DNA from: Eubacteriales bacterium | Lineage (GTDB): Bacteria > Bacillota > Clostridia > Oscillospirales > CAG-382 | Length of the DNA: 64,000 nucleotides | Direction: 5' to 3' | NCBI GenBank assembly: GCA_045612545.1 | Contig: JAZKZH010000034.1 | Location: 1,556 to 65,555 of the forward strand | Shown here: piece after piece, positions 1 through 64,000 of the stretch | How the letters are laid out: each line of letters starts with the position of its first letter | Numbering within the stretch: the stretch's first letter is position 1 | Notes under the pieces: generated by a model | The model's input: only the letters and a program-made list of their open reading frames with translations | Database searches by the model: none | What the model was told of the DNA's origin: nothing | Program-made: the position numbers and the translations under genes

Positions 1-954
1 TCCGCAAAGGAAGCCATCGATACCTTGCGCGCAGAGACCGGCGCCATCGACCAGGATCTGCCTCCCTTCGCCACCGCCGCAGACGGCAAGCTCGTGGGCA
101 CCGTTGAGGATGGCGACTCCCTGATCTTCTTCAACTTCCGCGGCGACCGTTCCATCGAGATCTCCAAGGCCTTTGAGGCAGGCGCAGACTTTGATAAGTT
201 TGACCGCGTTCGCGTTCCCGCAGTTCTCTTTGCAGGTATGCTGGAGTACGACGGCGATGCCCATATCCCCTCCCGCTATCTGGTTTCTCCCCCCGAGATC
301 ACCGGCACCATGGGTGAATTCCTGGTGAACAAGGGTATCAAGCAGCTGGCTATCTCCGAGACCCAGAAGTACGGCCACGTAACCTATTTCTGGAACGGCA
401 ACCGCTCCGGCAAGTTCTCCGAGGAGCTGGAGGAATACATTGAGATCCCCTCCGACGTGGTTCCCTTTGAGCAGAGACCCTGGATGAAGTGCGCCGAGAT
501 CACCGACGTGCTCATCGAAAAGCTGAAGTCCGGCGAATTTGACGTTCTCCGTGTGAACTTCCCCAACGGCGACATGGTTGGCCATACCGGCTCCTTTGCC
601 GCTACCAAGATCTCCATGGAGGCGCTTGATCTGTGTCTGGCGCGTATTCTGAAGGCTGTTGACGAGGTGCAGGGTGTTGCCATCATCACCGCTGACCACG
701 GTAACGCCGACGAGATGTACGAGATCAACAAGAAGACCGGCGAAGCAAAGCTGGGCGAGAACGGTGTTCCCAAGGCAAAGACCTCCCACACCCTCAACCC
801 CGTTCCCTGCTATATTTACGATAATTTCTATTCCGACAAATACGAGTGCATCGAGGGCAAGTACGGTCTTGCCAACGTAGCCGCTACCATGGTCACCATG
901 ATGGGCTACGATGCACCCGAGATCTGGGAAAAGAGCATGATCAAGATCAAGTAA
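1..954 (+). CDS. gpmI: 2,3-bisphosphoglycerate-independent phosphoglycerate mutase, C-terminal part (5' end lies outside the window)
   Basis: The frame is open from nt 1, so the ORF-track start at 25 is only an internal TTG. Motifs FFNFRGDRSIE, ADHGNADEM and SHTLNPVP are typical of iPGM. Confidence 0.85.
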   Translation, partial: SAKEAIDTLRAETGAIDQDLPPFATAADGKLVGTVEDGDSLIFFNFRGDRSIEISKAFEAGADFDKFDRVRVPAVLFAGMLEYDGDAHIPSRYLVSPPEITGTMGEFLVNKGIKQLAISETQKYGHVTYFWNGNRSGKFSEELEEYIEIPSDVVPFEQRPWMKCAEITDVLIEKLKSGEFDVLRVNFPNGDMVGHTGSFAATKISMEALDLCLARILKAVDEVQGVAIITADHGNADEMYEINKKTGEAKLGENGVPKAKTSHTLNPVPCYIYDNFYSDKYECIEGKYGLANVAATMVTMMGYDAPEIWEKSMIKIK

Positions 955-983
955 GTTTCCCTTTCTCCGAAAGGTTTGCAGCT

Positions 984-1736
984 ATGATTTTTAACCTTTT
1001 GTATTCCGATCTGCCCATGAACATCACCATCGGGCTGATGATCCTCCAGCTGATCTGCGTGGTTCTGGCGCTGACCATCCATGAGTTTGCCCACGGCTAC
1101 GCGGCATACAAGCTGGGGGATCCCACCGCAAGCATGCAGGGCAGATTGACCTTAAATCCCTTGGCACATATTGACCCCGTGGGCTTTTTGATGATGCTCT
1201 TTGTGGGCTTCGGCTGGGCAAAGCCGGTGCCGGTGAACATCCGCTTGATGAAGGACCCCAAGAAGGGGCTTGCCATCACCTCCATGGCAGGGCCGGGAAT
1301 CAACCTGTGCCTTGCTTTGGTGTGCGGCATCGCCGTGGGGGCATTGACCCAATTCGGGTACAATCCCATGATGCTGTTTTTTGAGCTGGGGCTCAGCGAC
1401 ACCGTTTCCCCCATGGCAGTGCTTTCCTATACCTTATATATGCTCATGCTGTTGAACGTGGGTCTCGCCCTGTTCAACCTGATCCCTCTGCCCCCCTTGG
1501 ACGGCTCCAACATTCTGGTGGCCTTCCTACCGAACAACACGGCGGCAAAGTATTTGCAGGTTCGTTATTACACCCGCTATATTTTCTTGGGGATCATGGT
1601 GATCTCCATGCTGGCGGATCGGATCACTCTGTTTGCCTATCTGGATTACTACCTGTGGTTGCCCTTTGAGTGGCTGCGTGAGACCCTCTGCAACGCCTTC
1701 ATCAATTTAGGACAGTTGATTTTTAGCTTTGTATAA
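984..1736 (+). CDS. site-2 protease family (peptidase M50) membrane metalloprotease
   Basis: HEFAHGY (HExxH), several hydrophobic segments and an LPPLDG motif. ATG 984 was chosen because the 846 start overlaps the end of gpmI. Confidence 0.8.
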   Translation: MIFNLLYSDLPMNITIGLMILQLICVVLALTIHEFAHGYAAYKLGDPTASMQGRLTLNPLAHIDPVGFLMMLFVGFGWAKPVPVNIRLMKDPKKGLAITSMAGPGINLCLALVCGIAVGALTQFGYNPMMLFFELGLSDTVSPMAVLSYTLYMLMLLNVGLALFNLIPLPPLDGSNILVAFLPNNTAAKYLQVRYYTRYIFLGIMVISMLADRITLFAYLDYYLWLPFEWLRETLCNAFINLGQLIFSFV

Positions 1737-1759
1737 ACCTCTGAAGGAGAAAAACGCCC

Positions 1760-2473
1760 ATGGCGGAAGTAAATCTGAAAATTGAACAGTACGAAGGCCC
1801 TTTGGATCTGCTTCTGGCGTTGATCTCCAAGCATAAGATCGATATTTTCGACATTCCCATCGCGGAGATCTGCGAGCAGTACAACGCCTATCTGGATTCC
1901 ATGCAGAAGCTGGATATGGAGGTGGCGGGTGAGTTTATCGTCATGGCGGCGGAGCTTATGCTCATCAAGAGCAAGATGCTTCTGCCCCGTCCCGAGGACA
2001 GCGAAGACCCCCGTAAGGTGCTGGTAGACGCCCTTTTGGAGCACCAAAGAGCAAAGCTGGCCGCAGATTACCTGAAAAAGCAGGCGGATATTTATTTCGA
2101 CCGCTTCACCAAGCCTGCGGAGGAGCAGACCGACCCCACCTACCACAGAGAACACGCCGTTTCCCTTTTGCAGGAGGCCTTTGACCGCATCACCCTGCGC
2201 TTGGAGGCGGAACGGGCTCAGAAGCAGGAGGTCAAGCTGTTCAAATCCCTGCAGGAGGAGCGGTTCTACACCGTGGAAGAAAAAATGGAGCTTCTCACGG
2301 ACACCCTGCGCAGGATCCCCCGCATCACCTTTGATTCTTTGTTTTTGGAAGTCCATTCACGGGGCGAGGTGGTGGCCATCTTCCTTTCCGTTTTGGAGGC
2401 TGTCCGCTTCGGCTTTGTGGACGTGTTCCGTGAAAACGAGGACACGCTGTGGCTGAGCCTTGTGAAGGAATGA
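1760..2473 (+). CDS. scpA: segregation and condensation protein A
   Basis: The N-terminus YEGPLDLLLALISKHKIDIFDIPIAEI is the ScpA kleisin signature. An RBS (gaaggaga) lies upstream. Confidence 0.9.
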   Translation: MAEVNLKIEQYEGPLDLLLALISKHKIDIFDIPIAEICEQYNAYLDSMQKLDMEVAGEFIVMAAELMLIKSKMLLPRPEDSEDPRKVLVDALLEHQRAKLAADYLKKQADIYFDRFTKPAEEQTDPTYHREHAVSLLQEAFDRITLRLEAERAQKQEVKLFKSLQEERFYTVEEKMELLTDTLRRIPRITFDSLFLEVHSRGEVVAIFLSVLEAVRFGFVDVFRENEDTLWLSLVKE

Positions 2474-2725
2474 AGCGGCTTCGCCAATGAAGTTGCGGCC
2501 AAAGGTCGCAAATGTTATGTTGTTTCGGGAAGGAAACGGCCTCGCGCTTTGATCCAAAGGTTCCGAAAACGGCAATGCCGTTTTTGACGTCGGCGAAGCA
2601 AACCTACGCATAAGCCGGAAGCATTGTGCCGACTTGGTAGCGTACTGCAGTTCCAAAAACGATTTATCGTTTTTGACGTCGGCATAGCAAAACTACGCTT
2701 AAATCAAAAGCATTGTGCCAACTTG
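2474..2725. repeat. intergenic repeat modules: one module-D copy plus two module-C copies
   Basis: 2474-2575 matches 36228-36345. The units at 2559-2639 and 2650-2730 share AAAACG..CGTTTTTGACGTCGGC....GCCGACTTGGT with copies near 5850, 16221, 31762, 51674, 51879 and 62121. Confidence 0.75.
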
Positions 2726-3073
2726 GTCACCCTGAGCGAAGCAGGCGTGGAATAATGTTGTACCTTAGGTTGCAATGAGAAAAGCCTGCGGAGTCGAAGT
2801 TTTGCTTTTTGAAATTGCCCATTGTCTTTGGATATGCAGTTCCTTTTACAGCAATTTCGAAAAGCAAAACCGCAAGGGGTCTCCTCAAAGTCTGATCTAC
2901 CCCTACATAGGCAAACTTACATCCTTTGTGATAAAACAGTTCTTTAGCCTCGGAAAAGTATATCAGACTCTCAGTAGATCCCGCCTATCGGCGGGTTTGC
3001 TCCATCCCTCGTCGCGTTGCGACGACTACTTCCGCAAAACTTCGACTCGCCCTTCGGGCTCCCTCAGGATGAC
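2726..3073. repeat. nested-palindrome composite element, copy E1 (348 bp)
   Basis: Termini are GTCACCCTGAG (2726) and CTCAGGATGAC (3063-3073). Inner pairs are GTCGAAGTTTTGC/GCAAAACTTCGAC and GCAAAAC/GTTTGC, with the core module at 2876-2982. An extra CTCAGGATGAC lies at 3121-3131. Confidence 0.8.
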
Positions 3074-3221
3074 ACGCAGACGCGGCCGCGTGCCACCGAC
3101 TTGCCCGCAGGGTTGGTATGCTCAGGATGACGGTTAGAGTGGGTTTTGGCTTATACACAGTTTTCTTTCGCCGACATTCCTAACTTCTCCAAACAACAAC
3201 GTAAAAGCGAGGTTGGATATT

Positions 3222-3518
3222 ATGGTCATTCACGAGTATTACGTTTACATCCTGACCAACAAGACCAATTCCGTTTTATACAGCGGTGTGACCAACAGCC
3301 TTTCCAATCGGTTGGCACAACACAAAGAAGGCTCTGCAACCCATTTTACCGCACGGTACAACACCCACAAATTGGTGTATTTTGAACCCTTTTCCGGAAT
3401 CGAAAACGCCATCTCCCGGGAAAAACAGCCCAAACGTTGGACCCGTGAGAAGAAAAACCTTTTAATCGAAGCAAAAAACCCAAATTGGGATGATCTGAGC
3501 AATCAGTTCCCCATTTGA
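3222..3518 (+). CDS. stand-alone GIY-YIG nuclease family protein (UPF0213/COG2827-like), copy 1
   Basis: YYVYILTNKTNSVLYSGVTN (GIY-YIG), ...RLAQHK... and REKQ.KRW motifs. 98 aa, with 79/98 residues identical to the copy at 6349-6645. Confidence 0.85.
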   Translation: MVIHEYYVYILTNKTNSVLYSGVTNSLSNRLAQHKEGSATHFTARYNTHKLVYFEPFSGIENAISREKQPKRWTREKKNLLIEAKNPNWDDLSNQFPI

Positions 3519-3538
3519 GTTTCCCGAAAGGATATCTT

Positions 3539-4141
3539 ATGTCTATTCCCAACGAAACAATCGCATCCTTGGAAGCGGTGCTGTTCGCCTGCGGCGGCCC
3601 GGTGGAGATCCAACGCTTGCAGGAGCTGCTTGCCCTTTCTCCGGAGGAATTGGAGGAGGCGGCAAATACCTTGCAGGCAGAGCTGGAGGACGTGAACCGG
3701 GGCATCTCCCTGATCCGCGTGGAATCCGCTTACCAGCTTTGTACCAAGCCCTTTGTGGCGGAGACTGTAAAGAAGGCTCTGGAGCTTCGCAAAGCGCCCC
3801 CTCTTTCCAAGGCCGCCTTGGAGGTGCTTGCCATCGTGGCATATCACCAGCCCGTTACCCGTTCTTTTATTGAAATGGTGCGTGGCGTGGACAGCTCCTC
3901 CATCGTCAGCTCCCTGTGTGACAAGGGGTTGATCGCAGAGCGTGGCTTTTTGGACGCCCCCGGAAGACCTGCTTTGTTCGGCACCACGGAAGCGTTCCTG
4001 CGTTGTTTTGGGCTGGAATCCATTCGCGACCTGCCGGAAGCCTCTCCCGTACCGGAGCAGTTGACCCTTCCTGTAGAGGAAATTCCCGCTGAGGAAGCTC
4101 CCGCGGAGGAAGCTTCCCAAGAAGAAGCGGCGGAAGCATGA
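3539..4141 (+). CDS. scpB: segregation and condensation protein B
   Basis: SLEAVLFACGGPV...LSKAALEVLAIVAYHQPVTRSFIEMVRGV is typical of ScpB. RBS gaaaggat lies before ATG 3539. The tail is acidic and EE/PA-rich. Confidence 0.9.
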   Translation: MSIPNETIASLEAVLFACGGPVEIQRLQELLALSPEELEEAANTLQAELEDVNRGISLIRVESAYQLCTKPFVAETVKKALELRKAPPLSKAALEVLAIVAYHQPVTRSFIEMVRGVDSSSIVSSLCDKGLIAERGFLDAPGRPALFGTTEAFLRCFGLESIRDLPEASPVPEQLTLPVEEIPAEEAPAEEASQEEAAEA

Positions 4142-4851
4142 TCGTACTGGAGATCATCGGTTGGGTTCTCCTTTCCCTTTTGGGACTGGTGCTGTTTCTC
4201 GTGGCCGTTCTTTGCTGTATCAAACTCTCCCTGCGGGTAGGGTATTGCGAATCCCTGCTGTTGGAGGTGGGCATTGGCCCGGTGACCTTGGATCTGGGTA
4301 GCTCTCTCTCCGCTGATGAGGAGGAAACGCAGGAAGCGACCGTCAAGAAGAAAAAAAAGAAGAAAAAGGCCCAAAAGGGAAAAGAAGAGGAAGAACCGGA
4401 AAAAGAACCGAAAAAACCGAAAAAATACACAGAAAAGCCTGCAATAACGGAAATTATCACCGCTTTCAAGGACTTGGCAGTGGGGATCCTGACCCGTTTT
4501 GCAAGGCATATCAAGTTAGAAGAGCTGCGGCTGAGAGTGCTGGCGGCCACCGGAGATGCGGCTACAACCGCCTTGGAATACGGCGGCTTCTGCACTGCAG
4601 CGGGTATGGTGCAAACAGCGGCGGAGGCTCTGCCCAGAACCAACCCGAAGAAGGTTGACATCCGTGTGGAATGCGATTTTCTGGCGGACAAGCCGGAGAT
4701 CGACGCGGAGCTGTGCGTTTCTATCCGCATCTGGCGGATCCTGTGGATGGCGCTGTTTGCCGCAAAGCCCTTGATGGAAGCCCTCTCTCTGCTGAAAGCG
4801 TATAAATACTTTAAAAACTTAGAAAAAAACTCTCTTAAGGAGGACGCATAA
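4138..4851 (+). CDS. DUF2953 (YtfI-like) membrane protein with a poly-Lys/Glu insert
   Basis: N-terminal TM segment, ATGA overlap with the scpB stop, and a position directly upstream of a ytfJ/gerW-type gene as in Bacillus ytfI-ytfJ. Contains a KKKKKKKKAQKGKEEEEPEKEPKKPKK low-complexity insert. Confidence 0.55.
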   Translation: MIVLEIIGWVLLSLLGLVLFLVAVLCCIKLSLRVGYCESLLLEVGIGPVTLDLGSSLSADEEETQEATVKKKKKKKKAQKGKEEEEPEKEPKKPKKYTEKPAITEIITAFKDLAVGILTRFARHIKLEELRLRVLAATGDAATTALEYGGFCTAAGMVQTAAEALPRTNPKKVDIRVECDFLADKPEIDAELCVSIRIWRILWMALFAAKPLMEALSLLKAYKYFKNLEKNSLKEDA

Positions 4852-4853
4852 AT

Positions 4854-5297
4854 ATGGAAACTCCCATGAAAAATCTTATTGACGAGGCCCTCAAGAATAT
4901 TCACTCCGTGGCGGATGTAAACACGGTGATCGGTGAGCCGGTTACCCTGCCCAACGGTGTAACGGTGGTTCCCTTCTCCAAGGTAAGCATCGGCTTCGCC
5001 GCCGGCGGTACCGACCGCAACCCCAAAACCACCGACAGACCTCTGTTTGCGGGAGGCAGCGGCGCAGGGGTTTCCGTAACGCCCCTTGGCTTTTTGGTCA
5101 TCGGCACTAACGGCAACGTAACCCTTTTGGATCTGAAGAACCCCGAATCCTATACCCCCAAGCAGAACACTGTGGAAAAGATCATAGACGGCGCAACCTG
5201 TCTGATAGATCGCGTGCCCGAGGTGATCACCAAGTGCAAGGATGCCTTTGGCGGCAAGGAAGAATCCAAAGAAACCAAGGAAACCGAGGAAAAGTAA
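4854..5297 (+). CDS. ytfJ: GerW/YtfJ family sporulation protein
   Basis: VIGEPVTLPNGVTVVPFSKVSIGFAAGG....GGSGAGVSVTPLGFLVI is the GerW family pattern. Confidence 0.8.
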   Translation: METPMKNLIDEALKNIHSVADVNTVIGEPVTLPNGVTVVPFSKVSIGFAAGGTDRNPKTTDRPLFAGGSGAGVSVTPLGFLVIGTNGNVTLLDLKNPESYTPKQNTVEKIIDGATCLIDRVPEVITKCKDAFGGKEESKETKETEEK

Positions 5298-5298
5298 T

Positions 5299-5841
5299 AT
5301 GGCATTGAAATGTATTGTTTTGGAAAATAACCCCGATAAGGAAGTGCGCCACGCCGCCGTTCTGGAAGCCGTACGGAAGTATTTCGGCTCCGACGAAGTC
5401 ATGGTCAACTACGGTGCGACGGGCAAGCCCTCCATCACCGGCGCAAAGAAGTATATCTCTGTCACCACCACCGGCGATAAGATGATCGTTGCTCTTTCCG
5501 ATTCCCCCGTAGGTCTGGACGGAGAGTATCTCCCCCGTTACAGCGAGGGCAAGACGGATTACGCCATTCTGGCGGACAGATTCTTCTCCGGCGAGGAATC
5601 CGAGTACGTCCATGCAGGCTCTACCGTGGCGGAGGAAAAGGATCGCTTTATGAAGATCTGGACCCGCAAGGAAGCTTACGTAAAATGCACCGGCAAGGGT
5701 GTGGCAGACTTCCCCGCCTTCTCCGTTCTCGAGGGAGATAAATTCCTCTCCAAGGTGGGCAATATTCCTCTGCGGAAGTTCTCCATCTCCTTTGAAGGAT
5801 CTGAAAACTACCTCTTCGCCATTGCGGGAGAGCTGAAGTGA
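5299..5841 (+). CDS. 4'-phosphopantetheinyl transferase superfamily protein (Sfp-type)
   Basis: GLDGEYL (metal-binding D.E) and WTRKEAYVKCTGKG motifs. ATG 5299 follows the ytfJ stop. Confidence 0.7.
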   Translation: MALKCIVLENNPDKEVRHAAVLEAVRKYFGSDEVMVNYGATGKPSITGAKKYISVTTTGDKMIVALSDSPVGLDGEYLPRYSEGKTDYAILADRFFSGEESEYVHAGSTVAEEKDRFMKIWTRKEAYVKCTGKGVADFPAFSVLEGDKFLSKVGNIPLRKFSISFEGSENYLFAIAGELK

Positions 5842-5977
5842 CATAAATGTCAATGCCGTTTTTGATGTCGGCGAGGCAAACCTACGCATAAGCCGGAAGC
5901 CGTCCGCCGACTTGGTCACCTCTGAGCAACCCAGCCCGTTGGGCTGGCTCGCGCGGAATAGAGCCGTTACGGCTTCT
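5842..5977. repeat. module-C copy plus a GTCACCTCTGAGC terminus-like piece and a hairpin
   Basis: 5850-5919 reads ..GCCGTTTTTGATGTCGGCGAGGCAAACCTACGCATAAGCCGGAAGC..GCCGACTTGGTCA, followed by the hairpin CCCAGCCCGTTGGGCTGG. Confidence 0.7.
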
Positions 5978-6292
5978 GTCATCCTGAGCGAACGCGAAGC
6001 GTGAGTCGAAGTTTTGCGGAAGTAGTCGTCGCAACGCGACGAAGGATGGAGCAAAACCAAGGGGTGCTTGCACCCCGAAGGGATCTCCTACGAATTTGAT
6101 CTACCCCTACACGGGTAAAGTTACATTTTTTCGGCAAGAAAAGGTACATCAGACTCTTATTAGATCCTCCCTCATCGCAAAGCGATTCGGGCCTCTCACT
6201 CGGACTCACGTCACTCGTTCGAGTTCGACTCGTCGGGGATTATCTACCGTGTCTCAATCGCAACGTATTACTCCCTCCTCCCTCAGAATGAC
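5978..6292. repeat. nested-palindrome composite element, copy E2 (315 bp, right arm degenerate)
   Basis: GTCATCCTGAG at 5978, core variant at 6080-6167, CTCAGAATGAC at 6282-6292. The left arm is nearly identical to the arms of E4 and E7a. Confidence 0.75.
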
Positions 6293-6348
6293 AGGTTGGG
6301 ATGAGTTACGTTGTCGCCCTACTACACTCATTTTTTGAAAGGGATTGT

Positions 6349-6645
6349 ATGGTCGTTCACGATTATTACGTTTACATACTGACCAACAAGACCAACAGCG
6401 TTTTATACATCGGTGTCACCAACAGCCTGTCCCACAGGCTGGCACAGCATAAAGAAAGCGGGGAAAATCACTTCTCCGCACGGTACAACACCCACAAATT
6501 GGTGTATTTTGAACCCTTTGCAGGGGTGGATAACGCCATCTCCCGAGAAAAGCAGTTAAAACGCTGGACACGGGAAAAGAAAAACCTTTTGATTCAATCC
6601 AAAAACCCAAATTGGGAGGATCTGGGCGGTCAGTTTCCGCTTTGA
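6349..6645 (+). CDS. stand-alone GIY-YIG nuclease family protein, copy 2
   Basis: Same length (98 aa) and motifs as 3222-3518. ATG 6349 lies 56 nt after the CTCAGAATGAC terminus. Confidence 0.85.
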   Translation: MVVHDYYVYILTNKTNSVLYIGVTNSLSHRLAQHKESGENHFSARYNTHKLVYFEPFAGVDNAISREKQLKRWTREKKNLLIQSKNPNWEDLGGQFPL

Positions 6646-6669
6646 TCTTTGTTCCCGAAAGGAAATTAC

Positions 6670-6972
6670 ATGATTACCACCAAACAAAGAGCGTATCTGC
6701 GCTCCATTGCCGCACAGCTTACCCCCATCATGCAGGTTGGCAAGAACGGCGTCACCGAAAACTTAGTAAAAACCCTTTCCGATTCCTTGGAAGCCCACGA
6801 GATCATCAAGCTCACCGTCCTGGAGGCTTGCCCCATGACCGCAAGAGAGGTGTCCGATGCCCTTTGCGTCGCCCTGTCCTGCGAGGCGGTGCAGACCATC
6901 GGCAGAAAGATCTCCCTGTACCGTCAGGCTTCCGAGAAGGAAAAGCGGAAGATCGTATTGCCCAGAGGCTAA
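6670..6972 (+). CDS. yhbY: YhbY/CRS1-type RNA-binding protein (ribosome assembly)
   Basis: TTKQRAYLRSIAAQLTPIMQVGKNGVTENL....HEIIKL is the YhbY (CRM domain) pattern. RBS gaaagga lies upstream. Confidence 0.8.
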   Translation: MITTKQRAYLRSIAAQLTPIMQVGKNGVTENLVKTLSDSLEAHEIIKLTVLEACPMTAREVSDALCVALSCEAVQTIGRKISLYRQASEKEKRKIVLPRG

Positions 6973-7013
6973 AATACCCGCCTCGGCGGGCTGCGAAAGG
7001 CATACAGACAACC

Positions 7014-7442
7014 ATGAAAATTTTGATCTTAAACGGCCCCAACATCAATATGCTGGGAATTCGCGAGCCGGAAATTTACGGCAAACAAAATTACAAAGCC
7101 CTGCTTTCCTTTATCGGAGAGGTCTGTGAGGGTCTGGGCGTGGAATACCAGTGCTACCAATCCAACCACGAGGGTGCCTTGGTAGACAAGATCCAGGAGG
7201 CTTGGGGAGTGTTTGACGCCATCGTGTTCAACCCCGCCGCCTATACCCACACCAGCGTGGCCATCCACGATGCTCTGTTGGCCGTGGCCATTCCCACCGC
7301 AGAGGTGCATTTGACGGATACCACCTCCCGGGAGGACTACCGCAAGGTGAATTTCATCACCCCCTGCTGTGAGAAAACCTTCCAAGGACACGGCTTTGAC
7401 AGCTACCGTATGGCAATCGAATATTTTGCCAAAAAGAGCTGA
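7014..7442 (+). CDS. aroQ: type II 3-dehydroquinate dehydratase
   Basis: ILILNGPNINMLGIREPEIYG....SNHEG..VD.I....FNPAAYTHTSVAI.DAL. The part of the ORF track upstream of 7014 overlaps yhbY and is not used. Confidence 0.9.
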   Translation: MKILILNGPNINMLGIREPEIYGKQNYKALLSFIGEVCEGLGVEYQCYQSNHEGALVDKIQEAWGVFDAIVFNPAAYTHTSVAIHDALLAVAIPTAEVHLTDTTSREDYRKVNFITPCCEKTFQGHGFDSYRMAIEYFAKKS

Positions 7443-7449
7443 AAATATC

Positions 7450-7479
7450 TTGACAAATCCCTTTGAGGTGTGTTATACT
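7450..7479 (+). promoter_or_regulatory. sigma-A-type promoter for tRNA-Ala
   Basis: TTGACA (7450-7455), 18-nt spacer, TATACT (7474-7479), about 12 nt before the tRNA 5' end. Confidence 0.6.
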
Positions 7480-7490
7480 ACACCTCGCAC

Positions 7491-7566
7491 GGGGCATTAG
7501 CGCAGTTGGGAGCGCACAACACTGGCAGTGTTGGGGTCAGGGGTTCAAGTCCCCTATGCTCCACCA
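7491..7566 (+). tRNA. tRNA-Ala (anticodon GGC), CCA encoded
   Basis: Hand-folded cloverleaf: acceptor stem GGGGCAT/ATGCTCC with the G3:U70 alanine identity pair, anticodon loop CTGGCAG, T-loop GGTTCAAGTCC, 76 nt. Confidence 0.9.
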
Positions 7567-7571
7567 GAAAA

Positions 7572-7597
7572 AAGCACTTCGAAAGAAGTGCTTTTTT
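7572..7597 (+). terminator. rho-independent terminator after tRNA-Ala
   Basis: AAGCACTTC-GAAA-GAAGTGCTT followed by TTTT. Confidence 0.8.
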
Positions 7598-7600
7598 CAA

Positions 7601-7774
7601 CTAAGTGTTCCGCTTGCGCGGAACGTTAAGTATCCTTCGGACGTGAAGTGAGGCTACGCCTCGTGAAGTGCGCTTCGCGCGATAAGATGCGGAACACTTA
7701 ACTTCTCTGCTCCGAAGGAGCAACTTCACTATGCCGTAAGGCATAACTTCACTGCGGCACAGCCGCAACTTCAC
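7601..7774. repeat. hairpin-linker array (GTGAAGT x2, then AACTTCACT x3, interleaved with short GC hairpins)
   Basis: GTGAAGT at 7643 and 7663; AACTTCACT at 7722, 7744 and 7766. Intervening hairpins: GGCTACGCC, GCGCTTCGCGC, GCTCCGAAGGAGC, ATGCCGTAAGGCAT, GCGGCACAGCCGC. GTTCCGC/GCGGAAC pairs at 7607-7624 and 7690. Confidence 0.7.
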
Positions 7775-7775
7775 T

Positions 7776-7804
7776 ATTGAAATATTTGCAAGTATGTGGT
7801 ATAA
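7776..7804 (+). promoter_or_regulatory. sigma-A-type promoter for the four-helix-bundle/GNAT pair
   Basis: TTGAAA (7776-7781), 17-nt spacer, TATAAT (7799-7804). Confidence 0.6.
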
Positions 7805-7829
7805 TGTTGGTGAAAGCGAGGTGCATATC

Positions 7830-8192
7830 ATGTCCGATTCAAAACTCCGCACACAATCCATGGATTTTGCAGTTCAAATCATAAATCTTGTTAAATCACT
7901 TAAAGAAAAACGGGAATCTATTATTTCTAATCAAATCGGCAGAAGCGGCACCTCTATTGGAGCAAACATTCGTGAAGCACAATATGCTCACGGTAAGGCG
8001 GATTTTATTGCCAAACTTCAAATAGCACTCAAGGAAGCAAATGAAACGGGATATTGGTTAGAGTTATTGTATAAAACAAACTACATTACCGAAAGCGAAT
8101 ACAAAGCGCTTGATTCCGCTTGCACGAGTATTAGAGTAATGCTTATATCTTCCATCAACACCGCTAAGGAGAACAGAAATAGCAATGCTTGA
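7830..8192 (+). CDS. four-helix-bundle protein (23S rRNA intervening-sequence protein / Avd-like family)
   Basis: IGRSGTSIGANIREAQYAHGKADFIAKLQIALKEANETGYWLELL is the family signature. RBS gaggtg lies 7 nt before the ATG. The gene is AT-rich. Confidence 0.8.
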   Translation: MSDSKLRTQSMDFAVQIINLVKSLKEKRESIISNQIGRSGTSIGANIREAQYAHGKADFIAKLQIALKEANETGYWLELLYKTNYITESEYKALDSACTSIRVMLISSINTAKENRNSNA

Positions 8193-8613
8193 AGAAGTAA
8201 TTATTCGCTTTGGCACAGAATTAGAAAAAGAAAAACTGTTAACTGATTATCCGAATATTCAGAATGTCATTGGTGATGGTGGATACTTTATAATAGCCGC
8301 AATTAAAGATACAGTTGTTGGTTATCTATGGGCTTTTAGGCGAAAAATTCCTGCACCTGTTGAGCAAAGTGAGATATTTATAAATATAATTGAGGTCATC
8401 CGCACGAATTTGCGGTGTCAGGGCATTGCATCCCAAATGCTGAATGTAATTATAAATACGGCCAAACAAGAAGATGTTTATCAAGTTCGCGCTTACTGCG
8501 ATATAAGGAACGTGCCATCTCATCGGCTTTGGATGAAAAATAAATTTTCGATTAGTCCGGTAAAAATGCCGGACGGTTCCATTGTAGGTTCTTTCGTCAC
8601 ATATATTTTATAA
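8185..8613 (+). CDS. GNAT family N-acetyltransferase
   Basis: The RCQGIASQMLNVIINTAKQ segment matches the acetyl-CoA binding motif A (R/Q-x-x-G-x-A/G). Overlaps the upstream gene by 8 nt. AT-rich. Confidence 0.65.
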   Translation: MLEEVIIRFGTELEKEKLLTDYPNIQNVIGDGGYFIIAAIKDTVVGYLWAFRRKIPAPVEQSEIFINIIEVIRTNLRCQGIASQMLNVIINTAKQEDVYQVRAYCDIRNVPSHRLWMKNKFSISPVKMPDGSIVGSFVTYIL

Positions 8614-8660
8614 AGCATAGTAAAGTTGCATCACACACCTTTTTACTGCTCTTTCACAAA

Positions 8661-8691
8661 AAAGGACTTTCTTCGGAAAGTCCTTTTTTTA
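8661..8691 (+). terminator. rho-independent terminator after the GNAT gene
   Basis: AGGACTTTC-TTCG-GAAAGTCCT followed by a T7 run. Confidence 0.8.
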
Positions 8692-8846
8692 TCCAAACCG
8701 CGTAGGGGTTCCCGTAGACTTGGTATATCATCGCCGCGCGAAGTGCGGTGCATATCACTTTCCGTCCCCCCTTGCATTTCTTCCTTTTTTGTGGTAAACT
8801 ACGAAATACAAACGAAAACAGATTGATTCAAACAAAGGAAAAAACG

Positions 8847-9383
8847 ATGAAAAAACAAACGTACATCCTTCTCGGGGTCGCAGCGTTGCTGTTGGTAATC
8901 GGTATTATCGTCACCGTCCTCTTTTGCGCAAAAAGCGATCAAACCACAGATGGTGTCATTGACACGGTGGAAGAGGCCGAAGCGATCTTAATCCCTGTGA
9001 TTTCGGAAACCTTTGCAGGATCCACCCTGCCGGGAGAAGAGCTTCCCGCCTTTTTGACAAAGCTGGAATCCCTGCAGACCTTCCAGGTGTTATCCTTGGA
9101 GCCGGAGAAAGAAGAAGTCGTGGTGGTCACCCTGTCCATCGGCGCCCCCGACCTTACGCAAGTAATTGAAGCCGTGGACAAGCAGGGTCAGCTTTCCCAA
9201 GACGAAATGAACTCCGCTATTGAAGAGGCCATCAAGAAAGCGCCTTTGCGGAAAGAAGAGGTAACGGTTACCTTCTACAAGCTGGAAGATGCCTGGTATC
9301 CTCAAATCACCGACACCTTTTTCAACGCTTGCTACGGCGGCGTGTTGGAGATCTATGAAGATTTGTTGGGAGGTGCAAACTGA
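8847..9383 (+). CDS. hypothetical membrane-anchored protein
   Basis: MKKQTYILLGVAALLLVIGIIVTVLF is an N-terminal anchor. RBS aaaggaaaaaa lies upstream. The stop overlaps the next ATG (TGATG). Confidence 0.6.
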   Translation: MKKQTYILLGVAALLLVIGIIVTVLFCAKSDQTTDGVIDTVEEAEAILIPVISETFAGSTLPGEELPAFLTKLESLQTFQVLSLEPEKEEVVVVTLSIGAPDLTQVIEAVDKQGQLSQDEMNSAIEEAIKKAPLRKEEVTVTFYKLEDAWYPQITDTFFNACYGGVLEIYEDLLGGAN

Positions 9384-11623
9384 TGGGCAAGAAAATCGTT
9401 GTATGGTTGCTCCTTTTTGCAACCTTGCTGAGCTGTTCCCCTGCGGTGATCGCGGAAAGCGGCTCTGCATATACCAAAAACAAGGTACAAGTTTGTTTTA
9501 ACGGGGCCACCTATACCAAGGAGGTTCTCAAAGCCACCGACGGTACCGTATACGTGCCCATTGATTGGTTGACTTTTTTCGGACTGATGTACTCAAAGGA
9601 GCACGAGGATTATTTTGAGTTTTACGATCCCGCCCACGAAAATCCGGTTCGATACACCAAAAGAGTCTTTATCAACAAGGACGGAACCTACGAGATCGGT
9701 TTTTACGCAGGAAAAAGTCTTTCCGATCTGGCGTTGGAGCCTCTCAAGTTATACATGCAATACTCCAATAACCTTTCTGCCGAAGCCTCAAGACAACTGC
9801 TGGAGTACGTCAAAAAGAAAGATCCTGCGTTTTACAAGGAATGCTCCGAACGTCTGGCCGGTGCTAAAAAAGGCTACTCCATCATGGTGGAAGGCAATTT
9901 CTCCAAAACCTTTTGGCAGGACGGCAAGTATTGGGTTCCCATGAGGGCATTTTTACCCCTTTTTGACGCCCACGTGGATATCAAGGACGGCAAGATACAG
10001 ATCATGTCCGTAACCGTTCCTATCTGGAAAGCCCTGACGAAGTGGGATCTCAGCGAGATCGTATTCCGCGCAGACGACGAGATGCTGGGGGAAGAGCTCC
10101 TCACTGCGGGTTATTACACGATCACCACTATTGTCGACAGACGTTACGATCGGATTGTCAGTTCCAAAAACGGAGCTGAAGCCGATTACCAAGAACTGTT
10201 CAAAGCATATTTGGTAGACAACAAAACCTATCTTTCCTCCTTCGATGGGGAAGGCCACCTACGGCAGGAGACCATGAAGGAGCTCTTCGGCTACTTCACC
10301 CAAATGGATTCCGCCCTTTCCTCCTACGAAACGTTGTATGACGTGGCGGAAGCTCTTGGACAAAGCGCAGAATTTCTTACGGAAAACTTTTTGCTGAAGG
10401 AAAGCGACGTAACCGGCGTTGTGGGAATGGCCCTGACCGCCGCCGACAAGGTGTTGAATTACGCTTTTATTTACGAAAACCAGGTAAAAGATCACCGAGA
10501 AATGCTGGGGACGATGTATGAATATTACGCTTCTCTGGGTGCCACCAAAACCGAAAGAGCAGAGCGTAAAAAGTACCCCTCTTACAAAGCGGCGCTGAAC
10601 GTTCAGGCTTTGTACGCTAAAAATGCCGATAGCATAATCGCCATCGTCCGACAGGGAATGGAGGATCTTACGTATGAATTGTTTTCTTCAGCCATGGAAG
10701 ATCTGGTCCCCAGCGCCATGAAGCCCGCAACCATTACCTTCGACGTGGTCACGGGAATTATGAAAACCTTCGGCAATTACGATAACGTGAAAAACGGTTC
10801 TCTTACCTTAAAGGCAGACACCGTATGCAAGGAATCCTACAATTGCTACGCCACAGCCCGTTCCATCATGCCCGCCAACGGAGATGAATTTGAACGGCTC
10901 AGGCTGCTTGCGTTGATGACGCTGGTATCCTCCCACCATGCTTTTACGACCTACAGATCTCTTTCCGAAAAGATCGATTCCATAGAAGAAATGCTGGTGG
11001 ATTTCTATATGGCGGCGGAAAGCACCCCCATGTACAGCGTGGAGTATATTTCGAAGACCTCCGTGGACCTGTATTGGAAGCAGCAGGATCTGAATTTGAT
11101 CGAAATCAAGCCCGTGGATTGGGAACAAAGCAAGGCAGAGATTCTGCGCATCGTCGGCACCATGGGTCCCTGTGAGGAGTTTTACTTTAAAGCGGAAGCC
11201 TTCCTGTATACCGATACGCAGCCGGAGTACGTTAAGCGGGAAGAAAATTACTATGATGAAGAGCTGGACAACACCTTCTACATATATTACTACAAAAAAT
11301 CCGACGTGTATTCATGGAGTAAAAGATATTTCGGAACGGTTTTCGACGATGAGCAGTATCACAAGAAATCCTGGTCTTATGAATTAGTTTTGGACGGAGA
11401 TTATCTGATCGTAGTGGAACTTGACATTGATCCCCGCGCTTTCCGCATAGCTAAATTTGTAAAAGAAGTTTCTTCCGATCCAAAGAAAGGTTTGTTCGTA
11501 TGGCATTGTCTGTATGGTTTTGAATATAACGATGGTGAGGACCTCATGGATATTCTCGTCACCGTGCAAAAAACCGACCAAGGCTATTCTCTTCGCAAAA
11601 TCGAACCCATGGACGAGACATAA
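9383..11623 (+). CDS. hypothetical secreted 746-aa protein (N-terminal segment resembles a copper-amine-oxidase-N/stalk-like domain)
   Basis: Signal peptide MGKKIVVWLLLFATLLSCSPAVIA. VCFNGATYTKEVLKATDGTVYVPIDWL weakly resembles the stalk domain. No other motif recognised. Confidence 0.6.
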   Translation: MGKKIVVWLLLFATLLSCSPAVIAESGSAYTKNKVQVCFNGATYTKEVLKATDGTVYVPIDWLTFFGLMYSKEHEDYFEFYDPAHENPVRYTKRVFINKDGTYEIGFYAGKSLSDLALEPLKLYMQYSNNLSAEASRQLLEYVKKKDPAFYKECSERLAGAKKGYSIMVEGNFSKTFWQDGKYWVPMRAFLPLFDAHVDIKDGKIQIMSVTVPIWKALTKWDLSEIVFRADDEMLGEELLTAGYYTITTIVDRRYDRIVSSKNGAEADYQELFKAYLVDNKTYLSSFDGEGHLRQETMKELFGYFTQMDSALSSYETLYDVAEALGQSAEFLTENFLLKESDVTGVVGMALTAADKVLNYAFIYENQVKDHREMLGTMYEYYASLGATKTERAERKKYPSYKAALNVQALYAKNADSIIAIVRQGMEDLTYELFSSAMEDLVPSAMKPATITFDVVTGIMKTFGNYDNVKNGSLTLKADTVCKESYNCYATARSIMPANGDEFERLRLLALMTLVSSHHAFTTYRSLSEKIDSIEEMLVDFYMAAESTPMYSVEYISKTSVDLYWKQQDLNLIEIKPVDWEQSKAEILRIVGTMGPCEEFYFKAEAFLYTDTQPEYVKREENYYDEELDNTFYIYYYKKSDVYSWSKRYFGTVFDDEQYHKKSWSYELVLDGDYLIVVELDIDPRAFRIAKFVKEVSSDPKKGLFVWHCLYGFEYNDGEDLMDILVTVQKTDQGYSLRKIEPMDET

Positions 11624-11662
11624 TGCAATTTTTCCTCAAAAAAAGACCTCGAAAGGGGTCTT

Positions 11663-12094
11663 TTATTTTGCCAAATTGATGATATTTTTCTTCTTTTTGA
11701 CAGCAAACTCCAAAGTTTTATACGCTCCTCCAAAGGAATTTATAACGTATGCAATGATAAGATCCGCCTGCAAAACCATCCATTGATTTCGCTTTGAAAT
11801 AGCGTACCGCGGAGGCACTGTCTCCAAAGGCGGGTAAAGAATCTCATTGTACAGCTTGCTCTCTTCCGATGAAGCATTCAAATACGGAGTAACGAAAACC
11901 AACTCTGCAAAAACGCCTTCTGCCATCAGTTTTCGGCAGGCTCTCATACACAAATGATCAAAATTTCCGTATCCGCCGCAATAAAAGGAAACCTTTTCAT
12001 TTGACGGAAGGCTTGCTTTTACTGTGTCTATCACTTTTTGAAAGATTTCTTCCCCGTAACAAAGTGACCCGTGTCCAACAAAGGTAATAATCAT
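11663..12094 (-). CDS. SLOG/DUF1273 (YpsA-like) Rossmann-fold protein
   Basis: IITFVGHG...YCGGYGNFDHLCMRAC...SKRNQWMVLQADLIIAY resembles the SLOG pattern (GHR..GGA.G.D..A...RN..mv..sd.li). The ATG at 12094 has GGAG 6 nt upstream. AT-rich. Confidence 0.45.
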   Translation of the reverse strand: MIITFVGHGSLCYGEEIFQKVIDTVKASLPSNEKVSFYCGGYGNFDHLCMRACRKLMAEGVFAELVFVTPYLNASSEESKLYNEILYPPLETVPPRYAISKRNQWMVLQADLIIAYVINSFGGAYKTLEFAVKKKKNIINLAK

Positions 12095-12108
12095 ATTCAT
12101 CTCCAAAA

Positions 12109-12217
12109 TCGTGGAATTCCGATATTTATAGTATCATACTTTTCTAAAACTGTCAATATCGTGGAACTCCACGAGAGAATCTTTTTAATATCGTCTATAA
12201 TTATCATGGAATTCCGA
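12109..12217. promoter_or_regulatory. three related 14-16 bp palindromic operator candidates in the SLOG/XRE divergent spacer
   Basis: TCGTGGAATTCCGA (12109-12122), TCGTGGAACTCCACGA (12159-12174, perfect 7+2+7 palindrome), TCATGGAATTCCGA (12204-12217). TATAAT at 12196-12201. Confidence 0.6.
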
Positions 12218-12236
12218 GAGAAGGAGCCATTGACCG

Positions 12237-12470
12237 ATGACGATGAACGAAGCGATCCTGAAACGGATCTACGAGCTTTGTAACGAAAAGAAGATCAATA
12301 TCTGTGACACCTGTCTGAAAGGCGGGATGTCTCCTTCCGCCATTTACGACCTGACGAAGGGACGTACCAAATGTCCTAAAGTTATTACCGTAAAAAGGTT
12401 TTGCGAAGGGGCGGGGATCACTCTGCGGGAATTCTTTGATAAACCTTATTTTGACGAAACGAACGACTAA
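12237..12470 (+). CDS. XRE-family helix-turn-helix transcriptional regulator (77 aa)
   Basis: The segment ..GMSPSAIYDLTKGRTKCPKVITVKRFCEGAGITLREFF is a Cro/C1-type HTH pattern. Confidence 0.7.
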   Translation: MTMNEAILKRIYELCNEKKINICDTCLKGGMSPSAIYDLTKGRTKCPKVITVKRFCEGAGITLREFFDKPYFDETND

Positions 12471-12472
12471 AA

Positions 12473-12497
12473 AAAGACCCGGACGGGTCTTTTTTGT
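12473..12497 (+). terminator. rho-independent terminator after the XRE gene
   Basis: AAGACCC-GGAC-GGGTCTT followed by TTTTTG. Confidence 0.8.
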
Positions 12498-12560
12498 TGG
12501 ATGGAAACCGTTACAAGGCGGGCGGATTCGTGAATCGCCCCTGCACTCTCGTAGCATAAC

Positions 12561-12582
12561 GGGACGCCGTGAACGTCGTCCC
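12561..12582. repeat. solitary REP-like hairpin
   Basis: GGGACGCCGTGAACGTCGTCCC belongs to the same family as the copies at 20681, 20809, 21421, 24288, 24400, 45473, 54951, 55101, 55390 and 55540. Confidence 0.7.
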
Positions 12583-12624
12583 GGAGCGAATCAAACAATT
12601 TTTCCTCGCCGTAACGGCTACATC

Positions 12625-12720
12625 AAAAAATTCTTTCCCTCCCGAAAACGGCAGTTTTCGGCAATACGGTTTCTTTGGGGGTGAAAGGGGGACTTTCTTT
12701 TTCTAAAGAAAGCCCCCCTT
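12625..12720. repeat. module G (CCGAAAACGRCAGTTTTCGG hairpin) plus a long terminator-like hairpin
   Basis: AAAAAATTCT..CCCGAAAACGGCAGTTTTCGGCAATA..GTTTCTTTGG recurs at 17943-17990. It is followed by GGGGGACTTTCTTT-TTC-TAAAGAAAGCCCCCC, downstream of convergent genes. Confidence 0.7.
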
Positions 12721-12733
12721 AACGTACCCATCC

Positions 12734-13609
12734 TTATATACTCTCCAAAAGTGCCTTCAAATCGTCCTTGGAGTACTTGTAAATGTTATCGCAGAACCGG
12801 CAGGTCATCTCCATGGTGTCCTCCTCGCCGTCGATCAGCTCCTGCAGCTGCTTTCTGCCTAAGGAGATCAGCGCGCGGTCGGTACGGTCACGGGAGCAAT
12901 CACAGCGATATCCGCAATCGATCTCGTCAAAAATATCAAAGGGAATGCCATCCAGATACCCTGCCAGAATGTCCTCGATGGAAGCCATCTGCAGCGCGGT
13001 GGTGATGGGAGGCATTTTCTTTGCGTTTTCCTCCAGCTTTGCCGCCACTTCCTCGTCAGCGAAGGGCAACAGCTGAACGATGATCCCTCCCGCCTCCTTG
13101 CAGGAATAATCGGTATCCACCAGCACGCCCAAGGCGCAAAGGGTGGGCACCTGCTCGGAGAAGGCGTAATAGTAAGCGATGTCCTCGGCAACCTCGCCGG
13201 TCTGAATCTCGCAGGTTCCCTGCCAAGGCTCCTTGCCGCCGGCGTCGCGGATCACGGTAAGGTAACCCTCACCGATGCATTTGCCCACGTCCAGCTTGCC
13301 GTCACGCTCCCGCAGGGGAAGATCGCAATCCGGGTTGCCGATCAGGCCTCTCACGTTGCCGTAGTAATCGGAGGAAGCCAAAACGGTACCCCCTTCTCCG
13401 TCTCCCTGAAAGCGCAGGGTAAGCGCATCTTCTTTCTCACCCATCATACTACCCATCAGGGAAGCGGCCAAAAGAACCCGTCCCAGAGCCGCAGAAGCGG
13501 TGGGTGCGGTGTTATGGATCTGTATGCCGCGGTCTACGATGTCTCTGCCCTCGATGATAAAGGCTCTGGCAGAGCCGTCCCGGGTCATTGCACGAATAAT
13601 TCTTGCCAT
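12734..13609 (-). CDS. hslO: Hsp33 family redox-regulated chaperone
   Basis: The C-terminal zinc centre CGYRCDCS....CRFCDNIY (CxC...CxxC) and overall length match Hsp33. Confidence 0.85.
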   Translation of the reverse strand: MARIIRAMTRDGSARAFIIEGRDIVDRGIQIHNTAPTASAALGRVLLAASLMGSMMGEKEDALTLRFQGDGEGGTVLASSDYYGNVRGLIGNPDCDLPLRERDGKLDVGKCIGEGYLTVIRDAGGKEPWQGTCEIQTGEVAEDIAYYYAFSEQVPTLCALGVLVDTDYSCKEAGGIIVQLLPFADEEVAAKLEENAKKMPPITTALQMASIEDILAGYLDGIPFDIFDEIDCGYRCDCSRDRTDRALISLGRKQLQELIDGEEDTMEMTCRFCDNIYKYSKDDLKALLESI

Positions 13610-13615
13610 AGTTTC

Positions 13616-14821
13616 TCAGTTCTCCTGTATCTTTGTGGCCTTCATCTCGCCCTTGGCCATCCGCAGAGTGAAGGCTTCCCCCACTGCCACGTCGGCAGGG
13701 GTGCGGAGAATGGTGCCATCCTCCCCAAGCGCCACGGAAAAGCCTCTTTCCAAAATTGCAAGGGGGTTCAAAGAGCCTAATTTCTCTGCCTGCAGACGGA
13801 ATTTTTGCTTCTTGCGGTCTGTTGCCACCACCAAGGCGCGGCCCAGACGCTCCTCCAGGGAAAGCAATTGCTGCTTTCGATCGTCAAAATAAGCCTGGGG
13901 GGATGCCAGCACCGGGCGGGAGGCCAAAAACTGCAGTCTTTGGGACAAAACGCCCACGCGGCTTTGCAGAGAATTCTTCATTTTTTCCTGTACGTTGCCG
14001 AATTTCCGCCCCAATTCCACCATGTCCGGCACCGCCAGCTCTGCCGCCGCAGAGGGAGTAGGAGCGCGGAGATCCGCCACAAAGTCGGAAATGGTGAAGT
14101 CTATCTCATGCCCCACGGCGGAGATGATGGGAGTTTTACAGGCGTAAATTTCCCTCGCCAACCCCTCGTCGTTGAAGCACCACAGATCCTCCATGGAGCC
14201 GCCGCCTCTGCCGATGATGATCACGTCGCAAAGGTTGTTATCATCCAAAAGATGCAAGGCGCGGATCAGCTCGGGAGGGGCGTTGGGTCCCTGCACCGTG
14301 GCAGGGGCGATCAACAGCTTTGCCGCAGGAAAACGGCGGCGGGTAACGTTGATCATATCCCGCAGTGCCGCACCGCCGGCGGCGGTAATGATACCCACAC
14401 GGAATGGTATCTTGGGTATTTTTTTCTTATGTGCAGGGGAAAAAAGCCCCTCTGCATCCAGCTTGCGCTTCAGTTGCTCGAAGGCGATGGCCAAGGCACC
14501 GATGCCGTCCGGCTCCATGGATTCGGCGTAAAGACGGTACTGACCGTCCCGCACGAACACGGAAACTCTGCCGGTGCAAACCACCTTCATCCCTGCCTCC
14601 GGCTGGAAATTCAGCTTGCCGATGCCGCCGAACATAGTGGCGGGGATGGTGGATTTTTCATCCTTCAGGGTGAAGTAAATATGGCCACTGGCGCCGTAAA
14701 CACGCACGTTGGAAAGCTCTCCCTTCACCGTTACGGCCGAAAGATAGGGAGCGCCCGCAAGGTAATCACGGATGTAGGTATTCAGTTGTTCAACCGTAAC
14801 GGCTCTGGTTACCTGCTCCAT
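13616..14821 (-). CDS. xseA: exodeoxyribonuclease VII large subunit
   Basis: N-terminal OB fold (VKGELSNVR..SGHIYFTLKD), GIITAAGGAALRD and IIIGRGGGSMEDLW motifs. Confidence 0.9.
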   Translation of the reverse strand: MEQVTRAVTVEQLNTYIRDYLAGAPYLSAVTVKGELSNVRVYGASGHIYFTLKDEKSTIPATMFGGIGKLNFQPEAGMKVVCTGRVSVFVRDGQYRLYAESMEPDGIGALAIAFEQLKRKLDAEGLFSPAHKKKIPKIPFRVGIITAAGGAALRDMINVTRRRFPAAKLLIAPATVQGPNAPPELIRALHLLDDNNLCDVIIIGRGGGSMEDLWCFNDEGLAREIYACKTPIISAVGHEIDFTISDFVADLRAPTPSAAAELAVPDMVELGRKFGNVQEKMKNSLQSRVGVLSQRLQFLASRPVLASPQAYFDDRKQQLLSLEERLGRALVVATDRKKQKFRLQAEKLGSLNPLAILERGFSVALGEDGTILRTPADVAVGEAFTLRMAKGEMKATKIQEN

Positions 14822-14838
14822 AAAAACCTCAAATATAC

Positions 14839-15246
14839 TTAGATCTTTCCTCTGTTCTGGATCACCTTTGCCAACACGCCGTTGATAAAGGAAACCGCCT
14901 TTTCGCTATCCAGAAGTCTTGCCAGCTCCAAGGCCTCGTTGACCGCGATCTCATCGGGGGTGGGCTGGGGCAGACAGCAAAGCTCTGCGGTGGCAAGGCG
15001 CAAAATGGCAAGGCTCACCTTGTTGATACGCTTGAAGCTCCAATTGTCGGACGCATCGGAAATTCTGGCGTCCACTTCCTCCAGATTGTCGATGACAGTT
15101 TCAAACAACATTCTGGCAAAGCCGCTGGTGGTTTCCCCTCTCTCCTCCACTGCGGTCTGCACGATGGTGTCAACGCTCAGCTCCGGCTGGCAGGCATATT
15201 CATAGAGGTAACAAACTGCTTTTTCTCTCGATTCCCGTCTGGTCAT
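14839..15246 (-). CDS. nusB: transcription antitermination factor NusB
   Basis: MTRRESREKAVCYLYE...ILRLATAEL....P..VAINEALELA.. is the NusB pattern. Confidence 0.85.
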   Translation of the reverse strand: MTRRESREKAVCYLYEYACQPELSVDTIVQTAVEERGETTSGFARMLFETVIDNLEEVDARISDASDNWSFKRINKVSLAILRLATAELCCLPQPTPDEIAVNEALELARLLDSEKAVSFINGVLAKVIQNRGKI

Positions 15247-15449
15247 ACCATAAGAATCCTTTCTGTTTTGTCAATCATAGTTCAGTATAGCATTGTTAAA
15301 GGAAAAAGTCAATGGGGAGAGAATCTACTTTTTTTCTTTTTGGAAAGAAAAAAAGTAGCGCAAAAAAAGAAAACCCGGTGCCAAAAACTGTCGTTTTTGG
15401 GAGGAAGAATATATTTTATAAGCAAAACCAAAAGATGAACGCCGACTTG

Positions 15450-15738
15450 GTCATCTCTGAGCATACCAACCCTGCGGGTTGGCGAGTCGAAATTTTCGTA
15501 GTGAGGCATGGCCGAACGGAGAAAATCAAGGGGTGCTTGCACCCCGAAGGGATCTCCTCAAAGTCTGATCTACCCCTACAAAGGCAAACTTACATCCTTT
15601 GTGATAAAACAGTTCTTTAGCCTCGGAAAAGTATATCAGACTCTCAGTAGATCCCGCCTGCGGCGCTTTTTGATGCTCAGCGCTACGCGCTTCGACTACA
15701 AAAAGTTCGACTCACGCTTCGCGTTCGCTCAGGATGAC
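15450..15738. repeat. nested-palindrome composite element, copy E3 (289 bp)
   Basis: GTCATCTCTGAG at 15450, core at 15549-15655, CTCAGGATGAC ending at 15738. Arm stems are ATTTTC/GAAAAT (left) and CTTTTTG/CAAAAAG (right). Confidence 0.8.
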
Positions 15739-15778
15739 ACGCAGACATAGCCGCATACCGCCGACTTGGTCATCCTGA

Positions 15779-16206
15779 GCGGAGCAGGCGTGGAATAATG
15801 TTGTACCTTAGGTTGCAATGAGAAAAGCCTGCGGAGTCGAAGTTTCCGCAGTTCAGGCGCAGCCGAACAGCGGAAACCAAGGGGTGCTTGCACCCCGAAG
15901 GGATCTCCTCAAAGTCTGATCTACCCCTACAAAGGCAAACTTACATCCTTTGTGATAAAACAGTTCTTTAGCCTCGGAAAGGTATATCAGACTCTCAGTA
16001 GATCCCGCCTGCGGCGGTTTTTGCCGCTCAGCGCCGCATTGCACCAACCCAAGAAAAACAGCTTGCCTGTTTTTCATGTCGGCGGTATACCGTTATCTAT
16101 GCACCATACGCAATGCGCCGACTTCGACTGCAAAAACTTCGACGTGCGCGGAGATGACTGTATTGCACAGCCGTAACGACTACGACCCGCGCGTGCTCAG
16201 GATGAC
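15779..16206. repeat. nested-palindrome composite element, copy E3b (428 bp, right arm carries an internal insertion)
   Basis: GTCATCCTGAG at 15779, core at 15900-16006, CTCAGGATGAC at 16196-16206. Arm stems are GTTTCCG/CGGAAAC and GTTTTTGC/GCAAAAAC. Confidence 0.8.
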
Positions 16207-16220
16207 ACGTAGCCGCTACG

Positions 16221-16370
16221 GTTCCAAAAACGACTTGTCGTTTTTGACGTCTGCGAAACAAAACTACGCATAAACCGAAGGATGACCAAGTCGGCACAAT
16301 GCTTTTGGTTTAAGCGTAGTTTTGCTATGCCGACGTCAAAAACAGCTAATGCTGTTTTTGTTGGATTTTG
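16221..16370. repeat. two module-C copies in head-to-head (inverted) arrangement
   Basis: GTTCCAAAAACGACTTGTCGTTTTTGACGTC...ACTACGCATAA...GACCAAGTCGGC...TTAAGCGTAGTTTTGCTATGCCGACGTCAAAAACAGCTAATGCTGTTTTTG. Confidence 0.7.
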
Positions 16371-16460
16371 TTCGATTCCGCGCGGCCAACCCGCAGGTGT
16401 GCTATGCCCTCCCCCCTCTAAAAAAATCCTTTCTCCACCAAAGAAAATTTCCCATTTCCC

Positions 16461-16489
16461 TTGATTTTTTTATTAATATATTATATAAT
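16461..16489 (+). promoter_or_regulatory. candidate dnaA promoter inside an AT-rich tract
   Basis: TTGATT (16461-16466), 17-nt spacer, TATAAT (16484-16489). The surrounding 16463-16515 is almost pure A/T. Confidence 0.5.
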
Positions 16490-16537
16490 ACTATATCTAA
16501 GCATCTAATTACGCCGTAGGTCGGAAGGAGTGTGTGC

Positions 16538-17863
16538 ATGGACCAGTTTGCAGAGCTGAAAAACATCATATTAGAGGAGCTGGGGAAGCAGTATGCCTCC
16601 ACCATCATCACCCTTTGGTTTGATAAAATGGAGATCACCGAGATCACCGATTCGGAGGTCACACTGTCCTTCCCCGCATCCCGCAAGCTGTTTGTGGAGG
16701 CCAATTACAGTGCCGTCCTCACCGAGACCTTTGCCTCTGTTTTGGGCGTTAAGGTGGACGTAAAGTTTATCTCCCCCGAAGAGGTCAAGGAGCAGGAAGC
16801 CCCCCAGCCGGAGCCCGAGAAGCAGAAGAACGCTTATCAGACCCGTTTCAATGCGGACTACACCTTTGAGACCTTCATCGTGGGCAAATCCAACCAGCTT
16901 GCCCATACCGCCGCCATGGCGGTGGCCAAGAACCCCTTCCATCTGAACAACCCGCTATACCTCTACGGCCCCTCCGGCTTGGGCAAGACCCATTTGCTCT
17001 ACGCCATTATGGCCAAGCTCCGTGAGGATCATCCCGAATATTCCATTCTCTACGTCACCGGCGAGGAATTCACCATCGATATGATCGAGTCCCTTGCCCA
17101 GCACAACCCCGCCGCTCTCCGCGAGAAGTACCGCAGTGTGGACGTGCTGTTGGTGGACGATATCCAGTTCATTTCCGGCAAGATCGGTGTGCAGGAGGAG
17201 TTCTTCCACACCTTCGAGACCTTGTTCCGCCAAAACAAGCAGCTGATCATCGCCTCCGACGTAGCGCCGGAACGGATCGACAACTTAGAAGACCGTCTCC
17301 GCGGCAGATTCTCCATGGGCTTGGTGGCAGACATTCAGCCCCCGGATCTGGAGCTTCGCACCGCTATCTTCCGCAGAAAAGCCCTGGATTTCGGCTTTGA
17401 CCTGGATTTCTCCGTGCTGAACTACCTGGCGGAGAACATCACCCGCAACATCCGTCAGATCGAGGGCGCTATCAAAAAGCTCCGCGCCCACTGCTTCCTG
17501 ACCGGTGATAAATGCACCGTGAAGATCGCAGAGCTGGTTCTGGGCGAGTTCTTAAAGACCAAGGCCTCCGCGGATACCATGTTCGAGAAGGTTCTGGAAT
17601 ACGCCTCCAAGAAGTACATGGTCTCCACCGAGGATATTCTGGGTAACAAGCGTACCGCCAACATCGTATCGGCAAGACACTTCGCCGTCTATATGGTGCG
17701 TAAGACCACTACTTACTCCCAGAAGCAGATCGCTGAGCTGTTTAAGCGCAAGGATCACACCACCATCATCAACTCCATCAACGTCATGGAGCAAAAGGTG
17801 GTCTCCGATCCCATCTTCGCCCGCGAAATGGCCCACACCATCGAGGAAATTTTGCAAGGGTAA
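16538..17863 (+). CDS. dnaA: chromosomal replication initiator protein DnaA
   Basis: Walker A (LYGPSGLGKTHL), LLVDDIQF, sensor regions and the C-terminal DNA-binding HTH (...ARHFAVYMVRK.T.YS...IAELF.RKDHTTI). ATG 16538 lies 7 nt after GGAGG; GTG 16532 is an alternative. Confidence 0.95.
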   Translation: MDQFAELKNIILEELGKQYASTIITLWFDKMEITEITDSEVTLSFPASRKLFVEANYSAVLTETFASVLGVKVDVKFISPEEVKEQEAPQPEPEKQKNAYQTRFNADYTFETFIVGKSNQLAHTAAMAVAKNPFHLNNPLYLYGPSGLGKTHLLYAIMAKLREDHPEYSILYVTGEEFTIDMIESLAQHNPAALREKYRSVDVLLVDDIQFISGKIGVQEEFFHTFETLFRQNKQLIIASDVAPERIDNLEDRLRGRFSMGLVADIQPPDLELRTAIFRRKALDFGFDLDFSVLNYLAENITRNIRQIEGAIKKLRAHCFLTGDKCTVKIAELVLGEFLKTKASADTMFEKVLEYASKKYMVSTEDILGNKRTANIVSARHFAVYMVRKTTTYSQKQIAELFKRKDHTTIINSINVMEQKVVSDPIFAREMAHTIEEILQG

Positions 17864-17942
17864 GTACGAAGAGGGCGCCGCCCTCTTAAACTCCCGCCAA
17901 AGGGGATGATCCCCTTTGGAATCCCGCACCTTAAAAAATATA

Positions 17943-18028
17943 AAAAATTCTCCCGAAAACGACAGTTTTCGGCAATAAAAGTTCTTTGGAGATTCTTAAG
18001 AACCTTTCTCGCAAGAAAGGTTCTTAAG
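17943..18028. repeat. module G copy plus a perfect 15-bp-stem hairpin downstream of dnaA
   Basis: CCCGAAAACGACAGTTTTCGGCAATAAAAGTTCTTTGG, then CTTAAGAACCTTTCT-CGCA-AGAAAGGTTCTTAAG (17995-18028). Confidence 0.75.
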
Positions 18029-18062
18029 TGTACCCCTTAAGCATCCCCCCCTTGTCGAATTC

Positions 18063-18133
18063 TGTGGACAACTTGTGGACAAATGTGCATAACCTATAGG
18101 GTTGTCCACGGGGGGCAAAGGCAGTTATCCACA
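18063..18133. promoter_or_regulatory. oriC DnaA-box cluster (dnaA-dnaN spacer)
   Basis: TGTGGACAA at 18063-18071 and 18074-18082 (= TTGTCCACA on the other strand), TTGTCCACG at 18102-18110, and a perfect TTATCCACA at 18125-18133. An A/T tract lies at 17933-17950 and (CTA)5 at 18191-18207. Confidence 0.8.
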
Positions 18134-18294
18134 GGGAAAATTCAATAACCACGGTACTTTTCCCCACTTTTCCACCAAAAACATCTGCATCTACTACTAC
18201 TACTACTTTCATGTACCTTAAAAGAAAGGGTAGGTGGTAGGGTACGCGTGCGCGCGTAAAAAACGATTACACATCCGAAAGGACGACGTTACTT

Positions 18295-19419
18295 ATGGCA
18301 ATTAAATTCTTATCTGACAAAAAGACACTTTTGAACCTGATCCAGCCCGCCCTGGCGGCGACCTCCGGCAAAAGCACCCTCCCCGCGCTGGAGGGCTTGC
18401 TGTTCCGTCTGGAGGACAACGTTCTGACGGTTTGCGGTTATGACCTGGAAAAGGGTGTGCGCACCAGAGGGGTAGTCATTCCCAAGGAAGAGGGCGCGGT
18501 GATCCTGAACGCTCAGAAGGTTTCCGCCATTATCAAGAATTTCCCGGATTGTGACATTTCCTTTGAGGCAGACGATAAGAACATGGTGCATATCACCGGT
18601 GGTATGAGTGACTTCACTGTCCACGGTCTTACCGCGGAGGCGTTCCCCAATATGCCCACCCTGGGCGGCGACAACGCCTTCTGCATCAGCCAGAGCTTGA
18701 TGAAGGAGATCATCGCCTCCACCTGCTTTGCGGTTTCTCAGGTGGACGCCCGTCCCATCCTGACAGGTGAGTTTTTCCATATCGAAAACCGTTCCATCAC
18801 CGCGGTGGCCTTGGATAACTATCGTCTGGCGCTCCGTGAGGAGAAGGAATGCATTTTTGACAACGAAAACGACTTCTCCTTTGTAGTACCCGGAAAATCG
18901 CTCTTAGAGCTTTCCAGACTGCTCAGAGATACCGACGATATGCTCCGCGTGGAGTTTACCGCCAAGTACGTTATCTTCAAGCTGGATGATATCGTGCTGT
19001 TCTCCCGCTTGCTGGAAGGAGAATTTTTGGATTACAAGCGTGCTATTCCCGCTCAGAACAAGATCTTTGTGACCTTGGACAGAAGAGCCTTTGAGGATTC
19101 CGTTTCCCGTGCTTCCCTTTTGGTGGATGAGAAGCTGAAGACCCCCCTGCGCTGCCGCTTTGAGGGGGATATCCTCCACGTTACCTGCTCTACCCAGTAC
19201 GGTAAGGTAAACGATCACCTGCGTATCGAAAAGCTGGGCGACGATCTGGAGATCGGATTTAACAACAGATATTTGTTGGATGCGCTCCGTGCCTGCAAGG
19301 ATGATACCCTGCAGATCTCTCTTTCCACGGCTTTTATGTCCATGGTGATCCAGCCCAAGAATCCCTCCGAGTCCGGCACCTATCTGTATCTGGTGCTGCC
19401 CGTGAAGCTGAAGGATTAA
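18295..19419 (+). CDS. dnaN: DNA polymerase III beta sliding clamp
   Basis: Length, position after dnaA, and pattern (MAIKFLSDKKTLLNLIQPA....STLPALEGLLF; ..NNRYLLDAL) match DnaN. Confidence 0.95.
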   Translation: MAIKFLSDKKTLLNLIQPALAATSGKSTLPALEGLLFRLEDNVLTVCGYDLEKGVRTRGVVIPKEEGAVILNAQKVSAIIKNFPDCDISFEADDKNMVHITGGMSDFTVHGLTAEAFPNMPTLGGDNAFCISQSLMKEIIASTCFAVSQVDARPILTGEFFHIENRSITAVALDNYRLALREEKECIFDNENDFSFVVPGKSLLELSRLLRDTDDMLRVEFTAKYVIFKLDDIVLFSRLLEGEFLDYKRAIPAQNKIFVTLDRRAFEDSVSRASLLVDEKLKTPLRCRFEGDILHVTCSTQYGKVNDHLRIEKLGDDLEIGFNNRYLLDALRACKDDTLQISLSTAFMSMVIQPKNPSESGTYLYLVLPVKLKD

Positions 19420-19564
19420 GAGAAACGATATTCCCCGGCAGGAGGATGATCCCCCTGCACCCCGCATCTTATGAGGGAAAAATATATATTTCTTCACAAT
19501 ACCGGGTTCGGGGACGGGTCCCCGATGGGGTGTGGGGCAACGCCCCACATAAAACAATTACTTT

Positions 19565-20662
19565 ATGAAGATTGAGAAGCTGTATTTATACAATTTCAAA
19601 AACGCCTCAGAAGAGACATTGACCTTTGCCCCGGGGGTAAACGTGATCTACGGGGAAAACGCTTCGGGGAAGACCAATCTTTTGGAGGCCTTATTTTACT
19701 TTGCTTCCGGGAAGTCCTTCCGCGGCGGCAAGGAACGGGAGCTGATCCGTCTTGGGGAGACCCGCGGTAAGGCGGAGATGGTTTTCTTTGCAGGCGGCTT
19801 GGAAAAGCGGATGTCCCTGGTGTTGGAAAAGGGTAAAAAGCGTGAGCTTTCCGTGGGCGGTATCAAGGTGCAAAGACTTTCCGAGTATTTGGGTCTGTTC
19901 CGCGCGGTGATCTTCACCCCGGATCATTTGGATCTGGTGAAGGGTGTTTCGGAAAACAGAAGAAGATTTTTGGATCTTGCCATTTGTCAATCCTTTCCCA
20001 GATACGCCGCGTCCCTGAACGAATACGGAAGGTTGCTTTTGCAGAAAAATGCCCTTTTGCGGGGAGATAACCCGGACAGAGGGCTTTTGGAGGTTTATCA
20101 CGAACGGATGGCCACCTTGTGCGGGACGATCACGCTGAACAGAGCGAAGTATCTTGCCAATCTGGAGTCTGCGGCAAAGGAATTTCAAAAAGAAATGTCC
20201 TCAGGGCTGGAGGATCTGAAGCTGAAGTACAAAAGCCAGGTTTTGCCCAAGGAAGAAGATACGGCGGAGACCCTGCGGGAACGGTATAAGGTGCTGTTTG
20301 CCCAAAAGGCAGAGGAAGAGATCCGCCGCGGCTTTGCGGTGTGCGGTGTCCAGAGAGATGATTTTGATCTGTATTTGAACGGATTGAATTGCAAGATGTT
20401 TGGTTCCCAAGGGCAACAGCGGTCTTGCGTGCTGTCCTTGAAGCTGGCGGAAGGAGAGCTTTCCAAGCGGTTGACCGGAGAATATCCCGTATTTTTGCTG
20501 GATGATATCCTTTCCGAGTTGGATATGGGCAGACGGGAGTATATTTTGGATAAGATCACCGGCAAGCAGGTGGTTCTCACCGGGTGTGAGACGGAGCTGT
20601 TTGACGGATACCACGGAAGTAATAAGATCTTCGTGGAAAAGGGTGTAGCGAGGAATGTGTGA
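19565..20662 (+). CDS. recF: DNA replication/repair protein RecF
   Basis: The Walker A motif (GENASGKTNLLEA), the signature motif FGSQGQQRS and the Walker B motif (PVFLLDDILSELD) are present. Confidence 0.95.
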   Translation: MKIEKLYLYNFKNASEETLTFAPGVNVIYGENASGKTNLLEALFYFASGKSFRGGKERELIRLGETRGKAEMVFFAGGLEKRMSLVLEKGKKRELSVGGIKVQRLSEYLGLFRAVIFTPDHLDLVKGVSENRRRFLDLAICQSFPRYAASLNEYGRLLLQKNALLRGDNPDRGLLEVYHERMATLCGTITLNRAKYLANLESAAKEFQKEMSSGLEDLKLKYKSQVLPKEEDTAETLRERYKVLFAQKAEEEIRRGFAVCGVQRDDFDLYLNGLNCKMFGSQGQQRSCVLSLKLAEGELSKRLTGEYPVFLLDDILSELDMGRREYILDKITGKQVVLTGCETELFDGYHGSNKIFVEKGVARNV

Positions 20663-20680
20663 GGAGAGTTCAACGCTTTC

Positions 20681-21445
20681 CGGGAGGTCGAGGCGCCCTC
20701 CCCTACAAACCCGAGCCTTGAAAAACAAAAAAATAAACCTTTTCTCCCGCATAGAAAAAAGTTCATTGCGTGAAAACACGGTTAGATTTTCATTTATACA
20801 TCCTGCGGTTTCGTAGGGGACGGCGCCCTCGACGTCCCGCAAAAATAAAAAGGTGGTCATTTTCTTGACTCTTCCAAAAAGAAAACCAATTCGTTTGAAG
20901 GAATTCAGCTACAGCAACGGCGGATCGTATTTTCTTACACTTTGTGTTCAGGACAGACAAAAGATTTTATCGAAGATAGAGCCGCTTTTTGAATGTAAGT
21001 TTGTTAATGAACTGCCGAGAGACGTTTATCCCTTTGATGGTGATGACAGATACCTACGGGTCATCCCTACGGAGATAGGAAAAATTACGGAGAAATATAT
21101 TTTATCCTCAGAAAAAATACAAGGTGTGATCATTGACGATTACGTGATTATGCCGGATCATGTTCATATTGTTGTTTCTATAACGGATGAGTCGGTTTTA
21201 AAACAAGAGGTAAAAAACGAAAAAATTCCAAAGATCGTTTCCGCATTGAAGCGTTTGATTCAAAAAGAGGTTGGCAGACCGATTTTTCAAAGAGCGTATT
21301 ACGACCACGTGATCCGTAATCACGAGGATTATGAAAATATTTTGGCCTATATTCATCAAAATCCGGCAAGATGGTATTTTCGTCGGTTGAATGGAAAAAT
21401 GAAAGTTGATTGAGATCGGGCGGGAGGTCGAGGAGCCCTCCACCT
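20681..21445 (+). mobile_element. RAYT locus: REP doublet + IS200-like Y1 transposase gene + REP
   Basis: REPs at 20681-20709, 20809-20840 (inverted, ends 12 nt before the ORF) and 21421-21445 (starts 8 nt after the stop). The gene body is AT-rich and the REPs are GC-rich. Confidence 0.75.
20853..21413 (+). CDS. REP-associated tyrosine transposase (IS200-like, HUH/Y1 family)
   Basis: KPIRLKEFSYSNGGSYFLTLCV, HUH motif MPDHVHIVV, and the catalytic-Tyr helix FQRAYYDHVIRNHEDYENILAYIHQNPARW. Confidence 0.8.
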   Translation: MVIFLTLPKRKPIRLKEFSYSNGGSYFLTLCVQDRQKILSKIEPLFECKFVNELPRDVYPFDGDDRYLRVIPTEIGKITEKYILSSEKIQGVIIDDYVIMPDHVHIVVSITDESVLKQEVKNEKIPKIVSALKRLIQKEVGRPIFQRAYYDHVIRNHEDYENILAYIHQNPARWYFRRLNGKMKVD

Positions 21446-21510
21446 GACGTATTCCCTATTTTTCGGAAAATCGTGGGATTTTTGCGGGATTTTCCGTGGA
21501 AAAAAACGGG

Positions 21511-21539
21511 ATGACAAATCAAAATGTTTTTTGTATACT
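21511..21539 (+). promoter_or_regulatory. candidate promoter for the small-ORF-remB-gyrB-gyrA unit
   Basis: ATGACA (21511-21516), 17-nt spacer, TATACT (21534-21539). Confidence 0.5.
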
Positions 21540-21580
21540 CATTTGCGTGAAGAAAAAATAACGCAAGGGAGGAAAAAAAC

Positions 21581-21850
21581 ATGACGAAGGTGACCCGTGT
21601 GGGAGAATTGGTGATCATTGAATATCTTACCGAGGAGCAGGAGGCTCTTTACAAGAGCGGGCTTACGGAACGGCAATTGGAAAAGCGCAAGCAGCTGGAG
21701 TACAAAAGGCGAGACGTATTCTCGGAGATCCGCAAGCAATACGGCAGAGTTTTGCGGGGGGAATTTGTTCCGGAGGATGATCCTCTGGCATTGGAATTTC
21801 AGAAAAGCCGTAATCAAAATTCTTTGAACGTTGTTTATCTTGGATTATAA
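21581..21850 (+). CDS. hypothetical 89-aa protein
   Basis: A strong RBS (gggaggaaaaaaac) precedes the ATG. The protein is charged and helical-looking. No family recognised. Confidence 0.45.
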   Translation: MTKVTRVGELVIIEYLTEEQEALYKSGLTERQLEKRKQLEYKRRDVFSEIRKQYGRVLRGEFVPEDDPLALEFQKSRNQNSLNVVYLGL

Positions 21851-21865
21851 AGTGAAAAAATTGCT

Positions 21866-22132
21866 ATGAAAATACCTTTTTTGCATTTGGAAGGCGGGGA
21901 GACCTTGATTGCCGAGGACGTGGTGGGCGTGTTTGATATGGACGTGGCCACCGTAGAGGAGGTAACCCGGGAATTCCTGACAGAAAAACAAAAACGAATG
22001 CAGGTGGTGAGCCTTGCTTCCGATCTGCCCCGCAGCATTGTTTTGGTGCGGGAGCCATACGGAGACAGAGTATATATCAGCGGGCTTTCCACAGAAACCA
22101 TTGCCAAACGTACACACGATCTGTCTGAATAG
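21866..22132 (+). CDS. remB: DUF370 protein (RemB/YaaB-like)
   Basis: Conserved position between recF and gyrB in Firmicutes. IVGVFDMD....SR.F... and RSIVLV....DRVYISGLS.ETIAKR resemble DUF370. Confidence 0.7.
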   Translation: MKIPFLHLEGGETLIAEDVVGVFDMDVATVEEVTREFLTEKQKRMQVVSLASDLPRSIVLVREPYGDRVYISGLSTETIAKRTHDLSE

Positions 22133-22141
22133 AAAGGATAG

Positions 22142-24094
<1,953 letters not shown>

Positions 24095-24287
24095 TAAGAG
24101 CTGCGCTCTCGTCGGAATATCTTAGCAGATATTCCTCCGGTTTTCGTGTCCCTTCCGCGGGACACGGCAAGCTATGTCAAAAGGAACCTCATTCACGCGC
24201 TTGCGCCTTCCCCCATTCCCCAAAGGGGAAGGTTAGCTCGCATTTCATCATTTTTACAGCATAGATCTGAAAAGACAAGCTTCGGTT

Positions 24288-24429
24288 CCGGGACGCCGAG
24301 GGCGTCGTCCCCTACGGTCATGGACGAGTAGGGAAAGCAGCCGTTACCGATGCAAAAACTTGTTGCGTATACCCTTGTTCGCACAAAACAAGGCGCGTAT
24401 TCGTAGGGGACGACGCCCACGGCGTCCCG
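24288..24429. repeat. REP doublet (two inverted REP hairpins about 80 nt apart) in the gyrB-gyrA spacer
   Basis: CCGGGACGCCGAGGGCGTCGTCCCCTACGG (24288-24317) and TTCGTAGGGGACGACGCCCACGGCGTCCCG (24400-24429). Confidence 0.8.
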
Positions 24430-24543
24430 TTTGCGTGGAATCTTGCAACGAATTTTCGCTGTACTCCGTGCGGGAACTTGGGTTCGATTCCAATTGATTA
24501 TTGATTTACAGCATAGATCTCATAAAGACAAGGAGAAATTCCA

Positions 24544-27057
24544 ATGGCTGAAAAAGAATACGATTACAGTGCCTTAGAGGTACAGCATATTAAGGATATC
24601 CGCATTGAGGATGAGATCAAAAATGCGTATATCGACTACGCCATGTCGGTTATCGTTTCCCGTGCGTTGCCGGACGTGCGTGACGGCTTGAAGCCGGTTC
24701 ACCGCCGTGTGCTTTACGCCATGCACGAGGATCATCTGACCTACGATAAGCCTCACCGTAAGTCCGCCACCACCGTTGGTGCCGTGCTGGGTAGCTATCA
24801 CCCCCACGGTGACTCTGCGGTTTATGACACCATGGTACGTATGGCGCAGGATTTCTCTTTGCGTTATCCCTTGGTGGACGGTCACGGTAACTTCGGTAAC
24901 ATCGACGGTGACCCCCCTGCGGCTTACCGTTATACCGAGGCAAGAATGGCCAAGATCGCCGGAGAAATGCTGGCGGATATCGAAAAAGACGTGGTGGATT
25001 TCGACCCCAACTTCGATAACACCAAGAAGGAACCCTCCGTACTTCCCTCCCGTTTCCCCAACCTGCTGGTGAACGGCTCTGTGGGTATTGCGGTAGGTAT
25101 GGCCACCAACGTGCCTCCTCACAATATGAAGGAGGTTTGCGAGGCTTGTAAGTACCTGCTGGACAACCCCGAATGCTCCATTCCCGAGCTTATGCAGTAC
25201 GTAAAGGGCCCCGACTTCCCCACCTATGGTACTATTTACGGCACCGCGGGCATTTATCAGGCCTATATGACCGGTAAAGGTCACATCAAGGTGCGTGCCA
25301 AGGCACACTTTGAGGAGAAAAAGGGCAGAACCTCTATCATCATTACCGAGCTTCCCTATCAGGTAAACCGTTCTCTGCTGTTGGAGAACATGGTAAACTT
25401 GGTAAAGCTGAAAAAGATCGAGGGTATCTCCGACATCCGTAACGAATCCGGCAGAAAGGGTATGCGCATCGTTGTTGAGGTCAAGAAGGATGCCAACCCC
25501 CAGATCGTTTTGAATTTGCTTTACAAATACACCCAGATGGAGGATACCTGCGCGGTGAATATGCTGGCGCTGGTGAAGGGCGAGCCCAAGATCCTCAATC
25601 TGAAGCAGGTGTTGCAGCATTATGTAAACCACAGAGAAGAGGTCATTCTCCGCAGAACCCGCTTTGAGCTGGCAAAGGCAGAGAAGGAAGCCCACATTCT
25701 GGAGGGTTACCTCGTAGCCATTGATAACATTGACGAGGTGGTGCAGATCATCCGTCATTCCGCAAGCATTCCCGATGCCAAGCAGAATCTGATGAACCGC
25801 TTCGGTCTTTCCGAGGCCCAGGCCCAGGCCATCGTGGATATGACCCTGGGTAAGCTCACCGGCTTGGAGAAGCAGAAGATCGAGGACAGATTGGCGGCCT
25901 TGATGGCGCTGATCGAGGACTTGAAGGACATTCTTGCCAACCCTGCCAGAGTGTTCGGCATCATCAAGGAGGATCTGGACGACGTTTCCGCCCGCTTTGG
26001 AGATGCAAGACGCACCGATATCGTGGAGGTGGAGAACGAGATCCTGATCGAGGACTTGATCGAGAAGCAGGATTGCGTGATCACCGTGACCAACGACGGC
26101 TACATCAAGCGTCTGCCCGCCGCAACCTACGCGGCACAGAGACGAGGCGGCAAGGGCATCACCGCCATGGGTACCAAGGAAGAGGACTTCGTGAAGAACG
26201 TGTTCGTCGCCTTCTCCCACGATACGCTTTTGTTGTTCTCCAACAAGGGCAGAATGTATACCAAGCGGTGCTTTGAGATTCCCGAGGCCTCCCGTACCGC
26301 GAAGGGAACCAATCTGGTGAACGTTCTGAACCTTTCCGAGGGCGAGATGATCACCGCAGGGCTTTCCATCAAGGAATTCACCGAGGATGAGTATCTGGTA
26401 TTCGTTACCCGCAAGGGCGTGATGAAGCGTGTCCAGCTTATCGAATACAAATCCCGCAGACAAAGCGGCTTGTTCGCCATCAATCTGGATGAGGACGATC
26501 TGCTGTTGGCTGTGCATAAGACCGGCGGCAAGGATCATATCCTCTGCGCTTCTCACAACGGCGCTACCATCCGTTTTGCGGAAACTGACGCCAGATGTAT
26601 GGGCAGACAGGCCCGCGGCGTAGGCGCTATGGAGCTGCGCGAGGGAGATTATCTGGTAGGTGCTTGTGTCATCCCCGGTGGCGAGGACAACGAGGAATTC
26701 AAGGTGATGACCCTCACCGAGGGCGGCTACGGCAAGCGCAGTGAGATCGCCACCTTCCCCCTGCAGAAGCGCTTTGGTATGGGTGTTCGCGGTCACGCGG
26801 TGAACGAAAAGACCGGGCTTCTCACCGGCATCGCTTTGGTAAAGGAAGAGGATGACTTGATGATGATCACCGATGGCGGTATGATCGTCCGTACCGCGGC
26901 TTCCGGCGTTCCGGTTTACGGCAGACCCACCGCAGGCGTTATCGTTATGCGTTTGGCAGAGGACGCCAAGCTGATCAGCTTTGACGTTGCCGCCAAGGAG
27001 GAGATCCCCGAGGCGGTTGCCGCAGAAAATGCTGAAGAAACTATCGTGGAGGAATAA
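24544..27057 (+). CDS. gyrA: DNA gyrase subunit A
   Basis: [24 protein letters not shown], active-site region [14 protein letters not shown]-type segment [10 protein letters not shown], and C-terminal beta-pinwheel repeats. Confidence 0.97.
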
Positions 27058-27059
27058 AC

Positions 27060-27395
27060 ATGGCATCCGAAAGAGAAAGAGCGAAAGAGGAATACCTGGT
27101 TCTGCGTGAGCAGAAGCTGAAGGTGGAAAAGAAGCACGGTTTGGTGAAAATGCTGGCGGACATTCTGTATATGCTTTCCGGCGGTGTGATCATCGGCGCG
27201 CTGATCTATATGTTCTCCGTTTGGACACAGATCGAGGGCGGCGACAGAGTGGTGCGTATCCTGCTGTTTGCGGCAGGCTTTGTTGCTGTGATTGCTTTGG
27301 CGGCTTTTGTTGGCCGCGCGGCGCTGAAAAAGCAGAAGGAGCTGCACGATCTGCAGGTGAAATTGGAGGATCTGGAAAACAAGTATCATCTGTAA
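27060..27395 (+). CDS. hypothetical small membrane protein (2 TM segments plus a coiled-coil tail)
   Basis: Starts 3 nt after the gyrA stop. Two hydrophobic segments (ILYMLSGGVIIGALIYMF; ILLFAAGFVAVIALAAFV). Confidence 0.55.
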   Translation: MASERERAKEEYLVLREQKLKVEKKHGLVKMLADILYMLSGGVIIGALIYMFSVWTQIEGGDRVVRILLFAAGFVAVIALAAFVGRAALKKQKELHDLQVKLEDLENKYHL

Positions 27396-27421
27396 AAGCA
27401 AAGAAAAAAGACCGTTCGGAA

Positions 27422-27466
27422 GGGACACCTACCATAAAGCAGGTAGGTGTCCCTTGGCATTTTTGT
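27422..27466 (+). terminator. rho-independent terminator of the gyrase operon
   Basis: GGGACACCTACC-ATAAAGCA-GGTAGGTGTCCC followed by TTGGCATTTTTGTT. Confidence 0.8.
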
Positions 27467-27655
27467 TGATTGGTTTGGATGCGAGGATGAATTGTAGTAA
27501 AATCAAAATCTAATTTTGGAGGATACTACAATGAAAAAGAACTTTGAATCCCTTTATGAAACCCTCGGAGAAACTTACCGCGAGGAAAATGGACACCTTA
27601 TAGCACAAGTCTGATGTACCCCTGCGTGGGGGAAGTTACATCTTTCTTCCCAACC

Positions 27656-27685
27656 AAAAAGAGACCGATCAAGGTCTCTTTTTCG
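27656..27685. terminator. bidirectional terminator hairpin
   Basis: AAAAAGAGACC-GATCA-AGGTCTCTTTTT lies between a plus-strand mini-ORF and the stop of the minus-strand lipoprotein gene. Confidence 0.7.
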
Positions 27686-27690
27686 TTTCC

Positions 27691-29656
27691 TTATGAAACC
27701 GTCTCCACGGTAAGCTTGACGGCGTTTTGGGAGGTAATGGGGTATTCTGCGGGGATCTCGATGAAGAACATCCACTGCCGTATATCGCAAGTCCCCTCTT
27801 CTCCCGGCCCGGGAACTCTGCGGTCCAGAATCACTTCCACAGTGCCGTCGGTGTGGATCACAACCTCCTTCAGCTTTAAGCTGTTGGAGCCGCTGGTTTC
27901 CATTCGATACACTGCAATGAGGGCGTTCTTTTCAAAAAAGTCTTCATCGTAAACATCCTCGATCTCAATGGGCAGTTCGTTGCCGTAGACCCCGTAATTG
28001 CCGCTTTTGGCGTACTTGTTAAAGAAGGACTGCTTCGCCCAAGGGGTGGCCAGAACGGTGACGTCCGCAGGGGGATTATCGTAATCCAAAAACACCTCCG
28101 CATTTTGATTCTCCGGGTTCAGAACCACCTTTTCGGTAGGCAAATAGGGGATATACCCGCCTTGGGTGCTCTCCTTGATCACGCTGTAACGGAGCTCTAC
28201 CCGCTTGATCTGCTCCCCGTAGGCTTTATCGATGATGTAGAAGTACAATTTTCCTGCCACAGGACCGTCGTACTGATAGCTGGCGCGGTAGCAAACGTCG
28301 AAATAAGCCGTGCCGTCGGAATATATATCGATTCCGCCGCTTCCCACGATCAAGCCCTGATCGGTGCCTTCGCCGTAGCCCCAGATCAAAGCCTTTTTCT
28401 CAAAGAACTCATCGTCGAACATATCCGCATAATCCGCCGTACGGCGAGCATACTCCTCCATCACGGCGATCAGCGACTGTCGATTGGTAACCACCGAAGC
28501 AAGAGGGCCGTCGCCCTCGTACAAAGGCAGATTCACCATCCCGTATCCTTGGCTAAAGGGTACATGGACAGGCACCTCCACCGAGGGAGGCGGCGGGCAG
28601 TCAACCTTTGTATAGAAGTGGCTGTAGCTTGCGGCAGGGTGATCTGCGGGGATCTCAAACAGGAAGACTTTTCCCCCTGCCGTGGGGTTGTCGGGATTCG
28701 GGTTGGGGCAGCTGAACAGCGCATTGACCTCTTTTTCGTTACTGATCAATCCCTCGAAGGTGACCTCTGCGGAGGCGTCCCACAGGTAGACGTACACGCC
28801 GATGAAGCAAGTTTTTTCAAAATCCACCTTCACAAAGGGATCCCAAACGGTATCCGGCAAATAGCCGTAGGGGCAATAGAGACCCATAAAGGAATTCATT
28901 TTTTTCTGGGAGTTCAGCAGTCTTGCCTCGCTTCCTTCAAAAGCCCCTGCCTCCTGAGAGTAGCAATAAACCGTGTATCCCTTCAGCTCCACGGGCGTTT
29001 CCGCTGTGACGGGAACGTCCCGAGAGATCTCCGCCAAAAGCACCCAGCCTGCCATGTCATCAGTTCCGAAGCCTGTGGAATACTCGTTAAAAGTCCATTC
29101 CAAAACGCCGTTTTTCAGCCAAACCGATTCCGTTCCCAGCCGATGCGACCCGCTTCCCACGGGGGTATAGGCGGCAAGGAGTCTGTGGTTCTCAAAATAC
29201 GCCGCGTCGTAGCGATCCTCCAGCTTAACTTCGCCGCCGTACAGGGCGAAAGAAGCGTACTTTTCAAAAAACGCCTGCTTTTCTTCCACGGTGCTGAGTA
29301 CCACCGCAAATCGGTCGTCTTCGTCATAGCGTACCTGCGCCGCTTGGGTGGGCGCATCGATCCAAAGGTCTGTTTCTTCCGGCTCTTCCGGTTCTTTGGG
29401 TTCTTCGGAGGTCTCACCCGGTTCTTCCGGCTCTGCGGGGGTCTCACCGGGCTCTTCGGAGGGTTCTTCGGAGGTGTCACCGGGCTCTTCGGAGGGTTCT
29501 GTGGGTTCTTCGGAAGAAGCCTCCTCCGAGGGCGCAGAGGAAGAATTCACGGCCTCCTCCTTGGATTTCCCCCTTGGATTCCTCCACGGGAAGGGCGGGC
29601 TGACAGGCGGTGAACAGCACCACAGCACACAAAAGCAAAACGAAGATCTTTTTCAT
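27691..29656 (-). pseudogene. multi-domain secreted lipoprotein gene, apparently frameshifted at a C5/G5 run (or phase-variable)
   Basis: A lipoprotein signal MKKIFVLLLCAVVLFTAC starts at 29656 but is in the -1 frame relative to the 645-codon ORF 27691-29628. The two frames would join if the C5 run at 29569-29573 were C4. Confidence 0.6.
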
Positions 29657-29707
29657 GGGGAAAGCTCCTTTCTTTTACAGATAATAAAGATACAGCATAA
29701 ACAGAAG

Positions 29708-30586
29708 CTACTCGGCCTCCTCCACGGTAAGCTTTACGGGATTTTCCGAGGTGATGGGATGCTCCACGGGAATCTCGATGAAGAACATCCACTGCCGAAT
29801 ATCGCAAGTCCCCTCTTCTCCCGGCCCGGGAACTCTGCGGTCCAGAATCACTTCCACAGTGCCGTCGGTGTGGATCACAACCTCCTTCAGCTTTAAGCTG
29901 TTGGAGCCGCTGTTTTCCTCCCGAAACACCGCCAGGAGAGAATTCTTCTCAAAGAACGCCTTGTCGTACCGCTCCTCGATTTCAAGAGGCCGAGGGTTGC
30001 CGTTTTGGTCATAATGGGGGCTTTGGGCGTACTTTGCAAAATAACTTTTCTTTGCCTGCAGAGAAGTCAGCACTGTCACGTCGGCGGGAGGCTCTCCCTT
30101 TTCAAATACCTTCGCATTTTGATTCTCCGGGTTCAGAACCACCTTTTCGGCGGGTACGTAGGGCGCGGGTGCTGCGCAGGGAGGGTCAGGCTCCTCCCCG
30201 GATTCATCTGTTTCCGGCCTTTCCCACTCCTCGGAATAGTCCGGCTCCTCGGAATAGACCGGCTCCTCGGAATAGTCCGGCTCCTCGGAATAGACCGGCT
30301 CTTCGGAATAGTCCGACTCCTCCTGTTCGGGCTGCCCTCCCGGCAGGGACACGGGCGGTTTGGAATCGCCTTGCAGGCTCTCCTCATCCCCCGCGATTTC
30401 CGATGAAGGCGGCAGGGAGGGTGACTCCGCAGGAGATGCCAACTGCCACACCCCGAAGCCCAAGGGCAGACAAATACACAAGAGCAGACACGCCGCCAAG
30501 GCGTGGTGGATATGCCGTTTGCGGGCGTTTCTTTTTGCCTCGCCGCGGCGTTTGATCTCACGGCTGATGGCAATATAATCTTTCAT
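29708..30586 (-). CDS. single-pass membrane protein, probable anti-sigma factor of the adjacent ECF sigma
   Basis: Starts 8 nt after the sigma gene stop. Short basic N-terminus, TM segment ALAACLLLCICLPLGFGVW, (YSEEP[VD])n linker. The C-terminal domain is paralogous to the lipoprotein domains. Confidence 0.45.
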   Translation of the reverse strand: MKDYIAISREIKRRGEAKRNARKRHIHHALAACLLLCICLPLGFGVWQLASPAESPSLPPSSEIAGDEESLQGDSKPPVSLPGGQPEQEESDYSEEPVYSEEPDYSEEPVYSEEPDYSEEWERPETDESGEEPDPPCAAPAPYVPAEKVVLNPENQNAKVFEKGEPPADVTVLTSLQAKKSYFAKYAQSPHYDQNGNPRPLEIEERYDKAFFEKNSLLAVFREENSGSNSLKLKEVVIHTDGTVEVILDRRVPGPGEEGTCDIRQWMFFIEIPVEHPITSENPVKLTVEEAE

Positions 30587-30593
30587 CAACTTG

Positions 30594-31154
30594 TCATTCC
30601 TTTCCCACCGCAAAAGAGGTGTCGTCACATTCCAGAATGGCGCGAAGCTGTTTCTTCCCCCGGTAAAGCAGGTTGTCCACCTGTTTTTTGGAAACCTTCA
30701 TCACACGGGCGATGTCTTCATAGGAAAGATCCTCAAAATACATAAGATACAAGGCCTCCGCCATATCAGAGGGCAGCTTTGCCATGGCGGCGTGGAGGGC
30801 TTTTTTCCGTTCGTTCACCAAAAGCTGTTCCTCCGGGGAGGGTTCTGCGCTTTCCAAGGGAAGCTCCTCGGGAGTCACGTCCGCTATGCGTCTGTGCTTC
30901 TTTAAGTAGTTCAGGGCGCGGGATTTTCCCACCATGAACAAATAGGTCTTTAAGGAAACACGGAAATCGTATCGTTTTTTGTAGGCCACCAGATCGGAAA
31001 ACACGTCCATGGCGATGTCCTCCGCGGCGTGGGGATCCTTCACGTAGCGGTAAAGAAACTGTACCAACGGGTCGTAAAGGGATATTACGATCTCGTCAAA
31101 GGCTTCTTCCTCACCATCCAGGTAGCGGCGGTAGCTACTTGCGCCGTTGTCCAT
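30594..31154 (-). CDS. RNA polymerase sigma-70 family (ECF-type) sigma factor
   Basis: Region 2 (FDEIVISLYDPLVQFLYRYVKDPHAAEDIAMDVF) and region 4 (ALYLMYFEDLSYEDIARVMKVSKKQVDNLLYRGKKQL). ATG 31154 is preceded by aggaagg. Confidence 0.8.
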   Translation of the reverse strand: MDNGASSYRRYLDGEEEAFDEIVISLYDPLVQFLYRYVKDPHAAEDIAMDVFSDLVAYKKRYDFRVSLKTYLFMVGKSRALNYLKKHRRIADVTPEELPLESAEPSPEEQLLVNERKKALHAAMAKLPSDMAEALYLMYFEDLSYEDIARVMKVSKKQVDNLLYRGKKQLRAILECDDTSFAVGKE

Positions 31155-31358
31155 GGTGTGATACCTTCCTTTCTGCTTGTTATACAATCGAAACGGGAAA
31201 ATTCCTCAGCGTTTTTTGATTTTTTTTGAAAAAAGGACCCTCGTGGGGATAAGGTCAGCCCCTACGGGGCGGATGAGGTTCCTATTGACAAAAACAGCAA
31301 GCTGTTTTTGGAACCTTGGGATCGAGGTAAGAGGCGGGGACGTTTCCAACGTCAGCGT

Positions 31359-31701
31359 GTCATTCTGAGGGAGCCCGAAGGGCGAGTCGAAGTTTTGCGG
31401 AGAAAACAAGGTGCATACAGCGGCATAAAAGCAGTTTGCTTTTTGATCTGCATCGGCCGCGATGCACCGTTCGGAGCAAAACCGCCGCAGGCGGGATCTA
31501 CTGAGAGTCTGATGTTCCTTACCAAAGGAAAAGAACTGTTTTATCACAAAGGATGTAAGTTTGCCTTTGTAGGGGTAGATCAAATTCGTAGGAGATCCCT
31601 TCGGGGTGCAAGCACCCCTTGGTTTTGCTCCATCCTTCGTCGCGTTGCTACGACTACTTCCGCAAAACTTCGACTCACGCTTCGCGTTCGCTCAGGATGA
31701 C
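31359..31701. repeat. nested-palindrome composite element, copy E4 (343 bp, core inverted)
   Basis: GTCATTCTGAG at 31359, GAGTCGAAGTTTTGCGGAG, GGAGCAAAACC, core at 31493-31599, GGTTTTGCTCC, TCCGCAAAACTTCGAC, CTCAGGATGAC ending at 31701. Confidence 0.85.
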
Positions 31702-31761
31702 AGAAGCCGTGGCAGTTCGATTCCGCGCTTGCCAACCCGCAGGGTTGGTATGCTCAGAGAT

Positions 31762-31910
31762 GACCAAGTCGGCGTATGGCTGTATACCGTTCATCACTGC
31801 ATACCGCCGACGTCAAAAACGACAAGTCGTTTTTGGAACTGCGGTGCGAAGACCAAGTCGGCGTATGGCTGCATACCACGCTTGACTGTGTACCGCCGAC
31901 GTCCCAAAAA
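31762..31910. repeat. two module-C copies (second truncated)
   Basis: GACCAAGTCGGCGTATGGCTG.ATACC...CCGCCGACGTCAAAAACGACAAGTCGTTTTTGG, then GACCAAGTCGGCGTATGGCTGCATACC...CCGCCGACGTCCC. Confidence 0.7.
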
Positions 31911-31958
31911 ACCACATAAGGCCCTTATACAAAGAGCCTTATGTCACACTTTTTCTTT

Positions 31959-33230
31959 TTAACAGCTCAGCATGATCTTCAAGATCTCTTTATCCGTTTC
32001 ACGCATACCCTCTCTTGCCAAAGCGGAAACGTTGCCGATGGTTTTTTCCACGCCCTTGGTGACCAAACCGTCCCCGCCGAAGAACTGGCGGCCGTTTTGG
32101 TACATATACATTCCCAACAGCCCCGCCTCCACGGAGGAAGCAATTTTTGCGGCGCAGGAAGCCTTTGCACCGTCGCAGACCACCCCGGAATTGATGGCGA
32201 TGGCGTTGACTACGGTATGAGCGATGGCTTTGAAGTCCCCGCCGTAGAGATAAGTCACGCCTGCCCCTGCCCCGCATCCTGCGGAAATGGCCCCGCAATA
32301 GGCGGAAAGACATCCGATGCCCGTCTTCAGATGGATGGTCACAAGGTTGGAGACCAGCAAAGCTCTGTACAGCGTGTCTTGGGAGACCTGCAGCTCCTTG
32401 GCGTACACGATCACCGGCAGAGAGGCGGTCAGCCCTTGGTTGCCGCTGCCGGAATTGATCACCACGGGCAGCTCACAGCCGCACATTCTGGCATCCGACC
32501 CTGCGGCGGCCCAGGCTTTGGCGCGGGTGTGGACGTTGTCCCCGTAGGTATCCAGAAGCACCTTGCCCACGGCGGCGCCGTATTTTCCCGTCAACCCCTC
32601 CATGGCGATGGCGGTGTTGCAGGCGATCTGGCGGGAAAGAATGGGACGAACCTCCTCCAGATCTGTTTCCTCCGCAAACCGTACAATGCCCTCCACGGTC
32701 ATAAAGCTACGGTCGGTACGCTCTGCCTGAGCAAAGGCCTCCTCCTGGGCAAACAGCTCCTTGCCGTCCATTTCGATGCGGGAGATCTTGGTGTGGTCGT
32801 CGGTGATCTCCACCTGCACGGTATGTCCCCCGCCGTAAGCTGTGACGATAATCTCAAACAGCTTGCCGGAATGGGATTGCAAAACGGTAATGGTATTCCG
32901 ATTCAGATAGGCGGCGATATCCGCTACCTGCTCGTCCGACACCCGGGAAAGCACCTCCAAGTGCCGCTTCTCGTCCCCTGCCACAAACCCTGCGGAGACG
33001 GCGGCGGCAATCCCCCGCAGTCCCCCTGTGTGGGGTACGATGACACTCTTGACGTTCTTGATGATGTTTCCGCTGACGGTGATCTCCGCCTTTTCGGGAA
33101 GACAGCCCAAGGTACACCGCGCCACTGCGGCGGCGTAGGCCAGAGAGATGGGCTCGGTACACCCCATGGCGGGGACAAGCTCCTCTCTGAGGATGGCGAT
33201 ATATTTTTGATTTTCGGTGAGATGCTCCAT
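31959..33230 (-). CDS. UPF0597 / L-cysteine desulfidase family protein (serine dehydratase alpha-like)
   Basis: LVPAMGCTEPISLAYAAAVA near the N-terminus and SGSGNQG mid-protein are family hallmarks. Confidence 0.7.
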   Translation of the reverse strand: MEHLTENQKYIAILREELVPAMGCTEPISLAYAAAVARCTLGCLPEKAEITVSGNIIKNVKSVIVPHTGGLRGIAAAVSAGFVAGDEKRHLEVLSRVSDEQVADIAAYLNRNTITVLQSHSGKLFEIIVTAYGGGHTVQVEITDDHTKISRIEMDGKELFAQEEAFAQAERTDRSFMTVEGIVRFAEETDLEEVRPILSRQIACNTAIAMEGLTGKYGAAVGKVLLDTYGDNVHTRAKAWAAAGSDARMCGCELPVVINSGSGNQGLTASLPVIVYAKELQVSQDTLYRALLVSNLVTIHLKTGIGCLSAYCGAISAGCGAGAGVTYLYGGDFKAIAHTVVNAIAINSGVVCDGAKASCAAKIASSVEAGLLGMYMYQNGRQFFGGDGLVTKGVEKTIGNVSALAREGMRETDKEILKIMLSC

Positions 33231-33381
33231 AACAAAACTCCGAGAGATGGGTTATTTTCTTCAGTATATCACGTTTTCCTTGAAAATGCAACAAAAAGAT
33301 CAAGCCTATCTCGGAAAAGGGGGAGAAACCGAAACAGACTTGATCTGAAAGGGGAAATGAAGATGTAATTGTTTGAATTGA

Positions 33382-33867
33382 TCAGATTCCCAAACGGGCA
33401 AGCACCTCTGCGGGAGAAATCCCCAACACCGCGGAAAACTCCTTGGAGATCTCGTCCTTCACCGCTTGTGAGAACCGTTCATCCATGGAACCGGGCTTCT
33501 TGCCGCAGCTCTTGGCGTTTTGCACTCTTTGCTGTAAGGATTTGTAAAGGCAAAGCATTTCTCTGGGATCGTGCCCCGCAAGAATACTGCGGTAACGGTC
33601 TGCCATGGCTTTGGAATTTCCGCTTCCGAAATTGCGGATGGGAATAGAGGGATATTCTGCAATGATCGCCTCCGCCTCATCGCAGGAGAGAAGCGCACGC
33701 ATAAAGACGGTACTGGAAACGGGGACGTAGGAGGTCAACCCGGAATCCAAGCGGATCACGTATACCCGGACAGGCTCTTCCGACAAGGCAGTTTCCCGCA
33801 GAACGATATCTTCAATGCGGCATACACCGTTTCCGCCGTATATGATCTGCTGTCCACACTGAAACAT
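33382..33867 (-). CDS. CarD/CdnL family transcriptional regulator
   Basis: MFQCGQQIIYGGNGVCRIEDIV....YVIR is the CarD_TRCF RNAP-interacting domain pattern; about 160 aa. Confidence 0.7.
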   Translation of the reverse strand: MFQCGQQIIYGGNGVCRIEDIVLRETALSEEPVRVYVIRLDSGLTSYVPVSSTVFMRALLSCDEAEAIIAEYPSIPIRNFGSGNSKAMADRYRSILAGHDPREMLCLYKSLQQRVQNAKSCGKKPGSMDERFSQAVKDEISKEFSAVLGISPAEVLARLGI

Positions 33868-34052
33868 GGTTTTTGTCCTTTCCTTACGGTGGTCGTGGGG
33901 GCAACCCTGTGTGCGGGATGGGTTTGTTTACAGTTCATCCCATAATTCGACAAAAAAACTTTACAATTAATTGTAGCATTTTTTTCCGCCCTTGTCAAGA
34001 ATTTTTTTCGAAAAAAACGAAAAAATCCTTGTATGATTAGATTTTTCCGCCC

Positions 34053-34081
34053 TTGACATCCTTGCTTACTCATAGTATAAT
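34053..34081 (+). promoter_or_regulatory. consensus sigma-A promoter
   Basis: TTGACA (34053-34058), 17-nt spacer, TATAAT (34076-34081). The -35 context TTTTCCGCCCTTG(A/T)CA is duplicated at 33984-34000. Confidence 0.65.
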
Positions 34082-34122
34082 AAATGAGAAGAATGGTTGG
34101 TATAAAGGAGTTGTTCATAAAA

Positions 34123-34518
34123 ATGAGTACGTTGCATTTTTTGGGGGCGTCCATCGACGACTTTAGCTTTCAAAAAAACATCAAGCAGGATACGGGTATG
34201 CGGCTGGAGGCCACGGTGAAGTTTGCGGTGCGCCACAATGCCGAGACCAAGCAGTTTGCGGGGGATGCCACCGTTACCGTGCAGGATGCAGGCCACGAAG
34301 GGCTGTTCCGTTTGAAATTTCACCACGTAGGGGTGTTTTCCTGCCCCGACGTGAACACGGAGGACGAGGAGGAAAAACGCCGTCTCCACATGGAGGCCGC
34401 AGGGATGCTGCAGCCCCTTTGGAACCAGACCATCACTCTGTTTTCCGCCATGGTGGGCATCCCGCCCATCAAGCTGCCTCCTTACCGCGTGGCAGATCCC
34501 AACATCCGCACCTCTTGA
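34123..34518 (+). CDS. hypothetical protein, possibly SecB-like chaperone fold
   Basis: Size and pattern (LHFLGASIDDFSFQKN...; ...MLQPLWNQTITLFSAMVGIPPIKLPPY) loosely parallel SecB (F.I.RIY.KD.SFE ... LFPYARE.I....G.P.L.L.P). Weak. Confidence 0.35.
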   Translation: MSTLHFLGASIDDFSFQKNIKQDTGMRLEATVKFAVRHNAETKQFAGDATVTVQDAGHEGLFRLKFHHVGVFSCPDVNTEDEEEKRRLHMEAAGMLQPLWNQTITLFSAMVGIPPIKLPPYRVADPNIRTS

Positions 34519-34604
34519 AACATTTTTTAATAAATCGCAAGAAATCTATTGACAATCACATGATTATGTGTTATACTGAACTCGTAAGGAAGGGAGAGTA
34601 GCCT

Positions 34605-35831
34605 ATGGAACCCATACGTATCGCCGTCATTGGAGGCGGTCCCGCAGGTTTGTTTGCCGCCATTTTCGGGGCGGAATACGGCGGAGATGTCACTTTGTTT
34701 GAACAAAATCCCTTCTGCGGCAAGAAATTGAATATTACCGGCAAGGGCAGGTGCAATATCACCAACCTTTGCGATATGGAGACGTTTTTGCAAAACGTTC
34801 CCGTGAATCCCAGATTTTTGTACCGCGCCCTTTCGGAGTTTTTGCCGGAGGATACGGTGGCGTTCTTTGAATCCCGCGGGCTTCCCACCAAGGTGGAGCG
34901 GGGCAGACGGGTATTCCCTGTCAGCGACAAGGCAAGGGACGTGACGGATTGTCTGGTCAACGCCGCCAAGGAGGCAGGCGTCCGCATCCAAAAGGGTTGC
35001 GTGAAGGAACTGCTGTTGGAGGATGGCGCGGTGAAGGGCATTGTCCTGGACCATGGGAAAAAGCTTGCCTTTGACCGTGTGATTCTGGCAACGGGGGGCG
35101 CTTCCTATCCCCTCACAGGCTCCACGGGAGACGGTTACCGCTTCGCCAAGCAGGCGGGGCATACCGTGATCGATCCCAAGCCCTCCTTGGTGCCGCTGGT
35201 TTCCCCCGATCCCTTCTGCAAGAAGTGTATGGGACTTTCCCTGAAAAACGTGGGGATCTCCTTCGTGAAGGACGGGAAGACCCTGTACGAGGAGCAGGGA
35301 GAGATGATGCTCACCCACTTCGGTGTGACAGGCCCGGTGATCCTTTCCGCTTCCGCCCACTTGGGGCATAAATATCCGGTGGAATTGCATTTGGATATGA
35401 AGCCCGCCTTGGATCACAAGACCTTGGAGAACCGCTTGCTCCGTGAGTTTGCCGCGGCAAGCAACAAGGATCTGAGCAATTGCATGGGAGCGTTGCTTCC
35501 CTCCTCCATGATCCCCCATTTTCTGGCAAAGGCGGGAATCGACGGCACGCTGAAGGTACATTCCGTTACGAAAGAAATCCGCAAAAAGCTTTGCGACAAC
35601 TTGAAGAACATCACCGTCACCATCACCGGCACACGACCCATTGAGGAAGCCATTGTTACCAGCGGCGGGGTGAAGGTCACCGAGATCGACCCCCGTTCTA
35701 TGGAGTCCAAGCTGGTCTCCGGGCTGTTCTTCGCGGGAGAGGTGCTGGACGTGGACGCCTACACCGGGGGCTATAACCTGCAGATCGCCTACGCCACGGG
35801 AAGATTGGCGGGAATCAGCTCGGTGCAATAA
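34605..35831 (+). CDS. NAD(P)/FAD-dependent oxidoreductase, HI0933/BaiN-like flavoprotein
   Basis: IAVIGGGPAGLFAA dinucleotide fold, KLNITGKGRCNITN, and C-terminal GLFFAGEVLDVDAYTGGYNLQ.A.ATG. Confidence 0.8.
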   Translation: MEPIRIAVIGGGPAGLFAAIFGAEYGGDVTLFEQNPFCGKKLNITGKGRCNITNLCDMETFLQNVPVNPRFLYRALSEFLPEDTVAFFESRGLPTKVERGRRVFPVSDKARDVTDCLVNAAKEAGVRIQKGCVKELLLEDGAVKGIVLDHGKKLAFDRVILATGGASYPLTGSTGDGYRFAKQAGHTVIDPKPSLVPLVSPDPFCKKCMGLSLKNVGISFVKDGKTLYEEQGEMMLTHFGVTGPVILSASAHLGHKYPVELHLDMKPALDHKTLENRLLREFAAASNKDLSNCMGALLPSSMIPHFLAKAGIDGTLKVHSVTKEIRKKLCDNLKNITVTITGTRPIEEAIVTSGGVKVTEIDPRSMESKLVSGLFFAGEVLDVDAYTGGYNLQIAYATGRLAGISSVQ

Positions 35832-35888
35832 AGTGGCAACTAAAGGTCGCAAATGTTAAGTTGTTTTGCGAGCGAACCTGCCTCAACC

Positions 35889-36187
35889 GTCATCCTGAGC
35901 AAGCCGCGAATGCGGCGCGTCGAAGTTTTGCGGAGAAAGCAAGGTGCTTTAGCACCGTTCGGAGCAAAACCGAAGCCTGCGATAGCGGGCTGAGGGATCT
36001 CCTACGAGTTTGATCTACCCCTACATGGATAAACTTACATCCTTTTTTGATGGAACAGTTCTTTACCCCCCCCAAAAAGGAACATCAGACTCTCAGTAGA
36101 TCCCGCCTGCGGCGCTTTTTGATGCTCAGCGCTACGCGCTTCGACTACAAAAAGTTCGACTCACGCTTCGCGTTCGCTCAGGATGAC
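35889..36187. repeat. nested-palindrome composite element, copy E5 (299 bp)
   Basis: GTCATCCTGAG at 35889, core at 35994-36104, right arm CTTTTTG/CAAAAAG identical to the right arm of E3, CTCAGGATGAC ending at 36187. Confidence 0.8.
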
Positions 36188-36227
36188 ACACAGACATGGC
36201 CGCATACCGCCGACAAGAACTGCTGTG

Positions 36228-36345
36228 CAAGGAAGTGGCTTCGCCAATGAAGTTGCGACCAAAGGTCGCAAATGTTCAGTTGTTTCGGGAACGAAACGGC
36301 CTTGCGCTTTGATCCAAAGGTTCCAAAAACGGCTATGGCCGTTTT
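36228..36345. repeat. module D copy
   Basis: GGAAGTGGCTTCGCCAATGAAGTTGCGACCAAAGGTCGCAAATGTT..GTTGTTTCGGGAACGAAACGGCCTTGCGCTTTGATCCAAAGGTTCCAAAAACGGC..GCCGTTTTTGG matches 2474-2590. A partial copy lies at 35832-35870. Confidence 0.75.
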
Positions 36346-36444
36346 TGGAACTGCTGGCAGTGAACAAGTCGCCTCGTCAGTACGTCTCCCTCATTTTTCA
36401 ACGAAAAAACAAAAACATACATACATTTCGAAAGGAAAAACACT

Positions 36445-37461
36445 ATGGTATTATTCGCAATCGGTTTGGTGGCAATTGTCGCCATGTTCATCTTTTTCGG
36501 CTTCTCCATGGAGAAGTATTCCGAATTCGGAAAGGTGAAGCAGAAGCCCGTTTGGAAAATGAACGGCAAGCAGTTTATCGCTTTGGCAGGTTTGATCATC
36601 GTGGGCCTTGCCTGCGTGACCTCCGTGCCTACCGGTCACACCGGCATCGTTACCACCTTCGGTAAGGTGGAGGACTACACCTTCGAGGCGGGCGTTCACT
36701 TCAAAATGCCTTGGCAGGACGTGGTCAAGCTGGACAACCGTAACCAGAAGGGTTCTCTCACCATGACCTGCTTCTCCAGCGATATTCAGGAGGTCAGCGT
36801 GGTCTACTCCGTGAACTATCAGATCGAAAAGACCAACGCCCAGGAGATCTACCGTTCCATCGGCGTTTCCTACTACGAAACCGTAATGATCCCCCGTATC
36901 CAGGAGGCTGTGAAGAGTGTTGTTGCTCAGTACACCGCCGATGAGCTGGTGGAAAACCGTAACGAGCTTTCCGTGAAGATCATGGGCATTCTCACCCAGG
37001 ATCTGGCGGCGTATAACATCGAAGTGCTTTCCACTGCCGTGGAGGATATGGACTTTACCGACGCCTTCACCAACGCAGTAGAGGCCAAGCAGGTTGCCGC
37101 TCAGAACAAGCTGCAGGCGGAGATCGCTCAGCAGCAGGCCATTATGGAGGCGGAAGCCGCCGCAGAGCGTAAGGTCATCGAGGCCCAGGCCCAGGCAGAG
37201 ACCGACAAGATCAAGGCCAACGCTGAGGCAGAGGTAAAGAAGATCGAGGCTGACGCCGCAGAATACGTGGGCGAAAAGGAAGCGGAGATCAACAAAATGC
37301 TGGCAGAATCCATGACCGCAGAGCTGTTGCAGTTCTACCTGCTGGAGGCTTGGGACGGTAAGCTTCCCGAAACCTTCGTGGGGGATGACGGCAACGTGAT
37401 GTCCATTCTGGATTTGGCTGCTCTTCTGCAGCAACAGCAGGAAGCTACTCCCGCTGAATAA
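36445..37461 (+). CDS. SPFH/band-7 (prohibitin-like) membrane protein
   Basis: N-terminal TM segment, then TGHTGIVTTFGKVED..F.AGVHFKMPW..V..LD.R and a long Ala/Glu/Gln coiled-coil tail. Confidence 0.8.
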   Translation: MVLFAIGLVAIVAMFIFFGFSMEKYSEFGKVKQKPVWKMNGKQFIALAGLIIVGLACVTSVPTGHTGIVTTFGKVEDYTFEAGVHFKMPWQDVVKLDNRNQKGSLTMTCFSSDIQEVSVVYSVNYQIEKTNAQEIYRSIGVSYYETVMIPRIQEAVKSVVAQYTADELVENRNELSVKIMGILTQDLAAYNIEVLSTAVEDMDFTDAFTNAVEAKQVAAQNKLQAEIAQQQAIMEAEAAAERKVIEAQAQAETDKIKANAEAEVKKIEADAAEYVGEKEAEINKMLAESMTAELLQFYLLEAWDGKLPETFVGDDGNVMSILDLAALLQQQQEATPAE

Positions 37462-37518
37462 AGAATAGCAACGAACAAGGGGGCTTCTCGTGAAAGAAGT
37501 CCCCTTGCTTTTTATTTT

Positions 37519-39750
37519 TTATAAAGCCTTTTCCAAAAGCTCTGCCGCTTGTTGCAGTACCCTTGCGGGGAGGTCTTTGCTGACCGTGGGGGTCAAAGGA
37601 CGTTCCTCAAAGGTGGCCACGTTTTCCTTGCAGAAGGCAAGCAGGGCTTCTTTGTCGTAGCTTCCTGCGGTGAGTTGTGACCCCAGATACTGCCATTCCG
37701 GCAGATACAGCTCCCACACGCACTCCGTGACCGCACTGCGGCAATACAGATTATCGCAATTCCGCTTTAAGGTGGGGGTGAAGGCAGGGTTCACCGGGGC
37801 GGTTTCGTTTAACCTCTGCAGGGTGTCAAACAAAGAATACTCTTGATTGGAGGCCAAAAAGTCTCCGTACAGGGCAAGGAGGGCAACCAGCTTTTCCACC
37901 GTAGCCTGCACCGCTTCTCCCCTGCTGTACTGTCTGCAAACCGTCAAGGTCAAGCCGTTGAGGTAGCGGGTGAGGATGGTGCGGGCGAGATCGTAAAGAT
38001 CACGGGTCTCCTGCCCGTCCTCCTGCCCTAACAGCAAGGCGATCTTGCGGAGACACCAAACGGCGTTTTGGCGGTGGGTCTCCAGGGGGAGTAAATAATC
38101 GTCGTAGCGGGGGTCGTCCTTGCGGAAATCCAGCTCCCACGCGGCGCGGCAGAAGATATCCGTCTCTGCCCAAGGGGTAACGGCTTCATACTTGCTCCAA
38201 GACATAAGTCCCGCCAAGGGAAGCACCTTTTCCCAAAGGGCAAGCATCTCTTCCCCGTGGGTGTAACGCTCCTTACAGAAGGCTTTCAACTGTTCTCCAA
38301 CAGGCAGTTCCGAGATCTCCCAAGCGTTTTTGGCGAAGAATTCCGTCATAAAGGGGTCGCCGTGGGAGCATTCCGGCCAGAACACCATTCCCTTGCAGAA
38401 GGGATCGTTTTTCGCCTTTTCCAAGCGCTCTGCCAGCATGGGGTAATCTCCCCGCAGCTCGTTTGACGGCTCGTAGGCATGGAAGATGCCGAAGATCCAG
38501 GGGAAGCTCCCCTCCACGCCCCAGGTGCGGAAGTTGCTCCCCCGCATGGAATCGGCGGTGTAATCCAAAAGAATCACCTGCTCCTTGTCCAGCTGGGCGA
38601 GGAGCTTTTTCACCTCCTCGGGGGTGTAGAACATCCACAGATCCCAGCTTGCCAAGAGAAGCTTTGAGCCCGGGTATTGCTCCCGCAATCTGCGGCAGAT
38701 GAGGCGGTAGGTCAGTAGCTTGAGGCGCAGATTTTCTTCTCGGTCATGGGAAAAAGCCCGTTCCGCCAGCCCGATGGTGTGGAACAGCCCCGTCTGACCG
38801 TATTCACGGACGTGTGTATCGGTGAGGCGGAAGTAGAGGTCTAAGTTTTCTTCTTTACGAATATCCCAAACCAACCCCGTCGCCTCGGCGTAGTTGGTGT
38901 CCTTCGGCTGGGAAAGCAGGGAGGGGCGCTTGTTCTCCAGGAAATCCACGGGGGTGCGGGAATACCAATGGGTCATGGTGCCGCAATCCTCGGGAAGCAA
39001 TAGGTCGCGGTCCTTGGCGTATTGCAAAATCTCCTTCCGCAAGTCCCCGCGGAAATGAAGATCCCAAAACAAGGTACGGTCGTTGAAGCCGTAGCCCGTA
39101 AAAGGAAGGCTTTCCTTGGGGGAGGGGTAGTCCACCGCCTCGGGGAAGGCTTTTTGGAACAGATCGTCCTGCCCGATGCGCAACATCAGCAGGTTTAGCC
39201 GCTTTTTCACCAGCCAATCGATCTCCTGCCGCCAATCCTCTATGCTCCAATGCTCCGCTTGGAAGCGGTGCAGCCCTCTGTGGGCGAAGTAGCGGGTGCC
39301 GCGGTAGAGGAACTTGGTGTTTTCCGTGAGGTGGATATTTTCCAAGGGCAGGGAATCTGCTTTGGGGAGCTTGTCCCCGTCCCAAAACCACTTGCAACCT
39401 AAGTATACTTCGAAATATCTGTACACGGCGTAGAGGGTGCTTCTTCCCCGCCCGCCCCACAAAAGCAAGGAGTTATGCCCTTTGAGGATGGTGGAATGGA
39501 TGGCGTACCCTTCCCCGCCGCAGGGCACGGGGAGAAGCTCCCTACATTCCCTTGCCAGCAGGTTGGCATCGTCCCCGCCGATGACCACCAACCGCAGGGA
39601 GGGGTGAGCAGGCAGGGCCTCGATGGCCGCTACGTCGGTGACAATGCCGGGGCGTTCCCCGGTGATTTTGTAGCACAGGGCGCAGAATTCCTCTGCGGCG
39701 ATGGTATACGCCTTGTGGGCGTTATGGGGGCGCACGATGAGAAGGCTCAT
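37519..39750 (-). CDS. alpha-N-acetylglucosaminidase-like glycoside hydrolase (GH89-like)
   Basis: EHWSIEDWRQEIDWLVKKRLNLLML parallels the NAGLU W.RWEREIDWMAL.GINL segment. Later blocks (LLLASWDLW...; FPWIFGIFHAYE) parallel the TIM-barrel region. No signal peptide seen. Confidence 0.55.
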   Translation of the reverse strand: MSLLIVRPHNAHKAYTIAAEEFCALCYKITGERPGIVTDVAAIEALPAHPSLRLVVIGGDDANLLARECRELLPVPCGGEGYAIHSTILKGHNSLLLWGGRGRSTLYAVYRYFEVYLGCKWFWDGDKLPKADSLPLENIHLTENTKFLYRGTRYFAHRGLHRFQAEHWSIEDWRQEIDWLVKKRLNLLMLRIGQDDLFQKAFPEAVDYPSPKESLPFTGYGFNDRTLFWDLHFRGDLRKEILQYAKDRDLLLPEDCGTMTHWYSRTPVDFLENKRPSLLSQPKDTNYAEATGLVWDIRKEENLDLYFRLTDTHVREYGQTGLFHTIGLAERAFSHDREENLRLKLLTYRLICRRLREQYPGSKLLLASWDLWMFYTPEEVKKLLAQLDKEQVILLDYTADSMRGSNFRTWGVEGSFPWIFGIFHAYEPSNELRGDYPMLAERLEKAKNDPFCKGMVFWPECSHGDPFMTEFFAKNAWEISELPVGEQLKAFCKERYTHGEEMLALWEKVLPLAGLMSWSKYEAVTPWAETDIFCRAAWELDFRKDDPRYDDYLLPLETHRQNAVWCLRKIALLLGQEDGQETRDLYDLARTILTRYLNGLTLTVCRQYSRGEAVQATVEKLVALLALYGDFLASNQEYSLFDTLQRLNETAPVNPAFTPTLKRNCDNLYCRSAVTECVWELYLPEWQYLGSQLTAGSYDKEALLAFCKENVATFEERPLTPTVSKDLPARVLQQAAELLEKAL

Positions 39751-39774
39751 AGGTTTTCCCCTTTCCGAATGGCT

Positions 39775-40776
39775 TTATAGAAGGGTGTCCAGCACGGTGG
39801 CTACGCGGGAGGCCAACAGCGTCTTGGTGGGCGGGTGGATCTGATCCTTTTCGCAGATGTCCGCGCAGGGAATGGCCGCGGTGTGGGGGACGGTCTCTCC
39901 AACACGCTTTTGGGCTTCCTGCACCAAGTGCCAGCCGTCGTCGTTGCGGGGGTCAAAATCCGCGATGACGATCACCGCTACGGGAAGATCGGGCTGACGA
40001 AAATCCTTCCGCAGGGTCTCGATGAACAAAGTCAGTTCCTTGTGGTAGATGGTACCCTCCGCCTCGGTGGTGTCGCTTTCCCCTTGGTACCATACCACGG
40101 CGGAAAGGGAGAAGGGGAAGATCTGGGTGAGGGCGTATTGGTACAGCACCCCGTCCCCGTTCCACTGGCCGTAAATGCCGTGGGTGTGGTCTACGTGGCG
40201 TTTATCCAAGGGCAGGGAGATGCCGTTTGCCGCCAAAATCCCCGCGGGGAGCCAGCTTTCGATGGCGGAAGCCCCTTGGTAAGCGGTGATGATGCCCACG
40301 GGAGTATCGTGACTGCGGGCGCGTTCCTTGCCGATGAGGTAGCCCAAGGCACTCCAATCCGCCAGATCGGATTTTTCCGCCGTTACCCAGCCGTCCTCGG
40401 GGGTGAAGCGGTCGGTTTTTTCGATGCGATGGGTGGAGAACATCCGCAGACGGGGCTCGGATTCATAAAGCTCCTGCGGTGTGTTGGACTCGTTGAGCTT
40501 AAACTGCATATTGGATTGCCCCGCCATCAAGTAGACCTCCCCCACGTATACGTCAGTGAGGGTGATGAGGGTGCCGTTCAGAGTGATCTCTGCGGTGTAA
40601 GGGCCGCCGTAAGGCATGGGAGGCAGTTCAGCCAGCCAAAAACCGCCTGCACTTTCCACAGTTTGAGTCTCCCCTGCGAAGGAGATCTCCGCCTTGCCTG
40701 CACCCTCGCCGTAAAAACGGATGGGCTGATTGGCGGCAAAAACCATGTGGGAATGGAAAATCGGGTTCAGTTTCAT
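39775..40776 (-). CDS. sialate O-acetylesterase-like (DUF303/SGNH) protein
   Basis: VGEVYLMAGQSNMQF (GQSNM motif) and VVWYQGESD. Start taken at MKLNPIF (40776). Confidence 0.7.
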   Translation of the reverse strand: MKLNPIFHSHMVFAANQPIRFYGEGAGKAEISFAGETQTVESAGGFWLAELPPMPYGGPYTAEITLNGTLITLTDVYVGEVYLMAGQSNMQFKLNESNTPQELYESEPRLRMFSTHRIEKTDRFTPEDGWVTAEKSDLADWSALGYLIGKERARSHDTPVGIITAYQGASAIESWLPAGILAANGISLPLDKRHVDHTHGIYGQWNGDGVLYQYALTQIFPFSLSAVVWYQGESDTTEAEGTIYHKELTLFIETLRKDFRQPDLPVAVIVIADFDPRNDDGWHLVQEAQKRVGETVPHTAAIPCADICEKDQIHPPTKTLLASRVATVLDTLL

Positions 40777-40921
40777 GGGGGTGTCCTGCCTTTTTCGTTT
40801 CGTTTTCTTTAGTGTAGCATAAAAGAACGGGATTTGCAAGAAAAAAATGAAGGTTTTGGAAGGAAGGTATGTTTTATGCCGGCTTTTGCTAAGGCGTATA
40901 CCAAACCCTCATCCCAGCCTG

Positions 40922-41100
40922 CCATCTCTGAGCATACATTTCAAAACGCAAGGCTTGGAAGGATGTAAGTTTACCCGTGAAGGGGTAGATCGGACTCATA
41001 GGAGACCCCTCAACCTGCAAGCAGGTCTCGGTTTCCTTCGCTCAGCTTCGCTTCGACTACGGAAACTTCGACTCGCGCGAGCGCGCTCGCTCAGGGTGAC
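40922..41100. repeat. truncated composite element, copy E6
   Basis: CATCTCTGAGC at 40922, half core (GGATGTAAGTTTACCCGTGAAGGGGTAGATCGGACTCATAGGAGACCCC), right arm GTTTCC/GGAAAC, CTCAGGGTGAC ending at 41100. Confidence 0.65.
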
Positions 41101-41153
41101 AATCGGGGTGGGTGCGGCAATTTCCTCAGTGCATTCACGTTAAACCCTCGGTC

Positions 41154-41472
41154 ACATCTCCATACTCACGTCTGCTTGCACTACACAGGTGTCCGGGGGT
41201 AACCGTAACGGACTCCCGGGTACTAACGCCCGGAAATTTGCACCATACCATGAAAAACGACATGAATCAAAACTGATCCATGTCGCTTTTGTAGGTCATG
41301 TCGTTTTTGGGGCGTGAGGAACCGATGGTAACATCTCCATACTCACGTCTGCTTGCACTACACTCAAAAAAACGACATGAATTGTTTCCAATCCATGTCG
41401 CTTTCTGTGCCATGTCGTTTTTTAGGTGTCCGGGGGTAACCGTAACGGACAGCTGAGTACTAATGCCCGGAC
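41154..41472. repeat. shuffled duplication X-Y-Z / X-Z-Y downstream of tpiA
   Basis: X at 41154-41186 = 41331-41363. Y at 41187-41235 resembles 41424-41472. Z at 41253-41308 resembles 41366-41423 (a long A5/T5-flanked hairpin AAAAACGACATGA...TCATGTCGTTTTT). Confidence 0.75.
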
Positions 41473-42249
41473 TTAAGCTTGGGCGGCAGAGATAATTGCG
41501 GAGAAGTCTGCTGCCTTGAGTGCGGCGCCGCCGATGAGGCCGCCGTCAACGTTGGTCTTGCCCAACAGCTCAGCAGCGTTCTTAGCGTTCATAGAACCGC
41601 CGTACTGGATGGTGGTAGCCTCTGCAACAGCCTCGCCGTACAGAGTAGCCAAGGTAGCGCGGATGTGAGCGCAAACCTCTTCTGCCTGGTCGGAGGTAGC
41701 GGTCTTGCCGGTACCGATTGCCCAAACGGGCTCGTAAGCGATGATGATGTTAGCCATCTGCTCTGCGGTGATGTCCAGCAGGTCGATCTTGGTCTGCATA
41801 GCGATGATCTCGGAGGTGATGCCCTGCTCACGCTGCTCCAACAGCTCGCCTACGCAGAGGATAACCTTCAGGCCTGCCTCCAGAGCAGCCTTAACGCGCT
41901 GGTTAACGGTGAGGTCGGTTTCGCCGAAGTACTGACGTCTCTCGGAGTGACCGATGATCACGTACTCAACGCCGCATGCTACCAGCATATCAGCGGAGAT
42001 CTCGCCGGTGTAAGCGCCGCTCTTTGCCCAGTGGCAGTTCTCAGCGCCGATCTTGATGAAGGAGCCTGCAGCTGCCTTAACAGCCGCATCGATATCAACG
42101 TAGGGAACGCAAGCGATTACTTCGCATCCGCTAACGTCCTTACCCTCGTTTGCCGCAAGGATCTCGCCGATGAGCTGAGTTGCCTCTGCGGGGGTCTTGT
42201 TCATTTTCCAGTTGCCGGCAATAACTGCCTTTCTGACTGCCTTATTCAT
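41473..42249 (-). CDS. tpiA: triosephosphate isomerase
   Basis: IAGNWKMNK, VIIGHSERR and AYEPVWAIGTG motifs. Confidence 0.97.
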   Translation of the reverse strand: MNKAVRKAVIAGNWKMNKTPAEATQLIGEILAANEGKDVSGCEVIACVPYVDIDAAVKAAAGSFIKIGAENCHWAKSGAYTGEISADMLVACGVEYVIIGHSERRQYFGETDLTVNQRVKAALEAGLKVILCVGELLEQREQGITSEIIAMQTKIDLLDITAEQMANIIIAYEPVWAIGTGKTATSDQAEEVCAHIRATLATLYGEAVAEATTIQYGGSMNAKNAAELLGKTNVDGGLIGGAALKAADFSAIISAAQA

Positions 42250-42472
42250 AATGATAATTCCTTTCTTTTTTCAAACGCGAAGCGTTTTACAATAAATTTG
42301 CGTCGCATGCCCGAATTCATTTCGGGCATAAAGACACCGATTTCGGTTTTTCGGGCGGGACGCACGAAAAATTCCGAGTTGCACGAGGAACCCCCTTTGG
42401 GGGCTCGCATTCCGCGGAAGGAATGCGGAAACCATGGGAAGTGCTTGACACTTCCCATGGAAAGCGAAGCTT

Positions 42473-43678
42473 TTATCTATCGGTCATTGCTGCGATGCCG
42501 GGCAGGTCGATGCCTTCCAGATATTCCAGAGAAGCGCCGCCGCCGGTGGAGATGTGGCTCATCTTGTCACCGAAGCCCAGGGTATTAACAGCTGCTGCAG
42601 AGTCGCCGCCGCCGATGATGGTGGTAGCCTCGGTCTCAGCCATAGCCTTAGCCACAGCGATGGTACCTGCCGCCAGAGTGGGGTTCTCGAACACGCCCAT
42701 GGGGCCGTTCCAAACCACGGTCTTTGCGCCCAGAACCTCGGAAGCGAACAGCTCGCGAGTCTTGGGGCCGATGTCCAGACCCATCATATCCTCGGGAATC
42801 TCGGTGGAATCAACGGTGATGGTCTCGATCTCAGCATCGATGGGGTTGGGGAAGGAAGCCGCGCAAACGGTATCCACGGGGAGCAACAGCTTCACGCCGT
42901 TCTCTTTTGCCTTTGCCAGCATATCGCGGCAGTAATCCAGCTTCTCGTTGTCAACCAAGGAGGTACCGATGGAGTAGCCCTGTGCCTTCAGGAAGGTGTA
43001 AGCCATACCGCCGCCGATGATCAGGGTGTCTGCCTTGGTGAGCAGGTTTGCGATAACGTTCAGCTTGTCTGCAACCTTTGCGCCGCCCAGAATGCAAACG
43101 AAGGGACGAACGGGGTTGTTGACAGCGTCGCCAAGGAACTTCACTTCCTTAGCCATCAGGTAGCCGTTTGCGGATTCCTTAACGAAGGAAGCAACGCCAA
43201 CGGTAGAGCAGTGTGCGCGGTGAGCGGCACCGAATGCGTCGTTAACGAACAGGTCTGCCAGGGAAGCCAGATCGCGGGAGAAGGCCTCCACGTTCTTGGT
43301 CTCCTCGGGGCGGTAACGGGTGTTCTGGAGAAGAACAACGTCGCCATCCTGCATAGCGGCAACTGCTGCCTTTGCGTTTTCGCCTACGACCTCGTCGTCA
43401 GCGGCAAACACAACGTTCTTGCCCAGCTTTTCGGAAAGGCGAACGGCAACGGGAGCCAAAGAGTATTCGGGCAGAGGATTGCCCTTGGGCTTGCCCATGT
43501 GGGAGCAAAGGATGACCTTTGCGTTCTGCTCCAGCAGATACTTGATGGTGGGCAGGGCTGCAACGATACGGGTCTCGTCGGTGATGACACCGTTCTTGAT
43601 CGGCACGTTGAAGTCACAGCGTACCAATACACGCTGACCGGTTACTTTGAGATCTTCTACGGTTTTCTTTGCGTTCAT
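42473..43678 (-). CDS. pgk: phosphoglycerate kinase
   Basis: [27 protein letters not shown] and [13 protein letters not shown] motifs. Start at MNAKK (43678) with GGAG upstream. Confidence 0.97.
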
Positions 43679-43802
43679 GATAAACTCCTCTGTATAAATG
43701 TTATTGTTTTCCAATGGTCATTTTACCACATTCATGGCGGTTCGTCAAGCGTTAGGCGCATGATTTTCACCCTTATGGGCAGGGATTTTTTGTGGATTCT
43801 TC

Positions 43803-45386
43803 CTATTCTTCCTCGGAGGGGGTCTCCGACTCTTCTTCAGAGGGGGGTTCCGATTCTTCCTCGGCGGAGGGTTCCGCAGATTCTCCGGATTCCTCGGTGG
43901 AGGTCTCCGGGAGTATATCCACTGCCGGATGGAGAGTTTCTTGCAGCTGCAGGGCATAGGCGGCCAAGGCATCCTTGCCCTCCTGGATCAGAGTGGGGAT
44001 GCGGGTGCTGTTATCCACCAGCATATAGCCGAACATATCGGTGCTCAGCGCGGTGATGGAAGGATCGCAACCGCCGAAGACGGTAGCAAAGTCGAAGTAT
44101 TGGGAATCCAAGATGATCTCCAGCATACAGGACTGATCGTTATCTGCGGAATACAGGGTGACGTAGGTTTCCTTTTCCGCTTGGCGGATCAGCAAGCCGC
44201 CGGTGGTACACAAAGCGGAAAGACCCAACCCGGTTTTGGAGGGGCTGTTCATCAGCTTGGGCGCGGAAAGCACGCGACCTTCCGTGGTGACGGGGCAGGT
44301 GTAGTCGGTGGCACCTCTCTCCTTGGGCATGGGAAGAATGCCGTAGGAGCGTTTGCTCTTGGCGTAAAGCTCCTTGAGATATTCCAACCGTTCGATGAGG
44401 AAGCCCAAACGGCCTGTCATAAAGGCAGCGTGGGCGGAGGTACCGTCCAAGGGATAGCGGGACTTGCTGCTATAGATCCCTCGCTGCATGGTAACAGCCC
44501 CCTGGAGGGTGATGGCATCGTAGGAGAAGGACAGCAGATTGTTTTCATCGAAGGAAAACAGAGGTTTTCCGCTACAGCTCCACAGCAGATAGGGCAACAG
44601 ATTCGTGTTGTCCGGGGAGGAATAACCGAATACGTCCTTTCCCAAGTCGTGGCTGGCGCTGTTCATCACCGTCTTTGCAACGGCCTGGCTGTATTCCAAA
44701 AAGGCTTCGTAGGTCCAAGATCCGCTTTGCACCAAGGATTCCGGGCGGGTCAGCTGTGTTTTTTGGATCAGCTCCCGATCGTAATACACCACGTAGGCTT
44801 CGTTGGCGCTTTGGGCAGTGGCGTCGGGGAGCGCGTACACTTCCTTGCCGTAGGACAAGGTTTTTGCGGCAACGGGATCGGCGCAGGCGGTGGAACTGTC
44901 GAAATACGGAAGCAGATCCAGATCCTGTAAAAGCCCTGCGGCGAAAAGGGTGGCGGTGGTTTTTGCGGAAAAGCACAGCAGATCTCCTGCGGCAATTCCG
45001 CTTTCCGCGGCGGCGGTGAGTGTTTCCAGAATCTCATCCTCCCGCACGGGAACCACGTTGATCTCCATTTGGTAGGCGGAGCGAAGCAGCTCATTGCGGC
45101 GTTGCAGGGCGTTCTGAATAGAGCCTGCGGTGGTTTCTTCACCGTAGAATACCTTTTCATTCGGGGTGAGGATGATGAAGGGCTGCCCGCTGATGGATTC
45201 CATTTCGCTGGTTTCCACGGAGGGAAGCTGGCTGAGGATCTCCTCGATGATCTGGGATTCCGTCTTGCCGGATTCCTCTTGGGAGACAGACTCCTCCGGG
45301 GTGGGCATCACCACGTTGGTGCAGGAGACGAGAAGTAGGATGGAAAGGAGAAGCAGGAGAAGCTTGGTGAGAAAGTTCTTGTGGGT
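43803..45386 (-). CDS. lipoprotein, possibly an ABC-transporter extracellular solute-binding protein, with an acidic Ser/Glu/Pro tail
   Basis: Signal plus lipobox LLLLLSILLLVSC. The size and mixed alpha/beta-looking sequence resemble family-1 SBPs. The C-terminus is PETSTEESGESAEPSAEEESEPPSEEESETPSEEE. Confidence 0.4.
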   Translation of the reverse strand, partial: THKNFLTKLLLLLLSILLLVSCTNVVMPTPEESVSQEESGKTESQIIEEILSQLPSVETSEMESISGQPFIILTPNEKVFYGEETTAGSIQNALQRRNELLRSAYQMEINVVPVREDEILETLTAAAESGIAAGDLLCFSAKTTATLFAAGLLQDLDLLPYFDSSTACADPVAAKTLSYGKEVYALPDATAQSANEAYVVYYDRELIQKTQLTRPESLVQSGSWTYEAFLEYSQAVAKTVMNSASHDLGKDVFGYSSPDNTNLLPYLLWSCSGKPLFSFDENNLLSFSYDAITLQGAVTMQRGIYSSKSRYPLDGTSAHAAFMTGRLGFLIERLEYLKELYAKSKRSYGILPMPKERGATDYTCPVTTEGRVLSAPKLMNSPSKTGLGLSALCTTGGLLIRQAEKETYVTLYSADNDQSCMLEIILDSQYFDFATVFGGCDPSITALSTDMFGYMLVDNSTRIPTLIQEGKDALAAYALQLQETLHPAVDILPETSTEESGESAEPSAEEESEPPSEEESETPSEEE

Positions 45387-45472
45387 CATAAGACAGTTCC
45401 TCGAAGTATAGTTTGATGAATTGAATGCGGCCAAAATATCACGGCAACGGCAGAAGCCGTTCTTTTCGGTTT

Positions 45473-45492
45473 CGGGACGCCTCGACCTCCCG
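45473..45492. repeat. solitary REP-like half element
   Basis: CGGGACGCCTCGACCTCCCG, the reverse complement of the CGGGAGGTCGAGGCG.CCC variant that flanks the RAYT gene. Confidence 0.6.
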
Positions 45493-45509
45493 TTTATGCT
45501 CTTTTGCGG

Positions 45510-46838
45510 TCAACCCTTTGCGAAGCGGTCGTGCAATGCCTTTACCTCTTGGGCGAAGGTGCGGATGGAATAGGCGTCGTAGGGAGAAATACCCACGCTG
45601 AAGGTGTCCCGCAGGGGGGCGGAAAGCTCCTCGGGGATGCCTTTTTTGCCCAAGAACGCACCCATAAAGGAGCCTACGGTGGCGCCGTTACAATCGGTGT
45701 CCAGCCCACATTCCACGGCGAAGGCAACCGCCTCCCGGAAATCGTGGTGATAACGGGTGATGGCGGCGATGCAGAAGGCGGCGTTGTTCAGGGTATGCAC
45801 CCAGTTGTAGGTCTTGCTGAAGGCCAACAGCTCCTGCATCAATTCCTTTCGGGAGAGGGAGCTTTTGGCAAGGTCTCTTGCCCACACTGCCGTCTCGTAA
45901 AAGCGGCTCTTCTTCGGCACCACCGCCAAGGCGGTGTCAAAGCAGGCGTCGGGGTCTTTTTCCGTGAAAGCGGCGGCGATCCACGCGGCGAAGAACATTT
46001 CGCCGTAGATGCCGTTCCCCGTATGGGAGAAATAAGCGTCGGTGTGAGCCATGCGGGAAGCAGTGAGGGGATCTCCCGCCGCCCCGTAGGCAAAGGCGTC
46101 ACAGCGGATCTGTGCGCCGATCCATTCTCTGTAGGGGTTGAGGTGGGTGTTGACCTCTGCTTTCCGCAATAAGTCCATTGCGCCCTCCGGCTTGTACCAG
46201 GGGGTGCATTGGTCAATGTTCAAAAAGTTCAAGTATGCTTGACTTTCTGCGGTGCAGACAAAGCGGAAGGGCAGCTTTTTCGACCAGTGATCCCCCACGT
46301 CCCAGGAATCAAAGGAAGCACCCTTTTCCTTCAGAAGCAGGTAATACAGCACGGTGAAACGGGTATCGTCGTCCAAGGGCATTCCGCAGATCTTTTCATC
46401 TGTGGCGGCACCCTCGTTGCGCCGCTGTCCGGAGACGGTGGGCACATAGGAACGGAGGGGGTACTTCCCTGCTTCCTTGTACCATTTTATAATGTCCTCG
46501 GATCTCCAGCCCTCCACGGGCTGACCCCAAGCGCAACCGATGCAACGCCCCAGCCATGCGCCGTGGAAATCGTCTTCGCCAATGTCATCGGGGGACTTTT
46601 GCAGAGTGGAAGCGTTGCTTTGGGCTTCGATCTCGTTCAGCTCCGAGGGTTCTTCGTAGGGGTAGTCCTCCCGCATGGGCAGTGCCTGCAGCTCTGCGTA
46701 AAGCGCCATGAGCTGTTCCTTGCTCTCGGCGGAAGCGATCTTCGCCCGATAGGCTTCTTTGTCGATGGCTCTGCCTTCCTCAAAAAGCTGATCCAGCTCC
46801 TCGGTGAGCAGGGTGGAAAGGGTATTGTATCCTGCCAT
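45510..46838 (-). CDS. ADP-ribosylglycohydrolase family protein (cytoplasmic)
   Basis: GAWLGRCIGCAWGQPVEGW and the C-terminal metal site CGLDTDCNGATVGSFMGAFLG. Confidence 0.75.
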   Translation of the reverse strand: MAGYNTLSTLLTEELDQLFEEGRAIDKEAYRAKIASAESKEQLMALYAELQALPMREDYPYEEPSELNEIEAQSNASTLQKSPDDIGEDDFHGAWLGRCIGCAWGQPVEGWRSEDIIKWYKEAGKYPLRSYVPTVSGQRRNEGAATDEKICGMPLDDDTRFTVLYYLLLKEKGASFDSWDVGDHWSKKLPFRFVCTAESQAYLNFLNIDQCTPWYKPEGAMDLLRKAEVNTHLNPYREWIGAQIRCDAFAYGAAGDPLTASRMAHTDAYFSHTGNGIYGEMFFAAWIAAAFTEKDPDACFDTALAVVPKKSRFYETAVWARDLAKSSLSRKELMQELLAFSKTYNWVHTLNNAAFCIAAITRYHHDFREAVAFAVECGLDTDCNGATVGSFMGAFLGKKGIPEELSAPLRDTFSVGISPYDAYSIRTFAQEVKALHDRFAKG

Positions 46839-46849
46839 AAATAGTCTCC

Positions 46850-48817
46850 TTAATTGGCTTCCGCGCCCATGACGGCCAGCTCGGAGACGGAGATAAAGCC
46901 TGCGTCTCCGCCTGCGATGCCGATGAGGCGAATGCCATCGCAGGTGATTTCTTCAAAAGTAAAGGTGTATACCTCGAACTGAGAGCCAAACACACTCTGG
47001 CTGTTGCCGACCGGGTAAGCGGGAGACGCCGTTGCCTCCACGTCCACCCAAGCACCGTCTTTGAAAGCTTGCAGCTTTAAGGTTCCGTTTGCGAACCAGC
47101 CGCCGTTCACGAAGTGCATTCCCTCGGTGAAAACGATGGTATCGACCTTGCAGGAGGTCTTGAACAGATAGCCTACGTATTCCTCATGGGCGCCGAAATA
47201 GCCGCAGTAGGTGTCGTATTGGTCGGTGTTACCGCCGCCGGTCTTTCCGTCGTTGATCACGTAGATGTCCTTGCTTCCCGAGCCGGTGGGCAGGGAATCA
47301 CTGCAAATGGGGAGCATTACGGGGGCTAAATTGCGGTAGGAGCCTGCGTCGGGGTCGGAGACCGCCGTGGCGTCGGTTATCTTGACCGTTTGGGTCTTGG
47401 TTACAGTATTGCCAAGCACGTCGGAAACGGTACAGGTAATGGTGTAAGTTCCGTTTTTGGAATAGCGGTAGCCCGCCACGTTATCCTTGGCCACAAAGCC
47501 GTCCCCAAAGTCGATGAGGGTGGAGCCAATGCCCGGCACGGAGTAAGCGGAAAGGCTGAGGGTGACTCTGTCCTTCTCTGCGGAGGCGGAGAAGGTCACC
47601 TCGGGGGCTTCCGGCCATTGCTCTGTCGCCACGGGGGTGGTGGGAGCGGTTACCATCTCCCAGCCCTCTTCGGCCCAAGTCAGGCGGGCTTTACAGAGGG
47701 AGAGGGTGGTGTTCACTGCATTTTGCAGGGTATAGTTGGTGTAGGAGAATTTTGCGGTGGTTTTGTCCAGCCCTTTTTTGTATTTTGCGGGAATGCGGTC
47801 AAAGCCCAGCATGGTGCCCAGCACGCCCCCTACCGTGGAGGGGTTGCAGTCGCTGTCCTGCCCGCAACGCATGGCGATGGTCATGGATTTTTCAAAATCC
47901 CCTTCCCCGTAGAGAAGGCCCATCAGCACGTAGGCAGAGTTGATCTTGGCGTCGATGTTTGCCCCGTGGGGATAGTAGCTGACGCATCTGTCGTCGTTCC
48001 CCCATTTGTCCTGAACGGCCTGCCAGGTTTCTTCCCAGGGAAGGCCTTTTTTGTAGCCGTCAAGAACCTCGCTCATCACGGTTTTGTATTCCGTATCCTG
48101 AGGAACGGCCTGCAAAGCCATTTCCACGGCGGTATAGATATCGTCTGTGATGAAGGCCGCCGCCGTCAACGCGGAAACGAACACGCCGCCGTACACACCG
48201 TCGCCGTAACAGATCATATGCCCTATTTCAAAGGAACGGTTTGCCGCCGCCATGGGGTCGCCTCCGTAGATAAGCCCCAGGAAGTCTGCTTCGATCTGCC
48301 AGTCGATATCGTCGCAATGAAGGTTGTTGTCGTAATGCCCGCAAAGGGCGGGAGCGATCCCCTTTTGCAGATTTTCCCGTGCTTGCTTGTTGGCGTGGTC
48401 TAAGCTGTATTCGCTTTTGGCAAAGGCTTCCCCCAAAAGCTCCAGGCTTGCGTTCAGACCGTTGGTCTCCATGACCTCCAAAAAGGTCATTTCCACGTAC
48501 AGATCGTCCTGCCAAAAGGCGTCGTTTACGTTCAAGGAGGCAAAGTCGATGATATCCTTTTCGGGCATTATGGTGCCCCAGTATTGGAACTCCGACTTTG
48601 CGCCATACACAACCCCTGCCATTTGGCCCGCCCAGCCGCCAAGGATCTTATCCTGTATCTGCTCCTCGGTGAAGGAGTAGGTCACAGGCTCCTCGGGAAG
48701 GGAGCTTTCTGCCGAGACCCCCTCGGAGGGGGTGGATTCTGCGGGTGCGGGGACTCCCCCACAGCCTGCAAGCAAAAGACAGATCACCAGCGAAAGAAGG
48801 GTGAGTATTTTTTTCAT
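46850..48817 (-). CDS. secreted lipoprotein: ADP-ribosylglycohydrolase-fold domain + PKD-like domain + C-terminal carbohydrate-binding-like domain
   Basis: Lipobox LLLAGCGG. ARH motifs GGWAGQMAGVVYG and CGQDSDCNPSTVGGVLGTMLG. PKD-like IDFGDG....YRYSKNGTYTITCTVSD. The last 180 aa or so look like a beta-sandwich. Confidence 0.65.
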   Translation of the reverse strand: MKKILTLLSLVICLLLAGCGGVPAPAESTPSEGVSAESSLPEEPVTYSFTEEQIQDKILGGWAGQMAGVVYGAKSEFQYWGTIMPEKDIIDFASLNVNDAFWQDDLYVEMTFLEVMETNGLNASLELLGEAFAKSEYSLDHANKQARENLQKGIAPALCGHYDNNLHCDDIDWQIEADFLGLIYGGDPMAAANRSFEIGHMICYGDGVYGGVFVSALTAAAFITDDIYTAVEMALQAVPQDTEYKTVMSEVLDGYKKGLPWEETWQAVQDKWGNDDRCVSYYPHGANIDAKINSAYVLMGLLYGEGDFEKSMTIAMRCGQDSDCNPSTVGGVLGTMLGFDRIPAKYKKGLDKTTAKFSYTNYTLQNAVNTTLSLCKARLTWAEEGWEMVTAPTTPVATEQWPEAPEVTFSASAEKDRVTLSLSAYSVPGIGSTLIDFGDGFVAKDNVAGYRYSKNGTYTITCTVSDVLGNTVTKTQTVKITDATAVSDPDAGSYRNLAPVMLPICSDSLPTGSGSKDIYVINDGKTGGGNTDQYDTYCGYFGAHEEYVGYLFKTSCKVDTIVFTEGMHFVNGGWFANGTLKLQAFKDGAWVDVEATASPAYPVGNSQSVFGSQFEVYTFTFEEITCDGIRLIGIAGGDAGFISVSELAVMGAEAN

Positions 48818-48832
48818 AAACAGTCTCCTTTT

Positions 48833-49108
48833 TTACGGTTGAAGTTGGTTTTTCCATTTTAACAAGTCCCGCAGGGCCACAAGTCCGTCTCGCTTGCCGA
48901 TGTTGTAAACGCGGCGGATATTTTCCGGGTTCTTTTCCGGCCTGCCGATGCTCAGAGCTTCCCGCGGACGGATGACAAAGGCGTGTCCCTTTTTCTCCTC
49001 CTCACCGATCAAGGCCATGGTTTGGTTGTACCGCTTGTGACAGCCGGCTCGGAGACGGAGAGAAAGCCCGTGTCTCCGCCTGCGGCGCAAAATTTTAACA
49101 ACGGCCAC
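48833..49108 (-). pseudogene. orphan duplicate of the 3' end of the patatin gene fused to a 50-nt duplicate of the 3' end of the ARH lipoprotein gene
   Basis: 48895-49041 matches 49766-49912 (roughly 90 %). 49039-49088 matches 46871-46920 (44/50). The ORF has no N-terminal catalytic domain. Confidence 0.7.
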
Positions 49109-49131
49109 TCCAAACTGTCATGATCGGAATC

Positions 49132-49713
49132 TCATTCGGTAATCGTAAGCAATTCTCCGAATTCCATTAAAACCAGGTCGCAGACCTCTTTCATTTGGGG
49201 AATATCGTCCTTGCTGATCTCATCGTATATGCCCATGACGGCAAAACCGTCTTCTTTTGCCATACGGCAGAACTTTGCCCGATCCTCCACCACAATGCAT
49301 TCTGCGGGGGAAAGGCCGAACCGTTCTGCGGCGGCGTGGTAGATTCTTGTGGATTGGTGCTTGGACACCCCCACGTCGTCACTGCCAAGGTAAAAATCAA
49401 TGAATGCTTCCAGCCCCAGTCGATCCAGCAGACCCTTGGAAAGCTCCTTTGGGGTATCGCTGGCGATGCAGACGGAGATCCCGTGGTCGCGGAGGAGCTT
49501 CAAAAACTCCATGGCGTTTTTCTTGGGGAGGATGGCTTTCTCATATTGCCGGCGGATGTATTCCCGCTTACCCTCCCATCCGCCTTTAAAGGTCTCTGCA
49601 GGAACGATCCAATGGGACATGGAGTCCATCAGAGTGCCGTCCATATCGAAGAGAAAGGCTTTTTTGCCCTTCAGGAATTCATATTTTGAGTCGAAAAGTC
49701 GGTATAGCTTCAT
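49132..49713 (-). CDS. HAD-superfamily hydrolase
   Basis: Motif I FLFDMDGTLMDS. Start ATG 49713 overlaps the patatin stop (ATGA). The ORF-track extension upstream of 49713 overlaps the patatin gene and is not used. Confidence 0.75.
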   Translation of the reverse strand: MKLYRLFDSKYEFLKGKKAFLFDMDGTLMDSMSHWIVPAETFKGGWEGKREYIRRQYEKAILPKKNAMEFLKLLRDHGISVCIASDTPKELSKGLLDRLGLEAFIDFYLGSDDVGVSKHQSTRIYHAAAERFGLSPAECIVVEDRAKFCRMAKEDGFAVMGIYDEISKDDIPQMKEVCDLVLMEFGELLTITE

Positions 49714-50555
49714 GTGACTTCTCTCCATTTCAACATTGTCTCCAACGCTTCTTCCCCATCGGCTCTGCCGATGTTGTAAACGCGGCGGATGTTTTCCGGG
49801 TTCTTTTCCAGCCTGCCGATGATCAGAGCTTCCCGTGGACGGATGACAAAGGCGTTTCCCTTTTTCTCCTCCTCCCCGATCAAGGCCATGGTTTGGTTGT
49901 ACCGCTTGTGACGGTCGGCAAGGGCTTTTGCAAGGCACGGATATTTGCGGTAGAAAAGCTTTGCCAAGAGGGGATGCTCTTTTTTTCGCACATAGCTTGC
50001 GGGATGGGTGAGGATCAGCACGTTGCGGGCGTATCCCATACCCATAAAGGCCTCCAAGGGGATGCTGTCGGTACAGCCCCCGTCCAAATAATGTTCCCCG
50101 CTGATCTCCACGGGCTTGGAAAGATATGGTAAGGATGCGGAGGCGCGGAGCATATCGATCTGTTCCTTCATATCCGTGATGCGCAAGTATTCCGCTTCCC
50201 CGGTGTTTACGTTGGTTGCGGTGACGTAAAAAGGGGTCTCATTTGCCAAAAAGGCGGCGTGGTCGTATATATCCAGCTTATCCGGCAGCTCGTGGTAGCA
50301 AAAATCCACTCCCACCACGTTCCCCGTGGTGAAAAAGCTTTTCATGCCCATAAATCGTGGGTCTTTGCAGTATTTTTCGTAGTAGCGGATGCTTCTCCCC
50401 TTTTGCCCCGAAAGATAGGAACAGCCGTGGATCGCCCCTGCGGACACGCCGATCACCCCGTCAAAGGTCACCCCGTGTTCCATAAACACGTCCAATACCC
50501 CGGCGGTGTAAATGCCCCGCATTCCCCCGCCTTCCAAAATCAAGCCTGTTTTCAT
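49710..50555 (-). CDS. patatin-like phospholipase
   Basis: ILEGGGMRGIYTAGVLD (oxyanion GGG.RG) and GVSAGAIHG (G.S.G nucleophile). Confidence 0.85.
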   Translation of the reverse strand: MKTGLILEGGGMRGIYTAGVLDVFMEHGVTFDGVIGVSAGAIHGCSYLSGQKGRSIRYYEKYCKDPRFMGMKSFFTTGNVVGVDFCYHELPDKLDIYDHAAFLANETPFYVTATNVNTGEAEYLRITDMKEQIDMLRASASLPYLSKPVEISGEHYLDGGCTDSIPLEAFMGMGYARNVLILTHPASYVRKKEHPLLAKLFYRKYPCLAKALADRHKRYNQTMALIGEEEKKGNAFVIRPREALIIGRLEKNPENIRRVYNIGRADGEEALETMLKWREVT

Positions 50556-50560
50556 GTGTT

Positions 50561-51262
50561 TTACTTCCCACACGCCTTTATAAAATCCTCAAACAATAAA
50601 TGGTTGTTTTCATCCGTCCCTGCAAGTCTCTCCGGGTGCCATTGGTAGGCGCGGAGATACCCCTTCCCCGGGGCGTACACCGCCTCGATGACGCCGTCGT
50701 CGGAAAGCGCCATTACCTCCAGCCCTGCCGCCAGATCCTTGACGGCTTGGTGGTGAAAGCTGTTGGCGGTCATTTCCTCTGCCCCGATCAGGGTATGTAA
50801 GGGGGTGTTTTCCATGATCTTTACCCCGTGGGAGGGGGAGAACTTGGGCTCTTTTTGTCTGTGGAACAGCTTTACCGGGTATTCCGTGGGGAGATCCTGG
50901 TACAGCGTGCCACCCATGGCAACGTTCAAGATCTGAATGCCGCGGCAGATGGCAAGAATGGGCTTCCCTGCTTTGTAGGCGGAGGCAAAAACGGCCAGCT
51001 CCAGCTCGTCCCGCATCACGTCGGGAGTGCCGCAGGTCTCTTTCATTTCCTCCCCGTAGCGGTTGGGGTGAACGTCTCCCCCGCCGGTGAACACAAAGCC
51101 GTCGCAAAGGGAAACGAACCGTTCGACGGTTTTCTTTTCTTGGGTATAGGGCAGCAGTACGGGGGTGCCACCCGCGTTTTCGATGGATCTTAAGTATGCA
51201 GTCTGGACGATGGTGCTCTTTTCAGCATCCACCTCGCCAAGCATGCCGATGATAGGTGTCAT
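50561..51262 (-). CDS. class-I glutamine amidotransferase-like / gamma-glutamyl-GABA hydrolase family (peptidase C26)
   Basis: PILAICRGIQILNVAMGGTLYQD (nucleophile Cys) and SFHHQAV. Confidence 0.8.
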   Translation of the reverse strand: MTPIIGMLGEVDAEKSTIVQTAYLRSIENAGGTPVLLPYTQEKKTVERFVSLCDGFVFTGGGDVHPNRYGEEMKETCGTPDVMRDELELAVFASAYKAGKPILAICRGIQILNVAMGGTLYQDLPTEYPVKLFHRQKEPKFSPSHGVKIMENTPLHTLIGAEEMTANSFHHQAVKDLAAGLEVMALSDDGVIEAVYAPGKGYLRAYQWHPERLAGTDENNHLLFEDFIKACGK

Positions 51263-51322
51263 AAGGGGGGTTGTCCTTTCGGTGGGATATGCGTAGCGTT
51301 TTCATCCTTCTCGCTTCAGGAC

Positions 51323-51676
51323 GTCATCCTTGAGCTCAGGTTTGCAAGCAAACCGTCGAAGTTTTGCGGAAGTAGTCGTCGCAACGCGACGAGGGATGGA
51401 GCAAAACCGCCGCAGGCGGGATCTCATAAGAGTCTGATGTTCCTTTCTGTAACGAGAGAACTGTTTTATCACAAAGGATGTAAGTTTACTTTTCAAGGGG
51501 TAGATCAGACTTTGAGGAGACCCCTTGCGGTTTTGCTTTTTAGAAATTGCTGTGGAAGACAGAACCACTTCCAAGATTTCGGGGCAATTTCAAAAAGCAA
51601 AACTTCGACTCCGCAGGCTTTTCTCATTGCAACCTAAGGTACAACATTATTCCGCGCCTGCTTCGCTCAGGGTGAC
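51323..51676. repeat. nested-palindrome composite element, copy E7a (354 bp, core inverted; mirror image of E1)
   Basis: GTCATCCTTGAG at 51323, core at 51418-51524, the same TTGCAACCTAAGGTACAACATTATTCC insert as E1/E3b, CTCAGGGTGAC ending at 51676. Confidence 0.8.
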
Positions 51677-51755
51677 CAAGTCGGCGTTCAGCCTTTGGCT
51701 TATGCGTAGGTTTGCCTCGCCGACGTCAAAAACAGCTAAGGCTGTTTTTGTTGGG
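51674..51755. repeat. module-C copy
   Basis: GACCAAGTCGGCGTTCAGCCTTTGGCTTATGCGTAGGTTTGCCTCGCCGACGTCAAAAACAGCTAAGGCTGTTTTTG. Confidence 0.7.
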
Positions 51756-51878
51756 TTTTGTTCCATCCCGCGCGACCAACCCGCAGGGTTGGTATGCGTA
51801 GGATGTCATCTTTATGTGGGGTTGGATGTTTATGTAACTTTGTTACGTAACTTTGTAAGGAATAAAGCCTTCCTCATC

Positions 51879-51955
51879 CCAAGTCGGCGCAGGGCTTTTG
51901 TCTTATGCGTAGTTTTGTTTCGCCGACGTCAAAAACGGCAAGCCGTTTTTGGAAC
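51879..51955. repeat. module-C copy
   Basis: CCAAGTCGGCGCAGGGCTTTTGTCTTATGCGTAGTTTTGTTTCGCCGACGTCAAAAACGGCAAGCCGTTTTTGG. Confidence 0.7.
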
Positions 51956-51969
51956 TGTAACGGCTACGT

Positions 51970-52286
51970 GTCATCCTGAGCACGCGCGGGTCGTAGTAGA
52001 TGTGGCTACGCATTACAGTCATCTCCGCGCACGTCGAAGTTTTGCGTAGGTGAGCGTAGCGAACGAAGCAAAACCGCCGCAGGGGGGATCTACTGAGAGT
52101 CTGATATACCTTTTTGGGGGGTAAAGAACTGTTTTATCACAAAAAATGTAAGTTTACCTATGTAGGGGTAGATCAAATTCGTAGGAGATCCCTTCGGGGT
52201 GCAAGCACCCCTTGATTTTCTCCGTTCGGCCATGCCTCGACTACGAAAATTTCGACGGCTTGCTTGCAAGCCTACTCAGAGATGAC
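51970..52286. repeat. nested-palindrome composite element, copy E7b (317 bp, core inverted)
   Basis: GTCATCCTGAG at 51970, core at 52085-52192, right arm ATTTTC/GAAAAT (same variant as the left arm of E3), CTCAGAGATGAC ending at 52286. Confidence 0.8.
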
Positions 52287-52420
52287 AGTGTAATGGTTAC
52301 GGTTGCGGTATGCATAGCGTATGATGAGGTTCCTCTTGCCTGCTTGGCGGCGCCGCGCATTCGAGCGTTGCCCCTTTAGGTAGGGAGTCTACTAATGTGT
52401 TTGATATGTTAGGGTATTAC

Positions 52421-52858
52421 CTATTCATCTTCTGAATCGTAGATATACATATCAATGTCTATCTCAGTCCTTGTTTCGTGACAAAAATCAATGACGTCGA
52501 GCGATGGGGCAAGGCACGGATTGATATCATTCACATAAATCGAGGGGACAATTTCCAGAAAGAAAGAAACATCATATGTTTGCCTTATTTGATTAAGCAA
52601 AGGGATTTTATCTTGCAATGGTGCAATTGTTTTCCTCATCTGGTTTTCTACTTCAACATCGTATTCTTCGCATCTTCCGATTTCCCAAAGAGCGAAATCA
52701 TACTTTGTGCCATTACGTCGTAAATCTCCAATTTTCCAAGTCTTTTCAGGCGTAAGGCTCAACAAAGCAGAAACATCGTCGGGATTAAAATTACCAACTA
52801 TCTTAAAATAGGTATAGCAATTATTTCGTGTGTTCATAGAGTCCTCCGTCGAATTCAA
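52421..52858 (-). CDS. DUF4279-like hypothetical protein
   Basis: YFKIVGNFNPDDVSALLSLTPEKTWKIGD......FALWEIG resembles the DUF4279 N-terminal pattern. The gene is clearly AT-rich relative to its neighbours. Confidence 0.45.
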   Translation of the reverse strand: MNSTEDSMNTRNNCYTYFKIVGNFNPDDVSALLSLTPEKTWKIGDLRRNGTKYDFALWEIGRCEEYDVEVENQMRKTIAPLQDKIPLLNQIRQTYDVSFFLEIVPSIYVNDINPCLAPSLDVIDFCHETRTEIDIDMYIYDSEDE

Positions 52859-52867
52859 GCTTGCCGG

Positions 52868-54064
52868 TCAATTCTTTTTTGTTTGCAAATCCTTGGTATG
52901 AACTGAAATGCGGACATAATCGTCGGCTTTTTCCCTACTCAAACAAACAACACTTTCCACATGGTTCGTATGGGGGAACATATCCACGGGCTGAATTTTC
53001 TTTACTCGATACCCGCCCTTGGAGAGGACGAAGAGATCTCTCGCCAAGGTTTCCGGGTTGCAGGAGACGTACACCACCCGCTTGGGGGCGAGGGCAAGGA
53101 GGGATTGCAAAAACTGCTTACTGCACCCGGCTCTGGGCGGGTCGGTAATGACCACGTCCACCTTTTCGCGGTGCTTGGCGGCTTCCTCCAGGAACTGTCC
53201 TGCATCGCGGCAGACAAAGCCTGCATTGTCGATATGGTTGCGGGAGGCGTTGGCCAAGGCATCCTCCACCGCCTGGGGGTTGGATTCCACCCCGATGACC
53301 TCCCTTGCGCTGTCTGCTAAGGTCAGCCCGATGGTGCCGGTGCCGCAATAGGCATCGATCACACGCTCTTTTCCCGTTAAGGCGGCGAATTCCTTCACCT
53401 TGCCGTACAAGATCTCCGTCTGCAGGGGGTTCACCTGATAGAAGGAGGCGGGGCTGATACAGAACTCCAGTCCGCAGAGGTAATCGGTAATGTACCCTTT
53501 TCCGAAGAGGATCTCGCTTTTTTGCCCTAAAAACACTGCCGTTTCCGTGGGATTCACGTTCCACACCAGAGTGGTGATCTCGGGGTGGGCGGCAAGAAGC
53601 CGTTCCGCAAAGTCCTTCTTTTGGGGAAATTTGTCGGATTTTGTCACGATCACTGCCATCACTTCCCCGCTGGTGCCGGAGCGGCGGAGCAGAAGAGTTC
53701 GCAGGTTGCCTTTGCCTGTGTCAAGGTCGTAGAGCTGAATGCCCAGCAGGGCGGCCAGCTTCAGAGCAGTGGAAGCGATCTTCCCCGCCGAGGCATCCTC
53801 CAAAAGACAATCCTCAATGGGAAGCACACGCTCCGTGGCGGATTGGTACAGCCCCTGCACGCCCTTTCCCCTTTGAAAGGAGAAGGCGCGGGTGGCCTTG
53901 TTGCGGTAGCGGTAAGGGGTCTCCATGCCGATGATCTCCTCCACGTGGCAGAGCTTCCCCACCAAGCGGATCACCTTGACCTGCTTGTGGGAGAGCTGTT
54001 GCTCGTAGGAAAGATTCTGCAGCTGACAGCCGCCGCATTTTTTTGCGTAAGGACAGTTGGACAT
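52868..54064 (-). CDS. RumA/TrmA-family RNA (uracil-5-)-methyltransferase without a TRAM domain
   Basis: Fe-S cysteine cluster CPYAKKCGGCQLQ, SAM motif VIDAYCGTGTIGL, and catalytic region RVVYVSCNPETLARD. Confidence 0.8.
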   Translation of the reverse strand: MSNCPYAKKCGGCQLQNLSYEQQLSHKQVKVIRLVGKLCHVEEIIGMETPYRYRNKATRAFSFQRGKGVQGLYQSATERVLPIEDCLLEDASAGKIASTALKLAALLGIQLYDLDTGKGNLRTLLLRRSGTSGEVMAVIVTKSDKFPQKKDFAERLLAAHPEITTLVWNVNPTETAVFLGQKSEILFGKGYITDYLCGLEFCISPASFYQVNPLQTEILYGKVKEFAALTGKERVIDAYCGTGTIGLTLADSAREVIGVESNPQAVEDALANASRNHIDNAGFVCRDAGQFLEEAAKHREKVDVVITDPPRAGCSKQFLQSLLALAPKRVVYVSCNPETLARDLFVLSKGGYRVKKIQPVDMFPHTNHVESVVCLSREKADDYVRISVHTKDLQTKKN

Positions 54065-54078
54065 AGATGCACCTCGCT

Positions 54079-54921
54079 TTATACCGTATATGTAGAATAA
54101 TTAAGCAATTTCTCAAAATAAGTGTAGGGGACGTGTTCCTTCCCCAGGGGAATATCCGGCTTCCGCGAGCCGTGGAAGTCGCTCCCGCCGGAGGGGAGCA
54201 GGTTGTACTTTTCGCAAATTGGGCGCACAAACTCCGCTTCTTCCTTGCTGTGTGCAGGGTGAAGCACCTCAACGGCCGCAAGACCGGCTTCCACAGCCAA
54301 GGGCAAGAATTCCTTCAGCTCTTCCCTGCTCAGATCCAGCAAGGGGTGCGCCAGCACGGGCACAGCACCAATGGACTTTAAAAAGGCGATGGCCTCCAAC
54401 GAAGGAATTCTTTTCACGGGAACGTAGTAGGGGCTTTCCTTGGCCAGCAGGGTGGCAAAGGCCTCTTTCACCGAGGAAACGTAGCCCTTTTCCGTCAGCT
54501 TTGCACCGATATGGGAGCGGTTGAACCTGCCCTTGGGGGTGAGACTTGCCACCTCTTCGAAGGTGATGTCATACCCGTCCTTTTGCAGGCGGGAAATCAG
54601 CTCGCGGTTGCTTTCCGCTTTCTTGTTTAGCAGTGCTTCCGTGTAGGCTTGTACCTCGGAGAGCCTTTCCTCAGGCAGGAACAGCCCCACAATGTGAAGC
54701 TCTGTTTCCCCGTAGTCGGTGGATAACTCCACCCCGGGGACGGTGCGGACAGAGCTTGTCTTCCCTGCTTGCAAAAAGGCGGGAAGTCCCTCTGCGGTGT
54801 TATGATCGCAGAGAGCAACGGCGGAAAGGCCGATACGCTCCGCTTCTTTTATGATCTCTTCGGGAGTGAAGGTTCCGTCGGAGAAAATTGAATGGGTGTG
54901 AAGATCACAGTAGGTTGACAT
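54079..54921 (-). CDS. PHP-domain metal-dependent phosphoesterase (TrpH/YciV-like)
   Basis: The N-terminus YCDLHTHSIFSDG is present, along with later His/Asp ligands (CDHNT, VLAHP, GGSDFHG). Confidence 0.8.
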   Translation of the reverse strand: MSTYCDLHTHSIFSDGTFTPEEIIKEAERIGLSAVALCDHNTAEGLPAFLQAGKTSSVRTVPGVELSTDYGETELHIVGLFLPEERLSEVQAYTEALLNKKAESNRELISRLQKDGYDITFEEVASLTPKGRFNRSHIGAKLTEKGYVSSVKEAFATLLAKESPYYVPVKRIPSLEAIAFLKSIGAVPVLAHPLLDLSREELKEFLPLAVEAGLAAVEVLHPAHSKEEAEFVRPICEKYNLLPSGGSDFHGSRKPDIPLGKEHVPYTYFEKLLNYSTYTV

Positions 54922-55236
54922 AATTCGTTTTTGTTGAGTGTGGATTTTTTGGGCCGCCGTGGACGTCGGCCCCTACGGACCCGAAATGGGGACGGCAGAA
55001 AGTACGGCATTTTCTCCCGCAAGCATTACGGTGAGAAAACGATTTGCGCCCATCTGATTACGTGGGAACACGGTACGATTTTGTGGACGATCTATGCGTA
55101 TTCGTAGGGGACGACGTCCACGGCGTCCCGCTTGAAAATCTAAGTATACTTAGGCTTTTTGTGAAAAATGCTCAAAATCCTCTGCCCGGCGGATCTTTAA
55201 TGCGGCAAGCAATTGTTTCGCGCGGACTCGTTTCAC

Positions 55237-55315
55237 GTGAAACATTTTCACGTGAAACGTTTTCACAGTGAAACATTTTCACAGTGAAACGTTTTCACAG
55301 TGAAACATTTTCTGC
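55237..55315. repeat. array 1: five tandem copies of GTGAAACRTTTTCAC(A)
   Basis: Copies start at 55237, 55252, 55268, 55284 and 55300. Position 8 alternates A,G,A,G,A. The array is preceded by the perfect palindrome GTTTCACGTGAAAC. Confidence 0.9.
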
Positions 55316-55676
55316 GTGATATAAACTCGGCGACGATCCTTGGACCACCCGTTTTTATTGCTCTTACTTCTTCGTTAAGTGGATTTTACGGGCCGCCGTG
55401 GGCGTCGGCCCCTACGGACCCGAAATGGGATTGTGGGAACCACGGCATTTTCTCCCGCAAGCATTACGGCGAGAAAACCGATTTGCGCCCATCTGATTAC
55501 GTGGGAACACGGTGCGATTTTGTGGACGCTATATGCGTATTCGTAGGGGACGACGTCCACGGCGGCCCGCTTGAAAATCTAAGTATACTTAAGCTTTTTT
55601 GTGAAAAATGCTCAAAATCCTCTGCCCCGCGGATCTTTAATGCGGCAAGCAATTGTTTCGCGCGGACTTGTTTCAC

Positions 55677-55752
55677 GTGAAACATTTTCACGTGAAACAT
55701 TTTCACAGTGAAACATTTTCACAGTGAAACATTTTCTTGTGAAACATTTTCG
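55677..55752. repeat. array 2: five tandem copies of GTGAAACATTTTCAC(A)
   Basis: Copies start at 55677, 55692, 55708, 55724 and 55739. The array is preceded by GTTTCACGTGAAAC. Confidence 0.9.
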
Positions 55753-55770
55753 TTTGGCTTGAGAAAATAT

Positions 55771-56020
55771 GAACCTCATCCGTCGCTCGACAAGTCTCGC
55801 GCCACCTTCCCCAAAGGGGAAGGCTAGGCTCCCTTCGGGAGCGGGCAATGGTTTGCTATAATTCATCGCCGAGACTTAAGGCACGAACGATTGAAATCAT
55901 TTGTGCGCACGCCATCGGCGTGCCTCGCCTTCCCCACCCGGGGAAGGGGGACCACAACGAGACGGAATGTGCGGCGTCTGTTCGCTTGGTTCTCTCTCGT
56001 AGTGGTGGATGAGGTTCCTA
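55771..56020. repeat. inverted GAACCTCATCC repeats enclosing GC hairpins (module F pair)
   Basis: GAACCTCATCC at 55771 and GGATGAGGTTC near 56010. Internal hairpins: CCTTCCCCAAAGGGGAAGG, GGCTCCCTTCGGGAGC, GCACGCCATCGGCGTGC, CCTTCCCCACCCGGGGAAGG. Related copies lie at 24183-24240, 31269-31288 and 52321-52340. Confidence 0.65.
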
Positions 56021-56070
56021 TCAAAAAAATTGAATTTTGTCCTACCTCAATCGCCTGTTTTCGTTGGATT

Positions 56071-57420
56071 TTACTTCTTCGTCAGACACACAACGGTTTC
56101 CACGTGCCCTGTTCTCGGGAACATATTATAGGGGGTTGCTTCCCCTATTTCGTAAGTATAGCTCAGTTTTTCACAATTTGCTGCTAAGGTTGCGGGGTTG
56201 CAGGAGATATAAACAATGCGTTTTGGGGCGATCTCCAGCAAGGTTTCGATGACCTCGTCGGAAAGGCCTTTTCTGGGTGGGTCAACCACAATTACATCGG
56301 GGTCGCCGAAGGCCTTTTTGCAGGCATCTACCCCCAAAGAAGCATCTCCGCAGACGAAAAGGGTGTCCTCTTCCCTTCTGCCGCCCAATTTTGCGTTGAT
56401 TTTGGCGTTTTCAATGGCTTCGGGAACGATTTCCACACCGCAAAGCTTTTGATTTTCCTTTACCATGGAAAGCCCGATGGTGCCGGCACCGCAGTATAGA
56501 TCCAGAAGAACGCCGTTTTCCGGAAGATCTGCCAGCTCAGCGGCTTTTTGATACAATGCCTCGGTGCATTCCGGGTTGACCTGATAAAACGCTGTTGGCG
56601 AGATCTGGAAGATTTTACCGCAGAGAGTATCTTGCAAAACCGATTCTCCTGCTAAATGCAGGGTTTCTTCGCCAAAAATCACGTTGTCACCCTTGGGATT
56701 TACGTTCAGTGCCACACCAACGACCTGAGGAAAGGTTTCTATCAGCTCTTCTGCCAATGCTTTTGCTTTGGAAAACGCCTTGGAGGCGGTGAAGCACACG
56801 AAAAACTCGCCTTTGCGGTTCTTACGCATGGCGATATGGCGGAGAATGCCCTTGCCGTTCTGCTCGTTCCACACGGGAATATGATGTTTCTCGGATTGTT
56901 TCACGTGAAACATTGCGATCTCTGAAAACTGATCCTCCTGCAGAGGGCATTTCTCATGCTCAACAATAGAATGGGTGTGTCGAGCATAGTATCCAAAGGT
57001 AGTATTTCCGTCCTTGTTGCGCCCAAGGGGGTAAACGACCTTATTGCGGTAATTTTCCATGGAAAAGGATACCGTATCCGCCACGGCAACGTCCAAGTGC
57101 CCGATTCTCTTGAAAGCGTTTTCCACTGTTTGCTTTTTGATCTGCAATTCTGCGGCAGGGGAGAGATGGCGGTAGACACAACCGCCGCATCGGTGGTAAA
57201 CGGGGCAATCCGCCTCTATACGCAGGGAAGAAGTGGAGACAAGCTCCTCCAGCCGCCCAACATAGTAATTCTTTGCGCATTTGATGATTTTTACAGTGGC
57301 AACGTCCCCGGGCGCTGTGAGAGGAACGAATACCACCTCGCCGGTTTCGGCACGTCCAACGCCGTTGCCATCGGGGTTGATATCGGTGATGGATAGAGTA
57401 ATGAGGTCATTTTTGTTCAT
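56071..57420 (-). CDS. rlmD: 23S rRNA (uracil-5-)-methyltransferase RlmD/RumA type (TRAM + Fe-S + SAM MTase)
   Basis: TRAM domain (ITDINPDGNGVGR...VFVPLTAPGDVATVKI), Cys cluster C...CGGC, LLDLYCGAGTIGL and RIVYISCNPATLA. Confidence 0.85.
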   Translation of the reverse strand: MNKNDLITLSITDINPDGNGVGRAETGEVVFVPLTAPGDVATVKIIKCAKNYYVGRLEELVSTSSLRIEADCPVYHRCGGCVYRHLSPAAELQIKKQTVENAFKRIGHLDVAVADTVSFSMENYRNKVVYPLGRNKDGNTTFGYYARHTHSIVEHEKCPLQEDQFSEIAMFHVKQSEKHHIPVWNEQNGKGILRHIAMRKNRKGEFFVCFTASKAFSKAKALAEELIETFPQVVGVALNVNPKGDNVIFGEETLHLAGESVLQDTLCGKIFQISPTAFYQVNPECTEALYQKAAELADLPENGVLLDLYCGAGTIGLSMVKENQKLCGVEIVPEAIENAKINAKLGGRREEDTLFVCGDASLGVDACKKAFGDPDVIVVDPPRKGLSDEVIETLLEIAPKRIVYISCNPATLAANCEKLSYTYEIGEATPYNMFPRTGHVETVVCLTKK

Positions 57421-58513
57421 TGGCGGGTTCCTCTTGGGTTACGATGGTTTCCGCAGCTTCTTCAGAGGGGAGAACATCTGTTTGGTTCGGGGATTCCTCC
57501 TCATTTCCTGCGGCAGGGGAGGGGATGGGTTCTTGATCGTCAAAAACAATGTCTCTTTTGCGCAGGCGGTAGTAGTCTGCCTGCTTGGTCAGTGCCTCCA
57601 AAAGAGGGGTCAGCAAGCCGCAGCAAAGCACGGCGTACAGCACACCGTCCATGCCCAGATAGTAGCGGAATAGGAAGGTCGCCACCGCCGCCAAAATACC
57701 GAAGAGCAGCTTGCCGCCCTTGGTTCTGGGGGTGATGGAAAGATCGTTCAGGGTGAGAGTCGCGCCCAGGGCTACACCGCCGCAAAGGAGATACATATAG
57801 CCGTATTCCACCATTTCCGTCTCCGCAGGGGAGAAGGCCATGGCAAGGGTTAACAGCGTGAGCAGGTAAGCGGTGGTGATATGCCATGTGGCCACCTTGC
57901 GGTAAAGCAGCCAGCCAAGGCCGAACAGCAGGCAGGCGATACCCACGGCACCCATGGCACCGGAGGCAAAGCCGTAGAATTGGGCAAAGGCACCATCCCC
58001 GTACATGGTGCCTCCCATAAGCACGTCAAAAGGGGTCTTCACTTGATAAGCGGAGACCAATTCGGGGTTTATTACCCATTCGAATGGGGAAAAGTAGGCA
58101 AATGGCTTGGTAAAGCGTGTCATTTCATATGGGTACATAAGTCCTAACGCCGCCGCCGCCAAAGCGGAGGGACATAGGATTCTGTGGCCGAACCACACGT
58201 ATAGCGCCCTTGCCACCGCTATGAAGCCGGAGGCGATCATAGGGTAGTAGAGAGGCACGGTGACGGGGAACCAAAGAGCTGCCAGCACACCGGTGAGGAA
58301 GGCAAAGGGGGAGCAGGATTCGCTCCAGCTTCTGCGCAGGATCAGCTTTTGAATGAGGAAATCCAGCACAAAGGAGCAACCGCCGCAGATCCCCGCCAGC
58401 ACAGCAGCGCGGCCGCCGTACAGAAACACTGCCCAAGCGGTGACGGGAAGCATGGCGATGAACAGATCAAACGCTAAGGCGTTTTTTGTTTTGGGAGAGG
58501 AAACGAACTTCAT
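57407..58513 (-). CDS. RnfD/NqrB-family membrane protein
   Basis: MKFVSSPKTKN... (compare the SSPH N-terminus of RnfD) and about 9 hydrophobic segments. The Glu/Pro-rich C-terminal tail overlaps the rlmD start by 14 nt. The ORF-track N-terminal extension is not used. Confidence 0.6.
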   Translation of the reverse strand: MKFVSSPKTKNALAFDLFIAMLPVTAWAVFLYGGRAAVLAGICGGCSFVLDFLIQKLILRRSWSESCSPFAFLTGVLAALWFPVTVPLYYPMIASGFIAVARALYVWFGHRILCPSALAAAALGLMYPYEMTRFTKPFAYFSPFEWVINPELVSAYQVKTPFDVLMGGTMYGDGAFAQFYGFASGAMGAVGIACLLFGLGWLLYRKVATWHITTAYLLTLLTLAMAFSPAETEMVEYGYMYLLCGGVALGATLTLNDLSITPRTKGGKLLFGILAAVATFLFRYYLGMDGVLYAVLCCGLLTPLLEALTKQADYYRLRKRDIVFDDQEPIPSPAAGNEEESPNQTDVLPSEEAAETIVTQEEPANEQK

Positions 58514-58535
58514 AAGAACAAATCCTTTCTGCCCG

Positions 58536-59774
58536 TTACTTGAGATTTTTGTGCCGCGCGATCTTCTCCCGCAGGGGAATGGCGGCAGGGCAGACGTATT
58601 CACAGCATCCGCAGCCGATGCAAACGGCGGCGAGGCGCTTTGCGGAAAGATAGCTTCTCTGGGTGAGGCTCTTGTAGGGCATAAGGCGCATGGGACAGCT
58701 TTCCGCACACCGTCCGCAGGAAATGCAGTGGGTGGAACCAACGTCCAAAGGCATGGAGGCAAATACTGCCTCGGCCTTGCCGTGGATAGCGCCCTCTGCC
58801 TGAGGGCCGCCCAAGGGAGAATTGACCATGGTGCGGTAAGCGCCGCCCTTGAATTCCGCCGCCTCCAACACCGTTTTCCAGGGGGTGCCTATGGGTAGGT
58901 CGATGACAGCATTTTTGCCGAAGCCCTCGCCGCAGGCGGTTACCGTGCGGGTGAGCTGGGGGAGGCCCGTGAGAAGGGAAACATACAGCTGTGCCAGGGT
59001 CTGTCCCTTTACAAACAGCACTCCTTCGGATTCGGCGGTGGTATCTTTTTTCAGATGGCGGACGTAAAGCGCCTCGTAGAGGGTTTCGTCCCGCATGGGG
59101 TATTTCACTTGAAATTCCGCCTGTACCAGCAGGGCGGGATCGTTGATCATGGTGGTGAAGGCTTCCTTCACCTTGGCTTTTTCCTTGTCAATGATCAAAA
59201 TGGTCTTGGAAGCTCCCAGCAGGTGCATCAAAACCTTGGCGCCGCCCAGAATTTCTCCCGGATGGCGGAGGGCGCTGCGGTATTCCGTAAAGGACCAGCC
59301 GGAATCATCGGTGGTATCCACCACCACACGGCGGATCTTGCCCACCAAGGGGGTGAGTCTGCGCCACAGCCAGTCACCGCTCCAAAGATCGTGGATGCCC
59401 AGGGTCTTGATAGAGCTTAAAAGCTCCTCCGAGGTCAGCTCCTCCAACCGTTTGCTTTCCGGCTCGCGGGCGGGGACGGGGGAGAGGTCTGCATCCTTTT
59501 TGTTGCGCTCCACGGAAAGGTAGTGCAAGCCGTTTTTTTCGAACACGCCGGTGACCACGCCGGGGATGGAGCTGTAAATGGGGGTGCCGTCGGCCAGCAG
59601 AGCCACTCTGCCACCCACGGGGATCTCCTCGTTTTCGCACACCGTGATGGTATATGCCTCCTCTGCGTCTCCCAAGGGCAACATGACCTGAGAAACGTTC
59701 TTCAGAATAAGGCTGTTTTTCAAAGCGTCGGTTCGAACGGGGAGGGAAACACCGCCCGTGAATGTCAAGACCAT
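58536..59774 (-). CDS. RnfC-like protein with two 4Fe-4S ferredoxin motifs
   Basis: The N-terminus FTGGVSLP resembles the RnfC barrel-sandwich domain. C-terminal CISCGRCAESCP and CIGCGCCEYVCP. The nucleotide-binding region looks degenerate (VVVDTTDDSGWSFTEYR where RnfC has GAECEPY). Confidence 0.6.
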   Translation of the reverse strand: MVLTFTGGVSLPVRTDALKNSLILKNVSQVMLPLGDAEEAYTITVCENEEIPVGGRVALLADGTPIYSSIPGVVTGVFEKNGLHYLSVERNKKDADLSPVPAREPESKRLEELTSEELLSSIKTLGIHDLWSGDWLWRRLTPLVGKIRRVVVDTTDDSGWSFTEYRSALRHPGEILGGAKVLMHLLGASKTILIIDKEKAKVKEAFTTMINDPALLVQAEFQVKYPMRDETLYEALYVRHLKKDTTAESEGVLFVKGQTLAQLYVSLLTGLPQLTRTVTACGEGFGKNAVIDLPIGTPWKTVLEAAEFKGGAYRTMVNSPLGGPQAEGAIHGKAEAVFASMPLDVGSTHCISCGRCAESCPMRLMPYKSLTQRSYLSAKRLAAVCIGCGCCEYVCPAAIPLREKIARHKNLK

Positions 59775-59880
59775 AAGCTCCTCCGAAAATACATACATGA
59801 ATTCATTATGATTATACCACAAAACGGAAAGATTTCAATAAGAAAATGTAAATAAAACCTTGTTCTGCAGGGGAAAACAC

Positions 59881-59909
59881 TTGCAAAAGGGTGAAAAATG
59901 TTTTATAAT
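59881..59909 (+). promoter_or_regulatory. sigma-A-type promoter
   Basis: TTGCAA (59881-59886), 17-nt spacer, TATAAT (59904-59909). This argues that the ORF start at 59898 is not used. Confidence 0.6.
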
Positions 59910-59951
59910 GTAAAATTGACGGGGTATCCCCCTGAAGAAGGAAGGGTTGTT

Positions 59952-60497
59952 ATGGACGAAAAAGCCATCCGCACACAAGCAAAAATCTTTATTTTATATA
60001 TTTTGGGCAACGTGGAGGAGCCGGTGGAGTTCACCGTGCTCAACGACATGATCCAGCAGGACGGGCTGGTGACCTATTTTGACTTTGCCGCTGCCTTCTC
60101 GGATTTGGTACTGCAAGAGCAGATCGCTGCCGTGGGCGAGGGTGAGGACGGGGAGGTTCTTTATACCGTGACCAAAGAGGGGCGGGACGTTCTGGATATG
60201 TACGGTCACGAGCTTCCCGCCGACGTACGGGACAGAGTGCTTCGCCACGCTCAGAGGGTGCTGGTTTCCAAGCGCCGCGGGGTGAAGTATCACAGCACCG
60301 TTGCCCCCACGGGGACGGGCTGGACGGTGACCTGCACCATCAGTGATCGGAACAAGACCTTGTTTTCCACCTCCGTGTACGCCGCTACCCATGAGTATGC
60401 GGAAAAGCTGCGGGAGACCTTTGAGGATCGTTCGGATATTATCTACCGCGGGGTAATGACCCTGTTCTCCGGGGACGTGAATTTTATTTTTGAATAA
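59952..60497 (+). CDS. DUF4364-like protein (PadR-like winged-helix N-terminus)
   Basis: AKIFILYILGNVEEPVEFTVLNDMIQQDGLVTYFDFAAAFSDLV resembles the Clostridial DUF4364 family. Assignment is from memory only. Confidence 0.4.
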   Translation: MDEKAIRTQAKIFILYILGNVEEPVEFTVLNDMIQQDGLVTYFDFAAAFSDLVLQEQIAAVGEGEDGEVLYTVTKEGRDVLDMYGHELPADVRDRVLRHAQRVLVSKRRGVKYHSTVAPTGTGWTVTCTISDRNKTLFSTSVYAATHEYAEKLRETFEDRSDIIYRGVMTLFSGDVNFIFE

Positions 60498-60590
60498 TCA
60501 AGTCGGTGCGTAGCTATGTTTGAAGGATTGCTTTATGAATCAAAACAGCTACGTTTACATCCTCTTTAACGATTTACAGGAGCCGTACGT

Positions 60591-61226
60591 ATGACACCTT
60601 ACGAAAGAATGCAAGAGGTTCTTGCCCGCTTGGAGGCGTATTACCCCGATTCTGCCTGCGCTTTGGAGGCGAAGGGGGATCCTTTCCGCCTTTTGGTGAT
60701 GGCGATCCTTTCTGCGCAATGCACGGATGCACGGGTGAATCTGGTTTCCGTGGGATTGTTTGAACGCTTTCCCACAGCCGCCGCCATGGCGGAGGGGGAG
60801 GTATGCGAGATCGAGGAGCTGATCCGCTCCTGCGGGCTGTACCGCAGTAAGGCGAAGAACCTTTCTTTGTGCGCAAAACGGCTGTGCGAGGTGTACGGCG
60901 GGGAAGTGCCTTCTGCCATGGAGGATCTCCTCACCCTGCCCGGGGTGGGCAGAAAGGTAGCTAACCTGATCCGCGGGGACGTTTTTGGGCTGGGAGGCAT
61001 TGTGGCAGACACCCATTGTATCCGCATCACCAACCTGTTGGGCTTTTGCAACACCGACGATCCCAAAAAGGTGGAGTTCACCCTTGATCCCTTGGTACCT
61101 AAGGAAAAGCAAAGCGATTTCTGCCACCGCTTGGTGCAGTACGGAAGAGATATTTGCATCGCCCGCCGCCCGCAATGCGGGGAATGCGTTTTGAAGGATA
61201 TTTGCAACTACGGAGAGACTATATGA
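60591..61226 (+). CDS. nth: endonuclease III
   Basis: The helix-hairpin-helix motif LPGVGRKVANLI and the C-terminal Fe-S cluster CIARRPQCGECVLKDIC are present. Confidence 0.9.
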   Translation: MTPYERMQEVLARLEAYYPDSACALEAKGDPFRLLVMAILSAQCTDARVNLVSVGLFERFPTAAAMAEGEVCEIEELIRSCGLYRSKAKNLSLCAKRLCEVYGGEVPSAMEDLLTLPGVGRKVANLIRGDVFGLGGIVADTHCIRITNLLGFCNTDDPKKVEFTLDPLVPKEKQSDFCHRLVQYGRDICIARRPQCGECVLKDICNYGETI

Positions 61227-62002
61227 TCGATACCAACATCCCACAACTGCAACGCTTGCTGTCCTCCACCCGCCGCGCGGTGGATGATTACGGCATGATC
61301 GCCGAGGGTGACCGCATTGCCGTGGGTATTTCCGGCGGAAAGGACAGCATGGCCTTGCTTGCCGCCTTGGCGGGACTGCAAAGGTTTTATCCAAAAAAGT
61401 TTGAGATCGTTCCCATCCACCTGCAGATGGGCTTCCCCGGCGGGGATGACAGCAACATCCGTGCGCTTTGCGAGGCGTTAAATCTGCCCCTGGTGGCGGT
61501 GAAAACCGATATTTACCAGGTGGTTTTTGAGATCCGCAAGGAAAAAAGCCCCTGCTCCCTTTGCGCCAACCTGCGGAGAGGGATTCTTTACAGCACTGCC
61601 AAGGAGCACGGTTGCCGTAAGATCGCCCTGGGGCATCATTTCGACGATGCGGTGGAGACCTTGCTGATGAATTTGTTCATCGAGGGGAACTTGGGGTGCT
61701 TTTCTCCCGTGACCTATCTCGACCGTATGGACGTGACCATGATCCGCCCCCTGCTGTACGCCAAGGAGAAGGAGCTGAAGTCCTTTGTCACCGCGGCGGG
61801 AATCACCTGCTCTCCCAAGTATTGCCCCGCGGACGGCAATACCAAGCGTGAGGAATGGAAGCAATTCCTGGCGGAGCTGGAGCGGAAGGATCCCGGTGTG
61901 AAGGACCGTGTCTTCGGCGCCATTGAGCGGGCGGAGCTGGATGGATTTTCCGTGCATAAACGAGGAAGAAAGCATGGCGGCGAGGATACCGCCACGCAGT
62001 GA
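61223..62002 (+). CDS. PP-loop ATPase, tRNA 2-thiocytidine synthetase (TtcA)-like
   Basis: IAVGISGGKDSMALL (SGGKDS PP-loop) and CSLCANLRRG. ATGA overlap with the nth stop. Confidence 0.75.
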   Translation: MIDTNIPQLQRLLSSTRRAVDDYGMIAEGDRIAVGISGGKDSMALLAALAGLQRFYPKKFEIVPIHLQMGFPGGDDSNIRALCEALNLPLVAVKTDIYQVVFEIRKEKSPCSLCANLRRGILYSTAKEHGCRKIALGHHFDDAVETLLMNLFIEGNLGCFSPVTYLDRMDVTMIRPLLYAKEKELKSFVTAAGITCSPKYCPADGNTKREEWKQFLAELERKDPGVKDRVFGAIERAELDGFSVHKRGRKHGGEDTATQ

Positions 62003-62120
62003 TATCCGCTTTGCGGATGAAAAAGTTGAAAAGGCAGAGAGACGGAAAAACCGTGATTCTCTGCCTTTTTTTGTGTGTGGGATCGATCCGCTTCCCACTC
62101 TTTGTATCCAAAGCACTGCA

Positions 62121-62197
62121 GTTCCGAAAACAGCTTTGCTGTTTTTGATGTCGGCGAAACGATGCTACGCATGACATAAAGCCCTGCGCCGACTTAA
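62121..62197. repeat. module-C copy whose end overlaps a stop codon
   Basis: GTTCCGAAAACAGCTTTGCTGTTTTTGATGTCGGCGAAACGATGCTACGCATGACATAAAGCCCTGCGCCGACTTAATC. The TTA (TAA on the minus strand) at 62194-62196 is the stop of the next gene. Confidence 0.65.
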
Positions 62198-64000
62198 TCC
62201 TCCAGCAATTCCTCCGCGGTCTTGCAAAGCTCCTCTGCCGCCTCCCAGCCGGTGGCCTCGGCGATGAGGGTGTAACCGCCTGCTCCTCTGGGGAACAAGG
62301 TGATGCAGCCGGTTTTGCGGTAGATCCTGGCGGGGTAGCCGCCATCTCTGCACAGGGAGGCGATCACCTCCGCGCGGCGGTCGGCCTGCTCCGTATCAGA
62401 GGGGGGCGGAAGCTCCTTTTTCAGCACCGAAAAGGAGGGAAGTCCTGCCAGAACCTCGTCGGCGGGTTTCCTTTGTCTTACACAGACGGCGGCGGTGAGC
62501 AGGCAGAGAAGCACCCCATCGTGAACGTAAGGCGTGTCTCCCGCGCGGTGTCTGGCAGGGGAGCGGGAATCGTTGTAGAACACCACCTCCTTGCCCATGT
62601 TCTGCAAATATTCTTCCACCACCTTGGGGGTGCGGCGAGGAAGATGAACCACGGAATCGACGCTTTCCGAGGCGCAAATTGCCACCATGTGCCAATAGGA
62701 CATGGGCTTGCCCCCTGCGGTGACCATGCAGGCACGCCTGCCGTCGGGGGAGACGGTGTAGCAATCCATGCCTGTTTCCTCGCCGTAGAAGACCTCCGCC
62801 CCCAAGGCGAGGGCGTTGGAGCCCAAGAATTCTCCGCCGTCATCCCGCCTGGAAACGGAAAGCTTCACCCCCGCAAGGGAGCCGGCCTTGTCCTGCAAAT
62901 ATTTGCAGTAACGGCAAAGCACCATGTCCTCCCCTTGGGGAGTGATCGGGGGCAAGGGGGTAACGCAGGCGGCAAAGGAACGGTTTTTCAAGCGGGATTC
63001 GATCCCTCTTTGTGCCTCTCCGGAAAGGGGAAGCCCGTCCTTGTCGCAAAAGCGGAAGCTCACCTGCCCAAGGCTTTCCCGCACCTCCACGGAGACGGCA
63101 AGCTCCAGCCCAAAGCTCTCCACCGCAAAGGGCATGATCCCGGGGAAGCCTTTTCCAAGACGGTAGGCCTTGCCGCCGCTTTCCCGCACCCCCATTGCCA
63201 GCAGATCACCGTACAATTCTCCCGCTCCGGTGGGGGAATGGAGGATCCCCACGGAGGTGGAGGCTTCCGGAGAAATCAACGCTCTGCCCAGCTCCACGCA
63301 GAAGCTTCCGTCCAGCGTAGCGCGCTCTCCCGCAATTCCTTCCTCGTCAAACAGCCGCTTTTCCACCCTGCCAAAGGCAAAACGCCCCTCTTTTCCCCCG
63401 TTGGTAATGCGCATACCGCCCTTGATACGGGTGTTTTGGGGGAGGATCGTTCCCTTTTCCAGCAGGGTATTCGCCCCTAAAATACAGCCGGAGGGCACCA
63501 CACAATCTTCCTCGATCACAACGCCGGAGCAGAGAATGCTGTTTTCCACCTTTGCATTTTTTCCCACGGTGACACGGTTATGCAGGATGCTGCCGGTGAC
63601 TTTGGCGGTGGGGTGCAGATCACATTCCTCCCCTGCCACCGTCTCCCCGCCGGAGAAGGTCATGTTACAGCGGTAATAGGCCTCCGGCTTGCCCACGTCA
63701 AACCAAAAGCCCTTCATCACCTCTCCGTGGAGAGGGATGCCCTTTTCCAGCAGAAGAGGGAAGAGATCCTTGCCGAAATCATATTGCACTCCCTCGGGGA
63801 TATACTCCAACAAGGATTTGTCCAGAATATAGATCCCCGTGGAAATGAGATCGGAGAAGGTATCCCGCCAGGTGGGCTTTTCCAAAAAGCCCCGAATCCT
63901 TCCCCCTGTCAGGGAAACGATGCCGAATTCCCCGGGGGTGCGGGTGCGGGTGAGAAGCAAGGTGGCCTTCCGCCCCTCCTTTTTGTGGGTCTCCAGAGCG
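62194..64000 (-). CDS. sugar-phosphate nucleotidyltransferase fused to a phosphohexomutase-like domain (5' end outside the window)
   Basis: The frame stays open to nt 64000. FGIVSL..GRI.GF.EKP and left-handed beta-helix hexapeptide repeats are followed by a phosphomannomutase/phosphoglucomutase-like C-terminal half. Confidence 0.65.
   Translation of the reverse strand, partial: ALETHKKEGRKATLLLTRTRTPGEFGIVSLTGGRIRGFLEKPTWRDTFSDLISTGIYILDKSLLEYIPEGVQYDFGKDLFPLLLEKGIPLHGEVMKGFWFDVGKPEAYYRCNMTFSGGETVAGEECDLHPTAKVTGSILHNRVTVGKNAKVENSILCSGVVIEEDCVVPSGCILGANTLLEKGTILPQNTRIKGGMRITNGGKEGRFAFGRVEKRLFDEEGIAGERATLDGSFCVELGRALISPEASTSVGILHSPTGAGELYGDLLAMGVRESGGKAYRLGKGFPGIMPFAVESFGLELAVSVEVRESLGQVSFRFCDKDGLPLSGEAQRGIESRLKNRSFAACVTPLPPITPQGEDMVLCRYCKYLQDKAGSLAGVKLSVSRRDDGGEFLGSNALALGAEVFYGEETGMDCYTVSPDGRRACMVTAGGKPMSYWHMVAICASESVDSVVHLPRRTPKVVEEYLQNMGKEVVFYNDSRSPARHRAGDTPYVHDGVLLCLLTAAVCVRQRKPADEVLAGLPSFSVLKKELPPPSDTEQADRRAEVIASLCRDGGYPARIYRKTGCITLFPRGAGGYTLIAEATGWEAAEELCKTAEELLED

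What the first reader, a model, noticed from the sequence alone, without database searches (positions are those of the whole stretch)
54922..56070. 1.15-kb spacer between the PHP gene and rlmD consists of two tandem 439-bp units plus an inverted-repeat hairpin cassette
Seen: unit 1 starts at about 54941 and unit 2 at about 55380. All landmarks are offset by exactly 439 nt. Each unit contains, in order:
- TGGATTTT;
- a REP;
- about 120 nt with the hairpin TTTTCTC-CCGCAAGCATTACGG-GAGAAAA;
- an inverted REP;
- about 105 nt (CTTGAAAATCTAAGTATACTTA...GGATCTTTAATGCGGCAAGCAATTGTTTCGCGCGGAC);
- a 16-bp repeat array.

The end of unit 1 also contains TTACTTCTTCGT (55363-55374), which is identical to the last codons plus stop of rlmD at 56071-56082. 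TGGATTTT recurs just before that stop (56063). The first REP lies only 30 nt upstream of the PHP start codon, which has no obvious RBS.

Inference: this is a recent tandem duplication seeded at the rlmD 3' end, generating a large structured block in what is probably one transcription unit (RnfC-like, RnfD-like, rlmD, PHP, methyltransferase).
Basis: seen in the sequence. Interest (0 to 1): 0.65.

Follow-up and report, generated by a model that had tools for sequence, protein, structure and literature searches.

The report
Repeat-and-relic mosaic between two genes
The 1.15-kb gap between an rRNA-methyltransferase gene and a PHP phosphoesterase gene of an uncultured ruminant-gut Clostridia bacterium is a real but fairly ordinary patchwork of small hairpin repeats (REP doublets), a length-variable short-repeat array, a second hairpin mini-element and the leftover tail of a lost gene, and it is not a fresh duplication with a special function.

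Summary
Two 375-nt copies (54940-55314 and 55379-55753, 93% identical, offset 438-440) lie in the rlmD-PHP gap, separated by 64 nt that carry an orphan copy of the rlmD tail. A 255-bp inverted-repeat element lies next to rlmD.

Ten related metagenome loci show what the parts are:
- **"REP - 125 nt - inverted REP":** a GTAG-footed REP doublet (REPIN-like). A homologous doublet flanks a RAYT-like transposase gene in the same window.
- **The "105 nt":** the last 13 codons plus 3' flank of a 215-aa gene (ORF3). This gene is intact at this position in relatives.
- **The 16-bp array:** an expanded palindrome, GTTTCACGTGAAAC. Its length varies between strains.

The scaffold REP doublet - rlmD-tail copy - ORF3 - REP doublet - PHP exists in five other genomes, so the duplication is old rather than recent. 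The middle segment (55309-55591) is about 96% identical to genomes whose PHP gene is only 71-76% identical. The closest relative by genes has a 272-nt gap, so the spacer is a recombining mosaic.

Two points remain unexplained. The palindrome is also the longest invariant stretch inside rlmD. The 255-bp element occurs in both orientations among strains.

I rate it a new member of a known kind, of low to moderate interest.

The parts
54922..54950 (-). 29-nt leader between REP doublet a and the PHP start codon (ATG at 54921-54919). It has no Shine-Dalgarno sequence. The start context ACGAATTATGTCAACCTA is conserved in relatives.
54951..55130 (.). REP doublet a (REPIN-like). REP 54951-54977, 125-nt spacer, inverted REP 55103-55130. 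Each REP is an imperfect palindrome with a GTAG/CTAC foot.
   Evidence: (I5)
55131..55230 (-). Relic of a 215-aa gene (ORF3 of relatives). The last 13 codons (about 55212-55174, LLAALKIRRAEDF) have lost the stop codon through a 1-nt deletion. The gene's 3' flank follows, with the palindrome CTAAGTATACTTAG (55140-55153).
55231..55314 (.). Array 1: 5.2 copies of a 16-bp self-complementary unit (TTTCAC-N1-2-GTGAAA-CAT).
55315..55388 (-). 'spacer64': an orphan copy of the rlmD tail (55364-55375 plus CTT) and of its decayed downstream hairpin. In relatives this is the 5' flank of intact ORF3.
   Evidence: (D9)
55389..55569 (.). REP doublet b. It is 95-96% identical to the doublet at the same relative position in L009, L022, L024 and L026.
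   Evidence: (I3)
55570..55670 (-). Second copy of the ORF3 relic (codons about 55652-55614) plus 3' flank. It has the same 1-nt stop-loss deletion as copy 1.
55671..55753 (.). Array 2: 5.3 copies of the 15-16-bp unit. It is shorter by 15, 47 or about 61 nt (a 78-nt gap with 17 other letters in between) in contigs of other samples.
55767..56021 (.). 255-bp hairpin-rich element bounded by 15-nt inverted ends (ATAtGAACCTCATCC / GGATGAGGTTCCTAT). It is absent from the ten related loci, present with other flanks elsewhere, and found in both orientations at this site among strains.
   Evidence: (I14)
56022..56070 (-). 49-nt 3' flank of rlmD, paralogous to the first part of spacer64.
56894..56916 (-). 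GCAATGTTTCACGTGAAACAATC inside rlmD (codons AMFHVKQS). It contains the same 14-bp palindrome as the arrays and is the longest invariant run in the five-genome rlmD alignment.
20677..21446 (+). RAYT-like Y1 transposase gene (20853-21413). A homologous REP doublet lies upstream (20677-20846) and a REP-like hairpin lies downstream. This is the likely cognate enzyme of the REP family.

Best explanation
The rlmD-PHP spacer is a recombination-prone accessory slot that has decayed in this genome.

**Ancestral state.** In relatives, the slot holds one to three small genes. Each is preceded by the palindrome GTTTCACGTGAAAC and followed by a conserved AAGTATACTTAG motif plus a GTAG-footed REP hairpin or a REP doublet.

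**Origin of the 439-nt unit.** Each unit in this genome is the deletion remnant of one such cassette. It consists of:
- the leader palindrome, expanded by slippage into a 15/16-bp array;
- the last 13 codons of the 215-aa gene ORF3, fused to the array by a deletion between AATTG/ACTTG microhomologies;
- that gene's 3' flank;
- a REP doublet of the family served by the RAYT-like transposase encoded 34 kb away.

**Origin of the scaffold.** The scaffold 'REP doublet - orphan rlmD tail - cassette - REP doublet - PHP' is old. It came from an ancient duplication whose left end lay in the last codons of rlmD. It is shared with at least five other genomes.

**Changes in this lineage.** The deleted cassette now occupies both positions. 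This is inferred to be copying by unequal recombination or gene conversion, because both relics share a derived 1-nt stop-loss and an extra degenerate repeat. A 255-bp hairpin mini-element was also inserted next to rlmD.

**Function (inferred, not shown).** The block is most likely not selected as a unit. It probably acts only as a long, highly structured, terminator-less leader through which PHP is transcribed from upstream. The REP doublets would act as RNA-stabilising or attenuating hairpins, as REPs do in enterobacteria.
For: **Anatomy**
- Two copies at 93% identity, the arrays and the inverted repeats are all present.

**Relatives carry genes in this gap**
- L009 ORF1 (158 aa), ORF2 (about 170 aa) and ORF3 (215 aa).
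- ORF3 is a real family with 29 homologues at 33-100% identity.
- ORF3 is intact in L003, L004, L009, L022, L024, L025 and L026. It is also intact in the strain of run X28, which reads rlmD - 255-bp element - array - ORF3 - 3' flank - REP doublet - PHP.

**Relic**
- The window's 'LLAALKIRGAEDF' aligns with the ORF3 C-terminus 'LLAVLATHGAEDF*' and its 3' flank.
- The same array/relic fusion is present in L004 and L001.
- Both window copies share the stop-loss deletion.

**REP identity**
- The REPs have a GTAG foot plus an imperfect palindrome, with at least 11 copies in 64 kb.
- A RAYT-like gene is present: Pfam Y1_Tnp 29.9 bits (cut-off 23) and NCBIfam REP_Tyr_transpos E=1.7e-19.
- The doublet flanking that gene aligns with the finding's doublets, including blocks of the spacer.

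**Age and mosaicism**
- Doublet b is 95.6% identical to L009 but 92.2% to doublet a. The a/b patch is shared with L004.
- Segment 55309-55591 is 95-96% identical to L009, L022, L024 and L026, whose PHP is 71-76% and rlmD 88-90% identical.
- L021, with rlmD 94.5% and PHP 93-96% identical, has a 272-nt gap with one palindrome and one 73%-identical doublet.
- L019 and L020 (PHP 93% aa) have a nitroreductase gene 9 nt upstream of PHP instead of the spacer.

**Array length polymorphism**
- The array is shorter by 15 nt (X17), 47 nt (X12) and about 61 nt (X29: a 78-nt gap with 17 other letters between).

**Transcription**
- No minus-strand terminator was predicted in the gap.
Against: - Genome-wide copy numbers of the doublet, the array and the 255-bp element could not be counted.
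- The sample of origin was not among the served runs; the best word share was 0.17-0.21. The junction 55314/55315 has no independent support, so a strain-chimeric assembly is not excluded.
- The very high conservation of the non-coding segment 55309-55591 (about 96%) relative to neighbouring genes could mean function rather than recent exchange.
- The palindrome is invariant inside rlmD at seven synonymous positions in five genomes. This suggests a selected cis-element that a 'junk' reading does not explain.
- The RAYT-like protein scores below NCBIfam's equivalog cut-off (70.2 against 80).
- No transcription data of usable quality exist.
Confidence: 0.72

Rival explanations
1. One reading: this is a recent tandem duplication in this genome. 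Its left breakpoint lay in the last codons of rlmD, and it created both units at once.
For: - The units lie head to tail and are 93-97% identical outside one patch.
- An orphan rlmD tail sits at the junction.
- Both ORF3 relics share derived changes.
Against: - The junction (REP doublet + rlmD-tail copy) is 95-99% identical in five other genomes, where it precedes an intact gene.
- Doublet b is closer to L009 than to doublet a, and the a/b patch is trans-specific.
- The strain of run X28 carries the 255-bp element with a single, intact cassette.
Confidence: 0.08
2. The block is a functional regulatory device. The palindrome arrays are multimerised binding sites for an unknown dimeric regulator, or RNA hairpins. 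They act together with the conserved copy inside rlmD to control rlmD and PHP or to titrate the regulator. The REP doublet plus spacer64 could be a conserved leader or small RNA.
For: - The 23-nt stretch containing the palindrome is the longest invariant run in rlmD. The next longest is 15 nt, and third-codon-position invariance overall is 0.40.
- A copy lies just after rlmD or before the first small gene in L001-L004, L009, L021, L024 and L026.
- Segment 55309-55591 is more conserved than the flanking genes.
- Both structures fold far better than shuffles.
Against: - No regulator gene lies nearby.
- Array length varies freely between strains, and the closest relative has a single palindrome.
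- There is no Rfam match.
- Promoter-like hits are not above the shuffled expectation.
- Good folding is expected of any inverted-repeat element.
Confidence: 0.13
3. The two-unit order is an assembly chimera. It would have arisen in a metagenome-assembled genome by joining strains or species through shared REP or array repeats.
For: - The flanking genes are L021-like, whereas the middle is like L009, L024 and L026.
- No independent contig crosses 55314/55315.
- The relatives are all MAGs.
Against: - The other junctions are each seen independently:
  - PHP with doublet a (X1);
  - rlmD with the 255-bp element (X23, X24, X28);
  - the element with a short array and the relic (X12, X29);
  - 3' flank with doublet b and spacer64 (five loci).
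- The shared repeats are shorter than typical final assembly k-mers.
- The spacer64/array junction reads as a natural degenerate repeat.
Confidence: 0.07

Closest known systems
REP / BIME / REPIN elements with their RAYT (TnpA-REP) transposase (E. coli, Pseudomonas; PMC3116915, PMC5581495, PMC6006769)
   Same: - A GT[AG]G tetranucleotide sits at the foot of an imperfect palindrome.
- Copies are dispersed and extragenic.
- Inverted doublets form long hairpins.
- A Y1 HUH transposase gene is flanked by the same repeat family.
- REP clusters are mixed with other motifs in gene gaps, as in BIMEs.
   Different: - The host is an uncultured ruminant-gut Clostridia lineage. RAYT Group 1 is reported in Clostridia (PMC5581495), but REP doublets there are little described.
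- The spacer between the two REPs is long (125 nt).
- The doublet here is conserved at one locus across species.
- Mobility of this doublet was not shown.
Modular intergenic repeats of Gram-positives (the pneumococcal BOX family and similar; cited from general knowledge and from earlier scan note e1-2275285)
   Same: The 255-bp element is built from hairpin-rich modules with a shared end motif (GGAACCTCATCC). Solo modules occur elsewhere in the window (24183, 31271, 52322), and many copies occur in gut metagenomes.
   Different: There is no sequence relationship to BOX. No associated enzyme was identified here. The element is seen in both orientations at one site.
Variable-number tandem repeats (minisatellites) produced by slipped-strand mispairing
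   Same: There are 15-16-bp head-to-tail units, and the number of units differs between closely related strains.
   Different: The unit is self-complementary in every register. It derives from a palindrome that is also conserved within a coding region.
Invertible DNA switches (invertons) of gut bacteria
   Same: A short segment bounded by inverted repeats is found in both orientations in natural populations.
   Different: No invertase gene lies nearby. The two orientations were not seen within one sample. No promoter was shown inside. The element also exists at other loci, like a dispersed repeat.

Membership tests
REP / REPIN (RAYT-associated) | GT[AG]G tetranucleotide at the foot of an imperfect palindrome (definition in PMC6006769) | tested here: met
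   The four REPs at the finding read CGTAGGGG(A/C)CGACG(T/C)CCACGGCG(T/G)CCCG or its reverse complement.
REP / REPIN (RAYT-associated) | Many dispersed extragenic copies in the genome | tested here: inconclusive
   At least 11 REP-type hairpins lie in the 64-kb window, at about 12.5, 20.7, 20.8, 21.4, 24.3, 24.4 kb plus four at the finding. The REP bins in gut metagenomes have very high summed contig depth.
REP / REPIN (RAYT-associated) | Two REPs in inverted orientation forming a hairpin doublet | tested here: met
   Arms are 27-28 nt, 93% complementary and 125 nt apart (I3 and I5). The fold gives -99.5 kcal/mol, z = -7.9.
REP / REPIN (RAYT-associated) | A cognate RAYT gene flanked by the same REP family | tested here: met
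   Window 20853-21413 scores Y1_Tnp 29.9 bits (cut-off 23) and REP_Tyr_transpos 70.2 bits, E=1.7e-19 (below the cut-off of 80). It has an HVH motif and YYDHVIR. Its upstream doublet aligns with the finding's doublets.
REP / REPIN (RAYT-associated) | Evidence of transposition (near-identical doublets at unrelated loci) | not testable with these tools
   Within the window, the other doublets (20677-20846 and 24286-24436) are homologous but diverged.
Recent tandem duplication | Adjacent head-to-tail copies that are near-identical and absent from close relatives | tested here: not met
   The copies are 93% identical. The junction and both doublet types are present in other species.
Pseudogene relic | Homology to part of a gene that is intact at the same position in relatives, with a disrupted frame | tested here: met
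   The alignment of both relics with ORF3 3' ends shows the stop codon lost through a 1-nt deletion. ORF3 is intact in relatives.
VNTR / minisatellite | Tandem short units whose copy number differs between strains | tested here: met
   TRF finds period 15-16 with 5.2-5.3 copies. Contigs from other samples have arrays shorter by 15, 47 and about 61 nt (X29: a 78-nt gap with 17 other letters between). Relatives have 1-3 units.
Inverton (invertible switch) | Both orientations of an IR-bounded segment at one locus | tested here: inconclusive
   One 332-nt contig of X17 joins 55766 to 56021 in inverted orientation. X12, X23, X24, X28 and X29 show the window's orientation. The two orientations were never seen within one run, and the evidence comes from contigs only.
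Inverton (invertible switch) | A site-specific recombinase encoded nearby | tested here: not met
   No recombinase was found among the 43 window ORFs scanned with Pfam. The six ORFs at 43803-51262 were not scanned.
Known RNA families (Rfam 15) | A match at or near the gathering score | tested here: not met
   The only hit was a spurious plant miRNA at E=0.38. Nothing was found in four related loci.

The most novel reading that the evidence does not exclude
The 14-bp palindrome GTTTCACGTGAAAC may be a lineage-specific cis-element, either a protein operator or an RNA/DNA hairpin. It would be kept both inside rlmD, where it is invariant at synonymous sites, and just downstream of rlmD. Its multimerisation into strain-variable arrays would tune expression of the downstream genes. 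Together with a 255-bp element that flips between strains, this would form a compound phase- or copy-number-variable control region. In addition, the REP-doublet-flanked ORF3 cassette (doublet - spacer64 - ORF3 - doublet) may be exchanged between species as a unit.
Probability: 0.15. Interest if true: 0.55.

Novelty: new member of a known kind. Interest (0 to 1): 0.3.

Why it matters
The finding is a well-resolved example of how a bacterial intergenic region is built. Several processes act together: REP/RAYT-type repeats, slippage arrays, microhomology deletions, and cassette exchange between related species. Together they can turn a 272-nt gap into 1.15-2.8 kb of structured DNA.

It documents REP doublets and their RAYT-like gene in uncultured ruminant-gut Clostridia, a group where such systems are barely described.

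It also warns annotators that 'tandem repeats' in such gaps can be gene relics.

The only parts that could matter beyond this are the palindrome conserved at synonymous sites in rlmD and the orientation polymorphism of the 255-bp element. Both are cheap to test.

Tried and rejected
- **Rfam:** the permissive threshold on the region and the gathering threshold on four related loci found nothing real.
- **tRNA scan:** only one unrelated tRNA-Ala was found. The repeated matches at 51.3-52.3 kb are therefore not tRNA genes.
- **Metagenome contigs:** the pattern scan for spacer64 gave 0 hits. The PHP-based locus search found only relatives at 48% identity or less.
- **Exact-protein look-ups:** the window's PHP and rlmD proteins are not on record.
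- **Sequencing runs:** no run holds more than 0.21 of the words. Copy number in the source organism and transcription could therefore not be tested. No contig crosses 55314/55315.
- **Small proteins on the plus strand:** I considered ORFs 55044-55271 and 55300-55680 and rejected them. They differ in length and frame between the two copies.
- **Known operator consensus sequences (from memory only):** I compared the array unit with these and found that none fits:
  - Rex, TGTGAA-N4-TTCACA: the spacing is off by one.
  - CRP/FNR: the spacing is off by one.
  - LacI/cre type: one base short.
  - CodY: the centre is too long.
  - PadR, ATGT-N8-ACAT: the array has N10.
- **Sigma-70-like promoter hits in the units:** they are not above the shuffled expectation.
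- **Microhomology at TAAAATCCA as the duplication breakpoint:** rejected, because the orphan copy starts upstream of the stop codon.
Full report
**1. What is in the sequence**

The gap between the PHP gene (54079-54921) and the rlmD-like gene (56071-57420), both on the minus strand, is 1149 nt.
- The repeat finder and a pairwise alignment show two copies of a 375-nt sequence, 54940-55314 and 55379-55753.
- They are 93% identical, with start-to-start offsets of 438-440 nt.
- Each copy contains a REP, a 125-nt spacer, an inverted REP, about 100 nt, and an array of 5.2-5.3 units of 15-16 bp.
- The copies are separated by 64 nt (55315-55378). This stretch includes TTACTTCTTCGT (55364-55375), identical to the last codons plus stop of rlmD (D9).
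- Between unit 2 and rlmD lies a 255-bp segment, 55767-56021, with 15-nt inverted ends (I14).

**2. Organism and comparators**

- A protein-guided scan of one-genome-per-species contigs returned uncultured Clostridia MAGs from yak, sheep, buffalo and other guts.
- Exact-protein look-ups of homologues added L019-L026.

**3. The gap is hypervariable and normally holds genes**

In rlmD-to-PHP orientation the gap lengths are:

| Locus | Gap |
|---|---|
| L021 (closest by genes: rlmD 94.5%, PHP 93-96% nt) | 272 nt |
| Window | 1.15 kb |
| L002 | 1.26 kb |
| L003 | 1.44 kb |
| L009 | 2.2 kb |
| L004 | 2.8 kb |

- In L019 and L020 (PHP 93% aa), a nitroreductase gene sits 9 nt upstream of PHP and rlmD is absent. 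The gap is therefore also a synteny breakpoint.
- L009 carries three ORFs in the gap: two paralogous proteins of about 160 aa and a 215-aa protein, ORF3.
- ORF3 has 29 homologues at 33-100% identity and no Pfam or NCBIfam domain.
- Each small gene is followed by TTTC-AAGTATACTTAG-ATTTTCAA and then a GTAG/CTAC-footed hairpin.
- The first gene after rlmD is preceded by one to three copies of GTTTCACGTGAAAC.

**4. What the '105 nt' and the arrays are**

- Aligned with ORF3 3' ends of L009, L003 and L004, the window's 100-nt segment encodes LLAALKIRGAEDF. The relatives read LLAVLATHGAEDF*.
- This is followed by the same 3' flank. A 1-nt deletion removes the stop codon in both window copies.
- On its other side the relic is fused directly to the leader palindrome, reading GTGAAACAATTG|CTTGCC. 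In L003 the leader reads GTGAAACAATTG|ATCG...RBS-ATG, and the gene has GA(A/C)TTG|CTTGCC near its end. This indicates a deletion between short homologies.
- The same fusion is present in L004 and L001.
- The arrays are the leader palindrome multiplied. Contigs from other samples carry the same flanks with arrays shorter by 15, 47 and about 61 nt (X29: a 78-nt gap with 17 other letters between).
- The strain in run X28 reads rlmD - 255-bp element - short array - RBS - intact ORF3 - 3' flank - REP doublet - PHP. That is one undeleted unit.

**5. The REP parts**

- Each REP is an imperfect palindrome with a GTAG foot (CGTAGGGGACGACGTCCACGGCGTCCCG). This is the definition used for canonical REPs (PMC6006769).
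- Scanning the window's ORFs against Pfam found a 186-aa Y1 transposase at 20853-21413, between recF and gyrB.
- NCBIfam's REP-associated tyrosine transposase model matches it at E=1.7e-19, scoring 70.2 bits against an equivalog cut-off of 80. The HUH motif (HVH) and YYDHVIR are present.
- The 170 nt upstream of that gene form a REP doublet. It aligns with the finding's doublets in the REPs and in blocks of the spacer: ACCCGA, TTTTCTCCCGCA, CGTG..AACACGGT..GATTTT and TGCG..TTCGTAGGGG.
- An earlier scan note on the same gene reached the same reading. I found the gene independently.
- RAYT Group 1 is reported from Clostridia (PMC5581495), so this is a known kind of system in a little-studied host.

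**6. Age of the duplication**

- The 64-74-nt stretch with the orphan rlmD tail aligns over 36 of 48 nt with rlmD tail plus downstream hairpin of L003. It aligns over about 29 nt with the window's own rlmD tail. A duplication that began in the last codons of rlmD did therefore happen.
- However, this stretch, together with the preceding 3' flank and doublet b (55309-55591), is 95-96% identical in L009, L022, L024 and L026. The spacer alone is up to 98.6% identical. In those loci it is followed by intact ORF3 and, in L024-L026, by a second doublet and PHP.
- Doublet b is 95.6% identical to L009's doublet but only 92.2% to doublet a. The 20-nt patch that distinguishes a from b is shared with the two doublets of L004.
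- The two-doublet scaffold is therefore ancestral.
- What is specific to this genome is that the deleted cassette sits at both positions. Both relics share the stop-loss and an extra degenerate repeat, GTCCGCGCGAAACAA. The insertion of the 255-bp element is also lineage-specific.

**7. Mosaicism**

- The genomes that share the 96%-identical middle segment have PHP genes only 71-76% identical and rlmD genes 88-90% identical to the window's.
- L021 has the most similar genes, yet its doublet is only 73% identical and it has no orphan tail.
- Two explanations are possible. The middle of the spacer may have been exchanged between species by recombination; I prefer this because the region is so plastic. 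Alternatively it may be under strong constraint. An assembly chimera is a third possibility that I could not exclude for one junction.

**8. The 255-bp element**

- It is absent from the related loci.
- It folds strongly.
- Solo copies of its end motif occur elsewhere in the window.
- An almost complete copy occurs with different flanks in run X26. It therefore belongs to a dispersed family.
- At this locus, contigs from X12, X23, X24, X28 and X29 show the window's orientation. One 332-nt contig from the metatranscriptome X17 joins 55766 to 56021 in the inverted orientation.
- The arms are only about 15 nt long. This favours a site-specific or replication-based flip over RecA-mediated recombination, but a single contig is thin evidence.

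**9. The palindrome inside rlmD**

- GTTTCACGTGAAAC occurs in the window only in the arrays and once inside rlmD, at 56898-56911.
- In the five-genome rlmD alignment, the 23-nt stretch around it is the longest invariant run. The next longest is 15 nt. It spans seven third-codon positions, whereas only 40% of third positions are invariant overall.
- An earlier first-stage note flagged the 19-nt match.
- This is the one feature that a pure 'debris' reading does not explain. I found no nearby regulator gene and no fit to the operator consensus sequences I could recall.

**10. How it works**

Shown:
- The block is built from a gene relic, a length-variable array, REP doublets with a candidate cognate transposase, and a dispersed hairpin element.
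- It varies greatly between close relatives.

Inferred:
- It is not selected as a unit.
- PHP, whose start has no Shine-Dalgarno sequence in any relative, is probably transcribed through it. No minus-strand terminator is predicted.
- The doublets would act as stable RNA hairpins.
- Transcription could not be tested. The runs found hold only fragments from related strains.

**11. Verdict**

- Observation: confirmed.
The duplication with an rlmD tail is real, but it is not recent and not a purpose-built block.
- Novelty: new member of a known kind.
- Interest: about 0.3. The palindrome and the flipping element are the only leads worth a bench test.

Noticed in passing
window 20677-21446: A RAYT-like Y1 transposase gene (186 aa, HVH and YYDHVIR motifs) lies between recF and gyrB. 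It has a REP doublet upstream and a REP-like hairpin downstream. The window also holds dnaA (16532-17863), dnaN, recF, gyrB and gyrA, so it covers the replication-origin region.
   Followed up: partly
window 56894-56916: The 23-nt stretch GCAATGTTTCACGTGAAACAATC inside rlmD is invariant in five genomes, including seven synonymous positions. It contains the palindrome that makes up the arrays.
   Followed up: partly
window 55309-55591 compared with L009, L022, L024, L026: A non-coding segment (3' flank + REP doublet b + orphan rlmD tail) is about 96% identical between genomes whose adjacent PHP genes are only 71-76% identical. This means either cassette exchange between species or strong constraint.
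   Followed up: partly
L019 3977-5343; L020 3790-5156: In two contigs whose PHP protein is 93% identical to the window's, a nitroreductase gene ends 9 nt before PHP, and an ECF sigma factor cluster lies upstream. rlmD and the spacer are absent, so the spacer marks a synteny breakpoint.
   Followed up: no
window 54919-54950 and relatives: The PHP start (ATGTCAACCTA, MSTYCDLH) has no Shine-Dalgarno sequence in the window or in any relative. In L009 a TTGAAT-17-TATATT promoter-like pair ends about 9 nt before the ATG, which hints at a leaderless or near-leaderless mRNA there.
   Followed up: no
window 51263-52420: This is a 1.16-kb repeat field. Its pieces match, at 77-100%, sequences that lie upstream of the RnfC-like gene in L001, L003 and L004, on the other side of the operon. 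It is another family of dispersed or rearranged repeats, and not tRNA genes.
   Followed up: no
L009 498-974 and about 1075-1587; L024 218-547; L026 1657-1986: Relatives carry paralogous small predicted membrane proteins (109-170 aa, no Pfam match) in the same gap. Each is followed by the AAGTATACTTAG motif.
   Followed up: no
window 24183, 31271, 52322: Solo copies of the GGAACCTCATCC end motif of the 255-bp element sit next to GC-rich hairpins. Earlier scan notes also report orphan gene 3' tails elsewhere in this genome (plsY, a metallophosphoesterase, patatin and ARH at 48833-49108). Reiterated gene tails in repeat-filled spacers therefore seem to be a recurrent feature of this genome.
   Followed up: no
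window 57407-59822: An RnfC-like and RnfD-like gene pair lies upstream and overlaps rlmD by 14 nt. No other rnf genes are seen in the 10 kb examined.
   Followed up: no

Follow-up and report, generated by a model that had tools for sequence, protein, structure and literature searches.

ParB recognizes its site, a 16-bp palindrome, through helix-turn-helix domains and, as a sliding clamp, spreads over the adjoining DNA; the resulting partition complex acts through ParA to position the origin region and also recruits SMC. In the chromosomal parS clusters described so far, the sites are separate and lie tens to thousands of base pairs apart. Direct repeats that load a partition protein are known from F sopC and R1 parC, the latter consisting of two sets of five. 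On binding parS, ParB dimers close as CTP-dependent clamps, slide off the site, and build the partition complex, as outlined in PMC8299390 and PMC7022226, and sites of the tGTTNCACGTGAAACa consensus type have been tabulated for many species (PMC7022226, Table 1). In addition to full sites, the half-parS heptamers GTTTCAC/GTTCCAC are bound by the Pseudomonas aeruginosa ParB and by some other ParBs, which occupy them without spreading (PMC7022226; PMC10419367). The binding of half-sites is species-dependent, and none has been reported for the ParB of Bacillus subtilis (PMC7022226).

Here, we describe a locus within a 64-kb stretch of bacterial DNA (the whole stretch analyzed, called the window below) that can be compared with each of these systems. 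Its palindrome is identical to the parS of the B. subtilis Spo0J/ParB system and, like the sites of that system, is origin-proximal, clustered, and conserved across relatives; one site lies inside a coding sequence in B. subtilis, as one does in rlmD of the window. The difference from chromosomal parS is that the sites in the window head arrays of abutting or overlapping 15/16-bp units, mostly with an extra base at the dyad. Every unit contains a perfect GTGAAAC, the half-parS heptamer in its GTTTCAC/GTGAAAC form, but the known heptamers are scattered singly over the genome whereas those in the window are phased at 15 to 16 bp beside full parS. The direct repeats in two sets of five resemble R1 parC, whereas the repeat sequence, the family of the binding protein, the period, and the replicon differ from both F sopC and R1 parC, and the doubling in the window reflects a recent segmental duplication. 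We regard parS as the known element of the locus and, as its apparent novelty, a direct, phased array of parS-derived units, mostly of a one-base-longer (+1) type, within one clade.

Results

Two Tandem Arrays of parS-Derived Units

The window contains two arrays of approximately five units each, at 55237–55312 and 55677–55751, with a unit length of 15 or 16 bp and a copy number far above chance. Tandem Repeats Finder delimited array 1 as 55231–55312 (period 16, 5.2 copies, 92% matches) and array 2 as 55671–55751 (period 15/31, 5.3 copies). Allowing for at most two mismatches, GTGAAACRTTTTCAC occurred 10 times in the 64-kb window, every time inside the two arrays; shuffled sequences gave an expectation of 0.33, and a count of 10 was reached in none of 100 shuffles. 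Ahead of either array stands a perfect palindrome, GTTTCACGTGAAAC (55230 and 55670), and the final one or two units of each array have degenerate 3′ ends.

Array 1: 55237..55312, plus strand; five GTGAAACRTTTTCAC(A) units, with position 8 reading A/G/A/G/A
Array 1 unit starts: 55237, 55252, 55268, 55284, 55300; steps of 15, 16, 16, and 16 bp
Array 2: 55677..55751, plus strand; five units, with A at position 8 throughout and the final two units degenerate
Array 2 unit starts: 55677, 55692, 55708, 55724, 55739; steps of 15, 16, 16, and 15 bp

The array unit GTGAAACRTTTTCACA is a derivative of parS that combines a perfect half-site, GTGAAAC, with an imperfect inverse half, TTTTCAC. Across both arrays, there are ten perfect GTGAAAC heptamers, all in a single orientation. 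The junctions of the 15-bp units form weak parS sites with canonical spacing, and the junctions of the 16-bp units contain one additional central base (CACAGTG), creating the +1 site TTTTCACAGTGAAAC. Read in the sense of rlmD, the arrays take the form (ATGTTTCAC[T]GTGAAA)n and are followed by the full site ATGTTTCACGTGAAACAA. Folded as single-stranded DNA, they reach −26.6 and −24.0 kcal/mol (z = −6.5 and −5.3 in comparison with shuffled sequences). We found no copy of the array unit elsewhere in the 64-kb window, that is, none of the dispersal typical of REP, BIME, or MITE elements.

An earlier note on this DNA had described two five-unit arrays, a perfect palindrome ahead of each, and an A/G alternation at position 8 of array 1, and all of these are real. 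The 16-bp period that it proposed holds for most steps but not uniformly, as steps of 15 and 16 bp are mixed. Its view that the repeats are not CRISPR-like agrees with our finding of head-to-tail units, with no unique spacers of similar length between them, and the half-site that it singled out, GTGAAA/TTTCAC, corresponds to the known half-parS heptamer GTGAAAC/GTTTCAC. The note had recognized no named repeat; here it was mistaken, the palindrome being a match to consensus parS.

parS Sites at the Array Locus

Judged by its sequence, the palindrome at the head of the arrays is TGTTTCACGTGAAACA, the consensus chromosomal parS and predicted loading site of ParB/Spo0J. Allowing for at most three mismatches, we found five parS matches in the window against 0.18 expected, all of them at the array locus. 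Three strong sites (55229, 55669, and 56897) fall within 1.7 kb. The full, weak, and decayed sites are listed below, unstranded.

parS, perfect (TGTTTCACGTGAAACA): 55669..55684; no mismatches to the consensus; heads array 2
parS, one mismatch at the outermost position (CGTTTCACGTGAAACA): 55229..55244; heads array 1
parS, perfect, in the rlmD coding sequence: 56897..56912; minus-strand codons for MFHVKQ
Weak parS at the 15-bp junction of array 2 (ATTTTCACGTGAAACA): 55684..55699; two mismatches, at outer positions 1 and 2
Weak parS at the 15-bp junction of array 1 (ATTTTCACGTGAAACG): 55244..55259; three mismatches, at outer positions
Decayed further half-site (GTTTCGCGCGGACT): 55655..55668; second copy at 55215–55228

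The site at 55229 is a duplicate of the site at 55669, inside a tandem unit of ∼440 bp. The orthologue of the decayed half-site GTTTCGCGCGGACT reads GTTTCACGTGGACT in three relatives (L010, L015, and L026). A 19-mer common to the array flank and rlmD is, on the same reading of the palindrome, two putative parS sites. We also considered a pseudogene origin, with the 440-bp unit or the array as a decayed rlmD, second methyltransferase, or PHP gene, and rejected it using tblastn and sensitive blastn: the only matches were one of ∼33 nt centered at parS and a 12-nt remnant of the rlmD end.

A 30-bp palindrome, GTGAAAATGTTTCACGTGAAACATTTTCAC, is common to distant phyla. We considered it as an extended ParB site and set this aside: long perfect palindromes whose outer arms are arbitrary surround many intergenic parS, and the few cases are therefore compatible with chance. 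In L001, L005, L006, L008, and L013, which represent distant phyla, many intergenic parS lie inside perfect palindromes of up to ∼40 bp, and the outer arms of these differ between sites, as though a hairpin-templated process had symmetrized the flanks.

Genomic Context

The arrays are located in a 1149-bp gap between a PHP-domain gene (54079–54921, minus strand) and an rlmD-like methyltransferase gene (56071–57420, minus strand). The replication genes of the window are the following:

dnaA: 16532..17863, plus strand; assigned by Pfam and followed by dnaN, recF, gyrB, and gyrA, up to 27057

The cumulative GC skew has its minimum at ∼16–20 kb of the window. Together with the gene order dnaA-dnaN-recF-gyrB-gyrA, this places the parS cluster ∼38–40 kb from the origin, in the usual territory of parS. 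Neither a motif search nor tblastn with the ParA and ParB of L004, an unrelated Firmicute described below, revealed a ParA or ParB gene in the 64-kb window or in the 6- to 21-kb loci of the relatives. The single Rfam match in the window was a tRNA at 7491, and the spacer contained no known RNA family; a scan for promoters and terminators returned weak consensus matches only, at the level of the shuffled background. We found no rep, par, integrase, or transposase genes in the spacer, no match to the array in 72,556 plasmids, and no array in viral contigs.

In comparison with two more distant relatives, L023 and L024, the gene block around gyrA is split in the window (6301–7442 and 56071–62002). 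In these relatives, DHquinase-YhbY-PP-loop-EndoIII-DUF4364 / RnfC-RnfD-rlmD come directly after gyrA, and rlmD shares the strand of gyrA; the window has rlmD ∼29 kb away from gyrA, on the opposite strand, and DHquinase/YhbY on the other side of dnaA. The split of the block from DHquinase to rlmD indicates a rearrangement around the origin. Between array 2 and the rlmD stop, the window contains a hairpin cassette (55771–56020) bounded by inverted GGAACCTCATCC motifs. The cassette is kept in L026, and contigs of the metatranscriptome run X9 cover it at a depth of 10 to 20.

A Segmental Duplication

There are two arrays because one segment of ∼440 bp was duplicated in tandem, and the arrays are the tails of its copies and not independent of each other.

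Tandem segment, copy 1: 54940..55312, plus strand; ends with parS and array 1
Tandem segment, copy 2: 55379..55751, plus strand; 93% identical to copy 1
Duplication junction, 66 bp: 55313..55378, minus strand; a decayed REP hairpin and 12 nt left over from the 3′ end of rlmD (ACGAAGAAGTAA)

The order within the segment is a 27-nt inverted repeat (REP-like) around 125 nt, a conserved TAAGTATACTTA palindrome, parS, and the array. The remnant ACGAAGAAGTAA matches the last rlmD codons and the stop, and the 55313–55378 junction can be aligned with the sequences next to the array in L010, L015, L020, and L012, namely the REP hairpin and the GCCGAGTAT flank. The presence of a REP remnant and an rlmD-end remnant after array 1 indicates that both arrays derive from one segmental duplication. 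The duplicated segment evidently extended from the 3′ end of rlmD, across the array and parS, to the REP-bearing unit, and the arrays would have diverged slightly since.

The inverted repeat enclosing the 125 nt, 27 to 28 nt in length (GGGCCGCCGTGGACGTCGGCCCCTACG), is found at 54951–54977, 55103–55129, 55389–55416, and 55542–55569. Its arms are part of a REP-like family that is dispersed, with further members at 12560–12582 and 24289–24430. The whole 440-bp segment is 82–93% identical to the copies in L010 and L012, whereas the flanking genes show an identity of only ∼50% at four-fold degenerate sites. Such identity above the four-fold background suggests that the repeat family is active or under selection, or that the segment forms a structured RNA. 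The start of the PHP gene in the window (54899–54921) reads ATGTCAACCTACTGTGAT (MSTYCD); in L010 (3720–3745) and L012 (5600–5625), the motif ATGTCAACCTAT marks the edge of the repeat unit, and the PHP gene, which starts with MKHYCD, lies far away. The start-codon region of the window PHP gene thus looks like the product of a deletion between repeats.

Conserved parS and Variable Arrays among Relatives

We collected relatives using a pattern scan of species-representative genomes and contigs encoding close RlmD homologues. The syntenic locus, consisting of RnfC/D-like genes, rlmD, the spacer, and the PHP gene, was found in metagenome-assembled genomes (MAGs) of uncultured gut Clostridia/Oscillospiraceae, the RlmD of which is 62–88% identical to the window protein. 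The parS embedded in rlmD matches perfectly in 11 relatives and with a single mismatch in two others (L020 and L025), that of L025 converting TTT to TTC at the single degenerate (N) position of the consensus. Among the matches listed, 36 of the 120 RlmD homologues have the MFHVK(Q) peptide, including nearly all those at least 61% identical. The four-fold degenerate sites of rlmD are only 47–55% identical between the window and the nearest relatives, and the retention of parS over this background points to selection on the DNA sequence itself. The conservation of the rlmD site implies a cognate ParB in the clade and is the best indirect evidence for it; the centromere appears to be anchored in a housekeeping gene, rlmD, across a large Oscillospiraceae-like clade.

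The intergenic parS at the position of 55669 has a perfect or one-mismatch orthologue in every syntenic relative, and wherever a relative has an array, it is positioned on the rlmD side of this site. The numbers of units ahead of parS, given below, are our own readings of the aligned sequences.

Window: approximately five units in either array
L010 and L015: three units and one degenerate
L020: two units and one degenerate
L027: three units, with steps of 15, 16, and 15
L012 and L026: two units
L019: two units, one of them decayed
L021: zero units, a lone parS; the closest relative by RlmD identity (88%)
L023, L024, and L025: zero units, single sites only; RlmD 62–68% identical

In a tree of RlmD, the array-bearing genomes all belong to one clade of seven with a support of 98/99, the internal order of the clade being without resolution. 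The most degenerate units are those farthest from parS, and the central T has been gained or lost between orthologous units. Three variants of the locus were seen in gut metagenome contigs: one with array 2 shorter by one 15-bp unit, one (X1) with a single 440-bp segment in which 54932 is joined to 55379, and one with a spacer of ∼290 bp. The differences in copy number among the relatives and the metagenome contigs are a signature of slippage. The window, L012, and L020 have in common well-preserved +1 units and a T-C-T alternation at the variable position. As these are shared by lineages near neutral saturation, the units do not seem to drift freely; the preserved +1 units and their alternation would be hard to explain as pure slippage debris and may have a role more specific than an accessory one.

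In several relatives, a conserved 215-aa open reading frame (ORF) with no Pfam family starts 20 to 30 nt from the intergenic parS:

215-aa ORF in L015: 8086–8733
215-aa ORF in L019: 7575–8222
215-aa ORF in L027: 4676–5323
215-aa ORF in L010: ∼2814–3420

The window lacks the ORF and retains no more than the flank downstream of it (GCGGCAAGCAA). A Pfam search of the small ORFs in the relatives' spacers found no family.

Tandem parS in Unrelated Bacteria

In L004, a MAG of an unrelated Firmicute, the rsmG-parA spacer of the gene cluster mnmG-rsmG-parA-parB-serS is filled by a 15-bp unit, GTGAAACATTTTCAC. The array comprises nine parS-like sites at 2740–3020, organized as 49-bp super-repeats in the parAB promoter region. 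Scanning metagenomes for arrays of 2.5 or more units gave a single match, the soil contig L014, in which three perfect parS with a 15-bp spacing lie between rsmG and parA. Tomitella (L011) has three parS with a spacing of 15 bp, and in Adlercreutzia (L006), a 2.5-kb stretch contains 13 perfect parS. Taken together, the sites in these four indicate that overlapping head-to-tail parS are a recurrent natural arrangement; our literature search for natural head-to-tail parS arrays found no explicit description. The tandem parS of L004, L014, and L011 share with the window the 15-bp phasing of overlapping sites, and the GTGAAACATTTTCAC unit of L004 is identical. They differ in having the canonical CACGTG center and, in L004 and L014, in being placed in the rsmG-parA spacer, whereas the window arrays are mostly of the +1 type (16 bp) and located away from parAB.

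Discussion

The observations that characterize the locus are its sequence identity to parS, the origin-proximal position, the conservation that includes synonymous sites, the variation in copy number, and the GTGAAACATTTTCAC unit found beside parAB. From the sequence, we infer ParB binding at the locus and any contribution that the extra units may make. We are confident that the sites are parS and that the canonical ones load ParB. It is also likely, with somewhat less assurance, that the locus is the parS centromere cluster of the chromosome, or a part of it, with a parS-derived array amplified by slippage and the extra units accessory or dispensable. Given parS identity and loading, the chances are even that the extra units add some ParB binding; that they are inert slippage products is plausible, short of an even chance, and a small chance is left for something else than these readings.

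Under the proposed mechanism, the three strong sites would load ParB, and the 15-bp junction sites, with mismatches at the outer positions only, would act as weak loading sites. At the 16-bp junctions, the extra base at the dyad center would leave the half-sites out of register for a ParB dimer, such that they offer half-parS heptamers only. The array units probably arose through replication slippage between repeated half-sites and would then have been doubled by the ∼440-bp tandem duplication. At most, the extra units would provide low-affinity ParB binding of the half-parS type and increase the local concentration of ParB; they are probably accessory or dispensable and not an essential part of the centromere. 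A ParB role of the +1 units is argued against by the CACAGTG center at most junctions, which should misalign the half-sites for the dimer. The earlier note had proposed a protein-loading platform, similar to iterons or operators. The loading platform fits well with a palindrome that would be parS, the site of CTP-dependent clamp loading of ParB/Spo0J, but the iteron or operator analogy is only loose because the locus is chromosomal and origin-proximal, with no rep gene or plasmid match.

The extra units may have a still simpler explanation. If parS is functional and the units are by-products of slippage or of hairpin-promoted misalignment, protein-free and neutral, their copy number would drift, and the syntenic relatives indeed have from zero to five of them, with the array absent from L021 (88% RlmD identity) and partly decayed in L019 and parS intact. 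The degeneracy is greatest in the units farthest from parS, the central base comes and goes between orthologous units, metagenome contigs have one unit fewer or a shorter spacer, and the +1 center breaks the canonical dyad spacing. This explanation is a possibility that we hold tentatively: three sublineages with four-fold sites only 47–55% identical still have preserved units and the T-C-T pattern, whereas truly neutral 16-mers would be expected to have decayed past recognition, and homogenization by slippage could mimic conservation yet would not keep the alternating pattern. The earlier note had suggested looking for copy-number polymorphism, which is present among both relatives and metagenome contigs, and had considered that an array varying freely in relatives would speak against a functional element; the units do vary, from zero to five in the relatives and metagenome contigs, but parS itself is invariant. 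A different interpretation of the preserved units, which we find rather unlikely, is that of a compound centromere in one gut Oscillospiraceae-like Clostridia clade, where the one-sided array, on the rlmD side, has been selected as a ParB antenna or barrier. As an antenna, the half-parS or +1 pseudo-parS units would capture open ParB dimers beside the loading site; as a barrier, the loading-incompetent units would bias the departure of ParB clamps (and SMC) from parS toward one direction.

Readings that do without ParB fare less well. In L010, L015, L019, and L027, the start of the 215-aa ORF is 20 to 30 nt away from the array, on the parS side, array 2 overlaps with a weak match of the sigma-70 type, and tandem palindromes are common for ParB-independent regulators, all of which could suit an operator of another dimeric transcription factor, controlling the PHP gene or the relatives' ORF. 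The half-sites, however, are exactly those of parS, and the largest arrays are found in the window genome, which lost the ORF; the locus has no linked DNA-binding gene, the small spacer ORFs have no Pfam family, and the GTGAAACATTTTCAC unit upstream of parAB in L004 argues for ParB autoregulation or loading and not for another factor, making the operator improbable. We give even less credence to the array acting through DNA or RNA structure, as a cruciform, a slipped strand, or a hairpin in the rlmD 3′ UTR serving as a terminator or stabilizer. The structure-forming element of the earlier note survives as folding potential, with folds far stabler than shuffled sequences (z = −6.5 and −5.3), arrays downstream of rlmD, and a metatranscriptome run with contigs over array 2, but nothing indicates structure as the function. 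Strong folding is an automatic consequence of tandem palindromic binding sites, and any such array would fold as stably; the hairpins have no following T-run, the terminator scan makes no call, parS is kept in relatives with absent or decayed arrays, and the contigs of the RNA run are of low depth and may contain DNA. Hardly credible, finally, are iterons or a centromere of an integrated plasmid-like or mobile element, in the manner of R1 parC and F sopC. The direct repeats in two sets of five bear a superficial likeness to parC, and the spacer, which contains dispersed REP-like repeats, is a hot spot of rearrangement, but the locus has a chromosomal-origin context and shows the RnfC/D-like-rlmD-spacer-PHP synteny in all relatives, the spacer is devoid of rep, par, integrase, and transposase genes, the plasmid and viral sets gave no match, and the array unit is found nowhere else in the window.

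Returning to the reading as a parS cluster with a slippage-amplified array, its first value is in annotation: a repeat of anonymous appearance would be a chromosome centromere and, in an uncultured lineage of gut Clostridia, would mark the origin domain. Natural parS arrays with 15- to 16-bp phasing recur in unrelated bacteria, and this lineage has kept its +1 pseudo-sites while its neutral sites diverged nearly to saturation. Should ParB bind the units, they would provide a natural test of the half-site geometry that is tolerated for binding versus clamp loading, and of whether clustered half-sites feed the partition complex.
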